From: a virus
Taxonomy: Duplodnaviria; Caudoviricetes
Length of the DNA stretch: 64,000 nucleotides
Reading direction: 5' to 3' (one strand)
Virus record (IMG/VR): IMGVR_UViG_3300025600_000019
Span: 7,366-71,365 of that record
In this document: positions 1 through 64,000 of the stretch, piece after piece
Numbering within the stretch: the stretch's first letter is position 1
Layout: each line of letters starts with the position of its first letter
Translations under genes and position numbers: made by a program
Notes under the pieces: model-generated
What the model saw: only the letters and a program-made list of their open reading frames with translations
Told to the model about the DNA's origin: nothing
Databases searched by the model: none

Positions 1-3000
1 GCTTCCGCTGCTGTAATGGTTGTTGGTGGAATTTTAGTAAATATGGCACTCCCCATGCCAAAACCATCAGTACCAACAATAGCTGGGAATGACTATGATA
101 AATCAAACACGTATTCCTGGGCACCACAAACACTCCAGCAACAGGGAGTATCAATTCCACGCTCCTACGGTCGCTGTAAATTGTATGGTAATGCTATTAG
201 TGGCTATCTTGAAAGTGACGGAGATAAGCAATATCTAAATGCCCTTGTTTCACTTGGTATTGGTCCATTCTTTGATATCCCCTCCAGTGGGATGAAGATA
301 AATGAGCAACCTATTGATAATTTCCGTTCCTCAATTTCCGTTCCTCAGGTAAGATTGGGGACTTTAAATCAAACACCCCTTTCGAATTTTGAGGACACAC
401 GGATTGAACATGCGTTATCTCAGAAAATTACAGTTGCAAACAGTCCTTATATTTATGAACCTTCTGGGACTGATTACAATGGTCTTGAGGTTGAAATTAC
501 ATTTCCCCAAGGACTTTATGAAGTAGATCAAAGTTCAGGAGCATTTAAAACAGCACTAGTGTCGTTACAAGTTTCTTTTACAAATGGAGTGATTACTAAA
601 TATGTGGAATGGGTAAGTGAGGAAACGACAAGTACTACTCCTGGAACTTATACAGGGTGGTCTTTAGGTAAATGGGTCTCAGGAATGTGGAATGGGGGAA
701 CTTGGTATGAAGCACTGGCGGGTCCAGCAGAGATTAGAGACCCTAGTACAGGGCAACCATGGCACAATACAGGTGATTGGCAATCAGGGTATCAGTGGTC
801 TTATTTTGAGAATTTAACAATTCAGGTTATCCGGGATTCAAGGGATGTTTTAAATCAAAGTACTATTTCAGGTGCTTCCCAAAAAGTCATGCGTAAAATA
901 TGGCGCATATATGGATTAGAAGGGTCCAATTGGGAAGTTCACATTCAAAGGATTACACCAGATAATTCATCAGCTTATTTATATAATGATTTTTTTATAT
1001 CAGCAGTACGTGAAATTTACACAATACCATTTCAATATCCAAGACAGGTTCTTGTTGGTATTGATGCACTGGGTACTGAAATTCTTTCTGGTAGTTTAAA
1101 GTTTTCTGCTATTTGCGATTGTTTGTATGTTCGTGTATGTGCTTCTGATGGAGTTACATGGAGTGTACAGTACAGTAACAATCCTGCATGGGTCCTTTGT
1201 GACATTTTAACTCGTCCAGTTTACTCAGGAGATGCCGCTAGTGGGTTTACTGTTGTTCGGTATGATGGGATGCTTCCTGCACGTATTGATGTTGCCAAGT
1301 TTATTGAGTGGGCAGACTGGTGTAATGACTTAGTACCGGATGGTGCTGGTGGAACTGAAAAACGAATGACTTTCAATGGTACATTTGATGCTGAAACCTC
1401 TGTGTGGGATGCTGCTCTCCAAGTCTGCCAAGTTGGTTTTGCTATGCTTGTATGGAATGGTATTAATCTTACTCTTGCAATAGATAAAGCATCTGACCCT
1501 GTACATCTGTTTTCTGTTGGCAATACCTGTGAAAGTTCTTTCTCTGAGGTATTTTTACCATTGGAAGATCGTGCCGCAGAAATTGAAATGGATTTTATTA
1601 ATTCAGAAAATGACTACGCTAGAGACAAATTAACCATTGTTAATGGAAACATTAACACCATTAATAGTAAAGTTGGTTTGCAGGTTATTGGTATTTCAAA
1701 ATCATCTGAGGCATGGAGGTACGCATCACGCAGGTTGGCATATAACCAGTACCTAGTTCGTACTGTTTCATTCAAAGCTGATATTGATGCCATTGCCTGT
1801 ACGATTGGTGATGTAATAGAACTACAATCTGATGTACCACAATGGGGTTCTGGTGGTAGGATAGTATCAGCTCAATCAACTAGTATTATACTTGACCAAG
1901 ACGTCACCATTGTTTCTGGAACATCATATGCAATTATGGTTCGGTGCAATGATGATTCATTGCTTGAACGAACTGTTACTAATGCTCCGGGAGTCACAAA
2001 CACTATTACAGTTTCCAGTCCTTTTAGTCCTATTCCAGAAGTATATGCAGTTTATGCATTTGGTGAAACTGACATTGAAGCAAAACCTTTCAAAGTTATT
2101 CAAATGCAAAAAGTTGAGGATTTAAAAATCAACATCACTTGTGTTGAATACAATGAAAGCATTTACGGATTAGATGATGGCACCCCTGTAATTCCAACTC
2201 GAAATTATTCAGTTATTAATCCATTGCCACCAGTCACTAATTTAGTTTTACATGAGTTACTTGTTTATAACATTGATGGAGTCTTGATTGATAGTTTGCA
2301 TATCAGTTTTGACAACCCACAATCATCCACATTTAAAATTGCAGAGATTTGGATACATGATGATCAACCATGGCATAAAGTTGCAGAGACATTAACAGGA
2401 TTTTATATTTATGAAAATCACAATTTAGTTGCTGGATCTTATATTAGTGTTGCAATTTTGACTGTTAATTATGCCGGTGAAAAAATGTCGTTGGAGAATG
2501 CTCCAACTGCTAGTCTAAGTATTACTGGAACTACTGTAATTGTTCCTAATGTTTCAGGTTTCGAATTGTTTGGACAGGGAAATAATAATTACTTTATTGG
2601 TAAAGATATTAAATTACGTTGGAATGCAATAACAGCTAATCCATTACTTGAAGCAAGTGGTCCTGCTTCTCCAAGTACGTACCCAACATGGTTTAAATGG
2701 TATGAATTGCAGATTTATGATGGGATTGTATTAATTCGAACTGAATATTTAAAAACAGAAACATACAATTATGACTACGAAAAAAATTATGTTGATACCT
2801 TAGGGCATCCTTCTAGAGAAGTTACATTTGTTTTATATGCAGTTGGTACAAAAGGTGACGTTTCCGTAATACCAGCTAGATTGACTGCTATTAATATAGC
2901 TCCAGCAGTTGTTAGTGGTGTTGTTTTAACTTCATTCATTGAAGCATTTACAGTAAATTTTCAACCGTTGTCAGAATTAGATGTTGCTGGTTATTTAATT

Positions 3001-5376
3001 CACGCCAATCAAATATCTGGGTTTACTCCCTCTGAGAGTACTTTAATAAATAGAGGTCCTGAAACTTCATTTTTTAAAGCAGCCCTTCCAGGTGAATGGT
3101 TTATCAAAATTGCAGCATATGACACATTTGGGGAAAGTGCTCTTTTATATTCTCCTGAATACTCAGTTAATGTTGCCACATTAGGTCCATTGGATACAGT
3201 CCCTCCAGATGACCCAACATGGAACACTGCTGAAACATCGTTGGAAACAGATGGAACAACTTCTAAAATTGCATTGTCATGGAATTTAATCGAACCAGAA
3301 GATTTTCTACAGTACAACATTCAGTATGACACAAGTGGATTATTTACTGCTTCTGAACAACGATCAACCCCTTTAAAATTTTATGAGCTTACTGGATTGG
3401 TTACAGGGCAAGAATACTATTTCCAGATCCAAGCAGTTGACAAGTATAATAATGTGAGTAATTGGGTTGTTTATGAAGGTCCTATTGTTGCTGCTATGGA
3501 TACAACGGCTCCCAGTCCAGTTGTAGGATTAGTTGCAACATCAGCGTTTAAATCGGTATTTTTAACATGGGATTCAAATACTGAATCTGACCTATTAGAA
3601 TACATTGTTGAAATTGCAAATAATGAGACATTTTCTCTTGGATTGATTTCATTCTCTGTAGGACTAAATAATAACTTTACGTATTCAGGTGTTCCCGGAC
3701 TTGCCTATTATGCAAGAGTAACGCCTAGAGACCGTTCTGGGAATGTTCCTAACACGGGAGGTCCAGCAGATGATGGTTGGTCTAATGTCGTGTACACAAT
3801 TCCAGGAACACTTCTTGCCACTGACATTGATAATTTCAGTATTGATGCCTCTCAGTTGTACACAAATGTCCCAGTAATTAAAGAGGCAGCGTCTTCTATT
3901 TGGGTGGCAAACACTCCAACTGGAGGTATTTCTTGGGCATCTCACACAGTTGTGTACAAAAGTAAAATATTCACAATTAATGCTGGGAGTACTACAGTGC
4001 TTTATGTTGCAGCTGATTTGTCAGGGGATAGTGGCACAATCTCATATTTTGGAGCAAATGTGGCACCATCTCAACAAGACTTTTTTGTGATGGCTAAAAA
4101 TACCTCGGGTGCTCTTGAAATTGTATGGCAAGCACAGGCCAACATGGTAATTGGTTCTGCTAACATTATGGAGTTGGCTGTAAATAGTGGCAAAATATCT
4201 GATCTTGCGGTTGATAAATTGGTATCAGCAAATATTAATGCCACTGAATACATTGGTGTAAATAATGGACAAATTAAACTTGGTTTAATTGGAACAGACG
4301 AAAATGGTATATTAGTTCAAGATCATGCGGGTTCAGATGTTTTTAGAGTAAATGATACAGGTGAAACAACTTTAAAGAATTTGAATGTTGATGGTACTAT
4401 TAGCGTTGGTGATGGAAGGATCAATCTTGAAGGAGGAACTTCCTCAATTGCTGTTCGTAATGCAGATGACACTCATAATACTGTTCTCCTTGGGAAATTA
4501 GCAACTGATATGTATGGCTTGCAAGTTAACCAAGTTGATGGCACCCAGGTATTTAGAGTGGATGAAGATGGGGCTGTTGTTCAAAATGCAACAGTTGGTA
4601 ATTTGCTCGTTGGACCAGAAGGGATTCTATGTGGTGCTCAAGGAGGGTTGAGTGCCTTTAAAGTGTGGGATGCTGGTGGTGGTTCCATGAATATTTTCCT
4701 TGGGAATGCTGCTGGGCAGTACTTGCATTGGAATGGGACATATTTAGACATCAATGCAAGTATCGCAATGTCATCAACTTCTACTATTTCATGGGCTCAA
4801 GTAACAGGAGGTGGAAAGCCTGCTGATAATGCCACAGTTGGTGCAACATGGGGTGTGAACGTCTCTGGAGCACCCACGGTGTACACGCAAGCTGAAATAA
4901 AATCTTTTGCCACAACAATTACGAATACCACGGTAACCACTGCTTTTGTAAACGCTTTGAATGTGACAGCAAATTCTGTGAACGCAAATTGGGTGTACGC
5001 GGGTTCAATAAATGCAAATAATATTACCGCAGGTACTTTAAGTGCTAATCGTATAGATGTTGGCAATATTAATGCGGGTTCCGTAAATGGGCTTAGAATG
5101 ATTACAGGAGTAGTAAATAGTGATGGTACCATAGCTTCCGGCCCGGGATTCACGGTATCAAAACTAGGAACAGGAGATTTCCAGATAACCTTCACCACTC
5201 CGTTTGCTGCTTTACCTGTTGTATTGGCTTCCATAACAGGTGCATCTATTACTATGCCCGCCGTCATATCTACTCAGGTTTTCAATACTTGGTTGGCAGA
5301 GATTCATATATATAGCAGTGTAAATGGTAGTACTTTAGACAATCCTTTCGGTTTTACAGCTATTGGACTTAAATAA
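1..5376 (+). CDS. Tail tip / host-specificity protein J-like (central fibre), 5'-truncated by the window edge
   Basis: Frame is open from base 1. J-like motifs PRSYGRCKLYGNAI, YSNNPAWVLCDIL, FNGTFDAETSVWDAAL and TIGDVIELQ. FN3-like repeats (DTVPPDDPTW, DTTAPSPVVGL..VFLTWD) are followed by a fibre-like region and a C-terminal beta domain. Confidence 0.88.
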   Translation, partial: ASAAVMVVGGILVNMALPMPKPSVPTIAGNDYDKSNTYSWAPQTLQQQGVSIPRSYGRCKLYGNAISGYLESDGDKQYLNALVSLGIGPFFDIPSSGMKINEQPIDNFRSSISVPQVRLGTLNQTPLSNFEDTRIEHALSQKITVANSPYIYEPSGTDYNGLEVEITFPQGLYEVDQSSGAFKTALVSLQVSFTNGVITKYVEWVSEETTSTTPGTYTGWSLGKWVSGMWNGGTWYEALAGPAEIRDPSTGQPWHNTGDWQSGYQWSYFENLTIQVIRDSRDVLNQSTISGASQKVMRKIWRIYGLEGSNWEVHIQRITPDNSSAYLYNDFFISAVREIYTIPFQYPRQVLVGIDALGTEILSGSLKFSAICDCLYVRVCASDGVTWSVQYSNNPAWVLCDILTRPVYSGDAASGFTVVRYDGMLPARIDVAKFIEWADWCNDLVPDGAGGTEKRMTFNGTFDAETSVWDAALQVCQVGFAMLVWNGINLTLAIDKASDPVHLFSVGNTCESSFSEVFLPLEDRAAEIEMDFINSENDYARDKLTIVNGNINTINSKVGLQVIGISKSSEAWRYASRRLAYNQYLVRTVSFKADIDAIACTIGDVIELQSDVPQWGSGGRIVSAQSTSIILDQDVTIVSGTSYAIMVRCNDDSLLERTVTNAPGVTNTITVSSPFSPIPEVYAVYAFGETDIEAKPFKVIQMQKVEDLKINITCVEYNESIYGLDDGTPVIPTRNYSVINPLPPVTNLVLHELLVYNIDGVLIDSLHISFDNPQSSTFKIAEIWIHDDQPWHKVAETLTGFYIYENHNLVAGSYISVAILTVNYAGEKMSLENAPTASLSITGTTVIVPNVSGFELFGQGNNNYFIGKDIKLRWNAITANPLLEASGPASPSTYPTWFKWYELQIYDGIVLIRTEYLKTETYNYDYEKNYVDTLGHPSREVTFVLYAVGTKGDVSVIPARLTAINIAPAVVSGVVLTSFIEAFTVNFQPLSELDVAGYLIHANQISGFTPSESTLINRGPETSFFKAALPGEWFIKIAAYDTFGESALLYSPEYSVNVATLGPLDTVPPDDPTWNTAETSLETDGTTSKIALSWNLIEPEDFLQYNIQYDTSGLFTASEQRSTPLKFYELTGLVTGQEYYFQIQAVDKYNNVSNWVVYEGPIVAAMDTTAPSPVVGLVATSAFKSVFLTWDSNTESDLLEYIVEIANNETFSLGLISFSVGLNNNFTYSGVPGLAYYARVTPRDRSGNVPNTGGPADDGWSNVVYTIPGTLLATDIDNFSIDASQLYTNVPVIKEAASSIWVANTPTGGISWASHTVVYKSKIFTINAGSTTVLYVAADLSGDSGTISYFGANVAPSQQDFFVMAKNTSGALEIVWQAQANMVIGSANIMELAVNSGKISDLAVDKLVSANINATEYIGVNNGQIKLGLIGTDENGILVQDHAGSDVFRVNDTGETTLKNLNVDGTISVGDGRINLEGGTSSIAVRNADDTHNTVLLGKLATDMYGLQVNQVDGTQVFRVDEDGAVVQNATVGNLLVGPEGILCGAQGGLSAFKVWDAGGGSMNIFLGNAAGQYLHWNGTYLDINASIAMSSTSTISWAQVTGGGKPADNATVGATWGVNVSGAPTVYTQAEIKSFATTITNTTVTTAFVNALNVTANSVNANWVYAGSINANNITAGTLSANRIDVGNINAGSVNGLRMITGVVNSDGTIASGPGFTVSKLGTGDFQITFTTPFAALPVVLASITGASITMPAVISTQVFNTWLAEIHIYSSVNGSTLDNPFGFTAIGLK

Positions 5377-5392
5377 AAAGAAATATTAATTA

Positions 5393-5421
5393 TTGTGCTC
5401 CACATTGCTAAAACGTATAAT
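5393..5421 (+). promoter_or_regulatory. Sigma70-like promoter TTGTGC-17-TATAAT upstream of the fibre/membrane genes
   Basis: Perfect -10 box, exact 17-nt spacer, AT-rich intergenic gap, AAGGAG RBS downstream. Confidence 0.55.
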
Positions 5422-5459
5422 TAAAGAATTCAAAAGGAGACAACTTATGGAGACTGATC

Positions 5460-6170
5460 ATGTCCCAGTATAAAACAGGAACAATTGCAATAGACAGTGC
5501 TAGTCCAACTATTGTAGTGGGTATAGGTGCATTGTGGTCTCTGTCAAATACTCCAGTAACAGAATTAACAACTTTTAAAGTCGCTGGACTTCCTAATGTG
5601 TACCCAGTTGATTCTATTAATTATGAGCTTTCTTCGGATGGAACACAAACGCTCCATTTAGTTGCTCCGGGATACACAGGAGATACAATCACAGGACTTG
5701 GTTACCAGATTACAAGGGATTTCACACCCAACAGAAGTTACCCCGAATTGAGTATGTATGATGCCGATTTCGCAACTTACATTACAAGAGCATTACGGAT
5801 GATTGATGTTGATATGGCAACTGTTCTTACTGGTGGATCAAACAATTCAAGTTCCGTAAATTCAAAAAATGATGGGTACACCCTAGCTCTTACTGACATG
5901 GGAGGAATTGTGTACCACCCAGCGGAGGATGCAACAGAAAGAACTTGGACTATCCCAGCAAATGTAGATATCGCTTTTCCTGTTGGTTCAAGAATTACTT
6001 TAGTAAACGATATATCTGCTGGAGCAATAACAATTACAATTACATCAGATACACTTTTGTGGGTAGGTTCAGGTGAAGCTGGAACTAGGGTACTTGAACC
6101 TGCAGGGCGTGCAACATTGGAAAAAGTAAGTTCTACAGGATGGATAATTAGTGGTTCAAATTTAACTTAA
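5460..6170 (+). CDS. Small tail fibre / fibre-associated protein
   Basis: N-terminal YKTGTIAI..VVGIGALW resembles fibre attachment domains. C-terminal YTLALTDMG..TIPAN..AFPVGSRI..ATLEKVSSTGWIISG beta domain is common in fibres. Lies directly after J. Confidence 0.65.
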   Translation: MSQYKTGTIAIDSASPTIVVGIGALWSLSNTPVTELTTFKVAGLPNVYPVDSINYELSSDGTQTLHLVAPGYTGDTITGLGYQITRDFTPNRSYPELSMYDADFATYITRALRMIDVDMATVLTGGSNNSSSVNSKNDGYTLALTDMGGIVYHPAEDATERTWTIPANVDIAFPVGSRITLVNDISAGAITITITSDTLLWVGSGEAGTRVLEPAGRATLEKVSSTGWIISGSNLT

Positions 6171-6193
6171 TCCAAAAGGGGGTTACACAGATT

Positions 6194-6526
6194 ATGGAAC
6201 AAGACGAGCATTGGAACGAAAAAAGAAAAGTAGAAAACGTGCCTCCGATGAATTGTAAGGCACATGGGATGTTGGCAATGAGAGTGAATATTATTCTTAG
6301 TTTATTGGTAGCAAATTTTGGACTTGCATGGTTCGTGTTCTACACGGAAATTAAACCCATCTTTGTGCAAACCACATCACATGAGGTTGCCATTGTACAA
6401 ATAAACCGCAGGATGGATGCGCAAACCCAAAATTTAATGAATGACAACAATTTAGTAAATCAAAGAATGGACATTTTAGTTGGTCGGGTAGATCGTCACG
6501 TGGAGAAAACAAATGGCATCAATTAA
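6194..6526 (+). CDS. Single-TM membrane protein, holin/lysis-accessory candidate
   Basis: One hydrophobic segment (VNIILSLLVANFGLAWFVFY) followed by a coiled-coil-like tail. Position after tail genes. Confidence 0.4.
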   Translation: MEQDEHWNEKRKVENVPPMNCKAHGMLAMRVNIILSLLVANFGLAWFVFYTEIKPIFVQTTSHEVAIVQINRRMDAQTQNLMNDNNLVNQRMDILVGRVDRHVEKTNGIN

Positions 6527-7118
6527 TGATTTTGTAACCACTCAAGTAAATAACGTAAAAGTTATGTCTTTAACCAAAAAAATAATCTATGGGTCGTTGC
6601 TGCTACTTGGCATAAGTTATTTAGTCTGGAGCTTCATTCCAAAAGCTGCTCCAAATTATAAAGAATTTGCAGTCACGAAACCCGCGGTATCTGTTCCAAA
6701 GACAACAGGACCCATGCTCCAAGTCCCACTGAAAGTTGTTCCTAAAAGTGCGGTTAGAAAAGCATTCCCAACAGAACCAATTGAAGATCAAGAGGAAGTG
6801 GTTGATACTGCAAAAATACCACCTGCTCCAAATGGTGGAACAACAATCTCAAAGATCGATACTACGACCGGAGATACAAAAACAGATTTCAAACCTAGTC
6901 CTCCCCCGCTGTTGGCATTTGAAAATCAGAACTATCTTGGTGGTGGGGTTGAGTATCACGTAACTGGGGAAGTCAAAGCTAAGATATACTACAAGAGAGA
7001 TGTTGTTCGTTCCAAAGATGTTCATTTGCAAGTAGAAGTACAAGGCAAGATGCCCATTAGTGGGACGACTGGAAAGGCAGAATTGTTCGTTGGTCCTAAC
7101 CTAGAATGGAGGTTTTAA
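6513..7118 (+). CDS. N-anchored membrane protein with Pro-rich linker and C-terminal beta strands (spanin-like candidate)
   Basis: KK followed by IIYGSLLLLGISYLVWSFI (TM segment). Ends in amphipathic strands ...ELFVGPNLEWRF. Confidence 0.4.
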   Translation: MASINDFVTTQVNNVKVMSLTKKIIYGSLLLLGISYLVWSFIPKAAPNYKEFAVTKPAVSVPKTTGPMLQVPLKVVPKSAVRKAFPTEPIEDQEEVVDTAKIPPAPNGGTTISKIDTTTGDTKTDFKPSPPPLLAFENQNYLGGGVEYHVTGEVKAKIYYKRDVVRSKDVHLQVEVQGKMPISGTTGKAELFVGPNLEWRF

Positions 7119-7125
7119 AAAGTTC

Positions 7126-7201
7126 GAGGCATGTGGGTGTCTCCCCTTCATGCCTCTGCAATGCCCTCTCTGATTTGTGTGGAAGTCAGGGAGGGCTTTT
7201 T
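7126..7201. terminator. Tandem hairpins at the convergence of the + and - blocks (bidirectional terminator)
   Basis: GAGGCATG/CATGCCTC stem (7126-7156) preceded by an A-run. GCCCTCTCTGA/TCAGGGAGGGC stem (7163-7196) followed by TTTTT. Confidence 0.75.
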
Positions 7202-7815
7202 ATTCTTTAACTGTACTAATTCCATCTTTCATTTCAATTCGAATTACCTTGTCTGCCCCCGCTTCAATATCTGCCATTGGTACTCTTTCATCCGATATCA
7301 TGATAATTTGGAGATTCAATTTTTCACTGATTGTTTTCACCATTTGAATCGCTTTACAGTTCGCTTCTTCTCCTTTCAATCCACTAAAAGGTTCATCGAG
7401 TATCAAAACATTCTGAGTACGTACAGGAGCTAAACTCCATAGAGAAACACGCAACCCAAAAGCACCAACATTCTTTGCTCCCCCTCCACTCCCATTCATA
7501 GGATCTACCTGCTTTCCGTTGCGCGTGAAATATAAATCGCATTCAGTCCTATTTCTACGTTGGACAAACTCAACATCCAGGGTATATGGGTCAGGCAGAA
7601 TCCCTGCTAGTGCTAATGTGACAAGCTCTGATACATGGTACTCTAATTCCTGCTGTGTGAGTTGTGCCACATTCTGAATGATTGTTTGTGCTTCCTCCGC
7701 ATAAATTGATTGGAGATGGAGAGTTTCAACAGTTTGCTGGGACTGCTCAAGTTCTCTTAGAACCTGATCCCTCCTACCTTTTCGTTGCTCCAGTTGTTGT
7801 CGAAAATTAGTCATG
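7200..7815 (-). CDS. SbcC/Rad50-like ATPase, C-terminal half (short coil, ABC signature, Walker B)
   Basis: GSGGGAKNV signature and VLILDEPFSGL Walker B/D-loop, with no Walker A. Start set at MTNFRQQ (AAGGA RBS). Confidence 0.85.
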
Positions 7816-8124
7816 GTAGTTATCCTTGCGTTCCGCAATCTGGCAGGCATTAAATACATTTTTCCGCAATTCTTCTAATTCTGGAGTTTCTGATCTGTAA
7901 ATGGGGTTTTGCATTAATTCTTTTAATTGTCTCCAATTTGTGTCTGTTAATGTGAGTGTTCTCATACAGGGCACCACGTAGGACTTTCTTCATGCAGGTT
8001 GACTGGTTTAAATTCAGTGTTCATTTGGGGGTGATTGCAGTTTGGACCATACCCATAAGGCCATTGAAATGAGTATTGACAATGCCCACATGTTTCTGGT
8101 TTGTCGTAAAACTTTTGTTGCAAT

Positions 8125-8370
8125 TCACTGCCAGTCATACATTTTCTCCAGTTGTTCTTGTTTCTCTTCAATGTCATTGGTAATCTTTTTGTTCTGTTCT
8201 GTTAGTTCATCCAAAAGTTTATCTCCTTCTTTTGTTGTAGTGACATTAAATTCTTTTTCCAATGTCACAAAATCTTGTTCCAGTCCTCCTTTCAGGCGTT
8301 CTTTTTTTGCACTATCTTCTTCCAGTTGCTGTTTCATTGCTAACAGTTTTTCGGTTAGTTTGTCAGCCAT
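8125..8370 (-). CDS. 81-aa coiled-coil protein
   Basis: Heptad-rich, charged, all-helical sequence lying between the SbcC halves. Confidence 0.6.
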   Translation of the reverse strand: MADKLTEKLLAMKQQLEEDSAKKERLKGGLEQDFVTLEKEFNVTTTKEGDKLLDELTEQNKKITNDIEEKQEQLEKMYDWQ

Positions 8371-8603
8371 TATTTCCCTCTCCGTTTGCGTGATTCTTGT
8401 TTGCGTTGATTTCTAGTTTTATTTGCCCAATTTGATAACTTACTATTTCCAGTAAGATCAATGATTACTTCATCATTACCATCCAATGCCACATGAGCAT
8501 TATAACGCAATTCGTCTGGAACTTCGTCATAAAATTGGCGCATTCTCATTTCCATTGTTTCAAATACATTTGCAGATACCAAATGACCCGTATTACAATT
8601 CAT
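8370..8603 (-). CDS. Hypothetical protein
   Basis: 77-aa ORF with GGAGG RBS, translationally coupled to the next gene. Confidence 0.55.
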   Translation of the reverse strand: MNCNTGHLVSANVFETMEMRMRQFYDEVPDELRYNAHVALDGNDEVIIDLTGNSKLSNWANKTRNQRKQESRKRRGK

Positions 8604-8728
8604 AATTTATTCCTCCCCTTGTTGTTCCCACCACTCTCTTTTAATTACTCGTACTGAATATTCCCCAATAAACACCAACACACACTTTGTAGATGGTTTG
8701 TTTATCACACCATTATTTTTTGGGACCA

Positions 8729-9607
8729 TCATGAACCAATTGCCTCCATCACCATTTCTTTTGTTTTAGATCGTACACGATTTGCTGAAAAGAATTTTTC
8801 CAAATTATCTTCAAAAGACAAATTTATGGAAAAATCCCCTGAGAGACGATCTACAAAGGCATCGATACGAGTTTCACGATCTTCAATTTTTTCAATGTGC
8901 TCCCTGTTGATTACATTCTCTTGAATTGGAGCATACACGGGTTCAACATGATTATCATTTGCATACCAAAGGTACACACAGGGTTTGTGGCTAACTTGAT
9001 CAACAGTTTGTCGAGTTAATGAACCTGGGTTAACCAATAATCGCCCGTGATGTTCAACAACAAATGATTTGTGGTTGTGACCTGTTATTACAAGGTCAAA
9101 TCCTTTCATGAATTTTAATAGTTCAAGTGCTCCCATTGCTGTACACCCTGGCCATGGGTTACGTCCTTGATAGGTCATTACATGACAAAGGGCAATGTCT
9201 CCATATCTCTGATTATCCAATTTATAATTCCATGGAAAACTTGAAATTCTAAGATCTGGGATTTCCACATCTTCACCACGTAGTACTTTAAGCACCTTTG
9301 CTGCTGCAAGCACTCCTAGACCACACTTGGTAAATAACTCCAGATTGTGCTGTGGCAGATCATGATTCCCAGGAATTGTAATCATCCCATTTGGCAGATT
9401 CTTGATTGCCCACTGTACTAAGTAATATGAGGGCTTCCAGGTGTTGAACATATCCCCCGCATCAAGTATAGGGCATTCATATTTTTCTTGCAGATCATTC
9501 AACCAATGAATTTTATTTGCCTGAGCTTCCCAAAAGTTGTCAGTTCTACAAATGGGGATGTCATCACGTAAATGCAGGTCTCCTGAGATTATGCATGTTG
9601 GATTCAT
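8729..9607 (-). CDS. SbcD/Mre11-like metallophosphoesterase nuclease
   Basis: GDLH, GDMFN, PGNHD, GHNH and NPGS calcineurin-like motifs. Adjacent to the SbcC halves. Confidence 0.88.
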   Translation of the reverse strand: MNPTCIISGDLHLRDDIPICRTDNFWEAQANKIHWLNDLQEKYECPILDAGDMFNTWKPSYYLVQWAIKNLPNGMITIPGNHDLPQHNLELFTKCGLGVLAAAKVLKVLRGEDVEIPDLRISSFPWNYKLDNQRYGDIALCHVMTYQGRNPWPGCTAMGALELLKFMKGFDLVITGHNHKSFVVEHHGRLLVNPGSLTRQTVDQVSHKPCVYLWYANDNHVEPVYAPIQENVINREHIEKIEDRETRIDAFVDRLSGDFSINLSFEDNLEKFFSANRVRSKTKEMVMEAIGS

Positions 9608-9925
9608 AGACTTTTCCAAAAATAAGAACAAGCTAACTGTAAATGACGCAAAGTACATAAGAAATTATTTATCGCGGATTCTCGATACCATGCTTTCCAT
9701 AGTTTTGGTTGACAGGTAACAAGAGCCCCAAATTTATATTTTAGTCTTTTGTTGGAATTTGCAATTCTTCTGAGTAATTTCATCAAAGTTTCCTTTCAAG
9801 TATTTTGTTACTCCATATACAACAAGTTATACAAAGTGTATCTATTTGATAACTCCTTTGATAACCTATTTTAAAACCATACCAAGTAAATATTGCCCTA
9901 ACTTCTTTTCCACAAATGCTGCATT

Positions 9926-10978
9926 TCATTTTTTAATCTCCCGAGCACACAAAGGGCAAATATCTGGGAATAATTTGTGGTACTCAGCATCAAGTATTCT
10001 CAATTCTTTATTAATGGTACTCAAATTATTTTCTTTGCTCCTAATGTTGTCGAGGATTGATTGTAAGGCTCTTATTTTTATTTGCCCTTGCTCTCTTCTC
10101 TTGCGTTGCATTGTTAAAATCGTTTCTAGCAGGGTTTCCGCTCGTTCAATGCTCTTATACTGTATCAATTGTTTCTGCTTATTTTCAATTTGACCTAAAA
10201 GTGAGTCCAAATTGTTAATTTTAATTTCAATGCATTTTTTGTCATTCAGTAAATTTGAAATTGTTTTTAGTGCTTCCTCTGCAATTTGGATTTGTGAAAA
10301 AGCATCAAGACGATTTCGCTTGTCATTAATTTGGGTTAAGATATTCTCTAATCTTTTAATCCGTTCTGTTATTTGCTGTTTAGCTCTTGTCAGTTGCTCA
10401 AATATAGAAATGTCTGTTTCCATCTTTTCCAGATTTAAAAACTCTTTCAATTGCTCCGTTAAATCTGCAATTCGGTTTTTAGTGATTTTTAAATCTCGTT
10501 CGGTACTTATTTTCTTGGAATGAATATTGCTGATTGAACGATCTATAACATCCAACTGGACAATCTTATTTAATGTTTGTGCAACTTCTCCAGATCCAGC
10601 ACTCAATAGGAAAGGAAGATCATCCTGGAGTTTCATGTTGATTTCTGACATGTTTAAAGCTGTTGCAATCTCCGCTGGGACTTCTTGTTTAAATGCTCGG
10701 AATACCTGCTCGTCCAATTTGTAGTAATTACCAACCTTGTCGCGCCCTCTTGTAATACTCACACCATTGTCGAGTACTATGGTGGTTGAATTTTCAGTTG
10801 CCCAGTGAGAAATATAATCTTCTCCAATTGGACGATTAGTAATCAATTGGTTTATAGCTCTGATGATTGTGGTTTTCCCATTGTCAGATAAACCAACAAT
10901 TGCATTAACACCCTTGTCAAATTCAATGAAAGTATTCTTATGGGCTTGCACATTAATTAAATGTATACTTTTGAACAT
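9926..10978 (-). CDS. SbcC/Rad50-like ATPase, N-terminal half (Walker A, coiled coil, terminal CxxC zinc hook)
   Basis: GVNAIVGLSDNGKTTIIRAI Walker A, Q-loop-like LQDD, long coiled coil, ends DICPLCAREIKK. Confidence 0.87.
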   Translation of the reverse strand: MFKSIHLINVQAHKNTFIEFDKGVNAIVGLSDNGKTTIIRAINQLITNRPIGEDYISHWATENSTTIVLDNGVSITRGRDKVGNYYKLDEQVFRAFKQEVPAEIATALNMSEINMKLQDDLPFLLSAGSGEVAQTLNKIVQLDVIDRSISNIHSKKISTERDLKITKNRIADLTEQLKEFLNLEKMETDISIFEQLTRAKQQITERIKRLENILTQINDKRNRLDAFSQIQIAEEALKTISNLLNDKKCIEIKINNLDSLLGQIENKQKQLIQYKSIERAETLLETILTMQRKRREQGQIKIRALQSILDNIRSKENNLSTINKELRILDAEYHKLFPDICPLCAREIKK

Positions 10979-11099
10979 GATTAGTAATCCGTTCCATCAT
11001 CTAATTCTTGATTCCAGTATAAATCCAAAAGTTCCTGCAGATGCCCAAGTTTTTTACGACGAGCATAATCTTTGGCAATTCTTTCCAACAGTACAAAGC

Positions 11100-11606
11100 T
11101 CACATTTTTCTCCATTCTTTGTTTATTTTGTGCCATCTGTAAATTGGGGTTTCATTTTGAAATATAAAAATAGGGCATGTGTGTTGTGCTGGGGGACAAT
11201 CCAATGCAGCTTGCAAAGTTTTGTATGTTCCATAATTACTAACTGCTTTATCTAATGATCGTACCCAATACTCGTAGGTAACAGGCATTATTGTTCGTCT
11301 GCTTTTTTTGGGTACTTCAATCAGTTCCTGTTGTACCCAATCTCCAGGCATTTTAGCAGGTCCAAAAACAGTACAAGCAGGGTCATTTAACATTGACACA
11401 CAACTACAACCGCCAGTTTGATTACGGTGAAATTCATTTAATGTTCCATCTAATTTAGGATCGTCAAGCCACAACATTTTATTTCCACATTTAGAGCACT
11501 TCCAGAAACGATGCTGTACTGAAAAACAGGTTTCATCAGTGGGAATTAATACTTCAAAACAATGAAAACAATGTCGAATTTTATTGTTCATACTCATGCC
11601 GTTCAT
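11100..11606 (-). CDS. Hypothetical Cys-rich protein
   Basis: CxxC pairs; in operon context. Confidence 0.5.
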   Translation of the reverse strand: MNGMSMNNKIRHCFHCFEVLIPTDETCFSVQHRFWKCSKCGNKMLWLDDPKLDGTLNEFHRNQTGGCSCVSMLNDPACTVFGPAKMPGDWVQQELIEVPKKSRRTIMPVTYEYWVRSLDKAVSNYGTYKTLQAALDCPPAQHTCPIFIFQNETPIYRWHKINKEWRKM

Positions 11607-12043
11607 TTTTTTAATATTTTTTGTATACTCTCTAATGTGAGTGGTCCTGCTTTTTTACTGCCAGTCCATAATATGTATTCAAAACCATTTTTATCGCACC
11701 AATCGGAATAACGTGCTTTATGGGCAGTGGTGAGCCAATTGTTGTATTGAAACACAAGGATAAATCGAAATTCAGGATGTTGTTGTTTGACAAGTGCCAT
11801 TTTATCTCGATCTTTTTTGTCAAACCGTCCTTTACTCTCAATTACAGTATTGAGAATAACAAAATCTGGTGTATACTTTTTAATTTTTTCGGGTTCTTTA
11901 TATTCAAGTTTAAAAGGTTCATATTGTACATTTGGTATATGGGCAAGCAGTTCCTTTCCAAATATTTCCTCATATGATGATCGTTTGAGCACAATTTGAT
12001 TGTCTTTTGTGGTTGTTTTTTTAACAAATTGTTTAATTCTCAT
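11603..12043 (-). CDS. T7 endonuclease I-like Holliday junction resolvase
   Basis: YEPFKLEY..KYTPDF..VIESKGRF..DRDKM..YSDWCDKNGF matches the T7 gp3 family pattern. Confidence 0.9.
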   Translation of the reverse strand: MRIKQFVKKTTTKDNQIVLKRSSYEEIFGKELLAHIPNVQYEPFKLEYKEPEKIKKYTPDFVILNTVIESKGRFDKKDRDKMALVKQQHPEFRFILVFQYNNWLTTAHKARYSDWCDKNGFEYILWTGSKKAGPLTLESIQKILKK

Positions 12044-12051
12044 TTAAAATC

Positions 12052-13170
12052 CTATTGATATTTTGGTTTGCGTCCGAGTTTTAAACTATCTTCAATTTCT
12101 TTCCACGCACGTCCTACAAATGTTTGTACATCACGCTCCAAATTATCTTGCTCAATAACTTCAATTAATTTACTTCTTGAAACTTTTTCATCTCCAAATC
12201 CATAAAGATCAATTGGCACAATCCCATGACCTTCTTTTTTCCATACACCTTCTTGCAGTAAAAAGTCAATGCACGAATTTAGATCATCAATCCCATAATC
12301 GTCATATATATCAAAAGTACATTCCCGGCGTTTACCAGTGATGCTGTTTTTCTTCAATTGGCATTTAGTTTCTGTACCAATCTGTTGCCCTTTTTCTTTT
12401 ATGTCAGAAACTTTGGACATCCACAAACGATGGTTGCTGTAAAATTCAGGAGCTTCCCCACCTGCTGTTGTGAACTTTTCACCAAAACCTGTAAATCCAA
12501 TTTTCTGTCGACGTTGCTGGAGTAAGATAATTAAAGAACGTGATTTCTCCAATTCATTGTTAATCATGCGCAATGTCTCACCAAGAATTTTAGCTTTCTC
12601 AGTTCCATAACTACCTGCAATTTTATCAACAGCCTCGGAACTTTTTGCCATTGCAAGAGCTTTTTTAAACTCTTTTTCCAATTCTTCATCAGATGTCAAA
12701 CTGTCAACTGAATCCAAAATGTATATACATTGTTGAGACTTTTTATTATTTAACAATGTTAATGCATTGGCTTTAAACATCTGTACAGTTTTAGAAACTC
12801 CCAATGGGGGTTTTACAAGACGGTCTTTAAATTTCTGACCAAAGAGATATGGAAGATCGAAACAATTCCTTTCCTCAGTATCATCATGGATTAAAAGGTA
12901 ATCATCAAATCTTGGGAGTTGCGAACATTCAGCAAGTGTTGTCAATCCAAGAATTGTTTTACCAGCACTTGATGCTCCCGGGATTGTTACAAAACCACCG
13001 AGAAGAAATGCACCAAAAGGAGTATCAGAGCATGCACAATTTAACAATGTAGAACCCGACGGAACTAAATCATTTTCGTTATAGACTCGTTTAATGCGTC
13101 TTTCTGGTTCTTCTTGGGCTTCTTGTTCTACCTGATCTGCGATATCATTTATTGCTGTTGTTCGTGACAT
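12052..13170 (-). CDS. RecA/UvsX-like recombinase
   Basis: GASSAGKT Walker A, YILDSVDSL Walker B, TAGGEAPEFYS and FDIYDDYGID. GAGGAG RBS before MSRTT. Confidence 0.9.
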   Translation of the reverse strand: MSRTTAINDIADQVEQEAQEEPERRIKRVYNENDLVPSGSTLLNCACSDTPFGAFLLGGFVTIPGASSAGKTILGLTTLAECSQLPRFDDYLLIHDDTEERNCFDLPYLFGQKFKDRLVKPPLGVSKTVQMFKANALTLLNNKKSQQCIYILDSVDSLTSDEELEKEFKKALAMAKSSEAVDKIAGSYGTEKAKILGETLRMINNELEKSRSLIILLQQRRQKIGFTGFGEKFTTAGGEAPEFYSNHRLWMSKVSDIKEKGQQIGTETKCQLKKNSITGKRRECTFDIYDDYGIDDLNSCIDFLLQEGVWKKEGHGIVPIDLYGFGDEKVSRSKLIEVIEQDNLERDVQTFVGRAWKEIEDSLKLGRKPKYQ

Positions 13171-13600
13171 GTAGAAACTCCTCATCAAAGACTTTCTTAT
13201 ATACCCACCATTGACCACTGCCATCAAATTGAAATTGAACCCCCATTGGATAATCTGGGTGTAATTCATTGTACTTTTTCACCCAGATATTTAATGTTGA
13301 AATTGAAATAGGAATTCCCATAGTTTTTAACAGATAAAGTGCGGATTGCAATGACATGAAAATCTTTTTATCAACTGTTTTTTCATCGTAATGGATAAAA
13401 GCCATAAATCTTTCACGATCAATCACCCATTTGCAACCTCCATACGCTGGTTGGAATCCTATCTCTGGATGATACTCAATCCATCTGAGTAGTGTAAGCA
13501 TTACTATATCCAATCCAACCTCTTGGCACATACGCCACGCCACACCTGAACTGATATATTTGCCTTTCTTCACCTCGCCATTCTCATTCTTTTTTTTCAT
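13145..13600 (-). CDS. Tandem Xis/MerR-like winged-HTH DNA-binding protein
   Basis: Two similar units: YISSGVA..TLLRWI..KWVID and FMSLQSA..TLNIWV..QWWVY. Confidence 0.55.
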   Translation of the reverse strand: MKKKNENGEVKKGKYISSGVAWRMCQEVGLDIVMLTLLRWIEYHPEIGFQPAYGGCKWVIDRERFMAFIHYDEKTVDKKIFMSLQSALYLLKTMGIPISISTLNIWVKKYNELHPDYPMGVQFQFDGSGQWWVYKKVFDEEFLHVTNNSNK

Positions 13601-13763
13601 AGTTCACCTTTTTAAAATAAGTGCTGGCCGGTGGGGTATCTTGAATCTGAGTAACAGGTAGGGGGCTAGCTCGTTGGGAATACCTGTATCCCTTCTGTCG
13701 TCCCCTTACTCAAATGCATTCCATCCTCCGTTTACTTTTCTTACCAGCACTCATTCTGAATTA

Positions 13764-14894
13764 TTATTTTGCTTTCAGCCGATCAGCTTCATCGGCACAT
13801 GCTTCCCATTTAGTGCATTCCATACAGAACTTCCTGTTATTGCAATCTGTTCCGTATTCACCACCATCAGGGCATCCATCTTTAGTTTCTTTTTGTTGTG
13901 GAGGTTCAGTTCGTCTACTTTTTGTTTCAGATTCTTTTTTCTTTTCAGGTTCTGGATCTGGTTCTTTTGTACGTTCCCGAGTACGTTCCCGTGTTGGGGG
14001 ATCTTTTTTCGTTCGTTCAGGTTCTGGTTCTCTTGTTCTCCCTTCACGTCCAGGACGACCTTCTGGATTTGAATCTTTTTCTGGTCGTTCCGTACGTTCA
14101 CGAGTACGCTCCCCTTGATCACGTTCTGGAGGATCATCAGAATCTTTTGAAGTGTCTACCGCATCACCAAATGCAATGGCATCCAGTTTTTCATATGGCA
14201 AGATAATCATGCATTCATCAAGATTCACAACTTGATCCAGAATTTTTTCCGGGATATCTTTACGTTCCGTAAAATCAATACGACCAGCTTCCAGATACTT
14301 ATTTCCCATGTAGGATTCTTCACTGAAAACAACTTCAAGAGTAAATCCACCATCAAGTTCCGCAAAGTCATACCATTCTTCTTTGCCTTCCCTCAATTCT
14401 TTTTCCAGTTTTTCATAAAAGTTGGCATATGAATGTTCAAACAATTCGATACCATCTTTTGTGCGTCGATTCATGATGGTCTTTACCTGCGGAGCTAAAC
14501 TTTTGGCAAGTTCTTCGTCCCCATTAGGATCTTTTTTCAATGCTTTCTGGTATTCACAAATAGGGCATGGTTTTTTGACAGTTCGTGGGCAAATGTAGTA
14601 CTTTTCATCCACTCCAATTTTACGATGCACCAGAATTGTTCGATATGGGAACAGGTCCCCCTTGTGCAATTCAATTTCACCAAATTTACCATCATGATAT
14701 ACACCATCTTCTTGTACTTCGTATGGCACGATATCCAGGATAGTTGGTTCATTGCGTGTGCTTTTCGTCAATTTGGTAACTACGACACCCTCGGGCAATG
14801 TCAGGTAGGAACTTCCACCATTTGATTTGTTTGCCTCCGCACGATCACGCAATCTGTCACGCATACTGGAATGCCGCTCTTCATTTCTTCCCAT
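13764..14894 (-). CDS. gp32-like single-stranded DNA-binding protein
   Basis: YYICPRTVKKPCPICEY zinc motif and gp32-like OB core. Lies between uvsY and uvsX homologues. Confidence 0.8.
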   Translation of the reverse strand: MGRNEERHSSMRDRLRDRAEANKSNGGSSYLTLPEGVVVTKLTKSTRNEPTILDIVPYEVQEDGVYHDGKFGEIELHKGDLFPYRTILVHRKIGVDEKYYICPRTVKKPCPICEYQKALKKDPNGDEELAKSLAPQVKTIMNRRTKDGIELFEHSYANFYEKLEKELREGKEEWYDFAELDGGFTLEVVFSEESYMGNKYLEAGRIDFTERKDIPEKILDQVVNLDECMIILPYEKLDAIAFGDAVDTSKDSDDPPERDQGERTRERTERPEKDSNPEGRPGREGRTREPEPERTKKDPPTRERTRERTKEPDPEPEKKKESETKSRRTEPPQQKETKDGCPDGGEYGTDCNNRKFCMECTKWEACADEADRLKAK

Positions 14895-14906
14895 TGTATT
14901 CTCCTT

Positions 14907-15215
14907 TTATGGTTCCCTAAAAATCTGTTCTTGTCTCACTGCTTGTAACAGTGTTGTTAACTTCACCAAATTAAATACGGTTAATTCTTCCTTTCCCATC
15001 ATTAACTTCTGATGAAGTTTTTTAAATTCGTTTACCCTGTTAGTTGTATGCTCATTGATGTATGGAGCAACACGAAAATCCAAAGGAATATATTCCCGAA
15101 GTATTACTGCCCTTTGTCTTTGTGACATACCAGATGAAGAAAGGTAACGTCCACCTGTCAAATCCTCGTGGACAACCACTGGACGTTTTTCTTTTAGATC
15201 AAATGCGATTTTCAT
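14907..15215 (-). CDS. Hypothetical protein
   Basis: 102-aa ORF overlapping the upstream stop codon. Confidence 0.5.
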   Translation of the reverse strand: MKIAFDLKEKRPVVVHEDLTGGRYLSSSGMSQRQRAVILREYIPLDFRVAPYINEHTTNRVNEFKKLHQKLMMGKEELTVFNLVKLTTLLQAVRQEQIFREP

Positions 15216-15532
15216 TCAAAGTACCTTACCCAGTCATATGATGACGTTTCAGGAATTTCAAAACCTTCATATCCATATCTCTCGATTTGAAAAAATTGGA
15301 AGATAGTCAAACCATACACCGGGATTGTTCCATGTGAGTAAATTTCCACAGTATCTCCTTAATTTAGTTCCCATTTTCGTTTATTATTTTGCCAGTCTTT
15401 TCGTGGTTTGCTCATTGGAAACATTGTACCTTTGCAATTTGGACAATGCTTTCCTCCACTTTGGTGATATTCATTTGTTTCCACTTTTGTCATTAAACCA
15501 CAACGGATGCATTGTACTTTGATTTCGTTCAT

Positions 15533-16030
15533 TTACGTTGTTCTCCTGGACATCCTTTCCTGAATTTTGTTTGCAACACCCTGGGAGTCTTTGTTTTGGA
15601 TTTCCTGGATTCTTTCCCTGTTCATGGTGGGCATACTTCTTGGAATGTCTGACCCAGTAAAATAATTACGGGCTTCAAGTTTGCAAAGTTCCTCCAGTGC
15701 TTTCTTTTTGTCATTCAGTTTATTGCAAGCATGCTGCAACATTTCAGCATCCCTGGCAGCATCCATCCAGATTTCTTTCTCGGCGATATGTTCTTTGTTT
15801 GTACGGTAGGTGGATTCAATAATGGGTGCTGTTGCCTTTGGGTCTAAGTCTTTAATTTTCAGTGTGATTTCTGAACGAAGGATTTTTAGACGTTGCTCTG
15901 ATCTTCTAACAAGATCATTAGCATCCACCAGCATTTCTGAGTACTCCGCAGCAACACGAGACAAATTTACCCATTCTTGGTCAAGATTGCCAGCGTCTAT
16001 TTCAGTATCTTTTTTAAAGTTAATATTCAT
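15533..16030 (-). CDS. UvsY-like recombination mediator
   Basis: Helical LDQEWVNL..EYSEML..KATAPIIESTY..KKKALEEL pattern. Sits upstream of SSB and UvsX. Confidence 0.65.
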   Translation of the reverse strand: MNINFKKDTEIDAGNLDQEWVNLSRVAAEYSEMLVDANDLVRRSEQRLKILRSEITLKIKDLDPKATAPIIESTYRTNKEHIAEKEIWMDAARDAEMLQHACNKLNDKKKALEELCKLEARNYFTGSDIPRSMPTMNRERIQEIQNKDSQGVANKIQERMSRRTT

Positions 16031-16274
16031 TTGATCCCTCTCATATAACCAAAGACAAAGAAGATGATTATGACAAGCAGAATCCATGCTATTGAAAGTA
16101 CAATCGGTAACATTACTTTTTCCTTTCTAAAATGATAATTGCAACACAAACTACTACAGCACTAATAATGATAACGAATGGTATGGTTAACAGCAAACTA
16201 ACACAAGGAACTGGGAACAAGAAGCAAGAGACACCCATACGAACCTCCATAAAATTATGTTTGTTACTATAAAT

Positions 16275-16303
16275 ATTATAAACAATGGAAATAAGAAAAA
16301 CAA
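16275..16303 (-). promoter_or_regulatory. Sigma70-like promoter TTGTTT-17-TATAAT
   Basis: Reverse complement of 16275-16303, upstream of the uvsY/ssb/uvsX block. Confidence 0.55.
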
Positions 16304-16312
16304 CACTTTTAT

Positions 16313-17266
16313 TTATTTTGTATCTTTTATCGATTCAACAGCTTCATATGCTGCTTGGATCAAGCAATTCCGACCATCAGTATAGAAAGGAGCACGAAAG
16401 CAGTCCATAACGACATACGCCTGAGCATTGTCTTTTCCAGTTAAGAGAATATTCCCACAATACCCACGAACTGCCAAACGTATGGATTCTGGAGCTTCTT
16501 TTTCAAGACCTTTTAATAATTCTGCAACTTGCTTCCATCCAGATCGTTGAAATACCGCGCGGCACAATTCAATAACTTGGTTCTCTTTTGCCACCGCTTG
16601 TTCTGTTATTATCAGCATGTCTTCTGGGTTAAGGTTGATTATCTTATCAAGTAATTGCAATGCAGTCCTACAGCTTCCAAATGACGCGGAAACAATCTGT
16701 TCAATGACATCCGTAGGGACTCTTTTGCGCTCACTCCTGGAAACCTCTTTTAGGAATGTTTCCATTGTCAAAGGACTTAATGGAGAGACTTCAAACGGGG
16801 CACAACGACTCCTGATGGTAGTCAGCAACATTTCAGGGTTCGTGGTACACAATATAAAGTAAGTATGTGGGGGTGGTTCTTCAAGCATTTTTAATAATGC
16901 ATTTTGTGCTTTGTTCGATGGTGAATTTCCTCCTACTCCTATTTGATGTGCTTCATCAAGCAACCAAACTTGGATTTCCCCTTCCCATGGAGACAAGTAA
17001 GCCTGACTTAATATATCCTCAATGTCATTAGTTTTACGATACAAAGTTGTGTCCACTTCATGATAATCCATACCAACACAACCCAACCTAGTAGAAATGA
17101 TACGACCAAGAGTAGTTTTACCACATCCAGAAGGACCTGTAAATAAAAACGTATGCTGTATGCTTTCTCTTGGTCTTGACAGTACTGATTCAAGGGAACG
17201 GATGGTATCTTCATTTCCTCGTACCTCTTCAAGAGTTTTGGGGCGACACTTTATCGACAGGGACAT
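16313..17266 (-). CDS. Clamp loader AAA+ subunit (DnaX gamma/tau-like)
   Basis: RPKTLEEVRGN, GPSGCGKT, LLDEAHQI, QNALLKMLEEPP and TIRSRC motifs. Confidence 0.93.
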   Translation of the reverse strand: MSLSIKCRPKTLEEVRGNEDTIRSLESVLSRPRESIQHTFLFTGPSGCGKTTLGRIISTRLGCVGMDYHEVDTTLYRKTNDIEDILSQAYLSPWEGEIQVWLLDEAHQIGVGGNSPSNKAQNALLKMLEEPPPHTYFILCTTNPEMLLTTIRSRCAPFEVSPLSPLTMETFLKEVSRSERKRVPTDVIEQIVSASFGSCRTALQLLDKIINLNPEDMLIITEQAVAKENQVIELCRAVFQRSGWKQVAELLKGLEKEAPESIRLAVRGYCGNILLTGKDNAQAYVVMDCFRAPFYTDGRNCLIQAAYEAVESIKDTK

Positions 17267-17383
17267 TTACTTCTCCTTCTTTTGTGTGGAATGGACAATC
17301 CTTCTTTTCAGCACATTTAATCACATGACCTGCGGCAGGACAATTTACACGGTGACAATCAGCCTTTGTCATAAATTTACTCC

Positions 17384-18745
17384 CTATTTTTTAAGTTCCT
17401 TTAATTCGTACCAACTACCATCCACGGGAGTACTGGAAATATCAATTTCAAATGGCACATTTATCCAGTCCCAATGCTTTCGTATTCTATCAGTCATGTA
17501 GTACTGCAATCTCTCAATCACCATCCTTTCCTCGTCTGGGTGAACATCTAAACACAGATCATCATAAATTTGATTCATGACAAATGAATCCCAATGTTCT
17601 TTCTTTGCATCTTCAACCAACCAAATTAAGCATTGGAGAAGTACATGAAATGCAGTTCCTTGAATAGGATAATTACATGCTTGTTTCCTGTCCATAATTC
17701 CTGAGCAACGAAACCCTGTAAGCATGTCAAAATACCCTTTCTTGTAGTACTCAGCAACCCAGTCCTTTTTCCATTGGGTGTAGATTCCCCATTTGTCGTC
17801 CCACATCCATCTTTCGACTTTTTCAACATGCTTTTCAAATTGGGCAAGAGATTTATACCCTTTTGATTTTAAATGATCAACAAGGAGCACACCAGATGCC
17901 AAACGGTGTGTTTCTAAATGAGAATTAATCCACATACTGCTAGCACAAGACTTCCACCAATCACCGTAGAACTGAGGGAATACAAAACTGTTCTTTGCTG
18001 TTTGTCTAATTGGTTTGCATGTTTTTACTTCATCAAGTGAGAGGATGAACAGTTTCATTGCCATGTCACGATGCATGTCCAATGATGTATCAGAAACGTA
18101 GGAAATCATATTTGGATCGTTGTGATAGCAACAACCAATAGAGACCTCAACTCCTTTGAAGTCAGCGGAAATTATTTTGTGTCCTGGACGTGCTTTAATC
18201 GCTTGCCTACATATACGTTGTGCCTCTGGGTCACGTTTTGGTACATTTGCAAAGTTGGGTGCTTCTGTTGAGGGTCTGCCAGATTTTGCAATATTCAGAT
18301 TAAACATACAATGAACGATACCATCCACCTGTTCTCTGAGGAATGCTTTTAAATAGGTATCACGTACTTTAGTTAACCCTCTGATACGCAACAGGTTTGA
18401 AATTTCGGGGACATTTAGAGCTTCCAAAGCCTCTTCATCAGTACTTGGGTACCCATTGTCAGTAAATTTAATTGGTTCTAATTTCATTCGATTGTATAAA
18501 ATGTCTGCAAGCTGCGTCCCACTATTGAGATTTGTTTTCTGTCGGTATGAATTTCTCCAGAGTTTCACCAATTCAGATTTTTTAAAATCTTCATTAAGTT
18601 TGTTTATTTGTCGATCTAAATGGGATGCCATCTTTTCACAGTATTCCACATCTATTCTTATCCCATTGCGTTCAACTTGGGCAAGTGCCAGTGTACCAGC
18701 TTGGAATAGATTATAGGCATCTAATGAGGTTGCCTGGCTGTTCAT
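17384..18745 (-). CDS. polA: Family A DNA polymerase, polymerase domain only
   Basis: NLNSGTQL, SGRPST..PNFAN, motif A ADFKGVEV, motif B RQTAKNSFVFPQFYG, ACNYPIQGTA and motif C QIYDDL. Confidence 0.92.
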   Translation of the reverse strand: MNSQATSLDAYNLFQAGTLALAQVERNGIRIDVEYCEKMASHLDRQINKLNEDFKKSELVKLWRNSYRQKTNLNSGTQLADILYNRMKLEPIKFTDNGYPSTDEEALEALNVPEISNLLRIRGLTKVRDTYLKAFLREQVDGIVHCMFNLNIAKSGRPSTEAPNFANVPKRDPEAQRICRQAIKARPGHKIISADFKGVEVSIGCCYHNDPNMISYVSDTSLDMHRDMAMKLFILSLDEVKTCKPIRQTAKNSFVFPQFYGDWWKSCASSMWINSHLETHRLASGVLLVDHLKSKGYKSLAQFEKHVEKVERWMWDDKWGIYTQWKKDWVAEYYKKGYFDMLTGFRCSGIMDRKQACNYPIQGTAFHVLLQCLIWLVEDAKKEHWDSFVMNQIYDDLCLDVHPDEERMVIERLQYYMTDRIRKHWDWINVPFEIDISSTPVDGSWYELKELKK

Positions 18746-19006
18746 GAAATATATACCGTATTATCTTCTGAATCGTAGTGTATGTTTACTTTAATATCTT
18801 CAAATGCACCATAACAATCTACCCACAGCACTTCCGCATTATCTGGCACATTTGCTGCATTTAATATTTCTTTCAATTCTTTCCAGGTCATTTTCATTCT
18901 CCACCTTGATTTTCCCATTCTTCCCGAGAAATTGTGAATTGTTTAAGTACAAAAAATGGGATCTCCAAATACTTGTCATATAATATAGAAATAATATAAT
19001 TTTTCA

Positions 19007-19249
19007 TTACCACCACTCCAATTTACATTTTTCGAACTTGCACCAAGTTTTTAAACTGATGAAGCACCCACAAAGAACACACCTCCCGTGGACTTCACAC
19101 AAACACTTTTTACAAATATTTACCCTTATCTGCCTTTCCTCTCTTGTTGTTGTAGGGCATGTTGAAAACATGAAACGAACAACTGCCCAGATAAATGAGG
19201 AAGCCATTTTACATTTTGATGGGAAAATCTGATCTTCAATTTTTGACAT
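19007..19249 (-). CDS. Small Cys-rich protein
   Basis: RVNICKKC..RCVLCGCFI..KT..CKLEWW pattern. Confidence 0.55.
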   Translation of the reverse strand: MSKIEDQIFPSKCKMASSFIWAVVRFMFSTCPTTTREERQIRVNICKKCLCEVHGRCVLCGCFISLKTWCKFEKCKLEWW

Positions 19250-20507
19250 AATTTAACTCCTTCATTTGTTGTAATGCTAACTGCCATGTAAATAAAGAAT
19301 CTAAACCCCCATAAAGTAGTAGATCCTTTTGTGGTGCTTCATAAATTCTATTTAACCCATTTGCACCTTCTGCTTTCTTTGCTTTCAAATATTGTTCAAT
19401 GTGACTTGAATAATCCAATACACCAAATTGTACAAAGGTTTGAAATTTTAATCCTGTAACACCTTCTCGGTTATCCAACATATGTGCGGCGAGCATACTA
19501 TCCCACACCCAGTTATTAATTGGGATATTCATCAGAATATTAATCCAATTGTCTTCAAATTTTATGTTATGCCCAATTTTTCCGATTTTTTCAGACATTA
19601 ATATTTTTGCCAATAAAGAATATGCTTTCGTACCCTTGGGTGGAGCTAAAAAAGATATTACCTTCCCATCACTAACCGACATTGACCATGAATAAATTTG
19701 ATGCCCTGTAGCATGAGGTTTTAACCCTGTTGCTTCAATATCCATTGCAATCAAAGTTTCATGTTCAAGGATATTTCCTAGAACATTGCAGATTTGTAAA
19801 GTATCAGTTAATACATTAATTCCAGTGGACTCTTTAACATCTGGTTTGTACACATCAACACCAAGTAAATTAATTGCCTTCATTAAATCTAGATCAAACA
19901 ATTTTTCAATAATTTGGTTTCCACCATTCTCATTCATATACAGCACATAAGACGGATGAAACATTGGGACAACCCAGGCATTTACATCTCTATCAGGAAT
20001 TGTCCAGCCTCTCCATTTGGTGACAATTCCCCCAGAACTTTTGGAACCTTCTTTGGCTTGATTCCCCAATGAATGTTTCCACCGATGATTGAGAAAACTT
20101 TTTATTGCTGCTTCCCCCATTAACAATATTAAATGTGGTTTAAAGCGTTCTATCTCTTTCCAAATACGAGGTCGGCAAGAATCAATCTGTTGTATTGTGG
20201 GCATTTTTCCATTTGGAGTTAAACAGCAGACTGCATTGATCTTGCGGCAATCTCTTTCCATGTCAATGCCATATGTTCTCAATTTGCGCCGCAGCAATTG
20301 ACCTGCATTCCCTGTTAGGAGTTCTCCTTGCTTGTCCTCCTCAACTGTTGGGCACTCTCCAATAATTAAAATGCCCTTTTCTCCTTTGCCAGATGCCTCC
20401 ATACGTGGAGACTGACAATGTAAATGAAGTCCACATGCACCACAGCCACTAATACGTTGCATTGGTTGAGATGCTTTTACTTCATCAAGTGAAAAGAAAC
20501 CTTCCAT
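19236..20507 (-). CDS. Family 4 uracil-DNA glycosylase-like domain fused to the 3'-5' exonuclease domain of PolA
   Basis: CGACGLH, ILIIGECP, INAVCC, SCRPRI and MFHPSY (UDG4). Followed by AMDIEATG (ExoI), GHNIKFE (ExoII) and YGGLDS (ExoIII). Confidence 0.88.
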   Translation of the reverse strand: MEGFFSLDEVKASQPMQRISGCGACGLHLHCQSPRMEASGKGEKGILIIGECPTVEEDKQGELLTGNAGQLLRRKLRTYGIDMERDCRKINAVCCLTPNGKMPTIQQIDSCRPRIWKEIERFKPHLILLMGEAAIKSFLNHRWKHSLGNQAKEGSKSSGGIVTKWRGWTIPDRDVNAWVVPMFHPSYVLYMNENGGNQIIEKLFDLDLMKAINLLGVDVYKPDVKESTGINVLTDTLQICNVLGNILEHETLIAMDIEATGLKPHATGHQIYSWSMSVSDGKVISFLAPPKGTKAYSLLAKILMSEKIGKIGHNIKFEDNWINILMNIPINNWVWDSMLAAHMLDNREGVTGLKFQTFVQFGVLDYSSHIEQYLKAKKAEGANGLNRIYEAPQKDLLLYGGLDSLFTWQLALQQMKELNYVKN

Positions 20508-21285
20508 TTAATTCTCCAATGTGTTTTTGTATACGTTCAACAGCCTTGTCAAAATACTCCTGTTCTTTTTCAATGCAAATCCAATTCCTATTTGTATTTT
20601 CGCAGGCAATTGCCGTGGTGCCTGATCCAGCACAATTATCCAATATCATCATACCTTCATTTGTATATGTTTTAATTAGATATTCAAATAAGGCCACTGG
20701 TTTTTGAGTTGGATGAAACGTATTATTTTCTCCTTGAAATTCTAAAATTTGTTTTGGATAATTTGTTGCCTCCTGTAAATATTCCTTGCCTTTTTCATAA
20801 ACAGCGTGGCGTGCCACGCCCAATTTACCACCAACTGAAATGCCATTTTTCCTCTTTTTATTTATTTGTGTGGTGCCTTGTGGGTTGTATCTCATTTTTA
20901 ATTTTGACATGTTATTACATGTTGCATGACTAAAAACGCAAATATCTTCCACACACAACAAGGGCATCAATTTAGCATTCATAAAATTTGATGGCTTTGA
21001 CTTTACCCACAACCACAAATATCGGAATAAATCATATTTACTTGAAATTAATTTACTGGTAAAAGGTTGACTTGCCGACAAAACAATTGAAGCATCATCT
21101 TTAATGCACCTCTCATATTGTTCCCACAAAGGTTCAAATGGAATAATTGTGTCCCACTTACAGGCTGTAGTGCCATACGGCAGGTCACACAAAATCATAT
21201 CAATCGAATTGTCTGGAATTTCTTTCATAACTTCCAGACAATCTCCAAGATAAAATTTACCATGTTTAAACCGTGTACCCTCCAT
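20485..21285 (-). CDS. Beta-class N6-adenine/N4-cytosine DNA methyltransferase
   Basis: GDCLEVM, DMILCDLPYG (motif IV), HPTQKPVAL and ILDNCAGSGTT (motif I). Confidence 0.93.
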   Translation of the reverse strand: MEGTRFKHGKFYLGDCLEVMKEIPDNSIDMILCDLPYGTTACKWDTIIPFEPLWEQYERCIKDDASIVLSASQPFTSKLISSKYDLFRYLWLWVKSKPSNFMNAKLMPLLCVEDICVFSHATCNNMSKLKMRYNPQGTTQINKKRKNGISVGGKLGVARHAVYEKGKEYLQEATNYPKQILEFQGENNTFHPTQKPVALFEYLIKTYTNEGMMILDNCAGSGTTAIACENTNRNWICIEKEQEYFDKAVERIQKHIGELNGRFLFT

Positions 21286-21469
21286 TATTTAATCCTCAGG
21301 AACTTCTTTAAATTTTGGGTATCTGTCTGCCGGTGTATCTTCTTTGAAACACGTTTTACAAGGCTCTTCATGGAGTTTCTTGTGCTCCACTTGTTCATAG
21401 TGACACCAGAAGCAGTTCCTTTTGTTTGACATAGTTATTGGATGGATTTCGTCAGTCATTGTGTGCTCC

Positions 21470-22588
21470 TTAAAAAGGGATATCCTCGTCATCGAATGGT
21501 GGTTCATCTTCAAATGAAGATGCTGGTTCAGGTTCTTTTTCTCTTGTTGTTTTCTTTTCTGGAGTATGTCCTTTCGTTGTTCGCATGACATGAACAAAAC
21601 TCGGTCCTTCAAAACGCAGAATATCATTACTGATAATTACTTCATTAGAAAATTTTAGAATGTCTTGCATGAAGTCTGGATTTGTTTCAAACTCGATTGT
21701 GGGACCTTTGTATCTGATTCTTGAAGGAGCTTCAAACCACCCTTCACTCCCAACTCCACGAACAGTTATCTTCCCAGATTCAAGTGTCACATGCACCTGA
21801 TTGTCAGAAACAACCTTATTACCATCTTTTGTGAATATGCTGGCACAGTTTAATGTTTCAGACAAATTCTCCGGCAAGATCACCTTCTCCCCATTGATTG
21901 AATCAATAATTTTTAATATTTGTTCTTTAGGGTATGCCCCTTCAAACGTGCGGCAAGAGTAGATCACGTTTTCCTTGTTCTTGAAATGAACCCAACCAGG
22001 TGTTGTGGAATACGACGTTGGAGCATAGTCTTTCAGATTTCTAACTTCATTTGCTGGGATGTTCATTTTGAGTAAATCAGCATCATCAAAAGTATACTTG
22101 GTGACTCTGTAATCATCACAAGCAAATATATCCTTATCTGAAATGTGTACGCAGGTCAACATTGGTTTTGTGCAATCTTTGCCGACAGAGAAGATGCAAA
22201 ATTTTATTGCATTACAAAATGCTTCTGGTAGATCATGCCATTTCTTTGCTTTACCCAGAACTTCCACGATTTCATTAATGTTAGTTTTTAATGTGAATTT
22301 AATGCCGGCTTTGTCCTTTGCTCCAGCAACAGCCATTTCCGTATTAGTTGTCGTAATTTCAAGTTCAGCATCTTTTAACGATTCAAGCAATTTCAACAGT
22401 TTTTTTGCAATGACAGCACCTTCCAATTCAAAGTCAATTGGATGGGAGATCGCAATTTCATCGTTGTAGGTAATAATCTGATTCCCTGCAAAGATGAATG
22501 ATGTTGACTGCTCCACGTTCTCTTTTGAAGCCAGCCCTGGTTGCATAGCATTCAAAATTTTAATCAACTTTAATCTGTCAATTTTCAT
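21470..22588 (-). CDS. Sliding clamp (DnaN beta-clamp-like) with acidic C-terminal extension
   Basis: Clamp-like size and pattern (FIFAGNQIITYNDEIAI, LTCVHI..ACDDYRV, FETNPDFMQDIL). Lies near the clamp loader and polymerase. Confidence 0.75.
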   Translation of the reverse strand: MKIDRLKLIKILNAMQPGLASKENVEQSTSFIFAGNQIITYNDEIAISHPIDFELEGAVIAKKLLKLLESLKDAELEITTTNTEMAVAGAKDKAGIKFTLKTNINEIVEVLGKAKKWHDLPEAFCNAIKFCIFSVGKDCTKPMLTCVHISDKDIFACDDYRVTKYTFDDADLLKMNIPANEVRNLKDYAPTSYSTTPGWVHFKNKENVIYSCRTFEGAYPKEQILKIIDSINGEKVILPENLSETLNCASIFTKDGNKVVSDNQVHVTLESGKITVRGVGSEGWFEAPSRIRYKGPTIEFETNPDFMQDILKFSNEVIISNDILRFEGPSFVHVMRTTKGHTPEKKTTREKEPEPASSFEDEPPFDDEDIPF

Positions 22589-22976
22589 AAGCTTTCCTTT
22601 CTATAGAGCAATTTTGGCACCATAGTTCTGTACCACAATCGAAAGGATACAAAGAACCATTTTCATAATAATAAGGGCATTTATTTATACCAGTTTCATA
22701 ATCACAAGCACTTTTCATCCCGATACCTCCAAAATTAACCTCATAGCTTTTGAATTTAAATCTTCCGCTTTTCGTTCGAAATGATAAATTTTGAGCATGA
22801 TTCTTTGTAATTTCTTGGCTTTTTTCTTACCCAATTTTGGATTGCGGAGTTGATGTTCTAAATAAGTTCTCATGTAGTTGACCTCCAAAATATGGGGCAA
22901 CGTAGACACCGATTAGGAATTTTCCAATACGTTGCAATGCCACAACGAATTCCTGTTTGAGGACATTTAATACGTT

Positions 22977-23153
22977 TCATGTTTGCTCCCTTCCGCAAAC
23001 AGTACACCTAAAGAATGTTTTCCCAACATTGCCAGCTTTGTTGTAAACTCTGCGTCCTTTGCCGTACAACTTGTCCTGTTGCTCATGGACACATGTGCAG
23101 GATTTAATGACAACAGTATTGTAAACTCGCTCGGTGGTGACTTCTTTTTCCAT
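22977..23153 (-). CDS. Small zinc-ribbon protein
   Basis: CTCVHEQQDKLYGKG..RCTVCG; AAGGAG RBS. Confidence 0.55.
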   Translation of the reverse strand: MEKEVTTERVYNTVVIKSCTCVHEQQDKLYGKGRRVYNKAGNVGKTFFRCTVCGREQT

Positions 23154-23351
23154 GGTGTTCTCCTTTACCTGGTGAGGTGCTACTTCACACCAATTGCAAA
23201 ATTTTATGAAAAAGTGTTTGCGCTGAACCCCAATTTGGGTAATTCTCAGCACCATCTTCTGTTGTGGAATGTAATGCTTCAAATTCTTTTGCGGTGATTG
23301 TTATGCTTTTGTTATTTTTCGTAATGATGATTTCTTCCATGGTGTTCTCCT

Positions 23352-24302
23352 TTATAAATTAAAACCTTGGTAATTGTTAATGAATCTTTGTGGATGCTGC
23401 TTAAAATATGCGGACAGGTTATTCATGTATTGCACATTTGCTGCCGCTCTTGTGTAGTAATCTGTTTGCAGTGCTTCCGATGTGAATCCTTGCTCTTGAA
23501 AATAAGAAAAAATCCTTTTCCTTAATTGAGGAGCAATATTATTAATGTGCTTTAAATCTCCAATTGCAGAACTTTTTGAGGAAACATCAAATAATAGATG
23601 TGGTTTTTGGAAAGGTTCATTAAAATCTGGAAGAATCACACCACCCATTGCGGCAACTAAAGTCCAACTTGCAGAATCAACAGAATACCATGGGTACCTT
23701 TTCATAAGGAGGTGCGAAGTAACAGCGAAACCATGAAATTTAATTATAGCATCTCCATTTGAATCTGTTACGTAATTCATGCATCTGTCCAGCCAAGAAA
23801 CTTTTTCCTGAGTTGTTCGATCATTAGCAGGAGACAACCCAATATACTGGAAGTCTCTCACCATTCTTTCCAACCATTTAAAATCTTCATTTTGATGGAA
23901 CACATGAATCAATTTAGACAGCGGGATTCCAGCTGTAAAGAGCTTGTGCGCATTTCTCCAGCCAAGTGATGCAGAGCGTTCAATTTCAAGTCCTGAGATA
24001 CGTTTCTGCCCTGGAGAGGCTGGTATTACATCAAGATTAACGATGTAGGAAATTTTATCTTGATACGTCAAACAGAATTGGATGTATTCATCAAAATTGA
24101 TAACAGCTTTTTTTGACCATGCAGAGAAAGCTCCAGAGTCCAAAATCAGATACTCTTTTGGGGGACAATTATCTCCATCCAAATGAGTTTTGCGTACGCT
24201 TTTCGTCATGTCAAAATAGGACAGCAGGCGTCGATCTAAATGTTGAAAAAGGTACTCGTTCCTCAGTTCAGCTTGAGGAGTCCCTGCATGAAAGATAAGC
24301 AT
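23352..24302 (-). CDS. dpdA: DNA 7-deazaguanine transglycosylase (TGT-fold)
   Basis: ILDSGAFS, VNLDVIP, VFHQ, HGFAV and YPWYSVDSASW motifs. Directly downstream of queC-folE-queF. Confidence 0.82.
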   Translation of the reverse strand: MLIFHAGTPQAELRNEYLFQHLDRRLLSYFDMTKSVRKTHLDGDNCPPKEYLILDSGAFSAWSKKAVINFDEYIQFCLTYQDKISYIVNLDVIPASPGQKRISGLEIERSASLGWRNAHKLFTAGIPLSKLIHVFHQNEDFKWLERMVRDFQYIGLSPANDRTTQEKVSWLDRCMNYVTDSNGDAIIKFHGFAVTSHLLMKRYPWYSVDSASWTLVAAMGGVILPDFNEPFQKPHLLFDVSSKSSAIGDLKHINNIAPQLRKRIFSYFQEQGFTSEALQTDYYTRAAANVQYMNNLSAYFKQHPQRFINNYQGFNL

Positions 24303-24304
24303 GA

Positions 24305-24703
24305 TTATTTCCTGTAATATTCCGCAGTAGGATGAAAAGGGATCCCCCCTCTGGGAGTAAATTTACCTACTACTTTAATCCACATTGGATCCAATAATAC
24401 AATTAAATCATTAGCAATGCGGTTGATGCACCCTTCGTGAAATTCCCCATGATTCCTAAAGGACATGAGGTACAATTTTAAAGACTTGCTTTCAACACAA
24501 AAGAGATTCGGTTGGTAATCAATCACAATTGTGGCAAAGTCTGGTTGCCCTGTTTTTGGACAGAGTGACGTAAACTCAGGACAGACGATATGTAGAGTGC
24601 CAACCACTTTTTCAAAAGGTGAAGGAAAGCGTTCCAATAATGATGCATCAGGAAAATTATATTGATAATTTGTGTTACCAGACCCAAGTGCTTTCAATTC
24701 CAT
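24305..24703 (-). CDS. queF: NADPH-dependent preQ0 (nitrile) reductase
   Basis: PEFTSLCPKTGQPDF (catalytic Cys), QueF motif VESKSLKLY, FHEGCINRI and PRGGI. Confidence 0.95.
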   Translation of the reverse strand: MELKALGSGNTNYQYNFPDASLLERFPSPFEKVVGTLHIVCPEFTSLCPKTGQPDFATIVIDYQPNLFCVESKSLKLYLMSFRNHGEFHEGCINRIANDLIVLLDPMWIKVVGKFTPRGGIPFHPTAEYYRK

Positions 24704-24705
24704 AA

Positions 24706-26106
24706 TTATTGTCCTTTAATACTTGCATAAAATTCTGCCCTGGTTTCAGGTTCAGTTTTGAAACATCCACGTAATGCTTTCGTAGTTGTAATTACTCCTG
24801 GTTTACAAATTCCCCTCGATTCCATACAGAAATGTCGTGCTTGAACAACAACACCAACTCCCAGAGGATTCAAATATTTTTGAATGTCATCCGCGATTTG
24901 TCTTGTCATTCGTTCCTGAACCTGTAACCGTTTGGCGTAAGCATCTACAAGCCGACAAAATTTTGACAATCCTGCAATACGTCCACCGGGGATGTAAGAA
25001 ATGGAAATATGCCCAAAAATAGCCGCTAAATGGTGTTCGCAATTATGAACTGCAATTCCATTGGCAAAAAATAATTCTGTCCCTGGGACATTCATGCACC
25101 ATACATCCTCTGTGTAATTTAACTGTTGTACTCCAATTACCGTATGATTTCTTGCTTCCTGAATTCCCTCACTTGTTAATTGGCATCTATTTTTATAAGC
25201 TTCTTTATTTAATTTCAAATTGCACCAATATTTTTTTACCGAGATACTTCTTTTTTCTCGAACTTCTTTTTTCCCTGATGCAATCGCAGCAGCATCTTTT
25301 CTATTTTGATTATTTGCCAATTTTAAAGTTCGTTCATGCGCTGTGTTATGTTGTGAAATTGTCATTGATTGCAAATTTTTGGGAGAATTATCCCACAACT
25401 CCTCATTTTTATGATGAATTGGGTGTTTTCTTCCATCAGTACTATCTATGCTATTTTGAAAAGAATTTACAAAACGATGCTCGGGAACACTTCTACTTTC
25501 TCCATTAATTTTAATTCCATTTTCATGTCTTGAATAACGAGAAGTTATTAAATGAGAGTAATACTTTCCTTTTTCACCACTTGCAGAGGCACTTCGATAT
25601 AAGGAGGCAAGCCTGTCTCCATTTTTAAGATTTTGTGCTTCACACCATTCACCAGAAGTTAATAAAATACGATGATTCGGAGTACATATTAACGTGTCAT
25701 TGTCAGTATGAATGGCAACAAGTTTGGCTTGTTTTTGTGTGATTCTTGGATTTTCACATTTTGCCAACTGGAGTTCCATTGTCTTTGGATTCATCGTATA
25801 AATCCAATCACCATCTTTTAATCTACAAATTGGGATTCTTCCCTTTGGAGTCTCAATAAAAGTAGACCCGATCACACAATGACTATAAAATGGAATAGAA
25901 TCCAGTTGAATCATTTGGTCGTAATCCTCTGCACCATCACCGAAATCTTTGAATATTGTTGATGTATCAACATTATACCCGCTTGTCCACTCACTCCATG
26001 CTTTAAATACTCTTGTTGGTGTTTCACGTAGTCCCTCACGCTCCACATTTTCCCCAATAAATTCCAAAAGTGCTATAATTGCATCTTTCGTAATTACTTC
26101 TTTCAT
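24706..26106 (-). CDS. folE: GTP cyclohydrolase I, intein-interrupted (187-aa extein)
   Basis: REGLRETPTRV, PFYSH|intein|CEHHL, AGLSKFCR, RLQVQERMTRQIA and HFCMESRG. Confidence 0.95.
   Translation of the reverse strand: MKEVITKDAIIALLEFIGENVEREGLRETPTRVFKAWSEWTSGYNVDTSTIFKDFGDGAEDYDQMIQLDSIPFYSHCVIGSTFIETPKGRIPICRLKDGDWIYTMNPKTMELQLAKCENPRITQKQAKLVAIHTDNDTLICTPNHRILLTSGEWCEAQNLKNGDRLASLYRSASASGEKGKYYSHLITSRYSRHENGIKINGESRSVPEHRFVNSFQNSIDSTDGRKHPIHHKNEELWDNSPKNLQSMTISQHNTAHERTLKLANNQNRKDAAAIASGKKEVREKRSISVKKYWCNLKLNKEAYKNRCQLTSEGIQEARNHTVIGVQQLNYTEDVWCMNVPGTELFFANGIAVHNCEHHLAAIFGHISISYIPGGRIAGLSKFCRLVDAYAKRLQVQERMTRQIADDIQKYLNPLGVGVVVQARHFCMESRGICKPGVITTTKALRGCFKTEPETRAEFYASIKGQ
25042..25878 (-). 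mobile_element. Intein (279 aa) with HNH homing endonuclease in folE
   Basis: Starts CVIGSTFIETPKG, block B LICTPNHRIL, HNH EHRFV..IHHKNEELWDNSPKNL..H, ends FANGIAVHN with +1 Cys. Confidence 0.93.
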
Positions 26107-26774
26107 ACCCTCTCCTCATATTCTATAGGATCTGCCAATCCATTTAGTTTAAATGCTTCCAATCTTTCGACGCAGGACCCACATTTACCACAAGATAAAA
26201 CCTGATCCTTATAACATGTCCTTGTGTATCCGTATGGGACCCCTAAATCTGTCCCAATTTTAAGAATGCCTGTTTTATCCGTATTGATAAATGGAGCAAT
26301 AATTTCCACTCTTGAGTCAGTACCCAAGTAAATTGCGGAATCCATAGCCTTGTAAAACTCCCTCCGACAATCTGCGTAAATTGCATGATCTCCCTGATGG
26401 ATTCCAATTGCTATTTTTGTAGCATCAACTGACCACGCATGTCCCGCCAGAATCGAAAGGAATATCATGTTCCTTGCTGGAACAACAGTCCGCTCCATTG
26501 ATGCATCCGAATAATGCCCTTCGGGTATCTCCATGCCGGATTTTAACAGGTCAGATCTAAATGATTTCATAATTGGAGTTATATCAATCATGGTAAGAGG
26601 TACATTGTAGTAAAAAGCGAACTGTGTTGCTGCTTCATGTTCATATTGGTTGTGTTTAGAACCATATTCAAAGGACAAACACTCAACAGCATATCCTTTA
26701 TCTAGTAGGTATGCGACCATGGTACAGGAATCCATACCACCCGAGAGTGAGACGATGACCTTTTCTTTTCTCAT
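26103..26774 (-). CDS. queC: 7-cyano-7-deazaguanine synthase
   Basis: SLSGGMDS, FEYGSKH, TVVPARNMIF, IYADCR and TRTCY..CGKCGSCVERLEAF. Confidence 0.96.
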   Translation of the reverse strand: MRKEKVIVSLSGGMDSCTMVAYLLDKGYAVECLSFEYGSKHNQYEHEAATQFAFYYNVPLTMIDITPIMKSFRSDLLKSGMEIPEGHYSDASMERTVVPARNMIFLSILAGHAWSVDATKIAIGIHQGDHAIYADCRREFYKAMDSAIYLGTDSRVEIIAPFINTDKTGILKIGTDLGVPYGYTRTCYKDQVLSCGKCGSCVERLEAFKLNGLADPIEYEERV

Positions 26775-26840
26775 AAGTATTCTCCAGAAAAAGAAGGAGC
26801 TAGTTAAAGCTCCTTCTCTCATAATTAATGTGTGTGGGTG

Positions 26841-27446
26841 TTATTTAGGAAATGAATAGATACCTTTATCGGATACAACAGCAACAAGAGGTTTAAATGG
26901 AGAGTATTTGACATTCTTTACATCAGACAACATTGTGGTGATAGTTGCTGTACTTTTCCCTGGGAATGTTGATACAAGCTGCTCAAAAATTTCTTTTTTG
27001 GTGCAGCCCCCTTTTGCAATCAATTGTTTAAAAAGTTCATTGCATTTTTCAGTTGCAGGATTTTTCTCTCCAACTTTTCTTGCAGGTTTTGGAGTTTCAA
27101 CTTCTTTTTTGGGGGCTTCCTCAGTTTTCGCAATTGGGTCCTTCTGAGATGCTTTCGATTTTGACCCTACCAATTTAACAGGTTTTTCTTCTTTCGGTTC
27201 AGAAGGTTCTGGAGTAGGTGCAAGTTCTCCTAGATGTTTAAGCATTTCCTCATTTGCAAGGAAATTCCAAGTTGTTGCAGAAAACAGTTTCTTGTCAGCG
27301 GAGACCATTTCAGTTGCATTCAGTTTCAGTTCAGCACGGAGAGTGCCTTTGGTGACTTCCTCTGTTTCAATCGCAGGTTTGAGGCCAAGTTTTTCATTCA
27401 TCTCAACAGCAACGGCAACAATTTCAGCTAGTGTGGATTTTTTCAT
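26841..27446 (-). CDS. Hypothetical protein with Lys/Glu/Pro linker and C-terminal wHTH-like domain
   Basis: AAAGGAG RBS before MKKSTL. C-terminal CTKKEIFEQL..ATITTMLS resembles an HTH. Confidence 0.55.
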   Translation of the reverse strand: MKKSTLAEIVAVAVEMNEKLGLKPAIETEEVTKGTLRAELKLNATEMVSADKKLFSATTWNFLANEEMLKHLGELAPTPEPSEPKEEKPVKLVGSKSKASQKDPIAKTEEAPKKEVETPKPARKVGEKNPATEKCNELFKQLIAKGGCTKKEIFEQLVSTFPGKSTATITTMLSDVKNVKYSPFKPLVAVVSDKGIYSFPK

Positions 27447-27472
27447 GGTGATTCTCCTTTGTGTGGTTTTGT

Positions 27473-27595
27473 TTACTCTTGTGGAAAGAGTTCTGCCCAA
27501 CGTGGGCAATCAGTGCATCGGTGTGATTGACGTTTCTTTTGCAATAAATGACATTGTTCGGAAGTGCAATACGTTTTTTTGATTGTTGTTTTCAT
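27473..27595 (-). CDS. 40-aa Cys-rich peptide (not in the ORF track)
   Basis: AAAGGAG RBS; translates to MKTTIKKTYCTSEQCHLLQKKRQSHRCTDCPRWAELFPQE*. Confidence 0.55.
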   Translation of the reverse strand: MKTTIKKTYCTSEQCHLLQKKRQSHRCTDCPRWAELFPQE

Positions 27596-27666
27596 GATGT
27601 AAACTCCTTTGTGGAGGGAAAGTTGGGAACGCCTTGGTACATGAAAATCAAGGCGTTTAAATTAAC

Positions 27667-27821
27667 AATGTGAGTGCTTTGGACTGCTCTCCTTATAGAT
27701 AATTCCTTTGCGTTCGCGAGGCTTCACATCTCGGTCACATTGCCAAACTTAATTAATGCAAGGGAGCATATCCAAAGGGAATGACGAATTGAGTTGGGCT
27801 TTGCATCCAACCCCTCACATT
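27667..27821 (-). ncRNA. Candidate 155-nt structured RNA / leader, family unknown
   Basis: Manually found nested helices in an ORF-free stretch downstream of a strong promoter. Confidence 0.45.
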
Positions 27822-27867
27822 AAAACTATTCAACTTTTAAAGAACTATTAACTTCTTTCTTATCTAT

Positions 27868-27896
27868 AATATAGCAGTTGTTGGTGCAGGTGTCAA
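27868..27896 (-). promoter_or_regulatory. Strong sigma70 promoter TTGACA-17-TATATT
   Basis: Perfect -35 and exact 17-nt spacer. Upstream of the queC-folE-queF-dpdA unit. Confidence 0.75.
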
Positions 27897-27914
27897 CTAT
27901 TTTATTGGTAAAAA

Positions 27915-29474
27915 TCATGGCACTTTGATTATTTTTTGAATCTGCAAAGACAATTTATACCCTGTAGCCAGGCAATATTCCACAGTACGAGCAACATTCT
28001 TTTGATTTTTTTCAATATCCTTCTCGTCGAGGGGTTGAAGAAACACACTTATAGCACCCTTTGGTGGTATTGGACATTCCATTTCATCAGAAATTAAATA
28101 TTTCCATGCATACACAAAAGGAATTATACGAGGATCAATGCATCCCTCCTTTGGAGAACACACAATGGTTGTTGCATCAAATGGGAATCCTGGACGAAAA
28201 ATAGAACCATTAGTTTCAATCTGCACCACAAAATTGTTGGTTGTCAGATATGTTACCAAACAGGAAAAGTCCTGCAAAAAGGGTTCTCCTCCTGTAATAA
28301 CAATTAAACGGGTTGGAGCTTTAGGGCTGTATGTTTCCATAATTATCCTAAACAATTCTTCTTGCTCCAGTTCAAAATTCACTTTCTGATGCTTGGTGTC
28401 ACAGTTATGAACCCACATGTAATCTAGCATATACGAATTATATGGCTCGCATGTCAAATTGTAGACTTTCATCGGTTTTGGTCGCGTGGATTGATGTGGA
28501 AATTGTTGCATATTCGTACGATCATAGCTCTTGATTTCTTCGACTGCAAAACCATTGGAAAGAATCTGTCGCATGTCGGCTGTCACTTCAAAGCTCTTTC
28601 CGTCAGATCGGTTATCGTTAATCCAGAAATTGAGTCCACGTTTATGAACCTGGCTATGACATTTATGGCATATTGTCGTAAGATTTTGTGGGTCATCATT
28701 ATCATGGATGCCGTCAAGATGATGCACCTCTAGCTTTTTTATCTCCAGACAGCGTTTGCACGGCATATCGCCTGCTTTAGCGCACACTGTTTTTAATGCC
28801 TCAAAATTTGGAAGATTTGAGCCACCTTTCCAATTTGGATTTTTTTCACCCATTTTTGATTCTGAAAATGCGGCAGAGACTCGATCTTTTTGCTCTTGCG
28901 ACATTCGCGACCATGGATGCAAATATGTTCCATTCTTTATCTTTTCTTGTAGTGTTGCACTTAATGTTTGACCCATTGCAACGTAATCCGTATTAGCTGC
29001 CGACCGCGATGCGATTTCCGGATTCTTCATTGGATTCTTGTCTGCCTGCATTCGATACGACGCAGTCTGTGAAGGAGTGCTATGATAAATCATATCGCCT
29101 ATTTGCAATTCTGCGGCAGATTTTAAACCACTCGTAGTAAAGAATGGGTGCTCTGGTGTCACAAAATAAACGATTCCATTTATTTTTATGCGCAGCCATT
29201 TATTGACTTCTCTTGTCATTGTGTTTGTGACAGTAGTTTCAACAAGATTAAAGGCTTCGTCATACGTCAGCAAAACGTCGCCCTTCTGAATCGCCGTTAA
29301 TTTCTTTTTTGGCCCATTTGCCATAAGAATATCGGGTTTTCTCCGACCTGCAGGCACTCCGAAACAGAAAGGACATTTTAAATTGCATCCTGCAAAACGA
29401 ATAAATAAAGCTGGATAACCAGAAAAAGGACCTTCTCCCTGGAGGGAGTGAAATATCTCATTGATTTTTAACAT
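27915..29474 (-). CDS. queE: 7-carboxy-7-deazaguanine synthase (radical SAM), intein-interrupted (198-aa extein)
   Basis: IFHSLQGEG..FIRFAGCNLKCPF|intein|CDT, VITGGEP, IETNGS and CSPK. Confidence 0.95.
   Translation of the reverse strand: MLKINEIFHSLQGEGPFSGYPALFIRFAGCNLKCPFCFGVPAGRRKPDILMANGPKKKLTAIQKGDVLLTYDEAFNLVETTVTNTMTREVNKWLRIKINGIVYFVTPEHPFFTTSGLKSAAELQIGDMIYHSTPSQTASYRMQADKNPMKNPEIASRSAANTDYVAMGQTLSATLQEKIKNGTYLHPWSRMSQEQKDRVSAAFSESKMGEKNPNWKGGSNLPNFEALKTVCAKAGDMPCKRCLEIKKLEVHHLDGIHDNDDPQNLTTICHKCHSQVHKRGLNFWINDNRSDGKSFEVTADMRQILSNGFAVEEIKSYDRTNMQQFPHQSTRPKPMKVYNLTCEPYNSYMLDYMWVHNCDTKHQKVNFELEQEELFRIIMETYSPKAPTRLIVITGGEPFLQDFSCLVTYLTTNNFVVQIETNGSIFRPGFPFDATTIVCSPKEGCIDPRIIPFVYAWKYLISDEMECPIPPKGAISVFLQPLDEKDIEKNQKNVARTVEYCLATGYKLSLQIQKIIKVP
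28404..29366 (-). mobile_element. Intein (321 aa) with HNH homing endonuclease in queE
   Basis: Starts CFGV..ILMANG, block B VTPEHPF, NPNWKGG, HNH EVHHLDG..NLTTICHKCHSQVH, ends WVHN with +1 Cys. Confidence 0.92.
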
Positions 29475-29476
29475 AA

Positions 29477-29875
29477 TTATTTACACTCCCATTCTGCGTA
29501 ACTCGTATCTGTTTCCCATACCTTGACTGATTCACATTCCAAAGATTCACCTATGTATTTTGCCATGTTTTCAGCAGTTGGTATCTCTGGGAATAATTGA
29601 AGATTGATTCCAGGAACATTTTGCAATATAGGTACCAGCGGATCTAATTCATAGAGCAGCAGGGAATGATCCCATTTCCCAATATGGAATTCCATGATGC
29701 TCTTCAATTTGCTAAAATCCATCACCATACCAGTTACTGAGTTTACACGGCCTTCGAAACCACATACCGTTACTTGAAAACGATAGGAATGCCCATGGAT
29801 GTTCTGACATTTCCCTGGATGATTGTGCAACCGGTGTGCAATCTCAGCCGTAAATTCTTTTGTAATTTTAATCAT
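29477..29875 (-). CDS. queD: 6-carboxy-5,6,7,8-tetrahydropterin synthase
   Basis: AHRL..KCQNIHGHSY, DFSKLK, WDHSLL, PTAENMA and VWET. Confidence 0.95.
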   Translation of the reverse strand: MIKITKEFTAEIAHRLHNHPGKCQNIHGHSYRFQVTVCGFEGRVNSVTGMVMDFSKLKSIMEFHIGKWDHSLLLYELDPLVPILQNVPGINLQLFPEIPTAENMAKYIGESLECESVKVWETDTSYAEWECK

Positions 29876-30024
29876 AATTTACCTCCTAGGGTGTATCCTA
29901 ATGTTATTGTGAAGATTAAAGCACAACCAATAAAAGTGGGAGGTGCCGGGATCGGGATGCTGTACGCTCGACAAAAGAAACCCAAACTAAAAGCAAATAA
30001 AAATCCAGAAAATAATTTTATCAT
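29872..30024 (-). CDS. 50-aa two-TM membrane protein, XapX/DUF1427-like (not in the ORF track)
   Basis: MIKLFSGFLFAFSLGFFCRAYSIPIPAPPTFIGCALIFTITLGYTLGGKL*, with the PAPP hinge between two hydrophobic helices. ATGA overlaps with both dnaB and queD. Confidence 0.6.
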   Translation of the reverse strand: MIKLFSGFLFAFSLGFFCRAYSIPIPAPPTFIGCALIFTITLGYTLGGKL

Positions 30025-31583
30025 TTCCCCCTTCCTTTTCGTACTGTTTTATATTGCCAATAGCTTGCAACAACAGGCTTCCCCATTTCTAAACATTGAA
30101 GAACCACCACCTGTTGGTTTGGATTTGCTTTCCCCTCACGTATCCCAGCGGACATTGGAGCCACTCGCATTAAACCTTCCTCATTTTCTTCATCAGTTTG
30201 GTTCAGTGAAAAAAAAGCGGTTACATGTGCCAATTTTCGTTTATCTTCTCCAACATGTTCACCTGTGCTTGTTTCAGCCTTTGCATCCATCCAGTTCCTT
30301 TGTGTGACTACCACCACCAAAGCATGTCGTTGTTGACTCAATCTCCTTATTGCTTTCCATCTTTCATTTTCCTGCTCTCGTTTGTCAACAGTTCTTGAAT
30401 CTTCTGGTAGCATGATATCTGGATAATCAAGGAAGATCACTCTTGGGACAAACCCATCCTGAGCTTCCCACAAGTCTAGCATTCTTTCAATGCTCTTGAC
30501 GTTCATAGTTGAGTTTGGATGCACTGACAACTTGAAACGTCCTATGTGGTGACGATCCTCCCATCGTTTGGTAATCTTGAATGCCTCTTTCCAATTCAGA
30601 GGTTCAACAGCTTTCCTTTTCTCCCACCATGTAGCACCTTTAAAGGTTTTTAATTTCATGCACTCATGACAAACTTTGTGAGATTCCATTAATTCATCTA
30701 CTACATTTTCAAACAGTTGCCCTTTTTCGTCTCTGACTGTTTCCTTATTCAGATTTCCATGAGGGCATTTCATTTGTTGATTATTCATGCAGTCAAGCAC
30801 AGGAACATTTAACTCCATGCAATAACGTGGGTCATTGCTTTTCCCTGAGTATTGCACTCCTTGTCTAACTCGATATTCATCCTCAGTTAAATCTCCAAGT
30901 TGGAACATTGCTACATTGTTATGATCTTGGAGAGCATATTTTTTGAGCTCCATCATCAACCAAGTTTTACCAATCTTTTCTCTACCAAGAAAGGCCATAA
31001 ATCCACCAGGGATGAAATGCGGATTAAGCATCTGACCTAATGCTCCAGGTAATTTGAAAAGTGGCTCCGCTCTTGATTCGAATGCAAGTCTGAATCCTTC
31101 CTGATCACAGAATGGTAAACCACAGATTTTCATTCGTTCTGGTATTTTGTAACTTGTGGCAAGGTGTTCTGCTTCCTCCAGATTACCCTGAGAGAGTGCA
31201 GATTCCATATCCTCAATTCGACATTTAAGTCCCCGCTTACGAAACAATATCTCAGTTTCTTGGAGTAAATAGTTCACATTGAACTTTTCTGATTGTTCAT
31301 ACTTTTCTGACAAATTTGCCAAAAACTGTTCAATTGTATCCGCGGTATTGTCGTCTAGTCCGTCTCGTTGTTTGGAATGAAAAATATCCTGAATTTGTTG
31401 CATAGGAGCAATTTGGTACTCCTTGAAGTATTCAATACACCAGTTAGCAACAATCACAGCAAAGGGTGCTTTGAAATATTCTGGGTGGTACATGTCCAAA
31501 ATTGCTTTTAGATAATTTGTGGATACAATCATCCCTGTAATAATTTGGGTATCAAGGGAGCTGTCCACTCGTTTAGTTTTCAT
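30021..31583 (-). CDS. Replicative DnaB-like (SF4) helicase
   Basis: GREKIGKT Walker A, IFLDYPD Walker B, VVVVTQ and KRKLAHV. Downstream of the initiator. Confidence 0.85.
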   Translation of the reverse strand: MKTKRVDSSLDTQIITGMIVSTNYLKAILDMYHPEYFKAPFAVIVANWCIEYFKEYQIAPMQQIQDIFHSKQRDGLDDNTADTIEQFLANLSEKYEQSEKFNVNYLLQETEILFRKRGLKCRIEDMESALSQGNLEEAEHLATSYKIPERMKICGLPFCDQEGFRLAFESRAEPLFKLPGALGQMLNPHFIPGGFMAFLGREKIGKTWLMMELKKYALQDHNNVAMFQLGDLTEDEYRVRQGVQYSGKSNDPRYCMELNVPVLDCMNNQQMKCPHGNLNKETVRDEKGQLFENVVDELMESHKVCHECMKLKTFKGATWWEKRKAVEPLNWKEAFKITKRWEDRHHIGRFKLSVHPNSTMNVKSIERMLDLWEAQDGFVPRVIFLDYPDIMLPEDSRTVDKREQENERWKAIRRLSQQRHALVVVVTQRNWMDAKAETSTGEHVGEDKRKLAHVTAFFSLNQTDEENEEGLMRVAPMSAGIREGKANPNQQVVVLQCLEMGKPVVASYWQYKTVRKGRGK

Positions 31584-32439
31584 CTTTTTCCCACCCTCCA
31601 GCATCAGTCATGTGGTGCGTACTTAAAAACTTTGGGGACTTCCCAATGTACTCTTCCTCAGGTTCTTCTTTGGAATTATCATATTTTCCTTCCAAAACTT
31701 TTGTGTAATTATTATCATTTTCAATTATCCAATCAAATGAAACAATCCATTGCTTATCATTTTTACCATGAAGCCATGGAGTCCCTGCTATTTTAATAAA
31801 TAATTTTTTCCAATCATCATAGGTTAATAATTCTTGGATCCGACTTTTCAATTTGTTTTTTCTGACATTAGTTAATTTTGAAATTTGGGGTACTTCTGTT
31901 TCTTTCATAGCTAAATTCCATAATGCTTTAATTCGATCAAAAGAAAGAGAAGTGGTGGAACCACTAAGAGTCTTTCTTTTATTATCATCTTCATTATCAT
32001 CTTTACTATAACTTTTCTTATACCCCCCTATAACTTTTCTTATAGGGGTATATACATTTTCTTCTAGGGGGGTAAGCTGATCATTTTTGGATTGTGCTAG
32101 TTCTCGGTAGTGTTGCAAATAAGTAGGATCAATAAAAATATGTCGTATAATTTCATTGGTATTTACTTGTTGAAGTTCCACAATGATAAAATGTAATTGT
32201 TTTAAGTTGGCAATGCTATTTGAAATTGATTGCCCCCCAACACTTAAAAGAGCACCCAGGTAGTTGTTACTTGCCCAACAACCCTTGGATGTTTGTGATA
32301 AATTGCGTAAAAGTCCAAAAAGTAATTTTTCAGTGCTCGATAGTTCAGGATGAAATAAAACTTCCGCGGAGACACCTATATCTGGCAGACCAGAAAAAGC
32401 CTCTTTTTTATGTGCAATGTTTTGATTCATTTGGTTCAT
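31573..32439 (-). CDS. Lambda O-like replication initiator
   Basis: N-terminal HTH (LSSTEKLLFG..CWASNNYLG..SISNSIANL) and C-terminal SFDWII..NYTKVLEGKYDN. Internal iterons. Confidence 0.78.
   Translation of the reverse strand: MNQMNQNIAHKKEAFSGLPDIGVSAEVLFHPELSSTEKLLFGLLRNLSQTSKGCWASNNYLGALLSVGGQSISNSIANLKQLHFIIVELQQVNTNEIIRHIFIDPTYLQHYRELAQSKNDQLTPLEENVYTPIRKVIGGYKKSYSKDDNEDDNKRKTLSGSTTSLSFDRIKALWNLAMKETEVPQISKLTNVRKNKLKSRIQELLTYDDWKKLFIKIAGTPWLHGKNDKQWIVSFDWIIENDNNYTKVLEGKYDNSKEEPEEEYIGKSPKFLSTHHMTDAGGWEKDEN
32006..32072. repeat. Iteron-like repeats (putative replication origin) inside the initiator gene
   Basis: CTATAACTTTTCTTATA at 32006 and 32028, degenerate copy at 32050 (22-bp period). 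TATACCCC/GGGGTATA dyad. ATTATCATCT x2 just before. Confidence 0.7.
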
Positions 32440-32441
32440 TT

Positions 32442-32669
32442 TTATAATTCCCTAACTTTCAAGTAATCTAATGCATTTTCACTAAGTCTTACTTTTTCTT
32501 TGGACCATCCTAATCCACGCACAATAAATGAGTTACTTAAGTAATTTTTTACATGAGTATGCCGTGTGTATACATAAAACATGTATAGGGACAAAGCATC
32601 AGTTCCATTATCTATGCTTAAACAACGACGAACAACTTCCGCGGGGATGATTAGTGAATTTTCTTTCAT
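32442..32669 (-). CDS. Hypothetical protein (truncated replication-protein-like)
   Basis: 75-aa ORF with GGAGG RBS; first gene of the initiator operon. Confidence 0.55.
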   Translation of the reverse strand: MKENSLIIPAEVVRRCLSIDNGTDALSLYMFYVYTRHTHVKNYLSNSFIVRGLGWSKEKVRLSENALDYLKVREL

Positions 32670-32677
32670 TTTGATAC

Positions 32678-32756
32678 CTCCATGGTATTTAGGTTGAAGC
32701 GGGAGTCAGTTCATGGAGTACTGACCCCCTTTCCCGTTTCGGGCGCGACTCCGAAA
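32678..32756 (-). promoter_or_regulatory. Structured 5' leader with an H-type pseudoknot sequestering the Shine-Dalgarno
   Basis: S1 GGGGGUCAGU/ACUGACUCCC. Loop CUCCAUG pairs with CAUGGAG, which covers the SD. Confidence 0.55.
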
Positions 32757-32791
32757 GCCTCTTTGTAGGGATTTTGCAGTGAAGAACTTTA

Positions 32792-32820
32792 ATTTTAATA
32801 CTAATTTTTTGAAGTTTCAA
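32792..32820 (-). promoter_or_regulatory. Sigma70-like promoter TTGAAA-17-TAAAAT
   Basis: Reverse complement of 32792-32820, about 120 nt upstream of the 32669 start. Confidence 0.6.
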
Positions 32821-32961
32821 TTTTATTCTTGCCCAATACAAATTTTGTGAACCTTCTTGCCACTCTGAGGACCTCTACATCGTCCTCGCACGTGACTCCA
32901 TCTAATGCCAATTTTAAACATTCAAAGCGTACATCCGTTTCAGTAAAGTCATTAGTTTCCA

Positions 32962-33888
32962 TTAGTTGTGTCCTCGTAAGTGAATTTCCCTCATAAAATA
33001 GTTAGCATCATCCTGATCTAAATCTCCAGGGTCGCAATCTTTCTCCAGATCACAGATAACAGCCTCTCGTCCTGCGTATTCCAACTTCCATGCAATCTCT
33101 TCCGCGATTAGTTGCGCTTGTGGTTCAGGGTCCAACAAAAGGAATACCCGTTTAAAGCGTTTAATTAATAAATTGATCTGTTGTATGGTGTACCCCAATC
33201 CAAACATCCCTACGGACCCAGGACCGAGTCTCCATGTGTCACTACAGCCCTCAATCAGACAGCAAGTATCTCCTTTTACAAGATCATATCCATAAAGTAC
33301 ATGTTGGTGCGAAATTACTTCTAAACTTTTTTCACAAGCTTTCCAACGATTGTCAAACCCACCAGATACCTTAGGACGGTGTATAATTTCACGTCCTTGA
33401 TATGAGATTAAATTGTTTTCAAAATAGACTGGTACTATAATTCTGTTCTTGTGGTCCCCTATTCTGCCTGTCCCTTGCAACTGATAAATTCTTTCAAGTC
33501 TTTCAGGGTCAAAATTTCTACTAATCAAATAATCGTCATGTTGCTGTTGCATGGGACCAGTTCCTGGGGGCAGTTCCAGTTTTTTAATGTTTGTTGATGC
33601 TATTTCTTTAGGTATGTATGCAGTTCTCCCGTGGTAGTGCTTGATGATTTTATTTGCTTCTGTGTATGAGCAATGCACCAGTTTCTTGATTACTTGTTGT
33701 AGACTTTTACCACGACAAAGCCAGCAGCTGCCATATTCACCTTCAAGATTGATTCCAAGATCATACCCACGGGAACCACCACCACAGAAAGGGCAATTGA
33801 TATTTACCCATCCTTCTCTTGATCGTTCATTGGAATCATCATATTCCAGGTGATTCTCTTTTAAGAACCTTATGGCATCAAATGACAC
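32962..33888 (-). CDS. DNA primase (Zn finger plus TOPRIM)
   Basis: CPFC..CWLC zinc motif, CLIEGCSD, LLLDPE and DCDPGD TOPRIM motifs. Confidence 0.88.
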   Translation of the reverse strand: MSFDAIRFLKENHLEYDDSNERSREGWVNINCPFCGGGSRGYDLGINLEGEYGSCWLCRGKSLQQVIKKLVHCSYTEANKIIKHYHGRTAYIPKEIASTNIKKLELPPGTGPMQQQHDDYLISRNFDPERLERIYQLQGTGRIGDHKNRIIVPVYFENNLISYQGREIIHRPKVSGGFDNRWKACEKSLEVISHQHVLYGYDLVKGDTCCLIEGCSDTWRLGPGSVGMFGLGYTIQQINLLIKRFKRVFLLLDPEPQAQLIAEEIAWKLEYAGREAVICDLEKDCDPGDLDQDDANYFMREIHLRGHN

Positions 33889-33889
33889 T

Positions 33890-34258
33890 TTAAATCTCCT
33901 CAGGTGGTGGCAGAGTTCTTCTTAATGTTAAAGCGGAAACAGTTTCTTCCCAATCGTTATTGTCTGGTTGTTCCACAATTACCTCGGGCTCTTCTCCCTT
34001 ATGTGATGCATTCCAGATTCGTGTATCTTCTCTGCGTCTTAATGTAACAAGTTCATGGTAGTCCTTGTATGCTTTGCAATGCAGATTGTGGCATAGTTTG
34101 TGGCAGATGATTGCATCTTGACACGGAGCACCACAACGATTTTTTACGTCATATGGACAATCGTGTGGGGGGTTTGGTACGCAACCTCCACAAGGGTATT
34201 TGTTTTGACATTTGGAGATTTCTTTAATTTCTTCTGGTGGATTAATTGTTCTTGGCAT
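33890..34258 (-). CDS. Hypothetical Cys-rich protein
   Basis: 122-aa ORF with many Cys, in operon. Confidence 0.5.
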   Translation of the reverse strand: MPRTINPPEEIKEISKCQNKYPCGGCVPNPPHDCPYDVKNRCGAPCQDAIICHKLCHNLHCKAYKDYHELVTLRRREDTRIWNASHKGEEPEVIVEQPDNNDWEETVSALTLRRTLPPPEEI

Positions 34259-34748
34259 GACTATTTCTCTCTTTTAAAAATGTAGTAGTATGGTGTGTCC
34301 ATTATATTGACAAGGATTGCGAGCGAACAGAGTTCCCACCCAAACTCTCCTAAAATATTTAATTCACAAATTAGTAAAGGTTGAGAAGTGAGTTCCTGGT
34401 TATATTCATATTCTTTCATGAACAATCTCCTTTTAATATTTATTACCAATAATGATATGGAGATAAACCTCCACAGTGGATACAAAAAGTTGTTTCTTCT
34501 GTTGTCGTAAATAACCCAAAGCAATGTTTTATTTTTGTGATTTTTGTCACCCATTTATGTTTACAAAGTTCTTTTTTCATGATTGATCTCCTTTTAATAT
34601 TTGTTACCACAACGAACACAACGGGAAGGGTACAATGGGAGCAGAAGTAACCCCCAACCAGCAGTCAGTACGATCATCAAAATTGTTCCAACACCAAGAC
34701 TTCTTTTAAATCCCATTTCCTGTTTACAATTAGGACAATATTTTGTTT

Positions 34749-36284
34749 TCATTTTTTAATCTCCTTTAAAAGTTTTGTGATAAGCATTTTTTCTGAAACT
34801 TCTTTCCCATCCATAACTTTGGTTAGTGTAATGTTTTTGAGGTCTAAAATTTTAGATAAGTGTGCTTCAATTGTATTGTGAGCTATTAAGTACCAAGCAG
34901 TTGCACCATGTAGATCACCAGCGCGCCCATAACACCGATCCTCGGCTTGGTCCATATCTGCGGGAGAATACCAAAGTTCTATGAAGGCAACATGTTCCGC
35001 AGCCGTGAGAGTATTTCCTTCCTTTCCAGATTTGCTTGCAATATAAAGGCGGCACGATAAATCGGGTGTGTACTCAATGCAAGCATTTGGAGTAAATGCA
35101 TGTTTTTCTTTGCGAACTCCACACCGTTTACATTGTTGGAACAGTTGTTTGGCTTGTTCTCTATCTTTTTCATTTGTTCCTCCATCACAACGGACTGCTA
35201 TTTTCCCAAATTCAGACATTAACACGTTTATGGTTTCTTTATGTTCAGCAAAGATCACCATTTTATCAACAGTCTCCAGCATTGACTTTACCCATTGGAT
35301 AACAGCTTTCATTTTTCCTTTTACGGCTAATTGTTTTAATGCTTCAATTTGAGCAAATATGGAATTGCTTTCTTTTCCATTCTCTTCAATCCATGTTTGG
35401 AAGTCGTTTTCTGCTTGTTCGTATTCTGTTTTGTTGTCAAGTTCGAAGGTAATTACTCTCCGCACTTTCGCTGGTAAGTCTTTGAATACATCAGATTTTT
35501 TGCGTCTTATCATCATAGAATTGGTTAATTTGTTGTGTAGTTCAATTTCATTAGATGAACCAGAATAGTCCCAATGCCCTTTGTATCCTTTTTTGGCTCC
35601 GCAATACCTGTGGACATATTTAAAGAATGATGGAAACATTTTATCGTTTATTGCGTTGATGATCGTGAAATAGTCTTTTGGTCTGTTCTTTCCAGGTGTC
35701 GCCGTGATTGCAATTAGTGGAACATGCTTTTCTCTGAGAGCAAGTGCTGCCCAACCACGGATGATTTTCTCTCCACTGATGTAATGTGCTTCATCCCAGA
35801 TGATTGCTTGCCAGTCAGTTTCCCATAGGTCTTGACGAACACAATCCTTACCATTTATGGGTCGCGAAAGAATGTCATAGTTGACAATCACATATTCCGC
35901 CCAGATACTTTGCCATTCAGTGCCGCTGATGATTTGTGTTTGTGAAGATGGAAGCCAAAACTCGATTTCAGTTTTCCAATTCATCTTTAAATTGGCAGGG
36001 CAGATAATGAGTACGGGACGTTTTAATGGGTGCAGGTGCAGCCATGCAAGAGCTTGTACAGTTTTCCCCAACCCTTGGTCGTCGGCAAGCAGCACTCCAT
36101 TACAGAGCCTAATGAATTTATCAATCAGTTGGACTCCTTCCAATTGAAATGGAAGCAAGGGATGTAGGAGTCCTTCTACCTTAAATTGTGAGTCAAACCG
36201 AGAATGTGGAATTGGAGTATCTGACTTTTGATCCACCTTTTTTTTGAGTCTTTGGAGAATCATTTCGCAGCTTCCCATTGACAT
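34749..36284 (-). CDS. SNF2-family (HARP/SMARCAL1-like) helicase
   Basis: LLADDQGLGKT, IIWDEAH, ITATP, EGNTLTAA and QAEDRCYGRAG. Confidence 0.92.
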   Translation of the reverse strand: MSMGSCEMILQRLKKKVDQKSDTPIPHSRFDSQFKVEGLLHPLLPFQLEGVQLIDKFIRLCNGVLLADDQGLGKTVQALAWLHLHPLKRPVLIICPANLKMNWKTEIEFWLPSSQTQIISGTEWQSIWAEYVIVNYDILSRPINGKDCVRQDLWETDWQAIIWDEAHYISGEKIIRGWAALALREKHVPLIAITATPGKNRPKDYFTIINAINDKMFPSFFKYVHRYCGAKKGYKGHWDYSGSSNEIELHNKLTNSMMIRRKKSDVFKDLPAKVRRVITFELDNKTEYEQAENDFQTWIEENGKESNSIFAQIEALKQLAVKGKMKAVIQWVKSMLETVDKMVIFAEHKETINVLMSEFGKIAVRCDGGTNEKDREQAKQLFQQCKRCGVRKEKHAFTPNACIEYTPDLSCRLYIASKSGKEGNTLTAAEHVAFIELWYSPADMDQAEDRCYGRAGDLHGATAWYLIAHNTIEAHLSKILDLKNITLTKVMDGKEVSEKMLITKLLKEIKK

Positions 36285-36565
36285 TCTTCACTACCACCAA
36301 CAAAGTTTTTGCCATTCAAGCAGTCAGTACCAACACATTTCACGAATCCCTGTTTTTCAGCACGATGGAGGAACTTTCGTGTCCAAGAAGGATCATGCCA
36401 TTTTGTTACATATCGAAAGTGTTTTTCAATATCTGAGGTGGGAGATTTGCCTACTAGTTTTAGATAATCTTTTACTTTAGTCATTAGTTCCAGGGTTGAT
36501 ATCATTGATTCCATGATGTTCTCCTTTGGATAGATTATTTTGTTAAGGTTTATGTGGTGTAACAT
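36260..36565 (-). CDS. Hypothetical early protein (possible wHTH)
   Basis: ORF in the small-gene early region; AAAGGAG RBS before MESM. Confidence 0.45.
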   Translation of the reverse strand: MLHHINLNKIIYPKENIMESMISTLELMTKVKDYLKLVGKSPTSDIEKHFRYVTKWHDPSWTRKFLHRAEKQGFVKCVGTDCLNGKNFVGGSEECQWEAAK

Positions 36566-36914
36566 CTGACATGTCGGGAATTATTTTATCAAGAACATGT
36601 TTCCAGTGAATCTGTTGTTTAGTTAAAGGTGGTGCATACAAAGTTTCTACTTGTTTAATTTCTTCTGGTGAGAATGTGTGAGTATTTCCATTTTTGTGAG
36701 GATGTTCCATTGGGATTATTTTTTTAGTTTTTGTGAGCACCTTCGTTTCATTATAAAATAATGTTCTCATTGAATCTCCTTTGGGATTGGAATGTCAGGT
36801 CCGTGAAGAGGAACAAGTAGTTTTACAAGCTGGTGAATTGCTTGTTTCCTCTCAGGGGATCTTTTTGGTAAACGATTAATTTTTAATTTTAAACTAAAGG
36901 GAGACATAAATACC

Positions 36915-37205
36915 TCACAACATTTGTTTAAGAACGTCAACACCAACTTCAATTTCCGAGATAAAGTCATATCCATGAATTTTCTTGACCTCTCTGGCGA
37001 GTTTTCGCCAAGGAGCACTTTTAAGCAGTGCATCAAATTCTTTAATTATGGTCTGATTCGTGCTAAACTCTTGGTAGAAACTGTTAAAGAAATGATCAAA
37101 ATGTCCTCCAAAACATTTAGGAAGTCCCTCCACTTTGATTTTTTCTAATCGAGCAATTTCACGGACCACGATTTCTTTTGGTGTTTTCCCTGTTGTTGAT
37201 TGCAT
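36915..37205 (-). CDS. Hypothetical early protein
   Basis: 96-aa ORF with GAGAGG RBS. Confidence 0.5.
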   Translation of the reverse strand: MQSTTGKTPKEIVVREIARLEKIKVEGLPKCFGGHFDHFFNSFYQEFSTNQTIIKEFDALLKSAPWRKLAREVKKIHGYDFISEIEVGVDVLKQML

Positions 37206-37496
37206 AAGTCACCTCTCAATGTTAATAAATGTGTATGAACCTGTGTTTTTGTCACCTATGACTTTATCTGTTCTTAATGTTTTGTTGATCTTTCGTAGTT
37301 GGTCTCTTGTTAGGGATTTGTCAGTGTATAGAACGAAGATCATACTTATTCCCCTTTGTGGTGTCGTTCAATTTTGTTCCAGAGTAGTTGGCAGAGTTGA
37401 TCAGTGTAATTGTGTAATTCATCATATGGAACGTGCTTTGTCACACGTTCCATGAACTTCCAACATTTATGTGGATTCAGATACCAAGGTGACATT

Positions 37497-37793
37497 TTAA
37501 TAACCTCCTAGACAAATTGCAATTTGGTGTTGATCTTCATATGCAATTAAACTATTAGGGAATGCATCTGCTTTTCGTACAGAGATGTTATTTTTGTTTA
37601 AGCATCTTTTCATTGCACGGAAGCAGTGGATTCCAACTTCTTTGACACCTTGTTGTGTGAACCAAAATTCATATTTTTGAGAAAAATCAAGTTCTGGAGC
37701 AATCAGTTTATGTTTACCCATTTCATATGCAGAATAGGTTGCAGCACCTTTTCCATCAGCAGATTCCAATCTGTAGTACATGTGTTTTAACAT
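37497..37793 (-). CDS. Hypothetical early protein
   Basis: AAGGAG RBS before MLKHMYY. Confidence 0.5.
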   Translation of the reverse strand: MLKHMYYRLESADGKGAATYSAYEMGKHKLIAPELDFSQKYEFWFTQQGVKEVGIHCFRAMKRCLNKNNISVRKADAFPNSLIAYEDQHQIAICLGGY

Positions 37794-37971
37794 GACGAGC
37801 TCCTTACACTTTCTCGTTAAGTAAGTTACAGTCAAGGACTGCTTCACGTTCTGTGTCACATTTGTGGAAATAATAATGATGGTACCCAATTTGATAACGA
37901 ACAAAGAATACATCATCATTGTGTTTACTTTTCATTTTTGTATATGTTGCATTCATGATGTACTCCTTTCG

Positions 37972-38175
37972 TTAGTTTTGTGTTTGATTACTAAATTTGT
38001 CCCATAGAGCATTCAATATGTTTCTGGCATCTGTGCAAAAGTAGGTTGATTGATTGTTAAGATAACTGTAGTCGGAGTTACCAATTGCTGCATGGTGCCC
38101 TTGTGTGTTTAGCCAATTACAAAAATCATTAACGTTGGTCACGTTGGTTGAAAGAATAATTTTATGAGTTTTCAT
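37972..38175 (-). CDS. Hypothetical early protein
   Basis: AACGAAAGGAG RBS. Confidence 0.55.
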   Translation of the reverse strand: MKTHKIILSTNVTNVNDFCNWLNTQGHHAAIGNSDYSYLNNQSTYFCTDARNILNALWDKFSNQTQN

Positions 38176-38196
38176 TTGGAACTCCTTTCGTTTGAG

Positions 38197-38379
38197 TTAG
38201 TTTGCTCTTAATGTTAATAATCTTGGGCCAATAACTACTGTATAAACCTCAATATCAATACATTTGTCATTTTCAACAATTCTACAAATTTCTGAAGTTG
38301 CAGAAGTAAGAGTAGTAAAAGTATGCTTTTTACTTTTGTTGAGATTCCAAAAAGTGCCTTGTATTTTCGTTGCGTTCAT
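38197..38379 (-). CDS. Hypothetical early protein, first gene of the leftward block
   Basis: AAGGGG RBS, directly downstream of the divergent AT-rich gap. Confidence 0.5.
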   Translation of the reverse strand: MNATKIQGTFWNLNKSKKHTFTTLTSATSEICRIVENDKCIDIEVYTVVIGPRLLTLRAN

Positions 38380-38399
38380 GATTATTCCCCTTTTATATT

Positions 38400-38600
38400 T
38401 TTCTGTGTTTTTCTTTTCTCTCTATATATACTATGACAGATCTAAATATTATATACAAGAAAAATGTTACAGAAAATGCTGTTTTTTACAAAATCAAGTC
38501 TTTTTTCTTTTCTTTTGTTTTTATTGATTATATACTGTTTCTACATTGAGAAATCAAGTGGAATTTACCAAAGAATTACATGCATATTACATGCTAAAAA
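38400..38600. promoter_or_regulatory. Divergent AT-rich control region between the early (-) and late (+) blocks
   Basis: Strand switch point. Several - strand boxes (TTGTAA-16-TAACAT; TATAAT at 38448-53; TTGTAT-17-CATAGT). ATTACATGC direct repeat near 38575-38594. Confidence 0.55.
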
Positions 38601-38836
38601 GGGAGACAAAATGAATAATGAACGGATACAGAAATACAGGGATGCCATGGTGAAATGCTTGGTGATTACTTTTAACACAGCATCCCCAGTATCATCAGGT
38701 GAGATTCTGAATTTTGATCCTCCAATAAATTATGCTGATCAAGGTATTGTAGAAAGTACTGTGTTGTTGGCAGATGATTTATATTTAGTGACCTGCAGAG
38801 GACGCAGAGCAGCCAAAGTGGAGGCAATGAAATAAA

Positions 38837-39094
38837 ATGAGAATATCGGCAAGAAGAGGTGATCCAGGGTATGAGTTGTGGTGCTGTAAAAGGGTTGAGG
38901 GTATTAGAGTTCAACTGGATGGGGAAGAGATTAAATTTTGTGTGACTGCGGATGAAGAGTTAGGAAAGGTAATTGCACAACGGAGAAGTGCTGATGGGCA
39001 ACCAATTGCCATCAATGGAGAACTTCAATTCAAAACTATGAAGGGTGAAGTTCATATCTTCATTGGTATCCCAAAACACGTTTCACTGCCATAG
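38837..39094 (+). CDS. Hypothetical protein
   Basis: 85-aa ORF in a run of coupled small genes. Confidence 0.5.
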   Translation: MRISARRGDPGYELWCCKRVEGIRVQLDGEEIKFCVTADEELGKVIAQRRSADGQPIAINGELQFKTMKGEVHIFIGIPKHVSLP

Positions 39095-39484
39095 GAGTAT
39101 TTCATGAAAATAAATATAACAGCACCTAAACTTGACATGTTAAAATATATTTACTTCGTCAAAATACCTGATCTGACTGAGAGACAAATTGAAGGATTGG
39201 TATGCACATTACCTGGAAAGTCTCTCTATGACAACTTGCTTTCCTTGATGTGCAAAGATGAAGTTTGTATATTCCGTAACCCAATTCTTACCAACATCCA
39301 ATGGGAAAAATTCAAAAGGAGTTTACTATGTCATCAACATTAAAATTGGAAATATCATTCAAGTGGTGGTTCAAATTCTACAAATTTGGAGTGACTTGGT
39401 TTAGCATAATTACCAAGTGCGAACCAGATAAGAAACAACTTGAATATTGGATAATGAAAGCAATGATAATAAAGGTAAAAACAA

Positions 39485-40252
39485 ATGGATGATCTAACCA
39501 ATAAAGGTACTATAAGAAAGAGAGCACAAAAGGTATATTCCAAACCACCTGGTAAAACTGGACCACAAAAGAACATAAAGAAAGTAATTAAAGAAGCATC
39601 AAAGAAACATAATGGACCACCTAGGGTATATGATGCAAAGTACCATATCCCAATGGCATATCTATATTGCTCAGAACAAGGTGTGGATTACAATCAATTG
39701 GCAAAGCTCTTTTTAATATCTCCAGACTGTTTGCGTAATTGGATGAGAGACGACCAAAAACTATTCAGGTCCATTAGGATGGGGCTGGATTTGTACCTGT
39801 CGAACGGGTGTGAGACCACGTTGGCGAAGAAAGCAACAGGCTATACTTTCCCAGAACGAGAGTACCAGAATGTGACTTTATATGAGATAGAAGAAACCAC
39901 GGATACCATCACTGGTAAGACCACAGTAAAGAAAACTCCAGTTGGACAGGAGTTGCGATTGGTAAAAGAAACCTGGAAGCATGTACAGCCAGACTTTAAT
40001 TCACTCCAGATGATCTTAACCAACAGATGTCCAGAACGATGGTCGAATGTACAGCAACTCCAAATAAAAGGGCAGATCAATCATGTAATGTTGGAAGGTG
40101 GTGGAAGTGGGTTAGCACCAATTGACCCAACTAAGTTGACTGATGCTGAATTGGTACGACTTATTGAATTGACAGGAGGAACTGCACCACCTAGAATTGT
40201 TGAAGATGCTCCACAAATTGAGAACGCAGACTACACGGAGATAAAGAAATGA
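39485..40252 (+). CDS. terS: Terminase small subunit (HTH type)
   Basis: HTH YNQLAKLFLISPDCLRNWM, then ETTLAKKATGY..KHVQPD..MILTNRCPERW, a pattern typical of this TerS family. Confidence 0.72.
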   Translation: MDDLTNKGTIRKRAQKVYSKPPGKTGPQKNIKKVIKEASKKHNGPPRVYDAKYHIPMAYLYCSEQGVDYNQLAKLFLISPDCLRNWMRDDQKLFRSIRMGLDLYLSNGCETTLAKKATGYTFPEREYQNVTLYEIEETTDTITGKTTVKKTPVGQELRLVKETWKHVQPDFNSLQMILTNRCPERWSNVQQLQIKGQINHVMLEGGGSGLAPIDPTKLTDAELVRLIELTGGTAPPRIVEDAPQIENADYTEIKK

Positions 40253-40656
40253 GACACTTCCTACTTATGGTAATTGCTTCATTGGTGTTGGTTAGTACGT
40301 GTTTTGGTGAAGAAACCAACAAGAACGCATGGACGAAGATAGACACAGCTTTAGAAATTGCCACAATAGCAACTTTGGCAATGGACTGGAGTCAGACAAG
40401 AACGATTGCAAAGAATCCAGACCGTTACTACGAGACTAATCCTATTCTTGGAAAGCATCCTAATGTTGGTACAGTGGATTTGTACTTTGCTGCTTGCGCT
40501 GTTGGACATGCTGGTATTGCATATTTGTTACCACAATCTATAACAGTACTAAATCTGGAAGTACCTGTTCGCAAAGTTTGGCAGTTGACTTGGATTGGAT
40601 TGGAAGTAGGTGCAATAGCGAACAATGTGAAGGCTGGAATTAAATTTGATTTTTAA
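40249..40656 (+). CDS. Exported/membrane protein
   Basis: Signal peptide MRHFLLMVIASLVLVSTCFG, DWSQTR..YETNPILG motif, ends AGIKFDF. Confidence 0.6.
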   Translation: MRHFLLMVIASLVLVSTCFGEETNKNAWTKIDTALEIATIATLAMDWSQTRTIAKNPDRYYETNPILGKHPNVGTVDLYFAACAVGHAGIAYLLPQSITVLNLEVPVRKVWQLTWIGLEVGAIANNVKAGIKFDF

Positions 40657-40882
40657 CTCAAGGAGAATGTATTATGAACTTACACATTGTTGAATCACGG
40701 ATGCATCACGATGGAGTCAAAGCAGAACCATTAGAGTTTTTACGTGCTATTGGTGTGGAGCACAAAGAAACCAAGAAATGTCCTGTTTGTGGGATGACAG
40801 TTTTACACGATGTGGAGGAAAGTACGTTGCCAGTACCTCTTCCACATTGGCTCATAGAATTTAATTAAATTGAGTGTTCATG

Positions 40883-40902
40883 TCTATCGGAATTCCGATA
40901 GA
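40883..40902. repeat. Perfect 20-bp palindrome TCTATCGGAATTCCGATAGA
   Basis: Read directly; intergenic. Confidence 0.85.
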
Positions 40903-41352
40903 TCTACTGATTCTTGCATATACCTCTAAAACGAACGCATTTGACTTCTGAGGGGTTTTGGGTATTTCTGAATAGAGTAAGTTTCAAAAATATATTGATG
41001 CCATCGTAGGGAAACCCGCATCAGTAAAGGGTTCACAGGGGATTTTTAAAGGGTTCTAATTTTCAGGTTGTCACGATTCTTGCATAGAGAAAAACACAAA
41101 AAGGAGTCTATTATGTCATGGCATTGTCCAGAATTTCAAAAGAACATAGTGCATGGTAAGGGTGTAGTTTGCAAACAGTGTTTAAACAACCCAGTAAATA
41201 AAAGGAGTTAATTATGGAAGTATATGACATGGATCAAGTGTTCCCAACAGGTTCTCTTTTTGATCACAACGGTTGTTCAATCTGTGACGAGCACTTATTC
41301 AACCTGCAATCGTTTTACATGGAAGAGTCAAAAACAATGGAGGAGTAGCATC

Positions 41353-41781
41353 ATGTGGAATGTTTATCTGGCAGCAGCATACAACAGGAAAGAAGAGATT
41401 AAACATTTTGCAAAAAGACTCACGCATTTCTTACCCAATGTTGAGGTTGTTTCAAGTTGGATACATGAATCATATTCACCAAATATTACATTAAAAGAGG
41501 TTTCTGAGTTTGAACTGTCTGCCACCGCCAACAAGGACTTTTGTGAATTAGCCAAGTCAAACATCCTGATTGCTTTTTCACAGAGTCCTGAGGTACCTTC
41601 CGTGCGTGGAGGGAGGCATGTCGAGTTAGGGATTGCACTTGGTTTGGGTGATTGCTTAATCTGTATAATTGGACCTAAAGAAAACATCTTCCACTACCTT
41701 GATCTTCCTACCATAAACCATTTTGATTCAGAAAGAGATTGTGTCACATTCATTGAGGAGTACATCCAATGCCATTCGTGA
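41353..41781 (+). CDS. Nucleoside 2-deoxyribosyltransferase / nucleotide N-glycosidase-like protein
   Basis: VYLAAAY, DFCEL..SNILIAF and GGRHVELGIALG flavodoxin-like NDT motifs. GGAGGAG RBS before MWNV. Confidence 0.75.
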   Translation: MWNVYLAAAYNRKEEIKHFAKRLTHFLPNVEVVSSWIHESYSPNITLKEVSEFELSATANKDFCELAKSNILIAFSQSPEVPSVRGGRHVELGIALGLGDCLICIIGPKENIFHYLDLPTINHFDSERDCVTFIEEYIQCHS

Positions 41782-42020
41782 CTAAAGACCACAGGGAGGA
41801 ACCATGCCTTGGTTGTGCTGGTGACAGATGCTATATTTACTATCAAGACATAATGAAGGAGTGGAGAGCTAACCCAAGATGGACAACAGTGGATATTATT
41901 GCTGCTGATCTGTTCCCAGATGAATTGCAGAGAGCGCACTTTTTGGCATTCATGGTGTTCTTTCAGATGCATGTAATTCCGTACGAGGAGCAAAAACGTG
42001 TTGAGAATGGGGAGGTGTAG
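41769..42020 (+). CDS. Conserved phage hypothetical protein
   Basis: Ends VIPYEEQKRVENGEV. Confidence 0.55.
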   Translation: MPFVTKDHREEPCLGCAGDRCYIYYQDIMKEWRANPRWTTVDIIAADLFPDELQRAHFLAFMVFFQMHVIPYEEQKRVENGEV

Positions 42021-42021
42021 T

Positions 42022-42657
42022 ATGGTTAATAAAGATGGCAGGGAAGCTGTGTTTGGGTTGTGTAGTTACTGTGGTAAATTAGGGCATCGGGAATTTGATT
42101 GCCCTGAATTTTCAAACAATGCAATAAAGGAAAAAATGGATACTATTATGGAACAGGCTGAGAATTGCATATGCCCAGATTGTAAACAAAGTTTGCCTAA
42201 GAATCTTGTGCATCTTTGCCCAAAACGAGAGATTATAAATTGTTCCTATGTTGGGGATGATGGTGTATTGGTGAAAGAATTTCTGAGTGGAGAATTAAAG
42301 CCTACACAGCCAACCCGTGAATTTGAATCCGGTGCCATACGTGACAACAATACAGATAAACTTGATTATGATGAAGCAACACATCCATTGGTGGAAATGT
42401 CTTTTGGGGAGTTCATGCATGGTCATACATATCTCAGGGATGGTACCAGACGTCCCGCAGACAACTGGCAAAAGGGGATCCCAAGAAAGGAGTACATGAA
42501 GTCAATGAAGAGACACATGATGGATGCATGGGCATTGCATCATGATATAGTTGTGAAAGATCGTACTGATGGACATTTGGTTACATTGGAAGAGGCTTTA
42601 AATGCAATGAAATTTAATATTAATGGTTACATACTTGAGTTACTGAAAGGAAGATAA
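42022..42657 (+). CDS. dATP/dGTP diphosphohydrolase-domain protein (DUF5664-like) with N-terminal Zn knuckles
   Basis: REFESGAIRD..KLDY..DNWQKGIP..YMKSMKRH. Confidence 0.72.
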   Translation: MVNKDGREAVFGLCSYCGKLGHREFDCPEFSNNAIKEKMDTIMEQAENCICPDCKQSLPKNLVHLCPKREIINCSYVGDDGVLVKEFLSGELKPTQPTREFESGAIRDNNTDKLDYDEATHPLVEMSFGEFMHGHTYLRDGTRRPADNWQKGIPRKEYMKSMKRHMMDAWALHHDIVVKDRTDGHLVTLEEALNAMKFNINGYILELLKGR

Positions 42658-43634
42658 TGAACCAAGCCGCGATTCAAAGGATGGAAAAGGTGTATGAAGC
42701 TGATTGCCAAATTGGTAGAGTGCGCTTGCAACGAATAGCACAGGTTACACAGGTAGAGGCAAGAACATTTTTGGAAATGAAACGTAGTCAGTGTGCTGGA
42801 GAAACATTTGCAGATCCTCCAGAGGTAAAACTAGAACCAGAAACCCCCAAACCTTTATTTGACCTTTCCCCATTTGAAATTGAACTGCTAAGACGAGGAA
42901 CACAACAAAGGATAATTGAACCTCAAGAATTTCTTTGGAGCAAGTCCTCATTTAAGTTTGCACATATCACGGACACACATATGGGACACAACTTCTCCAA
43001 ATTAGATTGGTGGTTAAAGGCTGTTGATCTGATTGAGAAAGAGGAGTGCCAATTTGTTTGTCATTCGGGAGATGTTACTGAGGGCATGAATTCCCGAATC
43101 CCAGGGCATATGTATGAATTGGAGGCTATTGGTTCCTCCGCACAACTGCAACTAGCACATGACAGAGTGAACCTGTTACCATGCCCTGTGTACGCAATTG
43201 ATGGTAATCACGATTTGTGGGGGCACAACAACATTGGATTTGACCCATGTAAAGAATTGGAACAGCGTATGCCAGGTAAGTTTGTGTATCTAGGGATGCA
43301 TGAAGCAGATTTAAAGATAAGTAACATTACTATTAAAATGTGGCATGGAGAGGATGGTGCTTCCTATGCCACATCATACAGAACACAGAAGTTTGTGGAG
43401 CAATTAAGTGGTGGAGAGAAACCACATATCCTGCTTGCAGGGCATGACCACAAAGAGATAGCATACACATGTAGGAACGTGAAAGTGTTTGGCGGTGGTA
43501 CTTTGTGTGGGCAAACCAAATGGATGCGCAACAAGAAACTGGCAGCACATGTTGGATTTCGCATTATTGAGGTATGGACAAATGAAACAGGCATCGAAAG
43601 AATTAAAGAAGAGTGGATCCCATTTTTTACTTAA
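42657..43634 (+). CDS. Calcineurin-like metallophosphoesterase
   Basis: ITDTHMG, HSGDVTEG, DGNHD, WHG and AGHDH. Confidence 0.88.
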   Translation: MNQAAIQRMEKVYEADCQIGRVRLQRIAQVTQVEARTFLEMKRSQCAGETFADPPEVKLEPETPKPLFDLSPFEIELLRRGTQQRIIEPQEFLWSKSSFKFAHITDTHMGHNFSKLDWWLKAVDLIEKEECQFVCHSGDVTEGMNSRIPGHMYELEAIGSSAQLQLAHDRVNLLPCPVYAIDGNHDLWGHNNIGFDPCKELEQRMPGKFVYLGMHEADLKISNITIKMWHGEDGASYATSYRTQKFVEQLSGGEKPHILLAGHDHKEIAYTCRNVKVFGGGTLCGQTKWMRNKKLAAHVGFRIIEVWTNETGIERIKEEWIPFFT

Positions 43635-43981
43635 TGTGTTTGAGGACTTGGTTGTTCTGGTGTTCGCATTTCTAATTCTATATTCAGTTTTTGGGAGATG
43701 ATATGACAAGACATGAATGTGCTATACTGGCAATATATGGTAAGTGTAATAAATCAGAGGTGTGTAAGGACTGCAAGTTGAAGGAGCATTGATGTTTGTG
43801 TGTCAGTGCTTGTGGTATGCACTTAGGACTTATTGGAGGGAAGGGGGCTATATCTGCATGAGGAAAAACAACTTATGTCGTTGGATGCCCCATTTCCTTC
43901 ATCTGAACAAAGAAATGGATTGCATGTCACACATGACACTAAAAGATGGTAAGTGGGTTGTGTGTATACTGGGGAGAAAGA

Positions 43982-44272
43982 ATGTCCAGAAGTTATAAGC
44001 ATACACCAATACACAAGATGGCTCCTGAGCATGGAAAGATAGGAAAGCATTTTGCCAATCGTAGGGTCCGCAGATACAAGGGGGACCTTTCTTCGGGTAA
44101 AAGTTACCGTAAATTATATGATCCATGGGAGATACATGATTGGATTACATATGAAACTCTCAATGATGCTTTGGTACCTCGTAGGTTCAGTTTGTTTGGT
44201 ATGTCTGTTTTTCCCGCACGTACTATACAGGAAAAGATTAAACAGTGGAAGAAAGAAATGCTTTGGAAGTGA
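43982..44272 (+). CDS. Basic hypothetical protein
   Basis: MSRSYKHTP..ANRRVR..SYRKLYDPWEIHDW. Confidence 0.55.
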   Translation: MSRSYKHTPIHKMAPEHGKIGKHFANRRVRRYKGDLSSGKSYRKLYDPWEIHDWITYETLNDALVPRRFSLFGMSVFPARTIQEKIKQWKKEMLWK

Positions 44273-44345
44273 AAGGAAGCACCAATAAAATTCTACTTTG
44301 AGGAATATATTGAGAACAATTCCAAATAAAATAGCAGCAATAACA

Positions 44346-45890
44346 ATGCCAGCTTTACCTGACCCGAAGGATCAATTGAACTTTCCTCGTGTAGCAGGGT
44401 TAGCAGAAATGTGCCGCAGATCGTTTAAATTCTTTGTCCAGCAATTCTGGGATGAAGTGGTGGCAGAGCCATTGTTGTGGGCATGGCACATGGATGTATT
44501 TTGTGAAGAATTTGAGAAAGTGATACGGCGTGTTGTTGGTACTCCGGTATACGACTGTAATGGAGTATTGATACACCGCAAGAGAGAGAAGAAAGAATAT
44601 GACCTAGTTATTAACGTCCCTCCGGGTACCACAAAATCATTGATATTCACAGTCATGGGTCCAGTCTGGTGTTGGTTGCTGGACCCTACAATGCGGTTTA
44701 TTACGGGCTCATATAGTTCTGATTTGTCGGTGGAGCATTCTGATCTTGCTAGGGACTTGTTCAAGAGTCAGAGATTTCAATTGTATTTCCCAGGACTGCA
44801 TATACGTCAGGACAAGGATGTAAAGTCAAACTACCACAACAATAAAAAGGGCTCCAGGTTCACAACTAGTGTTGGTGGTACTGTAACCGGGATGCATGCT
44901 CATGTTATTATTATTGATGACCCATTAAATCCTAAGAAAGCTGCTAGTGAGATAGAATTGAGAAGTGCATCACAATGGATGGAACGTACTCTCTCAACAC
45001 GTAAAATTGATAAAGCGGTCACTCCAACTATTCTGGTAATGCAAAGACTGGACGAGAAAGACCCGTCTGGAATGATGTTGGAAAAAATGAAAGCTGGGAA
45101 GAAACAGATACGTCACATTTGTTTACCAGGAGAGATATTCCAAGGAGCAACAACAACGAAAGGGGAAAAGGTCATTCAGTTGGTGCAGCCCCCAGAACTT
45201 GCTGAGAAGTACGTTAATGGAATGCTTGACCCCCTTCGATTGAGTACAGAGACACTCCACGAATTAAATGCGGACCTTGGACAATATGGATATGCTGGTC
45301 AGATACAACAGCAACCAGCACCACCTGAGGGTGGTATGTTCAAAGTTGGCAAGATCGAAATAATAGATATGCCTCCCGTATGGAACATCAAGCAACAGAT
45401 ACGCTATTGGGATAAAGCAGGGACAGACAAGAAAGAGAATCCAGGGGCTTGTCACACAGCAGGAGTTAAAATTGCTTTATTAAGCAATGGCAAATATTGT
45501 ATAATAGATGTTGTTCGTGGCCAGTGGGGCACGGATGATCGAGAGGATAGAATAAAGTTAACTGCTCAGTTGGATGGCACAAATGTGTTTACATGGATAG
45601 AACAAGAACCTGGGAGCGGGGGGAAAGATTCAGCAAGAGGGACAATTAAAAACTTAGCAGGATACCCCATACATGCTGAAACAGCAACAGGGGATAAGGT
45701 AACGAGAGCAGACCCAATGTCAGTGCAGGTGAATTGGGGTAATTTTTGTATGGTAAGGGCACCGTGGAATCAGGACTACATAGATGAAATGGCAAATTTC
45801 CCATTTAGTAAGTGGAAAGACCAAATAGATGCAAGTTCAGGAGCATTTAATAAATTAGCGATACCAAAGAAAGTTGCAGGTACATGGTAA
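44346..45890 (+). CDS. terL: Terminase large subunit
   Basis: INVPPGTTKS Walker A, IIIDDPLNP Walker B, VMQRL, RYWDKAGT, IEQEPGSGG and DQIDASSGAF. Confidence 0.95.
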   Translation: MPALPDPKDQLNFPRVAGLAEMCRRSFKFFVQQFWDEVVAEPLLWAWHMDVFCEEFEKVIRRVVGTPVYDCNGVLIHRKREKKEYDLVINVPPGTTKSLIFTVMGPVWCWLLDPTMRFITGSYSSDLSVEHSDLARDLFKSQRFQLYFPGLHIRQDKDVKSNYHNNKKGSRFTTSVGGTVTGMHAHVIIIDDPLNPKKAASEIELRSASQWMERTLSTRKIDKAVTPTILVMQRLDEKDPSGMMLEKMKAGKKQIRHICLPGEIFQGATTTKGEKVIQLVQPPELAEKYVNGMLDPLRLSTETLHELNADLGQYGYAGQIQQQPAPPEGGMFKVGKIEIIDMPPVWNIKQQIRYWDKAGTDKKENPGACHTAGVKIALLSNGKYCIIDVVRGQWGTDDREDRIKLTAQLDGTNVFTWIEQEPGSGGKDSARGTIKNLAGYPIHAETATGDKVTRADPMSVQVNWGNFCMVRAPWNQDYIDEMANFPFSKWKDQIDASSGAFNKLAIPKKVAGTW

Positions 45891-45912
45891 TAACGAGATG
45901 GAGGTACTTAAT

Positions 45913-46998
45913 ATGAAGCGATTGATGTTGATAACATTAGGAATTATATTTTCATGTGGGCTTTCAATTGCAGGAGGGTTTGGTTTAGGAAGTTCAGGAG
46001 GAAGTTCAGGTATAAAGAATGTATCTGTTGCTCCAGTTAATGATGGAGATTTACTTGGTTGGGATGGTATTACTGGTCAGAGAGTAAAGAACATTACAAT
46101 GCTTCCAGCAGGAACAACAGCAATTACACAAGATCAAGGAGATGATGGTACCAGAGTTGCTACAACAGCATATGCGGATGCTATTTTTAGCAATCTTTCG
46201 TCAACAGCATTTACAGGTAAGGTTTTAACCAATTATTCATCAGGTGTGGGAACAGTTTCAGCAAGTGACACTATATTGAGTGCTTTTGGCAAACTTAATG
46301 GTAATATTGAAGGTAAACAAGCATCATTAACAAATCCAGCAGTACTTGGAACAGCACAGACATGGACGCAAGCACAAACATTTTCGGATAGTGGTGTTAA
46401 ATTGAAAGGTAGTTCCACGGGATTTACCACGTTTTCAAGTGCAAACAATGGAGCAACAAATTACACATTAACAGTTCCAGCAGCTAATGTAGTAATTGCT
46501 GCAAATGATGGTTCCAATCTTGCAATTGCAAACCAGGCAACAGGTGATTTAGCGGTTGCGTCAAGTACTACGGCATATGGTAAAGTTGCTGCTGTTGCTG
46601 TTGGGCAGGTACTCACTTCCCAAGGAACTGGTGCTGCTCCAGCCTATTCAGCCAATCCGACAGTAAGTAACATAGATTGCCCAACAATAACAAGTGCTGC
46701 TCAAGGCGATGCCACATTAAATCTTGATGGTGTTGCATACTGTGATTACAATTATTCCAATGGAGCAAGTGCCGCAGCCTACACAACATCATTTACCAGC
46801 AAACCAGCTTCTGGACTTGTGAGATACATTACGTTATCCTTAGGTGGGGGGGCTGGTGTAGTTACAACTACATGGACAGGGGTGGCATGGATTGGTACTG
46901 CTGGTTCAACAACGACAACAACCAACAAAACATCCTCGTATGCATGTAAAGTTGGGAATGCAACGACATATTGCACTATCATTGCAGAAGCATATTAA
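45913..46998 (+). CDS. Signal-peptide protein with tail-fibre-like shaft motifs
   Basis: MKRLMLITLGIIFSCGLSIA leader. TQDQGDDGTRVATTAYAD and VGQVLTSQGTGAAP fibre motifs. Confidence 0.6.
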   Translation: MKRLMLITLGIIFSCGLSIAGGFGLGSSGGSSGIKNVSVAPVNDGDLLGWDGITGQRVKNITMLPAGTTAITQDQGDDGTRVATTAYADAIFSNLSSTAFTGKVLTNYSSGVGTVSASDTILSAFGKLNGNIEGKQASLTNPAVLGTAQTWTQAQTFSDSGVKLKGSSTGFTTFSSANNGATNYTLTVPAANVVIAANDGSNLAIANQATGDLAVASSTTAYGKVAAVAVGQVLTSQGTGAAPAYSANPTVSNIDCPTITSAAQGDATLNLDGVAYCDYNYSNGASAAAYTTSFTSKPASGLVRYITLSLGGGAGVVTTTWTGVAWIGTAGSTTTTTNKTSSYACKVGNATTYCTIIAEAY

Positions 46999-47019
46999 AA
47001 TAGGTAAAGGAGTTTATTT

Positions 47020-47358
47020 ATGAAGAGATTTATTGCAGCATTGTTTTTGGTATTAGTTGCATCAGTGTGTTTTGGCAGTACGATCAACTTGCAATGGGAT
47101 GATACCAATACAGGAACGATTGTTGGATATCATTTGTATCAGCAAGTTGGAACGGCAGCATATGTTTTAGTACAAACGATTCCAAAGGGCACTTTGAAAG
47201 CAACAGCAACTATTGATAATACGAAGTCCTACAATTTTGCTGTAACAGCGTATAACTCAACAGGACAAGAGAGTGCGTATTCCAATGTAGTGAACATTCC
47301 TGTGTTACCTGCTGCTCCAACTAACCTGCGGTCAATAATGATCATTGTTTCACCTTAA
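47020..47358 (+). CDS. Secreted single fibronectin type III domain protein
   Basis: MKRFIAALFLVLVASVCFG leader. LQWD..GYHLY..YNFAVTAYNSTGQESAYSN FN3 pattern. Confidence 0.8.
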   Translation: MKRFIAALFLVLVASVCFGSTINLQWDDTNTGTIVGYHLYQQVGTAAYVLVQTIPKGTLKATATIDNTKSYNFAVTAYNSTGQESAYSNVVNIPVLPAAPTNLRSIMIIVSP

Positions 47359-47368
47359 TGGAGGAGAT

Positions 47369-48928
47369 ATGAGATTAACTTGGTGCATTCCATTTTTAAT
47401 TGTTTTTGTGGCGCACACTTCGTATGCCACTGTTTCTGTTTTGTCAAAGATTGGAGAAACACTTTCTGCCAAGACATTAGCTCAGTGTGCTACAGATGCT
47501 AGTATGGTTGGTAAAACTATTGTAGTACGTTCACCGCAAACTGTTTCAACAGTAATTGCCTGGCCATCTGATCGAGAGTTGCGAGTGGAAAAAGGAGGCA
47601 CAATTACATTTACAGGTAGTGGGTCTCTTTCAGGGTATACACAGACTTATGGTGCTGGTGTACCCATCACATGGACCTTCAATGCTTCTACAGGCACAGA
47701 CTGTGTGGTATCGTTTGGTGATGGTGTTATATCATCCACCTGTGGGTGGACAACAACACAGGGTGCAACAGGTCAGAAATTGACAATGTTGGAGGGTTTA
47801 GGAAGTGGAACTAATTTTAGGAAGATTTCTGTTCCTGATACATTAACCGCTGATCTTGAATTGCGGTTGCCAAATACATTACCCGCTGGCAATCAGGCTT
47901 TGATATTTACAACTCCAACAGGAGGTGTGAGTACCGGGACGTGGCAAACAACATCTACTAATCCAATGACGAATGTTGGTGATATTATTTATGGTGGCAC
48001 AGCAGGTGTACCAACCCGTTTGGCTGACACAACAGCAGGAAGGCCATTGCTATCTGGTGGAGTAGATACAGCCCCTCTATGGGGTAGTTATGGAATTGGA
48101 ACGCTTGCTTCTTTAACTGCTGGCACAATGACTGATACCAAGTATTGTACTTATTCAGCTAGTGGTACTCAGATCATATGTGATTCAGAAGGAGGAGCTT
48201 CCGCGACGTGGCCCGCAACTGCTGGTATTCCAAATTATTCTGGTGCATCATCTTGGGAGACTTCATATACCACAAGTGGATCTGGTACTGAATTGGCCTT
48301 AACAGATTCTCCAATATTTACGGGTTCGATTACAACTCCTTCTATCACTACTAATGCGGTTGATGGGGATCACTATTTAGAAGTAACCAATACAAGTGCC
48401 CCAACGTATGCATCTCCAGTTAAAGGCCAGATGGCATATAATCAAGCAACTGATAAATTGGTGATTCACAATGGTTCTGATTGGACAACGTGGAACTTGG
48501 TTAAAAATACTGATGCTGTTTCTTTGTTAGGTGATGCCACAGGGACTAGTTTGGCTGTCACGGGTGATATTGATGGTTTAGCAAATGTTGTGAATACCTA
48601 TGCAACAACAAATGCAGTTGAGTCACCAGAGAAATTGTTTATTTACACATTTAATGTATACGCGACCAACAGTACTGCTGTTACATATACATTGCCTGTT
48701 TCTGCATTGGGAAAACAGCGTTGTTATCGTAATTATGTGGGCCGAACAGGATCAATTAGAATTAATACCTCAGCGTCAGGGCAATATATTGATGTCAATG
48801 GAGTAAATACAGCTTCTGGGGGTTATGTTACTTCTGGGGGTGCTTTGGGTGATGGTATTTGTTTCGTAGGTATGGATGCGTGGCAATGGGCTTCATATCC
48901 TACTTCTGGAACGTGGGCAATACATTAA
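47369..48928 (+). CDS. Signal-peptide protein, Thr/Gly/Ser-rich and fibre-like
   Basis: MRLTWCIPFLIVFVAHTSYA leader. GDIIYGGTAGVPTRLA and KGQMAYN..VIHNGSDW fibre motifs. Several Cys pairs. Confidence 0.6.
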   Translation: MRLTWCIPFLIVFVAHTSYATVSVLSKIGETLSAKTLAQCATDASMVGKTIVVRSPQTVSTVIAWPSDRELRVEKGGTITFTGSGSLSGYTQTYGAGVPITWTFNASTGTDCVVSFGDGVISSTCGWTTTQGATGQKLTMLEGLGSGTNFRKISVPDTLTADLELRLPNTLPAGNQALIFTTPTGGVSTGTWQTTSTNPMTNVGDIIYGGTAGVPTRLADTTAGRPLLSGGVDTAPLWGSYGIGTLASLTAGTMTDTKYCTYSASGTQIICDSEGGASATWPATAGIPNYSGASSWETSYTTSGSGTELALTDSPIFTGSITTPSITTNAVDGDHYLEVTNTSAPTYASPVKGQMAYNQATDKLVIHNGSDWTTWNLVKNTDAVSLLGDATGTSLAVTGDIDGLANVVNTYATTNAVESPEKLFIYTFNVYATNSTAVTYTLPVSALGKQRCYRNYVGRTGSIRINTSASGQYIDVNGVNTASGGYVTSGGALGDGICFVGMDAWQWASYPTSGTWAIH

Positions 48929-48945
48929 TAAATAGTGAGGTGATT

Positions 48946-49623
48946 ATGAAAAGATTTTTAATTTCTGTATTCTTGGTATTGTTGGTTGCTTCTACGGCTT
49001 GTGCCTGGGGACCCATGGTAATGTTTTCACATAGGACAATGACATACTTGATCAATGAAGGGTTTGAATCTGGGACAGAGCCCACTGGGTGGACACATGG
49101 TGCACCCAATAACTACGGGTATAGTGCTGCTCCTTTAGATGGAACATACTCTCTTCAAACAGGTTCTTATGGAGGCGCAGCAACCCCCGCTGTAGTAGGT
49201 GACACTCTTTATGTTACAGCACATTTTAAGATTGGTACTTTTTCTGATGGAACTGTGCAAACCTTGGCAATATATGGTAGTAGTAATACTATTGTTGCTC
49301 AATTGGTGGTAGGTCCTACAGGTAAGGTTGGCGCTGTTGCTACTGGAGGCACACTAGTTTATTCTGCTGATGGGGTAGTTGCACTAAATACCCCAGTTTA
49401 TTTAAAAATGATGTATACAAAAGGAACTGGTGCAAATGCAACAGCAACTGTTTGGACTTCATCGAATGGAACAACTTGGACACAGAGAGCAACTAGCACT
49501 AATGGAACGAGCACAGGCCAGTCCAAGTGGATTGCATTAGGTACAGGAGCAGTAAACATACTCTATTGGGACACAGTTAAAGCATCGTATTCAAACATTA
49601 CAGATGCAAGGAGTGGTTTCTAA
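48946..49623 (+). CDS. Secreted beta-sandwich (lectin/ConA-like) protein
   Basis: MKRFLISVFLVLLVASTACA leader, EGFESG start, beta-rich, LYWDTV ending. Confidence 0.55.
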   Translation: MKRFLISVFLVLLVASTACAWGPMVMFSHRTMTYLINEGFESGTEPTGWTHGAPNNYGYSAAPLDGTYSLQTGSYGGAATPAVVGDTLYVTAHFKIGTFSDGTVQTLAIYGSSNTIVAQLVVGPTGKVGAVATGGTLVYSADGVVALNTPVYLKMMYTKGTGANATATVWTSSNGTTWTQRATSTNGTSTGQSKWIALGTGAVNILYWDTVKASYSNITDARSGF

Positions 49624-51836
49624 TGAAATTTTTATTGAAAGTGATCTTATTTTTCGTTCTGATTCCCTCTTTAGCATTTGCATGGACTAAAACAGCAACA
49701 TTTGAAAGTGGTACAATAGGTAACATAGCAAATAGTACAAGTGGTTTTGATTATGCTGGAACGGCTACAAAATACTCTTCTGATAAAAGCGCAGGTGGTT
49801 CAAAGTCTGCGAAGATGTCGTGGACAACTGGTAATGAAGGGTGGAATCTAACTCATGGTGAAATTACTTACCCTCAAAACGTATCAAATGGACAGGAAAT
49901 CTGGGCGAGAGGGTACTACTATCTTGTTTCCCCTTGGAGTTGGGCAAATGCATCTGGAGCTTCTGAGTTTATCAAAATATTGCGGATTGGTACCACGCAT
50001 GGTTTTCATTCCTTTATTGCCAATGGTTCTGGTCACATTATTGCATCTAATGAACCAGCGGGATTTGGCCCTATTACAAGTGCTACTCTTGATATAAACG
50101 CATGGAACTGCCTTGAAATATATGTCAAGTTATCCACAACCGATCCTATTTATAGGATGTGGAAAAACGGTGTCTTGATATATGAAGACAGATCCCATGT
50201 TACTTTACTTAACTCTGGTGATGTTGCAATACGTTCTATTATCATGTCTACTTGGAATGGTGGTGTCAGCCAGAATCAAACGGAGTACGTAGATGATTTT
50301 GTAATTACCACGGATACTCCTGCTGGAAGGGATGCCACAGGGCATCCTATGATTGGAACTTTAGGAAGTACTTCGGTAGATATCACTGCTCCAGTTGTTA
50401 CTGCATTTACAGTACCTGCTACAGCAAGCAATCTAACCGTACCAATCAACACATTTGCTGCAACAGACAATGTTGGAGTAACTAATTATTGTGTTACATC
50501 TACTAACAGTTCCTCTGGTTGTACGTGGTTAAGTTCACCAAATACTTTTTTTACGTTTGGAAGTTATGGCATTTATACAGTCTATGCTTGGGCTAAAGAT
50601 GCTGCTGGAAATATAAGTACATCAGTTTCTGATTCAGTGGATATTACGGAACCAGTCACAACTCCGGGGACATTGTTTACTGAGAGTTTTGAGGACACTT
50701 CGTATGCAGCACGTGGTTGGTATGACACAACTCCACAAGGAACTATTGTAACGGGTGGTCGAAGTGGGAACGCCATGCAATGGTATTGGCCAGCTGGAGC
50801 AACACTTCCAACAAATGGTGGTGCAATGAGAAAATTGTTTACACCTACAGAGACATTATACATTTCTTATTATACTAAGTTCCAAACAGGTTGGCGTGGT
50901 TCTGGGGTTTCTTATCATCCACATATGATCAATATTTTATCAGATTTAGATGGTGATTGGGCAGGGCCATCAAATACGTATTTGAATGTTTATTATGAAA
51001 TGCTTTCGGATACCATAAGTCCTTATGCAGTTCACCCAACATCTTTTATTCAGGACAACATGGTAGTTAATACATCTTATGGTACTCCTCCGAAAGATCT
51101 AACTGCTATAACTGAAAATAGGAGTGTCGGTAGATGCAATTCACCCTTAGCTCCAGGTGCTTCTGTTGGTGATTGTTATAATGCACCACCTTGGTATAGT
51201 ACTCAGGGATGGTATACTCCAGATACTTCTGTTTCATTAAATGCGTGGCATAAAGTTGAGTTGTACTACCAAATGAATACAGTTGTTAGTGGGATAGGAC
51301 AAGCTGATGGTATTATGCGTGTGTGGATTGATGGGGTACAGGCGCAAAATCGAACTGATTTGACTTATAGAACGGGACAGAATCCAACGAAGAAATTTCA
51401 CCAATTTGTTTTCGGACCTTATATTGGTGTTGGTTCACCAATTGCACAATCAATGTGGATTGATGAATTAACGGTTGCAACAGCAGTGCCGGGAAGTGCA
51501 GATATTACCGCTCCTGTTGTTACTGCATTTACAGTACCTACTACTTCTACAAGTTTGACCGTAGCAGTTAGTGGTTTTACTGCCACTGATGCTGTTGGAG
51601 TGACTAATTATTGTGTGACCCCAACTAATTCAAGTGCTAATTGTGATTGGTTAAGTTCTCCAAATACTTTTTTTACGTTTGCCAACAATGGAACAGGCAC
51701 GTATATGGCATACGCATGGGCTAAGGATGCTGCAGGTAATATATCTTCTAGTGTGTCGGATTCCGTAGACATTACATTAGATGTTATTATTCCTCCAAGA
51801 TTAAGTGTGATTTCGGGATCGTTTACATTCAAGTAA
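49623..51836 (+). CDS. Secreted protein with two ConA/polysaccharide-lyase-like domains, each followed by an Ig-like module
   Basis: MKFLLKVILFFVLIPSLAFA leader. TFESG/ESFED domain starts, AWNCLEIYVK/AWHKVELYY, YVDDFVI/WIDELTV. Duplicated DITAPVV..AWAKDAAGNIS module. Confidence 0.65.
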   Translation: MKFLLKVILFFVLIPSLAFAWTKTATFESGTIGNIANSTSGFDYAGTATKYSSDKSAGGSKSAKMSWTTGNEGWNLTHGEITYPQNVSNGQEIWARGYYYLVSPWSWANASGASEFIKILRIGTTHGFHSFIANGSGHIIASNEPAGFGPITSATLDINAWNCLEIYVKLSTTDPIYRMWKNGVLIYEDRSHVTLLNSGDVAIRSIIMSTWNGGVSQNQTEYVDDFVITTDTPAGRDATGHPMIGTLGSTSVDITAPVVTAFTVPATASNLTVPINTFAATDNVGVTNYCVTSTNSSSGCTWLSSPNTFFTFGSYGIYTVYAWAKDAAGNISTSVSDSVDITEPVTTPGTLFTESFEDTSYAARGWYDTTPQGTIVTGGRSGNAMQWYWPAGATLPTNGGAMRKLFTPTETLYISYYTKFQTGWRGSGVSYHPHMINILSDLDGDWAGPSNTYLNVYYEMLSDTISPYAVHPTSFIQDNMVVNTSYGTPPKDLTAITENRSVGRCNSPLAPGASVGDCYNAPPWYSTQGWYTPDTSVSLNAWHKVELYYQMNTVVSGIGQADGIMRVWIDGVQAQNRTDLTYRTGQNPTKKFHQFVFGPYIGVGSPIAQSMWIDELTVATAVPGSADITAPVVTAFTVPTTSTSLTVAVSGFTATDAVGVTNYCVTPTNSSANCDWLSSPNTFFTFANNGTGTYMAYAWAKDAAGNISSSVSDSVDITLDVIIPPRLSVISGSFTFK
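50379..50648 (+). repeat. Ig-like module, copy 1
   Basis: 90 codons, closely similar at DNA and protein level to 51501-51776. Confidence 0.9.
51501..51776 (+). repeat. Ig-like module, copy 2
   Basis: 92 codons, closely similar to 50379-50648. Confidence 0.9.
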
Positions 51837-51890
51837 CGATTTGTTAAACTGTAACAAATGAATCAAGTTCGGTTTGGAGGAAAGTTCAAA

Positions 51891-52469
51891 ATGATCCCAG
51901 TTGTGAGTTTTTATACTGAGAATACACCGTATGAAACAGAAGCGTTTGAAATGAAGGAATCTGCCCATGCCGTTGGATTGTTGGATGTTAATCTATTCAA
52001 AGTGCAATCCAGCGGTTCGTGGGCACGTAATTGTCAGCAAAAAGTAGAAATATTGATTGAGGCTTGTGAGGTAATAAAAGAACCTTTTTTATATGTTGAT
52101 GCGGATGCAAGATTTGTTTGCCCTCCATATCTTATGAGAGGAACTTTGTTGTCCTGCTATGATCTTGCAGTACATTATTTTAAACAGACTGAGTTGTTGA
52201 GTGGTACAATTTGGGTGAATCCAACAGTACATACGAGAACACTCTTAGACATGTGGCAGGAAGCGTGTTACAAAGCACCTGGTATATGGGACCAGAAAGC
52301 ACTCTCTGACGTACTTTCAAAGTACCCTGCTGTTGATGTATTTAAACTCCCTCCTGAGTATACCTGGATATTTGATTTGTCTCCAAAATTCTATGGTTTC
52401 AATTTGGAACCAGTGATTGTTCATTATCAAGCAAGTCGAAAATATAAAAATGTAATTGGGAGGGCTTAA
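51891..52469 (+). CDS. GT-A fold nucleotide-diphospho-sugar transferase
   Basis: FLYVDADA (DxD), LLSGTIW, WDQKAL, LPPEY and IVHYQASR. Confidence 0.75.
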   Translation: MIPVVSFYTENTPYETEAFEMKESAHAVGLLDVNLFKVQSSGSWARNCQQKVEILIEACEVIKEPFLYVDADARFVCPPYLMRGTLLSCYDLAVHYFKQTELLSGTIWVNPTVHTRTLLDMWQEACYKAPGIWDQKALSDVLSKYPAVDVFKLPPEYTWIFDLSPKFYGFNLEPVIVHYQASRKYKNVIGRA

Positions 52470-53926
52470 TGTCTGAGAATGAAGAAGGAAAACCAGAATC
52501 AATGGTAGGAGCGTTGCGCGTATTAACTGAACTTACACAACGTAATATTTATGCCCGAATGCTTGGTAAAAGTTTTGATGATAAACGGGATATATATGCA
52601 GCATTGGGGTACAAGAAAGATTTGGAGTTCGCAGATTATTGGAATGTTTTTAAACGTGGTCGTTTAGGGAAACGTATCATTAACGCTCCTGTTGAATCTA
52701 CTTGGCGTGGTGATGTTGAAATTTATGAGGATGAAGAGGAGAAAGACACTCCATTTGAAATTGCTTGGGATGCGTTGGTAAAGAAGCATCACATATTTTC
52801 AAAATTTAAACGATTGGATACTTTAGTTGGCATTGCTGATTTTGCTTTGCTGCTTTTAGGGTTTAGTGATAACAAGAAATTGGGGGAGCCTCTTGTACCA
52901 ATGAATGGTATGCAGTTGATCTATGTACAACCATATTCTTTTGGTAGTATTCAAGTGGTGCAATGGGAAGATGATGAAACGAATCCTCGTTATGGACTTC
53001 CCGTAATGTATACTATTGCAATGACTACGGTTGGATCTATTTCTGGTTCCACAACGCCGTCTGGCTCATTAGGAAAGGTTGTTCGGGTACATCACTCAAG
53101 AGTAATCCATGTTGCTGATGGTTTACTTGATAATGATGTTATTGGTACTCCAAGGTTAGAAAGTGTATTCAATGGTTTGCAGGACCTTGAAAAAGTGGCT
53201 GGTGGTTCTGCCGAAATGTTCTGGCAAGGTGGGTTAGGGGGTAAAGCTTTCTCCAGTAAAGAGGGGGCTACAATTGACGCACAAAGCAAAGAGGATATGA
53301 CAGAACAAATTGATGATTATGTGCATGGTTTGCGTAGATATCTTCGATTGCAGAATATGGATGTAAATGATCTATCTCCACAAGTTACAGATCCTAGTCA
53401 AGCAATTTCAGCACAATTGGATTTAATTTCAGGTGATACAGGAATCCCAAAAAGGATCTTGATTGGTTCCGAACGTGGTGAACTTGCATCGACTCAGGAT
53501 GAAAGCAATTGGTTGAATCGAATTAAAGAACGTCGAACACAATATGCGGAGCCGTGTATTCTTCGTCCAGTAATTGATTTGTTGCTTTTGGTGGGAGTTC
53601 TCCCTCCATTACAGAACGATGACTACCATATTGAATGGCCTGATTTGTGGTCCTCTTCTGAACAAGAACAGGCATTGGTATCTAAAACTATGACAGAAGC
53701 ATTGGCAGCATACATGAATGCCCCTGGTGCAGATCAAGTTGTCCCTGTTGATTTCTTCCTTGAGGAAGTGCTGAAATTTTCACCAGAGCAAATTGATCGA
53801 ATTAAAGAAATTCTAGGAGTTGGTGCTGAGGAGAGTATTGAAATTGAACCTCCTGAACCACCACCAGTTGTAGTTGCACCAACACAAATAACTGCCCCAG
53901 TCAAAAAAGAGGAGATTAAAAAATGA
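52469..53926 (+). CDS. Portal protein (DUF1073 type)
   Basis: RIINAPVESTWR, HHSRVIH, GTPRLESVFN and TGIPKRILIGSERGELASTQD. Confidence 0.88.
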   Translation: MSENEEGKPESMVGALRVLTELTQRNIYARMLGKSFDDKRDIYAALGYKKDLEFADYWNVFKRGRLGKRIINAPVESTWRGDVEIYEDEEEKDTPFEIAWDALVKKHHIFSKFKRLDTLVGIADFALLLLGFSDNKKLGEPLVPMNGMQLIYVQPYSFGSIQVVQWEDDETNPRYGLPVMYTIAMTTVGSISGSTTPSGSLGKVVRVHHSRVIHVADGLLDNDVIGTPRLESVFNGLQDLEKVAGGSAEMFWQGGLGGKAFSSKEGATIDAQSKEDMTEQIDDYVHGLRRYLRLQNMDVNDLSPQVTDPSQAISAQLDLISGDTGIPKRILIGSERGELASTQDESNWLNRIKERRTQYAEPCILRPVIDLLLLVGVLPPLQNDDYHIEWPDLWSSSEQEQALVSKTMTEALAAYMNAPGADQVVPVDFFLEEVLKFSPEQIDRIKEILGVGAEESIEIEPPEPPPVVVAPTQITAPVKKEEIKK

Positions 53927-54129
53927 AACTCGACCCAACTAAATTTGTAGTTAATGAGGAAAAGTCTAATCATGCAGTTGCAGCTATGTCCACAACTGAA
54001 TGCACTATATCAGAGGCATGTTTTGGTGTTGCTACAGGATTTGGCGGTGGGATGCTTCCGATGTGTCCATATTTTGAAGTGGATGGAGAAACTGCGGAAT
54101 GTTCGTATGCTATAATGGAGTCATAAATA

Positions 54130-55872
54130 ATGCCTGCTGTTCGTACAATCCAAGCAAGTTTAAAATCTGATCCTACTCGGACCTTGTCTATTCGTCGTCA
54201 ATTTGAGGCAGACATGGTTCGGAGATTTACAAAGATTAAACGTGCTATAATTGATGCTGTTGTTACCAAAGATGTATTTGGATTGGTGAAACGTGTTCCT
54301 TTTGTTAATGCAGAATTAACACCAAGTCAGTTTCAATTCTCAACTGATGCTACAAAGATTGATGGATTTATGTCTTGGTTGAAAGAAATGGAAGAAAAGA
54401 ATATTTTAACTACAGAAATGCGTCCAGGACTTTATCAAGGGGATAAACCATGGACAAATATGTACATTCAATCTGCTTACCAAAGAGGTATGTCCAGAGC
54501 ACGTTCTGAGTTGCGTAAAGCTGGGTATGACGTTCCAAGTGCAACTGGTGTGGATTTTACTGGTAAAAGTTCTGTTGCTGTTGCTTTCAATCAGCCATTT
54601 AGTGCTGATCGTGTTGCAGTCATATACACAAGAGCCTACAACGAATTAAAGGGTGTTACAGCAGCAATGGACCAGCAAATATCAAGAGTTCTAGCACAAG
54701 GCCTAACTGAGGGACGTAATCCCATGGAAATAGCCCGTATGCTCGTGGATCGGGTGGATAAGATCGGGATTACTCGGGCAAGAACTTTAGCACGTACGGA
54801 AGTTATTAATGCGCACCATCAAGCGACAATTAATGAGTACGAACAATGGGGAGTGCTAGGTGTTGCGGTGGAAGCTGAATGGCTAACCGCAGGATTTCAT
54901 GTATGCCCTGAATGTGCAAGTAATGAAGGAAAGATTTTTACATTAGCACAAATTAGAGGGATGATCCCACTCCATCCAAATTGCAGATGTTGCGCCCTCC
55001 CTGTCAGTAAGAAGAAACAAGCAGAAATGCAGAAAGCAAAATCAGGGAGACCATCAACAGAAGCACCACGTAGAACTGTCACATCAAAAGAATTGGATGA
55101 AATATTTGAGAATGGTGGTTTTGACGAAGTAAAAGCTAGTAAGAAAAAAGAAGTGCTTTGTAAAAGGATATATGAAGAGATGAAAGACGATCCTGATTTT
55201 AATGCATATATGAATCGTTATATGGAAGATTCTAGAGGTGCAACATATTGGAAAGAACTTCCTATGGAAGATAAAATTGTTGATTTGAATCGTACCTCTC
55301 TAGATCGAATTTCTGAGTGGATTCAAAATTGGGCAATGACTTCTGGTGATAGTAACCCAAGGGTTATTGCTATGCAAAAAGCAGCAATGGAAGAATTTGG
55401 ATTAACTGATGCCACAACAATGCATTTTCCTCCTAAGATTCTTAAATTTGTATCTGGAGAATCAATAGATCTTGTCGCGGAGCAATCAGTAAATATACCA
55501 GTATACCGGAAGTTTTTGCGAGTTCAGTATAATTTAACCCAAGAAGTATTGGCGAATAATAGCATTGCTGAGATTGAATTGCTGCGTGGTATGTCATATC
55601 CTGAGCCAACATTAAAAATATCAGGGCAACACACAATCAAACTCCAGCCAATGAGTTCTTTTTCATCTGATAAGGGTTCCGCGAGGTATTTTGCAAATGA
55701 AATGTCACAATTTCAAGAGGTTGAACGTGTTTTGATAACAACAAGAGTCCCTGCCAAAAATATTCTAAGTACCACACGAACTGGATTTGGATGTACTTGT
55801 GAATCGGAATTCGTTGTATTGGGTGGAGAAATGACAGGAAATATTGAAGTAAGTGCAATTAGATTTGAGTAA
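54130..55872 (+). CDS. MuF/SPP1 gp7-like head morphogenesis protein with C-terminal ADP-ribosyltransferase-like domain
   Basis: RARTLARTEV, CPEC and PLHPNCRC (MuF). C-terminal LLRG / SSFS / ESEFVV (R-S-E triad). Confidence 0.82.
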   Translation: MPAVRTIQASLKSDPTRTLSIRRQFEADMVRRFTKIKRAIIDAVVTKDVFGLVKRVPFVNAELTPSQFQFSTDATKIDGFMSWLKEMEEKNILTTEMRPGLYQGDKPWTNMYIQSAYQRGMSRARSELRKAGYDVPSATGVDFTGKSSVAVAFNQPFSADRVAVIYTRAYNELKGVTAAMDQQISRVLAQGLTEGRNPMEIARMLVDRVDKIGITRARTLARTEVINAHHQATINEYEQWGVLGVAVEAEWLTAGFHVCPECASNEGKIFTLAQIRGMIPLHPNCRCCALPVSKKKQAEMQKAKSGRPSTEAPRRTVTSKELDEIFENGGFDEVKASKKKEVLCKRIYEEMKDDPDFNAYMNRYMEDSRGATYWKELPMEDKIVDLNRTSLDRISEWIQNWAMTSGDSNPRVIAMQKAAMEEFGLTDATTMHFPPKILKFVSGESIDLVAEQSVNIPVYRKFLRVQYNLTQEVLANNSIAEIELLRGMSYPEPTLKISGQHTIKLQPMSSFSSDKGSARYFANEMSQFQEVERVLITTRVPAKNILSTTRTGFGCTCESEFVVLGGEMTGNIEVSAIRFE

Positions 55873-55883
55873 AGGAGATTTTA

Positions 55884-56114
55884 ATGTTAAATATTGATGC
55901 ACGTTTGGATAATGCTGATTGGTGTAAACATGCATGGGACTTGCCCGCCTATAAATCTGAGTCATTTATGTCCCTTTTGGAGTCATGTGGAGTATCACTT
56001 GAGGATTTCAAAAAGTTGCCTGTATATCGACATGCAGTTGCAAAGGAATTGATTGTACGTGATGAATGGAAGGGCGGGGCAGGCATCGTTCTTGATTTTG
56101 GAGGGAATAAGTAA
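55884..56114 (+). CDS. 76-aa protein, candidate immunity/partner of the MuF-ART
   Basis: AAAGGAG RBS; immediately follows the toxin domain. Confidence 0.4.
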   Translation: MLNIDARLDNADWCKHAWDLPAYKSESFMSLLESCGVSLEDFKKLPVYRHAVAKELIVRDEWKGGAGIVLDFGGNK

Positions 56115-57103
56115 TGCAAGATGACAAAGCGTCATTTACAGCGGCGGATGCATTTCCTGTGAAGTTGCTCCAAAATTCCAAATTGGTAAAGAGTATTGTG
56201 GAGGATCGAATTATTCCCCCCCTTCATGTGCAATTCATACCAACTAATAAATGTAATCTTAAATGTTCTTTCTGCTCCTGCTCAGAAGAGGATAGAACTA
56301 AAGAGATGACATTAACTCAGATGCGGGAAACAATTGCTATTTTAGATCGTTCTGGTATGGAAAGTGTGACCATAACAGGTGGTGGTGACCCTTTATGTTA
56401 CCCATATTTTGATGATATGATTGATGCTTTTAAATGTCGTGCAATTTCGATGGGTCTTGTAACGAATGGCATTTTACTTCCAACTATTTCTCCTAAAACA
56501 TTAAACAGAATTAAATGGTGCCGAATTTCACATGGTGATGACCGACTTTTCCCTTTTGATTATCGTTGGAAACTCACTTCAATTATGGAGAAAGCAGATA
56601 AAGTTGATTGGGCTTTCTCGTATGTTGTGTCTCCCAAACCAAACTTCCCACAAATATTGGAATTAATTTATCTTGCGGATGCAATAGGATGTACTCATGT
56701 TCGCCTTGTTGCTGATTTGCTGTGTCCACAAGACGTTCCAATGGCAAATTTAAAAGAACGTCTTTTGCCTCATTTGAAAGATATTACAATGCCTGTGATA
56801 TTTCAGGAGCGGAATGTACCAGAACATGGTGGGAATTGTCGTATCTGCTACTTGAAACCAGTTGTTACTCCTGACTTGAAGGTATATGCCTGTTGTGGTG
56901 CTCAGTATGCATTGGATCCACCTTCAAAATCATTCCCAAAAGAGCTTTGTTTAGGAACTGTTGATGAATTTCCTCAGATCATCAAAGAGCATAGTTCGGA
57001 ACCTTTTAAAGGTGGAGAATTGTGTTCTTGCTGCTACTATGGAGCATACAATCGAGCCTTAGAAATGTTGTTGTCTAAAGTGCAACATAAGGAATTTGTG
57101 TAA
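56114..57103 (+). CDS. Radical SAM protein with C-terminal Cys cluster (SPASM/twitch-like)
   Basis: TNKCNLKCSFC, ITGGGDP, VTNG, CRIC..YACC and CSCCYY. Confidence 0.88.
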   Translation: MQDDKASFTAADAFPVKLLQNSKLVKSIVEDRIIPPLHVQFIPTNKCNLKCSFCSCSEEDRTKEMTLTQMRETIAILDRSGMESVTITGGGDPLCYPYFDDMIDAFKCRAISMGLVTNGILLPTISPKTLNRIKWCRISHGDDRLFPFDYRWKLTSIMEKADKVDWAFSYVVSPKPNFPQILELIYLADAIGCTHVRLVADLLCPQDVPMANLKERLLPHLKDITMPVIFQERNVPEHGGNCRICYLKPVVTPDLKVYACCGAQYALDPPSKSFPKELCLGTVDEFPQIIKEHSSEPFKGGELCSCCYYGAYNRALEMLLSKVQHKEFV

Positions 57104-57105
57104 TT

Positions 57106-57930
57106 ATGTTCAACCGTATAATTCATTTGTATTGGGGCAAGAATCAACCACTGTCATATCTACGAGCATTAACAGTGCTGTCATTCCACAAGTTGAATCC
57201 AGATTGGGATGTTCGTTTGTGGGTTCCTTCTGTGCCTTCTCAAGAATCTCCATGGAAAACTGGAGAACAAGTCAATTGTTATACCGGGCATGACTACTTA
57301 ATTGATCTGTGTGATTTTGTGTATGTGATTGACTTTGAAAGTGTTGGCATCCCCAATAGCACTCCAGAGGTTCATAAATCTGATCTACTTCGTTGGTACT
57401 TGCTGGCAGAGTATGGTGGTATTTGGTCTGACATGGATATTCTATATATTAAGTCATTATCAGATACAAAATGCGATCAATGGGTTGGGGCAGGGTTGTG
57501 TCAGTATCGTGCAGTAACTAATTGGACAAAGCAGTTCCAAGCAATCGGGTTTCTTACGTCCTCAGGGATAGGGAAACTCTTTTTCCGTAAATTGTTCACA
57601 TTTGGACTTGAACAAATGCCGCAGGAAGCGTACCAAGCATTTGGTGCTGAATTACTTAATAAGTATCTTGCATATGTGTGGCCAGTGTGTGAAACGTTGC
57701 CATTTTATCATGATCCAGAAATTGTATACCATTATTATGTGACAGGGACTATGCAACAATATTTTCAACCAGTTGAATTGCAACTACATCCAGATACAAT
57801 TGGACTTCATTGGTATGCAGGGAATCCAGAGGTCGCTAAAAAGGAATGTCTGGTAACAGAAGAAAATGCATTTAGTTTCATTGATAAATACGTGCTTGTA
57901 AAGGAGGCCTGGAAATTATGGGAAAAATAA
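57106..57930 (+). CDS. GT32-like (DxD) glycosyltransferase
   Basis: IIHLYWG, KSDLLRWYLLAEYGGIWSDMD and GLHWY. Confidence 0.85.
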   Translation: MFNRIIHLYWGKNQPLSYLRALTVLSFHKLNPDWDVRLWVPSVPSQESPWKTGEQVNCYTGHDYLIDLCDFVYVIDFESVGIPNSTPEVHKSDLLRWYLLAEYGGIWSDMDILYIKSLSDTKCDQWVGAGLCQYRAVTNWTKQFQAIGFLTSSGIGKLFFRKLFTFGLEQMPQEAYQAFGAELLNKYLAYVWPVCETLPFYHDPEIVYHYYVTGTMQQYFQPVELQLHPDTIGLHWYAGNPEVAKKECLVTEENAFSFIDKYVLVKEAWKLWEK

Positions 57931-58712
57931 AGTACTCATTCCTAATCCCTTATATTGATCGAATCCCACAATTCAGAACCACATTGGAATCTTTTATTTA
58001 TCATGAATATCATTTACGTGGTGATATTGAATTGGTTATTGTTGAGGATGTAAAGAATTTCAAGAATCAGCATACTAGGAAAAACTTGGCTGATCTTTTG
58101 GGTGCGTACGTTTCACGATTGCCAATTTACACTTTAATTGCTGGTGAAATGGAGCATTGGAGTCCTGTAACATTGTTTAATGTTGCGGCAAAACATGCTT
58201 CTGGGGAATACGTGATTTTAACGAATCCCGAATGTGCTCACCAAACAAATGTGTTAAAAGGGTTAGATGCTCATTTTGAGAAGTTCCCAGAATCTTATGC
58301 AATTGCATCATGTTTATCTGTACTGGCAGAATCTATGACAATGGAACAGTTGCAACATGCAAAAGGTAAATGGTATCAACATTCAAAAGAAAGGAATGTG
58401 TTGGTCCATTTTTGTGCGGCAATGAAGAAAGAATTTTATGAAAAGATAGGAGGTTTTGACGAGCAATACAAATTTGGAGTTTGTTTTGACGATGATGATT
58501 TTAGGAATCGAGTGATGCAAGCAAAGATACTTTTTGAGGTATTGGATGATCTTGTAACAGTACATCTGAACCATTACAAAGAGCAACCCCCAGGGTATGT
58601 AAAGTTGCATGAGATCAATAAGAAATATTTTGAATCCGTTTGGGGTTCCAATTCTTTTACTGCTGAAAAGATTTGTGTCCCTGCATATGAAGAAACAGAG
58701 GTAACACCCTAA
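57918..58712 (+). CDS. GT2-like glycosyltransferase
   Basis: SFLIPY, LVIVED, FNVAAKHASGEYVI and IGGFDEQY..FDDDDF. Confidence 0.85.
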   Translation: MGKIKYSFLIPYIDRIPQFRTTLESFIYHEYHLRGDIELVIVEDVKNFKNQHTRKNLADLLGAYVSRLPIYTLIAGEMEHWSPVTLFNVAAKHASGEYVILTNPECAHQTNVLKGLDAHFEKFPESYAIASCLSVLAESMTMEQLQHAKGKWYQHSKERNVLVHFCAAMKKEFYEKIGGFDEQYKFGVCFDDDDFRNRVMQAKILFEVLDDLVTVHLNHYKEQPPGYVKLHEINKKYFESVWGSNSFTAEKICVPAYEETEVTP

Positions 58713-58719
58713 AATTTAC

Positions 58720-58748
58720 TTGTAATTTCCTAATTTATATTTTATCAT
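58720..58748 (+). promoter_or_regulatory. Sigma70-like promoter TTGTAA-17-TATCAT upstream of the capsid operon
   Basis: Exact 17-nt spacer in an intergenic AT-rich gap. Confidence 0.55.
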
Positions 58749-58787
58749 GAATAGTGCCAAAAACAGAATAGGGAAGGTACTTTAAAA

Positions 58788-60032
58788 ATGCTTTATTATT
58801 CACCAACAATCAATATTATTGAAAATTCAAAACGAGTACAGTTTGAGGGCCGGGACACAATAATCGCTCCTGTCGTCTTAATGGTTGAAGGCGTCCATAA
58901 TGGTTCGTCGGGCCCTCTATTTTATTCAGCGAAAGAATTGGAATTAAGTGCCTCATTTTGGAATGGGATGCCAGTTCCAGTTTATCATCCAAAGGATGTT
59001 GCAGGATTGCCTATTAGTTGCAATTCTCCAGATGTAATGAATGCATATTGTGTTGGTCGTTTGTACAATGTCGTGTATTCAGACCAGCCTACTCCACGTT
59101 TAAAGGGAGATGTTTATGTGGATGTAAGTCGTGCCACGAATGTTAACGCCTGTGTTCTTGACATGCTTGTACAGAATAAACCTTTGGAAGTTTCCACGGG
59201 TTTGTTTAGTACTGATGAAGTGATTGAAGGTATTTGGAATACAGAAAAATACAGTGCAATCGTCCGGGATATCAGGCCGGATCATTTAGCATTGCTTCCA
59301 GAACTTAAGGGAGCATGTTCATGGGAAGATGGTTGTGGTATTCGTGCTAATACAGAAAAAGGGGGATTGTATATGGCGGATGAAAAAAAAGGGACTCTTC
59401 TGGATCGAATTGTTTCTTGGTTGTCAGGGGAGTACATCAAAGCCAACTCGGAAGAAAAAGTGGAAGATGTTAATCAAATTATGGTAAATATTACAAAGCA
59501 GAAAGAAGAAATTAAAGAAAGCAAAAGGGAGGAAGTATTTATGGAACGGAAAGAAAAAGTTACAGCACTGATTGCAAATGGTCATTTTGTGGAAGATGAT
59601 CGAAAATTCCTTGAAAATTGTGAATGCCCACAGTTTACAAAGATTGAAGCATTGGCAGCTAAACAGGATGTTTCTGCTATTGAAATGGCGAAGTGTAAAG
59701 AACTGATGAAAGGGAATGCAGAAGTAAAACCTGTGACGTTTGAGGAATTGCTTGCTGCTGCTCCTGCTGAGGTGAAAGCGCAACATGAATTTGTTGCCAA
59801 TCAGATCAAAGAACGTAAAGCGGGTCTGGTTGCTCAGATCAAAGCAAATGAATCCAACAAAATCACGGATGAACGCCTGTCGAGAATGGACATGGAAACA
59901 TTGGCAGAAATTGCTGGTTCTATAGTTCCTGTTGTCAATTACGCCGGTGCGCAAGGCTCACGTTTTGTTGATGCTGGTGAACAGGGTGAAGCCCCTATGG
60001 TAGTTCCTGTAATCAATTTTGAAAAAAAATAA
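58788..60032 (+). CDS. Capsid maturation protease (DUF2213-like) fused to scaffold
   Basis: APVVLMVEGVHNG, PVYHP, EVSTG, PDHLALLP and GACSWEDGCG, followed by a helical charged C-terminus. Confidence 0.8.
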   Translation: MLYYSPTINIIENSKRVQFEGRDTIIAPVVLMVEGVHNGSSGPLFYSAKELELSASFWNGMPVPVYHPKDVAGLPISCNSPDVMNAYCVGRLYNVVYSDQPTPRLKGDVYVDVSRATNVNACVLDMLVQNKPLEVSTGLFSTDEVIEGIWNTEKYSAIVRDIRPDHLALLPELKGACSWEDGCGIRANTEKGGLYMADEKKGTLLDRIVSWLSGEYIKANSEEKVEDVNQIMVNITKQKEEIKESKREEVFMERKEKVTALIANGHFVEDDRKFLENCECPQFTKIEALAAKQDVSAIEMAKCKELMKGNAEVKPVTFEELLAAAPAEVKAQHEFVANQIKERKAGLVAQIKANESNKITDERLSRMDMETLAEIAGSIVPVVNYAGAQGSRFVDAGEQGEAPMVVPVINFEKK

Positions 60033-60061
60033 TACTATATTAATCTAAGGAGGAATTACAA

Positions 60062-60511
60062 ATGGCTTATAACACTATTATGTTAAAATCCCTTGCCCAG
60101 AATCGTCTGGAGAAAGTGGCAGCTGGAGCAATCACCCCAGGACATCTGGTTAAAGTAACCTCTTCGGATGCATTTATTGTGCATCCCACTGTTGGTGGTG
60201 CTGTTATTCCAATCTTTGCACTTGAGGATGAATTGCAGGGTAAAGTAATTACTGATGCATATGCTTCTACCGATAGAGTACAAGCGAATATTTGTCAGCG
60301 TGGTGATGAAGTCAATGCTATTCTGGCAACTTCTCAGACAATCATCATTGGTGATTATCTTGAAAGTGCTGGTGATGGAACGCTGGCAAAAGCCCAGGCT
60401 CAGGGTTCCGTGAGTGATGGGGAATCCTACCCAAATAGAATTGTTGCTACAGCAACGGAAGCAGTTACAACCACCGGTGCTGTTGCTCGTATTTGTGTAA
60501 GAATAATTTAA
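60062..60511 (+). CDS. Head decoration / cement protein
   Basis: AAGAITPGHLV..ALEDELQG..GDYLESAGDG; between scaffold and capsid genes. Confidence 0.72.
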   Translation: MAYNTIMLKSLAQNRLEKVAAGAITPGHLVKVTSSDAFIVHPTVGGAVIPIFALEDELQGKVITDAYASTDRVQANICQRGDEVNAILATSQTIIIGDYLESAGDGTLAKAQAQGSVSDGESYPNRIVATATEAVTTTGAVARICVRII

Positions 60512-60531
60512 TAAATAAACCATAAGGGGGA

Positions 60532-61605
60532 ATGCACATGGAAGTTAAAATGGACAATTTGATTATGAATGACACCGGGATGAAAGCAGAAGGAGGGGTT
60601 GCACAACGTTTAATGCAGAATGGCATGAACGTTAACTCTCTTCGTCCTTGGGTTGGTAAAGATGGTCGAGCATACATGACGGTTAATGATGGGAATTCAC
60701 CCCATACAATTGTTGTTAACTCTGCGACTTTGCGTCGGTTGGAATGGGAACAGTACGACCAAGCAATCATTAAAGAAGTTCAGCAACGTCTGGTTGGGAT
60801 TGCTGACCTCCAGAGTCGTGGTTTGGTGTACAACATCGCCAATGGTCTTGGTAAAACTATACTGACCTCTGAAAATATTAACACGTATTTGACTGCTGAA
60901 CTGAGCATGGATGGTCTTTCCAACACCAAAACTGATCGCCCGGTATACGGTGCTGATTACCTCCCTCTGCCGCTGATTCATTGCGATTATACGATTAATG
61001 CACGTAACCTGGCTGAATCGCGTAATACAGGTGATTCTATTGATACAACCAATGCTCAGATGGCTGCTCGTGCTGTTGCTGAGAAAATGGAAACAATTCT
61101 TTTCACTGGCACAAGTTCTTACAAATATGGTTCCGGTACGATATATGGGTATCTGGATTTCCCCTATATTAATGAAGTGACTTTGGATGCTCATTGGGAT
61201 GCTTCTGGTGTTACTGGTGCTAATATGTTGGCTGATTTGCTTGCTATGAAACAGGCACTTATTACCGATGGTTTCTACGGTCCTTATGTTGTTTATATTC
61301 CGACTGCATATGAAACTGTACTTGATAATGACTTTAAATCTGAGGGTACACTAACTATTCGTCAACGTCTCCTTCAAATTTCTAGTATTACTGATATTAA
61401 AGTTGTTGATAAATTGACTGCTGATCATGTCATCATGGTTCAGATGACTTCCGATGTTGTTCGTCTTGTCAACGGGATGGAGATTACTCCAGTTGAATGG
61501 CAGGAACAGGGTGGGATGGTTCTTCACTACAAAGTAATGGGAATTAAAGTTCCCCAGATTCGTTGTACTCAGGGACAGCATTGCGGTATTGCAGTATTGT
61601 CATAA
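60532..61605 (+). CDS. Major capsid protein (HK97 fold, encapsulin/linocin-like)
   Basis: Size and position. PLIHCDYTINARNL, AEKMETILF, DGFYGPY and KVMGIKVPQIR. Confidence 0.85.
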   Translation: MHMEVKMDNLIMNDTGMKAEGGVAQRLMQNGMNVNSLRPWVGKDGRAYMTVNDGNSPHTIVVNSATLRRLEWEQYDQAIIKEVQQRLVGIADLQSRGLVYNIANGLGKTILTSENINTYLTAELSMDGLSNTKTDRPVYGADYLPLPLIHCDYTINARNLAESRNTGDSIDTTNAQMAARAVAEKMETILFTGTSSYKYGSGTIYGYLDFPYINEVTLDAHWDASGVTGANMLADLLAMKQALITDGFYGPYVVYIPTAYETVLDNDFKSEGTLTIRQRLLQISSITDIKVVDKLTADHVIMVQMTSDVVRLVNGMEITPVEWQEQGGMVLHYKVMGIKVPQIRCTQGQHCGIAVLS

Positions 61606-61638
61606 AACCCACAGTAATAAATAGAACGTGATTCAATG

Positions 61639-61675
61639 AAATCCCTCTCCAGTTTAATGGGGGAGGGATTTTTTT
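61639..61675 (+). terminator. Rho-independent terminator after the capsid gene
   Basis: AATCCCTCTCCA/TGGGGAGGGATT stem followed by a T-run. Confidence 0.85.
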
Positions 61676-61690
61676 AAAAGAGGAGACAAT

Positions 61691-62050
61691 ATGGCACGAA
61701 CAGTAACTCCCAAAAAGTTGGAACCAGTTATAAATATGCAAATTCAACATACATGGAAAAGAGTGTCTGGGAAATTGTATTTTAAAGAAGGTGGCGTTAA
61801 AAAGGTTATAGTTCCTGGTGATGTAATAATAGCACCAGATGATTTCTATATTGGGAATGCCAAATGGATTGATTTAGGTCCTGTTGTCGTTGAAAAGCAT
61901 GTGGTGCAGTCCACACCTACTTTCCACAAAGAGCAAACAAAAGAAGGTTGGTACTTGTACAAAGATCAAGACAAAAAGCCTTTTAACGATGTTCCTTTAA
62001 CGGAACAAGAAGTGGACGAAATAATCAATGCAACCCTGGAAAATTCATAA
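61691..62050 (+). CDS. Hypothetical head-module protein
   Basis: GAGGAG RBS; position after the major capsid gene. Confidence 0.55.
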   Translation: MARTVTPKKLEPVINMQIQHTWKRVSGKLYFKEGGVKKVIVPGDVIIAPDDFYIGNAKWIDLGPVVVEKHVVQSTPTFHKEQTKEGWYLYKDQDKKPFNDVPLTEQEVDEIINATLENS

Positions 62051-62633
62051 GATATGGAATGATGCTACGGTGTTCCTCTTAGGAGGAGGGCCTAGTTTAA
62101 CCCAGGCAGACGTTGAATCCCTGCGTGGAAAGCGTGTTATTGCAGTTAATGACGCCTTTAAATTGGGACGTAATTGGATCCCTGTAGTTTGGTTTTCTGA
62201 TTGTCGTTGGTATACTTGGAACTTTGCTGAATTGATGAATTTCAAAGGGCTAATCATGGGCTGCCCACCCTGCAAGTGTGAACACCTGCGATTGCTAAAA
62301 GTGAAACGTAAAAATTTATCAGGGATAAGCACGAACCCAGAACAGGTGTATTGGAACGCAAATTCAGGAGCATCAGCAATTAATGCAGCGTATTTACTTG
62401 GTGCCAAACGAATTGTTCTTTTAGGGTATGACATGAAGCAAACAGACGGGAGAGACAATTGGCACCAAAATCATAAGTTTTCACCTCGTCCAAATATATA
62501 CAATGAACTGTTTTTACCGCACTTTAAAAAGATTGCGGAAGATGCTCAGAATTTGGGATTGGAAATATTGAACGCAACCCTAGATAGTGCAATACAGGAA
62601 TTTAAAAAAGTTAATTTAAAGGAGTTATTATGA
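62028..62633 (+). CDS. Maf/DUF115 (MptE-like, sialyltransferase-related fold) protein
   Basis: FLLGGGPSL, IAVNDA, NSGASAIN and IVLLGYDM. Confidence 0.7.
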   Translation: MQPWKIHKIWNDATVFLLGGGPSLTQADVESLRGKRVIAVNDAFKLGRNWIPVVWFSDCRWYTWNFAELMNFKGLIMGCPPCKCEHLRLLKVKRKNLSGISTNPEQVYWNANSGASAINAAYLLGAKRIVLLGYDMKQTDGRDNWHQNHKFSPRPNIYNELFLPHFKKIAEDAQNLGLEILNATLDSAIQEFKKVNLKELL

Positions 62634-63055
62634 TACGTGAGTGGTTACTTATTTTTTGTATTTCCATTGGGGTAGGTTTTTCTACGATGCTTGTAGCCTC
62701 CGCGGCATATGGACCACCAAAGATTGATGGTAGTTTGTTTAATGATAATGCTGGAGTTTCTGTTCCTTCATTCATTCCCGATCCTGCTAAGAGTCAAGTG
62801 AATGCTTCAATGACAGGTACGATCACCTTTAAAAAGGGGACTGGTGGAACTGTCAACGTCACAGGGTGGTTGGCAATGCAGGTGGATCCAACAGCAGATG
62901 CAACTTACTATTTCAACACAGATAGTACCAAAACGTACCCATTGCGTGCTGGGAGTGACAACTTCATTTGGATTGGTCAATTGCAGGCTAATGAATATGT
63001 AACATTAGTACTTGGTGAGGCAACAGCATCTATCCAAGGAATGAAAGGGAGGTAA
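62630..63055 (+). CDS. Signal-peptide / N-anchored beta-rich protein
   Basis: MIREWLLIFCISIGVGFSTMLVASA leader followed by a beta-rich domain. Confidence 0.5.
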   Translation: MIREWLLIFCISIGVGFSTMLVASAAYGPPKIDGSLFNDNAGVSVPSFIPDPAKSQVNASMTGTITFKKGTGGTVNVTGWLAMQVDPTADATYYFNTDSTKTYPLRAGSDNFIWIGQLQANEYVTLVLGEATASIQGMKGR

Positions 63056-63057
63056 GT

Positions 63058-63408
63058 ATGTTCACCGGGGTTACGGATGCGGAAGTAAAAGCAATTTTAG
63101 ACACAGAGATCTCAACAACTCCGTTCATTACCACAGCACATTTGATTGTGATGGAACAACTGTACCCCCTTGGCAGAATGACAGATGCTCGTTTGTCTCT
63201 AATTGAGTTGTATTTGTCTGCTCATTTGGCATGTGCTCTTGATCCCAGAATCAGTGTGGAGAAAATTGGGGACAGTCAAAATTCATACCAAGGCAAAACA
63301 GGACTAGGACTTGATGCTACAATGTACGGGCAGCAAGTCAAGTTGCTTGATGTGTCGGGAGTACTTGTCAATTCTGATCGATTAAAAGCAACCTTGGAGT
63401 GTGTGTGA
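63058..63408 (+). CDS. Head-tail adaptor (DUF4054-like)
   Basis: IELYLSAHL..EKIGD..LDATMYGQQV. Confidence 0.72.
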   Translation: MFTGVTDAEVKAILDTEISTTPFITTAHLIVMEQLYPLGRMTDARLSLIELYLSAHLACALDPRISVEKIGDSQNSYQGKTGLGLDATMYGQQVKLLDVSGVLVNSDRLKATLECV

Positions 63409-63986
63409 TGAATATTAATTGCGAAAAATTTATTTTCCTTTATAATAATAAGTACATTAAACTGAATGAAGCACAACATGAAGGAATGTTGGAACTTTTA
63501 AATTTTATTAACACAGATGCAAATGTTAAAGATATTCGTTGGATTGCATACATACTGGCTACAGTAAAACATGAATGCGCCGGTAAATGGAAACCAATAG
63601 CAGAGTTTAGCAAGGGTAAGGGGTACAAATATGGCCGCAAAGATCAATTAACAGGTCAGATATATTACGGCAGAGGATACCCACAAACAACGTGGAAAGA
63701 TAATTATGCAACTTCACAGAACATATGGAACAAGTTTCACCCCAAACAGCCTGTTGACTTTATTAACAATCCAGATTTGCTTTTGGTTCCTGAGTATGCT
63801 TATTTTTGTATGTCATACAATATGAGATTTGGAGTATACACTGGAGTGGGATTGAAAAAGTATTTTAATGATAAAACTGAGGACCCTGTTAATGCAAGAC
63901 GAATTATTAATGGTATAGATTGTGCTGAAAAGATTGCAAAGTATTACCAAGAGATTAAAGTTATGTTAGAAAATTCGGAGGCATGA
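63408..63986 (+). CDS. Endolysin, glycoside hydrolase family 19-like
   Basis: AYILATVKHE, YYGRGYPQTTWKDNY, PDLL and ARRIING. Confidence 0.88.
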   Translation: MNINCEKFIFLYNNKYIKLNEAQHEGMLELLNFINTDANVKDIRWIAYILATVKHECAGKWKPIAEFSKGKGYKYGRKDQLTGQIYYGRGYPQTTWKDNYATSQNIWNKFHPKQPVDFINNPDLLLVPEYAYFCMSYNMRFGVYTGVGLKKYFNDKTEDPVNARRIINGIDCAEKIAKYYQEIKVMLENSEA

Positions 63987-64000
63987 CATGACATTTAGAG

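What the first reader, a model, noticed from the sequence alone, without database searches (positions are those of the whole stretch)
45913..51836. Island of five consecutive Sec-exported fibre/lectin/FN3 proteins inserted between terL and portal
Seen: about 5.9 kb separates terL from the portal region. All five ORFs begin with classic signal peptides (basic n-region, hydrophobic core, small-residue cleavage site such as SIA, CFG, SYA, ACA, AFA). Two carry tail-fibre shaft motifs, one is a lone FN3, and two have ConA/lyase-like sandwiches. Several have closely spaced Cys pairs suited to periplasmic disulfide formation. Two more leader-bearing genes occur at 40249 and 62630. Established: tailed virions assemble in the cytoplasm, so structural fibres normally lack signal peptides. 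Inference: an undescribed extracytoplasmic module. Possible roles are appendages matured in the periplasm and added to virions at lysis, surface adhesins or receptor masks remodelling the infected cell, or secreted glycan-degrading helpers.
Basis: partly seen in the sequence, partly recalled or inferred. Interest (0 to 1): 0.8.

Follow-up and report, generated by a model that had tools for sequence, protein, structure and literature searches.

The report
Exported fibre-and-lyase cassette in phage
An uncultured lambda-like phage carries, between its DNA-packaging and portal genes, five tightly packed late genes for fibre-like and sugar-cutting proteins that all start with bacterial export signals, so the phage seems to send a sugar-targeting tool kit into the cell envelope rather than build it into the particle in the cytoplasm.

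Summary
The window is most of a 71-kb, about 96% complete viral genome. terL (44298-45890) and portal (52469-53926) are separated by five same-strand genes. Each starts, 5-9 nt after a GGAGG-type ribosome site, with a K/R-then-hydrophobic-then-small-residue leader of about 20 aa. A sixth gene is a leaderless glycosyltransferase-like gene.

A run of five among about 110 genes is unlikely by chance (p about 2e-5 to 5e-3). The leaders are conserved as a feature: 75-81% of homologues of g1, g3 and g5 have one.

- g5 has two jelly-roll, lyase-like domains. The C-terminal one passes Pfam PF14099, and its best fold matches are PL14/PL20/PL36 lyases (Z 14-15.5).
- Its closest relatives (50-59% identity) are exported proteins inside exosortase-type exopolysaccharide gene clusters of Desulfuromonadales/Geobacter-like bacteria.
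- g1 and g3 are fibre-like, with conserved Cys-paired C-terminal domains found mostly in viral or uncultured sequence.

Similar runs of exported fibre, small partner and lyase occur in at least five unrelated viral contigs. Earlier notes of this scan report the same on other DNA.

Best reading (about 0.4): late-made, exported glycan-binding and glycan-cutting helpers. Virion attachment at lysis is not excluded (about 0.2). No description was found in the literature searched.

The parts
44298..45890 (+). Large terminase (left boundary of the island)
   Evidence: PHROG 38 at E 1.2e-78. 38-40% identical to terL of Croceibacter and Cellulophaga phages.
45913..46998 (+). g1: exported fibre-like protein, 361 aa. 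Leader is residues 1-20, followed by a Gly/Ser linker, shaft motifs, and a conserved C-terminal all-beta domain (about 255-361) ending AEAY with invariant Cys345/Cys354.
   Evidence: GGAGGT lies 7 nt before the ATG. 672 relatives found. 81% of representatives carrying the C-domain have leaders. Alignment A4. AF2 model: only the C-domain is ordered, all beta. No Pfam or PHROG hit.
47020..47358 (+). g2: exported lone FN3-like protein, 112 aa (leader is residues 1-19)
   Evidence: fn3 at E 4e-4, below the cut-off. 29-37% identical to the leader+FN3 start of large secreted Ig/DUF4082 proteins in bacterial EPS clusters. A positional and compositional counterpart lies in viral contig L002 at 17799-18137; BLASTP found no match to it.
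47369..48928 (+). g3: exported fibre-like protein, 519 aa (leader is residues 1-20). Conserved C-terminal domain (about 390-519), family consensus ending GTWxxH (AIH in g3), with invariant Cys452/Cys498.
   Evidence: Homologues share only the C-domain, and 12 of 15 have leaders. 63% identity to the end of a 1343-aa leader-bearing protein in viral contig L004. Atlas neighbours are mostly viral, but scores under 0.9 make this a lead only.
48946..49623 (+). g4: exported ConA/PL14-like jelly-roll protein, 225 aa (leader is residues 1-20)
   Evidence: The Atlas holds a model with pTM 0.79. Nearest clusters are 85-100% viral. Structural neighbour is a PL14-domain cluster, TM 0.76. All 3 sequence relatives show a hydrophobic N-terminus by eye; 2 of the 3 pass my leader scan.
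49623..51836 (+). g5: exported two-domain lyase-like protein, 737 aa. Leader 1-20; jelly-roll domain about 21-245; Ig-like repeat 254-345; lyase-like domain 349-622; Ig-like repeat 628-721.
   Evidence: PF14099 at 7.7e-10 (39.4 bits against cut-off 29.9) and PF21294 at 1.6e-6. Start overlaps the g4 stop by 1 nt. 413 relatives, 75% with leaders.
50667..51488 (+). g5 C-terminal polysaccharide-lyase-like jelly roll (residues 349-622)
   Evidence: VIA-align best matches: 3a0n PL14 vAL-1 Z 15.5 (219 aligned); 6kcv Aly36B Z 14.2; 5gmt PL14 Z 14.2; 2zzj glucuronan lyase Z 14.1. Generic lectins and GH16 follow at Z 10-13. The model is low confidence (pLDDT 47). 54-59% identical to 315-aa exported proteins in bacterial EPS clusters.
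50382..50657 (+). g5 Ig-like repeat 1 (Cys290/Cys300)
   Evidence: Internal repeat: 63 of 92 residues identical to repeat 2. About 50% identical to Ig-like repeats of Geobacter/Desulfuromonadaceae secreted proteins.
51504..51785 (+). g5 Ig-like repeat 2 (Cys664/Cys674)
   Evidence: weak Y_Y_Y/Big_13 hits
51858..52469 (+). g6: leaderless nucleotide-sugar transferase-like gene (neighbour, not exported); stop overlaps the portal start
   Evidence: PF03407 at E 7.7e-5, 23.2 bits against cut-off 22
52469..53926 (+). Portal (right boundary)
   Evidence: PF06381 at 1.9e-36; PHROG 146 at 3.5e-59
40249..40656 (+). Separate leader-bearing 135-aa gene just after a terS-like gene. It ends in an alternating aromatic ...KFDF tail typical of outer-membrane beta-barrel proteins.
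   Evidence: Translation; leader scan; terS-like 39485-40252 matches PHROG 309 at 1e-13; no Pfam hit

Best explanation
The island is a late-operon accessory cassette of Sec-exported proteins that bind and cut glycans. It is not part of the cytoplasmic virion assembly line. It is transcribed together with terL and portal.

Proposed mechanism (inferred):
1. The five products are threaded through Sec into the periplasm of a diderm host, probably a Desulfuromonadales/Geobacter-like bacterium.
2. Their leaders are cut and the conserved Cys pairs can oxidise.
3. g5 is a fusion of two jelly-roll, lyase-type domains that bacteria encode as separate exported proteins inside exosortase-type exopolysaccharide (EPS) clusters. 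It, and probably the PL14/ConA-like g4, cleaves the host's own uronic-acid-type EPS.
4. The trimer-like fibres g1 and g3, with the small beta proteins g2 and g4 as partners, supply glycan binding.
5. The proteins act in the envelope late in infection, and in the surroundings once lysis frees them. They clear the polysaccharide that would trap progeny and strip neighbouring cells.

Shown here: gene order, coupling, leaders, their conservation, the lyase family and fold, and the EPS-cluster origin. Inferred: actual export, the substrate, the timing, and the benefit to the phage.
For: - All five genes have SD-preceded leader ATGs, gaps of -1 to 22 nt, no excess of promoter-like or terminator-like sites, and GC3 like the other late genes.
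- A run of five is non-random.
- Leaders persist across families although their sequences differ: g5 hits 82/110, g3 hits 12/15, g1 C-domain hits 35/43 against 39% for shaft-only hits.
- Invariant Cys pairs: g1 345/354, g3 452/498, g5 505/518.
- g5 passes the PF14099 cut-off, and its fold is nearest to PL14/PL36/PL20 lyases at Z 14-15.5.
- Both g5 domains occur as adjacent exported proteins inside clusters with EpsH exosortase, Wzy_C, GT1, GT2 and AsnB in Desulfuromonadaceae, Geobacter-like and deltaproteobacterial genomes. A g2-like leader+FN3 protein sits a few kb (about 3-9) downstream in five of them.
- The tail module is complete and lambda-like, with a 1909-aa J protein (PHROG 31, 2e-138), so adsorption does not need these fibres.
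- g1 and g3 have no recognisable virion-docking N-terminal domain.
- Analogous cassettes of fibre, small partner and lyase-like protein, all with leaders, lie at different places in other viral contigs. L021 includes a PL42-type PcRGLX domain, upstream of terL. L022 lies after the tail fibres, L023 upstream of terS/terL, and L002 and L004 also carry such runs. This is moron-like mobility rather than a fixed structural slot.
- Precedent for single elements: 5% of prophage CAZymes carry signal peptides (PMC13507307).
Against: - No SignalP or experimental evidence of export.
- Sec alone leaves proteins in the periplasm of a diderm, so any action on surface EPS needs lysis or another secretion step.
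- Catalytic residues of g5 were not mapped, and many jelly-roll domains are lectins rather than enzymes.
- The role of trimeric fibre-like proteins in a purely enzymatic helper model is not explained.
- The phage has no other side fibres, so g1 and g3 could still be virion appendages.
- Close homologues of some g1-family proteins exist without a leader but with the same mature N-terminus (P0172 against P0198/P0228). Export is therefore not obligatory for the fold.
- The host is inferred only from protein similarity. No related prophage was found in 301 genomes of that class.
Confidence: 0.42

Rival explanations
1. Periplasm-matured virion appendages. g1 and g3 (with g2 and g4 as adaptors or chaperones, and g5 as a depolymerase) fold and form disulfides in the periplasm. 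They dock onto finished particles only when holin lesions or lysis mix the compartments. The phage thereby gains oxidised side fibres and a depolymerase.
For: - The genes sit in the structural late operon and are coupled to portal.
- g1 and g3 are built from phage fibre modules, and their nearest clusters are viral.
- The tail module has J but no side-fibre genes.
- In L002, L022 and L027, leader-bearing fibres lie directly within or after tail genes.
- Conserved Cys pairs would benefit from an oxidising compartment.
That is an unchecked AI note.
Against: - I found no precedent in the literature searched.
- No docking domain was recognised in g1 or g3.
- In these families the C-termini are conserved and the N-terminal parts vary. 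This is the reverse of virion-anchored fibres.
- Cassette position varies between phages.
- g5 and g2 are taken from bacterial EPS loci, where they have no virion to join.
Confidence: 0.22
2. Receptor masking or superinfection exclusion. Exported fibres and lectin-like proteins bind, and g5 trims, the polysaccharide receptor on the infected cell. Other phages and the phage's own progeny are then not lost on infected cells and debris. This would be the functional analogue of T5 Llp or Cor lipoproteins.
For: The products are exported and glycan-directed. Exported receptor-blocking proteins encoded beside structural genes are established in T5 and lambdoid phages (my own knowledge).
Against: The block appears to be co-transcribed with late genes, which is late for exclusion. 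Soluble periplasmic proteins cannot reach the outer surface without another step. Lipobox-like Cys in g1 and g4 are not conserved in their families.
Confidence: 0.12
3. Host-benefit cargo (lysogenic conversion). The products are adhesins or EPS-remodelling proteins expressed from a prophage.
For: g5 and g2 derive from bacterial EPS loci. Bacteria own exported phage-fibre-like adhesins: Bdellovibrio MAT (PMC10769870) and WceF (PMC7949094).
Against: No own promoter or terminator above chance. The genes are translationally coupled inside the late operon. The genome encodes its own DNA polymerase, helicases and UvsX-like recombinase, and no integrase was seen among the ORFs tested.
Confidence: 0.06
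4. The hydrophobic N-termini are not working export signals, and the proteins are ordinary cytoplasmic virion fibres or decoration proteins.
For: No predictor or experiment was available. Some family members lack leaders.
Against: - There are five canonical n-h-c leaders in a row.
- 75-81% of each family conserves the feature despite sequence drift.
- Bacterial homologues in EPS clusters carry the same leaders.
Confidence: 0.05

Closest known systems
Polysaccharide lyases of the beta-jelly-roll type (Pfam PF14099/PF21294; PL14 vAL-1 of Chlorella virus 3a0n, PL20 glucuronan lyase 2zzj, PL36 Aly36B 6kcv)
   Same: The g5 C-domain passes the PF14099 cut-off, and its model aligns best to these lyases (Z 14-15.5, about 210-220 residues). 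g4 has a PL14-like structural neighbour.
   Different: Sequence identity is only 11-15%. Catalytic residues are not mapped. g5 is a two-domain fusion with Ig-like repeats and a Sec leader, inside a phage late operon.
Exported glycan-modifying enzymes encoded inside bacterial EPS loci (Pantoea stewartii WceF, PMC7949094; AlgL-type periplasmic lyases, from my own knowledge)
   Same: The nearest relatives of g5 (54-59% identity) are exported proteins embedded in exosortase-type EPS biosynthesis clusters. This is the same genomic logic as WceF and AlgL.
   Different: WceF has a Tat signal and a tailspike beta-helix, whereas g5 has a Sec-type leader and a jelly roll. Here the gene has moved into a phage.
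Bdellovibrio bacteriovorus MAT (mosaic adhesive trimer) fibres (PMC10769870)
   Same: Phage-tail-fibre-like proteins that begin with a signal peptide and work outside the cytoplasm.
   Different: MATs are cell-owned. [quoted passage not shown]
Free (non-virion) phage depolymerases and signal-peptide-bearing prophage CAZymes (PMC13507307: 5% of 64,678)
   Same: A phage-encoded carbohydrate-active protein that acts outside the particle, and a minority of these carry signal peptides.
   Different: Those are single genes treated as auxiliary metabolic genes. Here a coupled run of five exported genes includes two fibres, wedged between terL and portal.
Lambdoid morons and receptor-blocking lipoproteins (lambda Lom and Bor, T5 Llp, Cor; from my own knowledge)
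   Same: Exported phage proteins encoded within or next to structural modules.
   Different: Morons have their own promoter and terminator and are small outer-membrane proteins or lipoproteins. This block has neither signal above chance and encodes large fibre and lyase proteins.

Membership tests
Sec-type (SPI) signal peptides | Positively charged n-region, uncharged hydrophobic h-region of about 7-15 aa or more, c-region with small residues at -3/-1, all at the true N-terminus | tested here: met
   My own scan and a reading of the five N-termini. SD sites fix the starts. SignalP was not available, so the cleavage sites are read by eye.
Sec-type (SPI) signal peptides | Actual translocation and cleavage | not testable with these tools
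   Needs PhoA/BlaM fusions or N-terminal proteomics.
Lipoprotein (SPII) signal peptides | A lipobox [LVI][ASTVI][GAS]C that is conserved in the family | tested here: not met
   g1 (IFSC, Cys15) and g4 (STAC, Cys19) fit only the loose PROSITE-style pattern. Most relatives lack the Cys.
Pfam Polysacc_lyase (PF14099) / PL14-like | Score above the curated gathering cut-off | tested here: met
   g5: 39.4 bits against 29.9. PF21294: 28.4 against 27.
Pfam Polysacc_lyase (PF14099) / PL14-like | Beta-jelly-roll fold closest to characterised lyases | tested here: met
   3a0n Z 15.5, 6kcv 14.2, 5gmt 14.2, 2zzj 14.1, above generic lectins at 10-13. The model is low confidence.
Pfam Polysacc_lyase (PF14099) / PL14-like | Catalytic base/acid residues and lyase activity | not tested
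   No sequence hit to solved lyases for residue mapping. Needs an enzyme assay.
Virion tail fibre / side fibre | N-terminal virion-docking domain; gene in the tail module; presence in particles | tested here: inconclusive
   No Pfam or PHROG hit for g1 or g3. The genes lie outside the tail module. Particle content cannot be tested here.
Moron (lambda lom/bor type) | Own promoter and terminator flanking the insert | tested here: not met
   23 promoter-like sites against 29.6 expected, and 6 terminator-like sites against 7.1 expected. None frames the block, and gaps are at most 22 nt.
Bdellovibrio MAT fibres | Conserved beta-rich domain of about 130 aa right after the leader; often a C-terminal S74 chaperone | tested here: not met
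   A Gly/Ser linker and variable shafts follow the leaders in the g1 family. No S74 hit. The feature is as stated in PMC10769870.
Fibronectin type III (g2) | Pfam fn3 above the cut-off | tested here: inconclusive
   20.9 bits against 25. g2 aligns to the FN3 start of bacterial proteins that score 36-41 bits.

The most novel reading that the evidence does not exclude
Some tailed phages mature a set of outer appendages (fibres, small adaptors, a depolymerase) in the periplasm. There the proteins gain disulfides, and they dock onto cytoplasm-built particles only at lysis. This would be a second, extracytoplasmic branch of virion assembly, and the recurrent leader-bearing cassettes next to terL/portal or the tail genes would be its signature.
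Probability: 0.2. Interest if true: 0.9.

Novelty: new variant of a known kind. Interest (0 to 1): 0.66.

Why it matters
Phage depolymerases and fibres are assumed to be made in the cytoplasm and carried on the particle. A coupled late-gene set that is instead exported, and that recurs in unrelated uncultured phages, points to something else: a phage activity in the cell envelope or in the lysate, such as clearing exopolysaccharide, freeing progeny or preparing neighbouring cells.

The less likely alternative is an unknown route of virion completion. Either way, the finding matters for:
- annotation, because such genes are routinely called 'tail fibre';
- host prediction, because g5 links this phage to bacteria with exosortase-type EPS loci;
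- the search for stable, disulfide-bonded EPS-degrading enzymes active against biofilms of metal-reducing and sulfur-cycling bacteria.

Tried and rejected
- tblastn of g1, g3 and g5 against 50,697 cultured phage records gave no match.
- Single-protein scans of IMG/VR with portal and g5 found no relatives. Only alignment-based scans worked.
The contexts of P0024, P0052, P0077 and of leaderless variants such as P0172 could not be looked up directly.
- The g1 C-domain was not found in the species-representative genomes with the patterns used, nor in five genomes carrying g5-like EPS clusters.
- No related prophage was found via portal in 301 genomes of the candidate host class, so the host stays inferred.
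- AF2 models of g1 (pLDDT 41) and g5 (pLDDT 47) were poor. Only the g5 C-domain gave a usable fold comparison, and I did not search with the g1 model.
- PDB sequence searches gave nothing useful.
- I tested whether the small proteins downstream of each fibre (g4 and its positional counterparts in L004 and L021-L028) are one family. Only marginal matches appeared (E 1e-3 to 1e-4), probably leader-driven, so the 'conserved fibre-partner pair' is positional only.
- Contigs L013 and L020 from a Parcubacteria bin looked like possible phage relatives. They are chromosomal: rpoB/rpoC and a clamp-loader homologue.
- A lipoprotein reading of g1 and g4 was rejected because the Cys is not conserved.
- Island proteins have no paralogues elsewhere in the genome.

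Full report
**Context.** The window is bases 7366-71365 of a 71,365-bp IMG/VR virus record estimated 96% complete. The particle genes are those of a lambda-like siphovirus:
- neck proteins, major tail protein, tail chaperone and a 987-aa tape measure;
- M/L/K/I-like minor tail proteins;
- a 1909-aa central fibre J (PHROG 31, 2.4e-138);
- a head module of portal, MuF, protease and capsid interleaved with glycosyltransferase-like genes (note e1-5981490).

The replication arm encodes a DNA polymerase, two helicases, a UvsX-like recombinase and exonucleases. No integrase was seen among the ORFs tested.

**The observation.** terL (44298-45890) and portal (52469-53926) are firmly identified. Six + strand genes lie between them. 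The first five each start at an ATG that sits 5-9 nt after a GGAGG-type ribosome-binding site. Each opens with 1-2 Lys/Arg, a 12-17-residue uncharged hydrophobic core, and a small-residue motif near residue 19-20.

Gaps between genes are 22, 21, 10, 17, -1, 21 and -1 nt. Promoter-like and terminator-like sites are not enriched (23 against 29.6 expected; 6 against 7.1) and none frames the block. GC and GC3 match the neighbouring late genes. With 7-17 leader-like genes among about 110, a run of five has p between 2e-5 and 5e-3 by permutation. The sixth gene (51858-52469) is a leaderless nucleotide-sugar transferase-like protein whose stop overlaps the portal start.

In Cellulophaga phage phi17:1, whose terL is 40% identical, terL is followed by portal after 39 nt. 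MuF, a glycosyltransferase, protease and capsid come next. The 5.9-kb block is therefore an insertion relative to the canonical order. The terS-like gene (39485-40252) is also separated from terL by about 4 kb of small genes.

**What the five proteins are.**

*g5 (737 aa).* It passes the Pfam gathering cut-off for Polysacc_lyase PF14099 and for PL14. It has two Ig-like repeats that are 68% identical to each other, each with a close Cys pair. Its 413 detected relatives are secreted multi-domain proteins, where named from Geobacter, Desulfuromonadaceae and other deltaproteobacterial MAGs. Of these, 82 of 110 have leaders by my scan, and all eight that I read have them.

An AF2 model was poor overall (pLDDT 47). 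Even so, its residues 349-622 align best to beta-jelly-roll polysaccharide lyases, ahead of generic lectins and GH16 enzymes at Z 10-13:

| Chain | Enzyme | Z |
|---|---|---|
| 3a0n | PL14 vAL-1 (Chlorella virus) | 15.5 |
| 6kcv | PL36 Aly36B | 14.2 |
| 5gmt | PL14 (Aplysia) | 14.2 |
| 2zzj | PL20 glucuronan lyase | 14.1 |

*g4 (225 aa).* It has a confident Atlas model. Its neighbours are mostly viral proteins of similar size, plus a PL14-domain cluster at TM 0.76.

*g2 (112 aa).* It is a lone FN3-like domain.

*g1 (361 aa) and g3 (519 aa).* Neither has a Pfam or PHROG hit, but both are built like fibres. They have Gly/Ser linkers, repeated shaft motifs shared with many phage fibres, and a strongly conserved all-beta C-terminal domain with an invariant Cys pair. 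These are g1 255-361 ending AEAY, and g3 390-519, family consensus ending GTWxxH.

**Where the parts come from.** Scanning species-representative genomes with the g5 family gave 14 loci. They come from Desulfobulbales, Desulfuromonadaceae, Geobacter, Geomesophilobacter sediminis, Syntrophorhabdus and others.

In L010, L012, L014 and L015, the two jelly-roll domains of g5 occur as two adjacent, separately exported proteins of about 270-430 and 315 aa. These sit in the middle of polysaccharide-biosynthesis gene clusters. In L015, Pfam confirmed EpsH exosortase (1.2e-54), a Wzy_C polymerase/ligase, GT1 and GT2 glycosyltransferases and an AsnB-type amidotransferase.

In five of these loci, a protein that starts with a g2-like leader plus FN3 lies a few kb (about 3-9) downstream. 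Where the whole protein lies within the locus (L010, L016), Big_7 repeats and two DUF4082 domains follow the FN3. So g5 and g2 are host-EPS-locus parts captured and fused by the phage.

In contrast, the g1 C-domain was not found in the representative genomes but was found in viral contigs. The g3 C-domain was found in a viral contig and in four bacterial MAG loci, including a prophage-like Acidobacteria region.

**The leaders are a conserved property.** Among 50%-identity cluster representatives that carry the g1 C-domain, 35 of 43 full-length proteins have a leader, against 39 of 99 for shaft-only hits. In addition, 37 of 45 have exactly two Cys in the last 30 residues. For g3, 12 of 15 have a leader. 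The leader sequences differ freely while the feature is kept. This argues for selection on export.

A few close relatives have the same mature N-terminus without a leader (P0172 against P0198/P0228). The fold itself therefore does not require export.

**The cassette recurs.**

| Contig | Leader-bearing run | Position |
|---|---|---|
| L021 | g1-type fibre (566 aa), 236-aa protein, 854-aa protein with a PcRGLX (PL42-type) domain | directly upstream of a PHROG-38 terL |
| L022 (90 kb) | 218/189/494 aa | right after a J-like protein and a leaderless fibre |
| L023 | 281/248/484 aa | upstream of terS/terL |
| L002 | lipoprotein, then a g5 homologue (51% identity); further downstream a 724-aa protein and a 112-aa small protein that resembles g2 only in size and layout | after tape measure and distal tail genes |
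| L004 | four in a row, including a 1343-aa protein with the g3 C-domain | ahead of a peptidase and holin-like genes |
| L027 (Acidobacteria, prophage-like) | three in a row | after portal, capsid and tail genes |

Earlier notes of this scan describe the same kind of run between terminase and portal in other phages: e1-3439268, e1-3482303, e1-3426301, e1-3280647 and e1-1079523. These are unchecked AI notes. They share no close sequence with this window. They do agree with what I found independently in L002-L027.

**Mechanism.** The most economical reading is an exported accessory cassette. It is made late with the structural proteins and passed through Sec. It is oxidised in the periplasm of a diderm host. 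The diderm inference rests on the phage's own 135-aa leader protein, which ends in an outer-membrane-type ...KFDF tail (40249-40656). The cassette is directed at the host's own EPS.

In this reading, g5 (and perhaps g4) would cut a uronic-acid-type polymer, as AlgL and WceF do for their cognate EPS (PMC7949094). g1 and g3 would supply multivalent binding. After lysis the proteins are free in the lysate, where disulfide-stabilised enzymes and lectins could clear matrix around progeny and neighbouring cells. I put this at about 0.42.

The main rival, at about 0.22, is that the same proteins dock onto particles once lysis mixes the compartments. Three points speak for it: the fibre architecture, the lack of side-fibre genes in the tail module, and the position of several cassettes among tail genes. 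Four points speak against it:
- no docking domain was found;
- the conservation pattern is inverted (conserved tips, variable N-parts);
- the cassette position varies between phages;
- g5 and g2 originate in EPS loci.

Receptor masking (0.12), lysogenic-conversion cargo (0.06) and non-functional leaders (0.05) are less likely, for the reasons given under rivals.

**Comparison with what is known.** Each element has a precedent:
- jelly-roll polysaccharide lyases;
- exported EPS-locus enzymes;
- Bdellovibrio MAT fibres, in which a conserved domain 'immediately follow[s] the signal peptide' (PMC10769870);
- prophage CAZymes, of which 5% have signal peptides (PMC13507307);
- lambdoid morons.

The block is not a member of the MAT family, since it has no conserved post-leader domain and no S74. 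It is not a moron in the strict sense, since it has no promoter or terminator of its own. I found no paper describing coupled runs of exported fibre and lyase genes in phage late operons. Absence from this library is not proof of absence.

**Verdict.** The feature is real and non-random. It is a new variant of known kinds (phage accessory depolymerase or exported cargo). A minority reading, extracytoplasmic completion of virions, would be categorically new.

**Limits.** There was no SignalP, no multimer modelling and no expression data. The structure models were poor. The host is inferred only by similarity.

Noticed in passing
window 39485-44298: The packaging module is interrupted twice. A terS-like gene (39485-40252, PHROG 309 at 1e-13) is separated from terL by about 4 kb. 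That stretch holds a leader-bearing 135-aa protein with an outer-membrane-type C-terminus (...KFDF), a zinc-knuckle protein and a metallophosphoesterase/exonuclease-like gene (42657-43634).
   Followed up: partly
It lies among the connector genes just downstream of the capsid gene and has no Pfam hit. It may be a membrane-anchored or mis-started protein rather than a Sec substrate.
   Followed up: partly
L010, L012, L014, L015, L016 (bacterial loci): Exosortase-type EPS clusters of Desulfuromonadales/Geobacter-like bacteria consistently hold a pair of exported jelly-roll (PL14/PF14099-like) proteins. They also hold a large exported FN3-Big_7-DUF4082 protein. This looks like an uncharacterised polymer-processing set of these loci.
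   Followed up: partly
L026 8720-11944; L028 8936-11003: Outside phages, a g3-type fibre with a leader is followed by a leader-bearing protein of 200-270 aa. In an Acidobacteriaceae MAG the pair lies next to an exosortase and UDP-glucose dehydrogenase. In a Marinamargulisbacteria MAG it lies among housekeeping genes. Cell-owned versions of the fibre-partner pair may therefore exist.
   Followed up: no
proteins P0140, P0201, P0202, P0216, P0244 (g1 shaft-only hits): Many metagenomic proteins place a Sec-type leader directly in front of the canonical tail-fibre N-terminal motif (...LSAG.ALTGTEL.P..Q...). Exported copies of otherwise complete phage-type fibres seem widespread.
   Followed up: no
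window -353..5376 (genome 7012-12741): The J-like central fibre is 1909 aa. Its first 1000 or so residues match lambda J. The remaining 900 or so match FN3-rich minor tail proteins and probably carry the real receptor-binding part.
   Followed up: no
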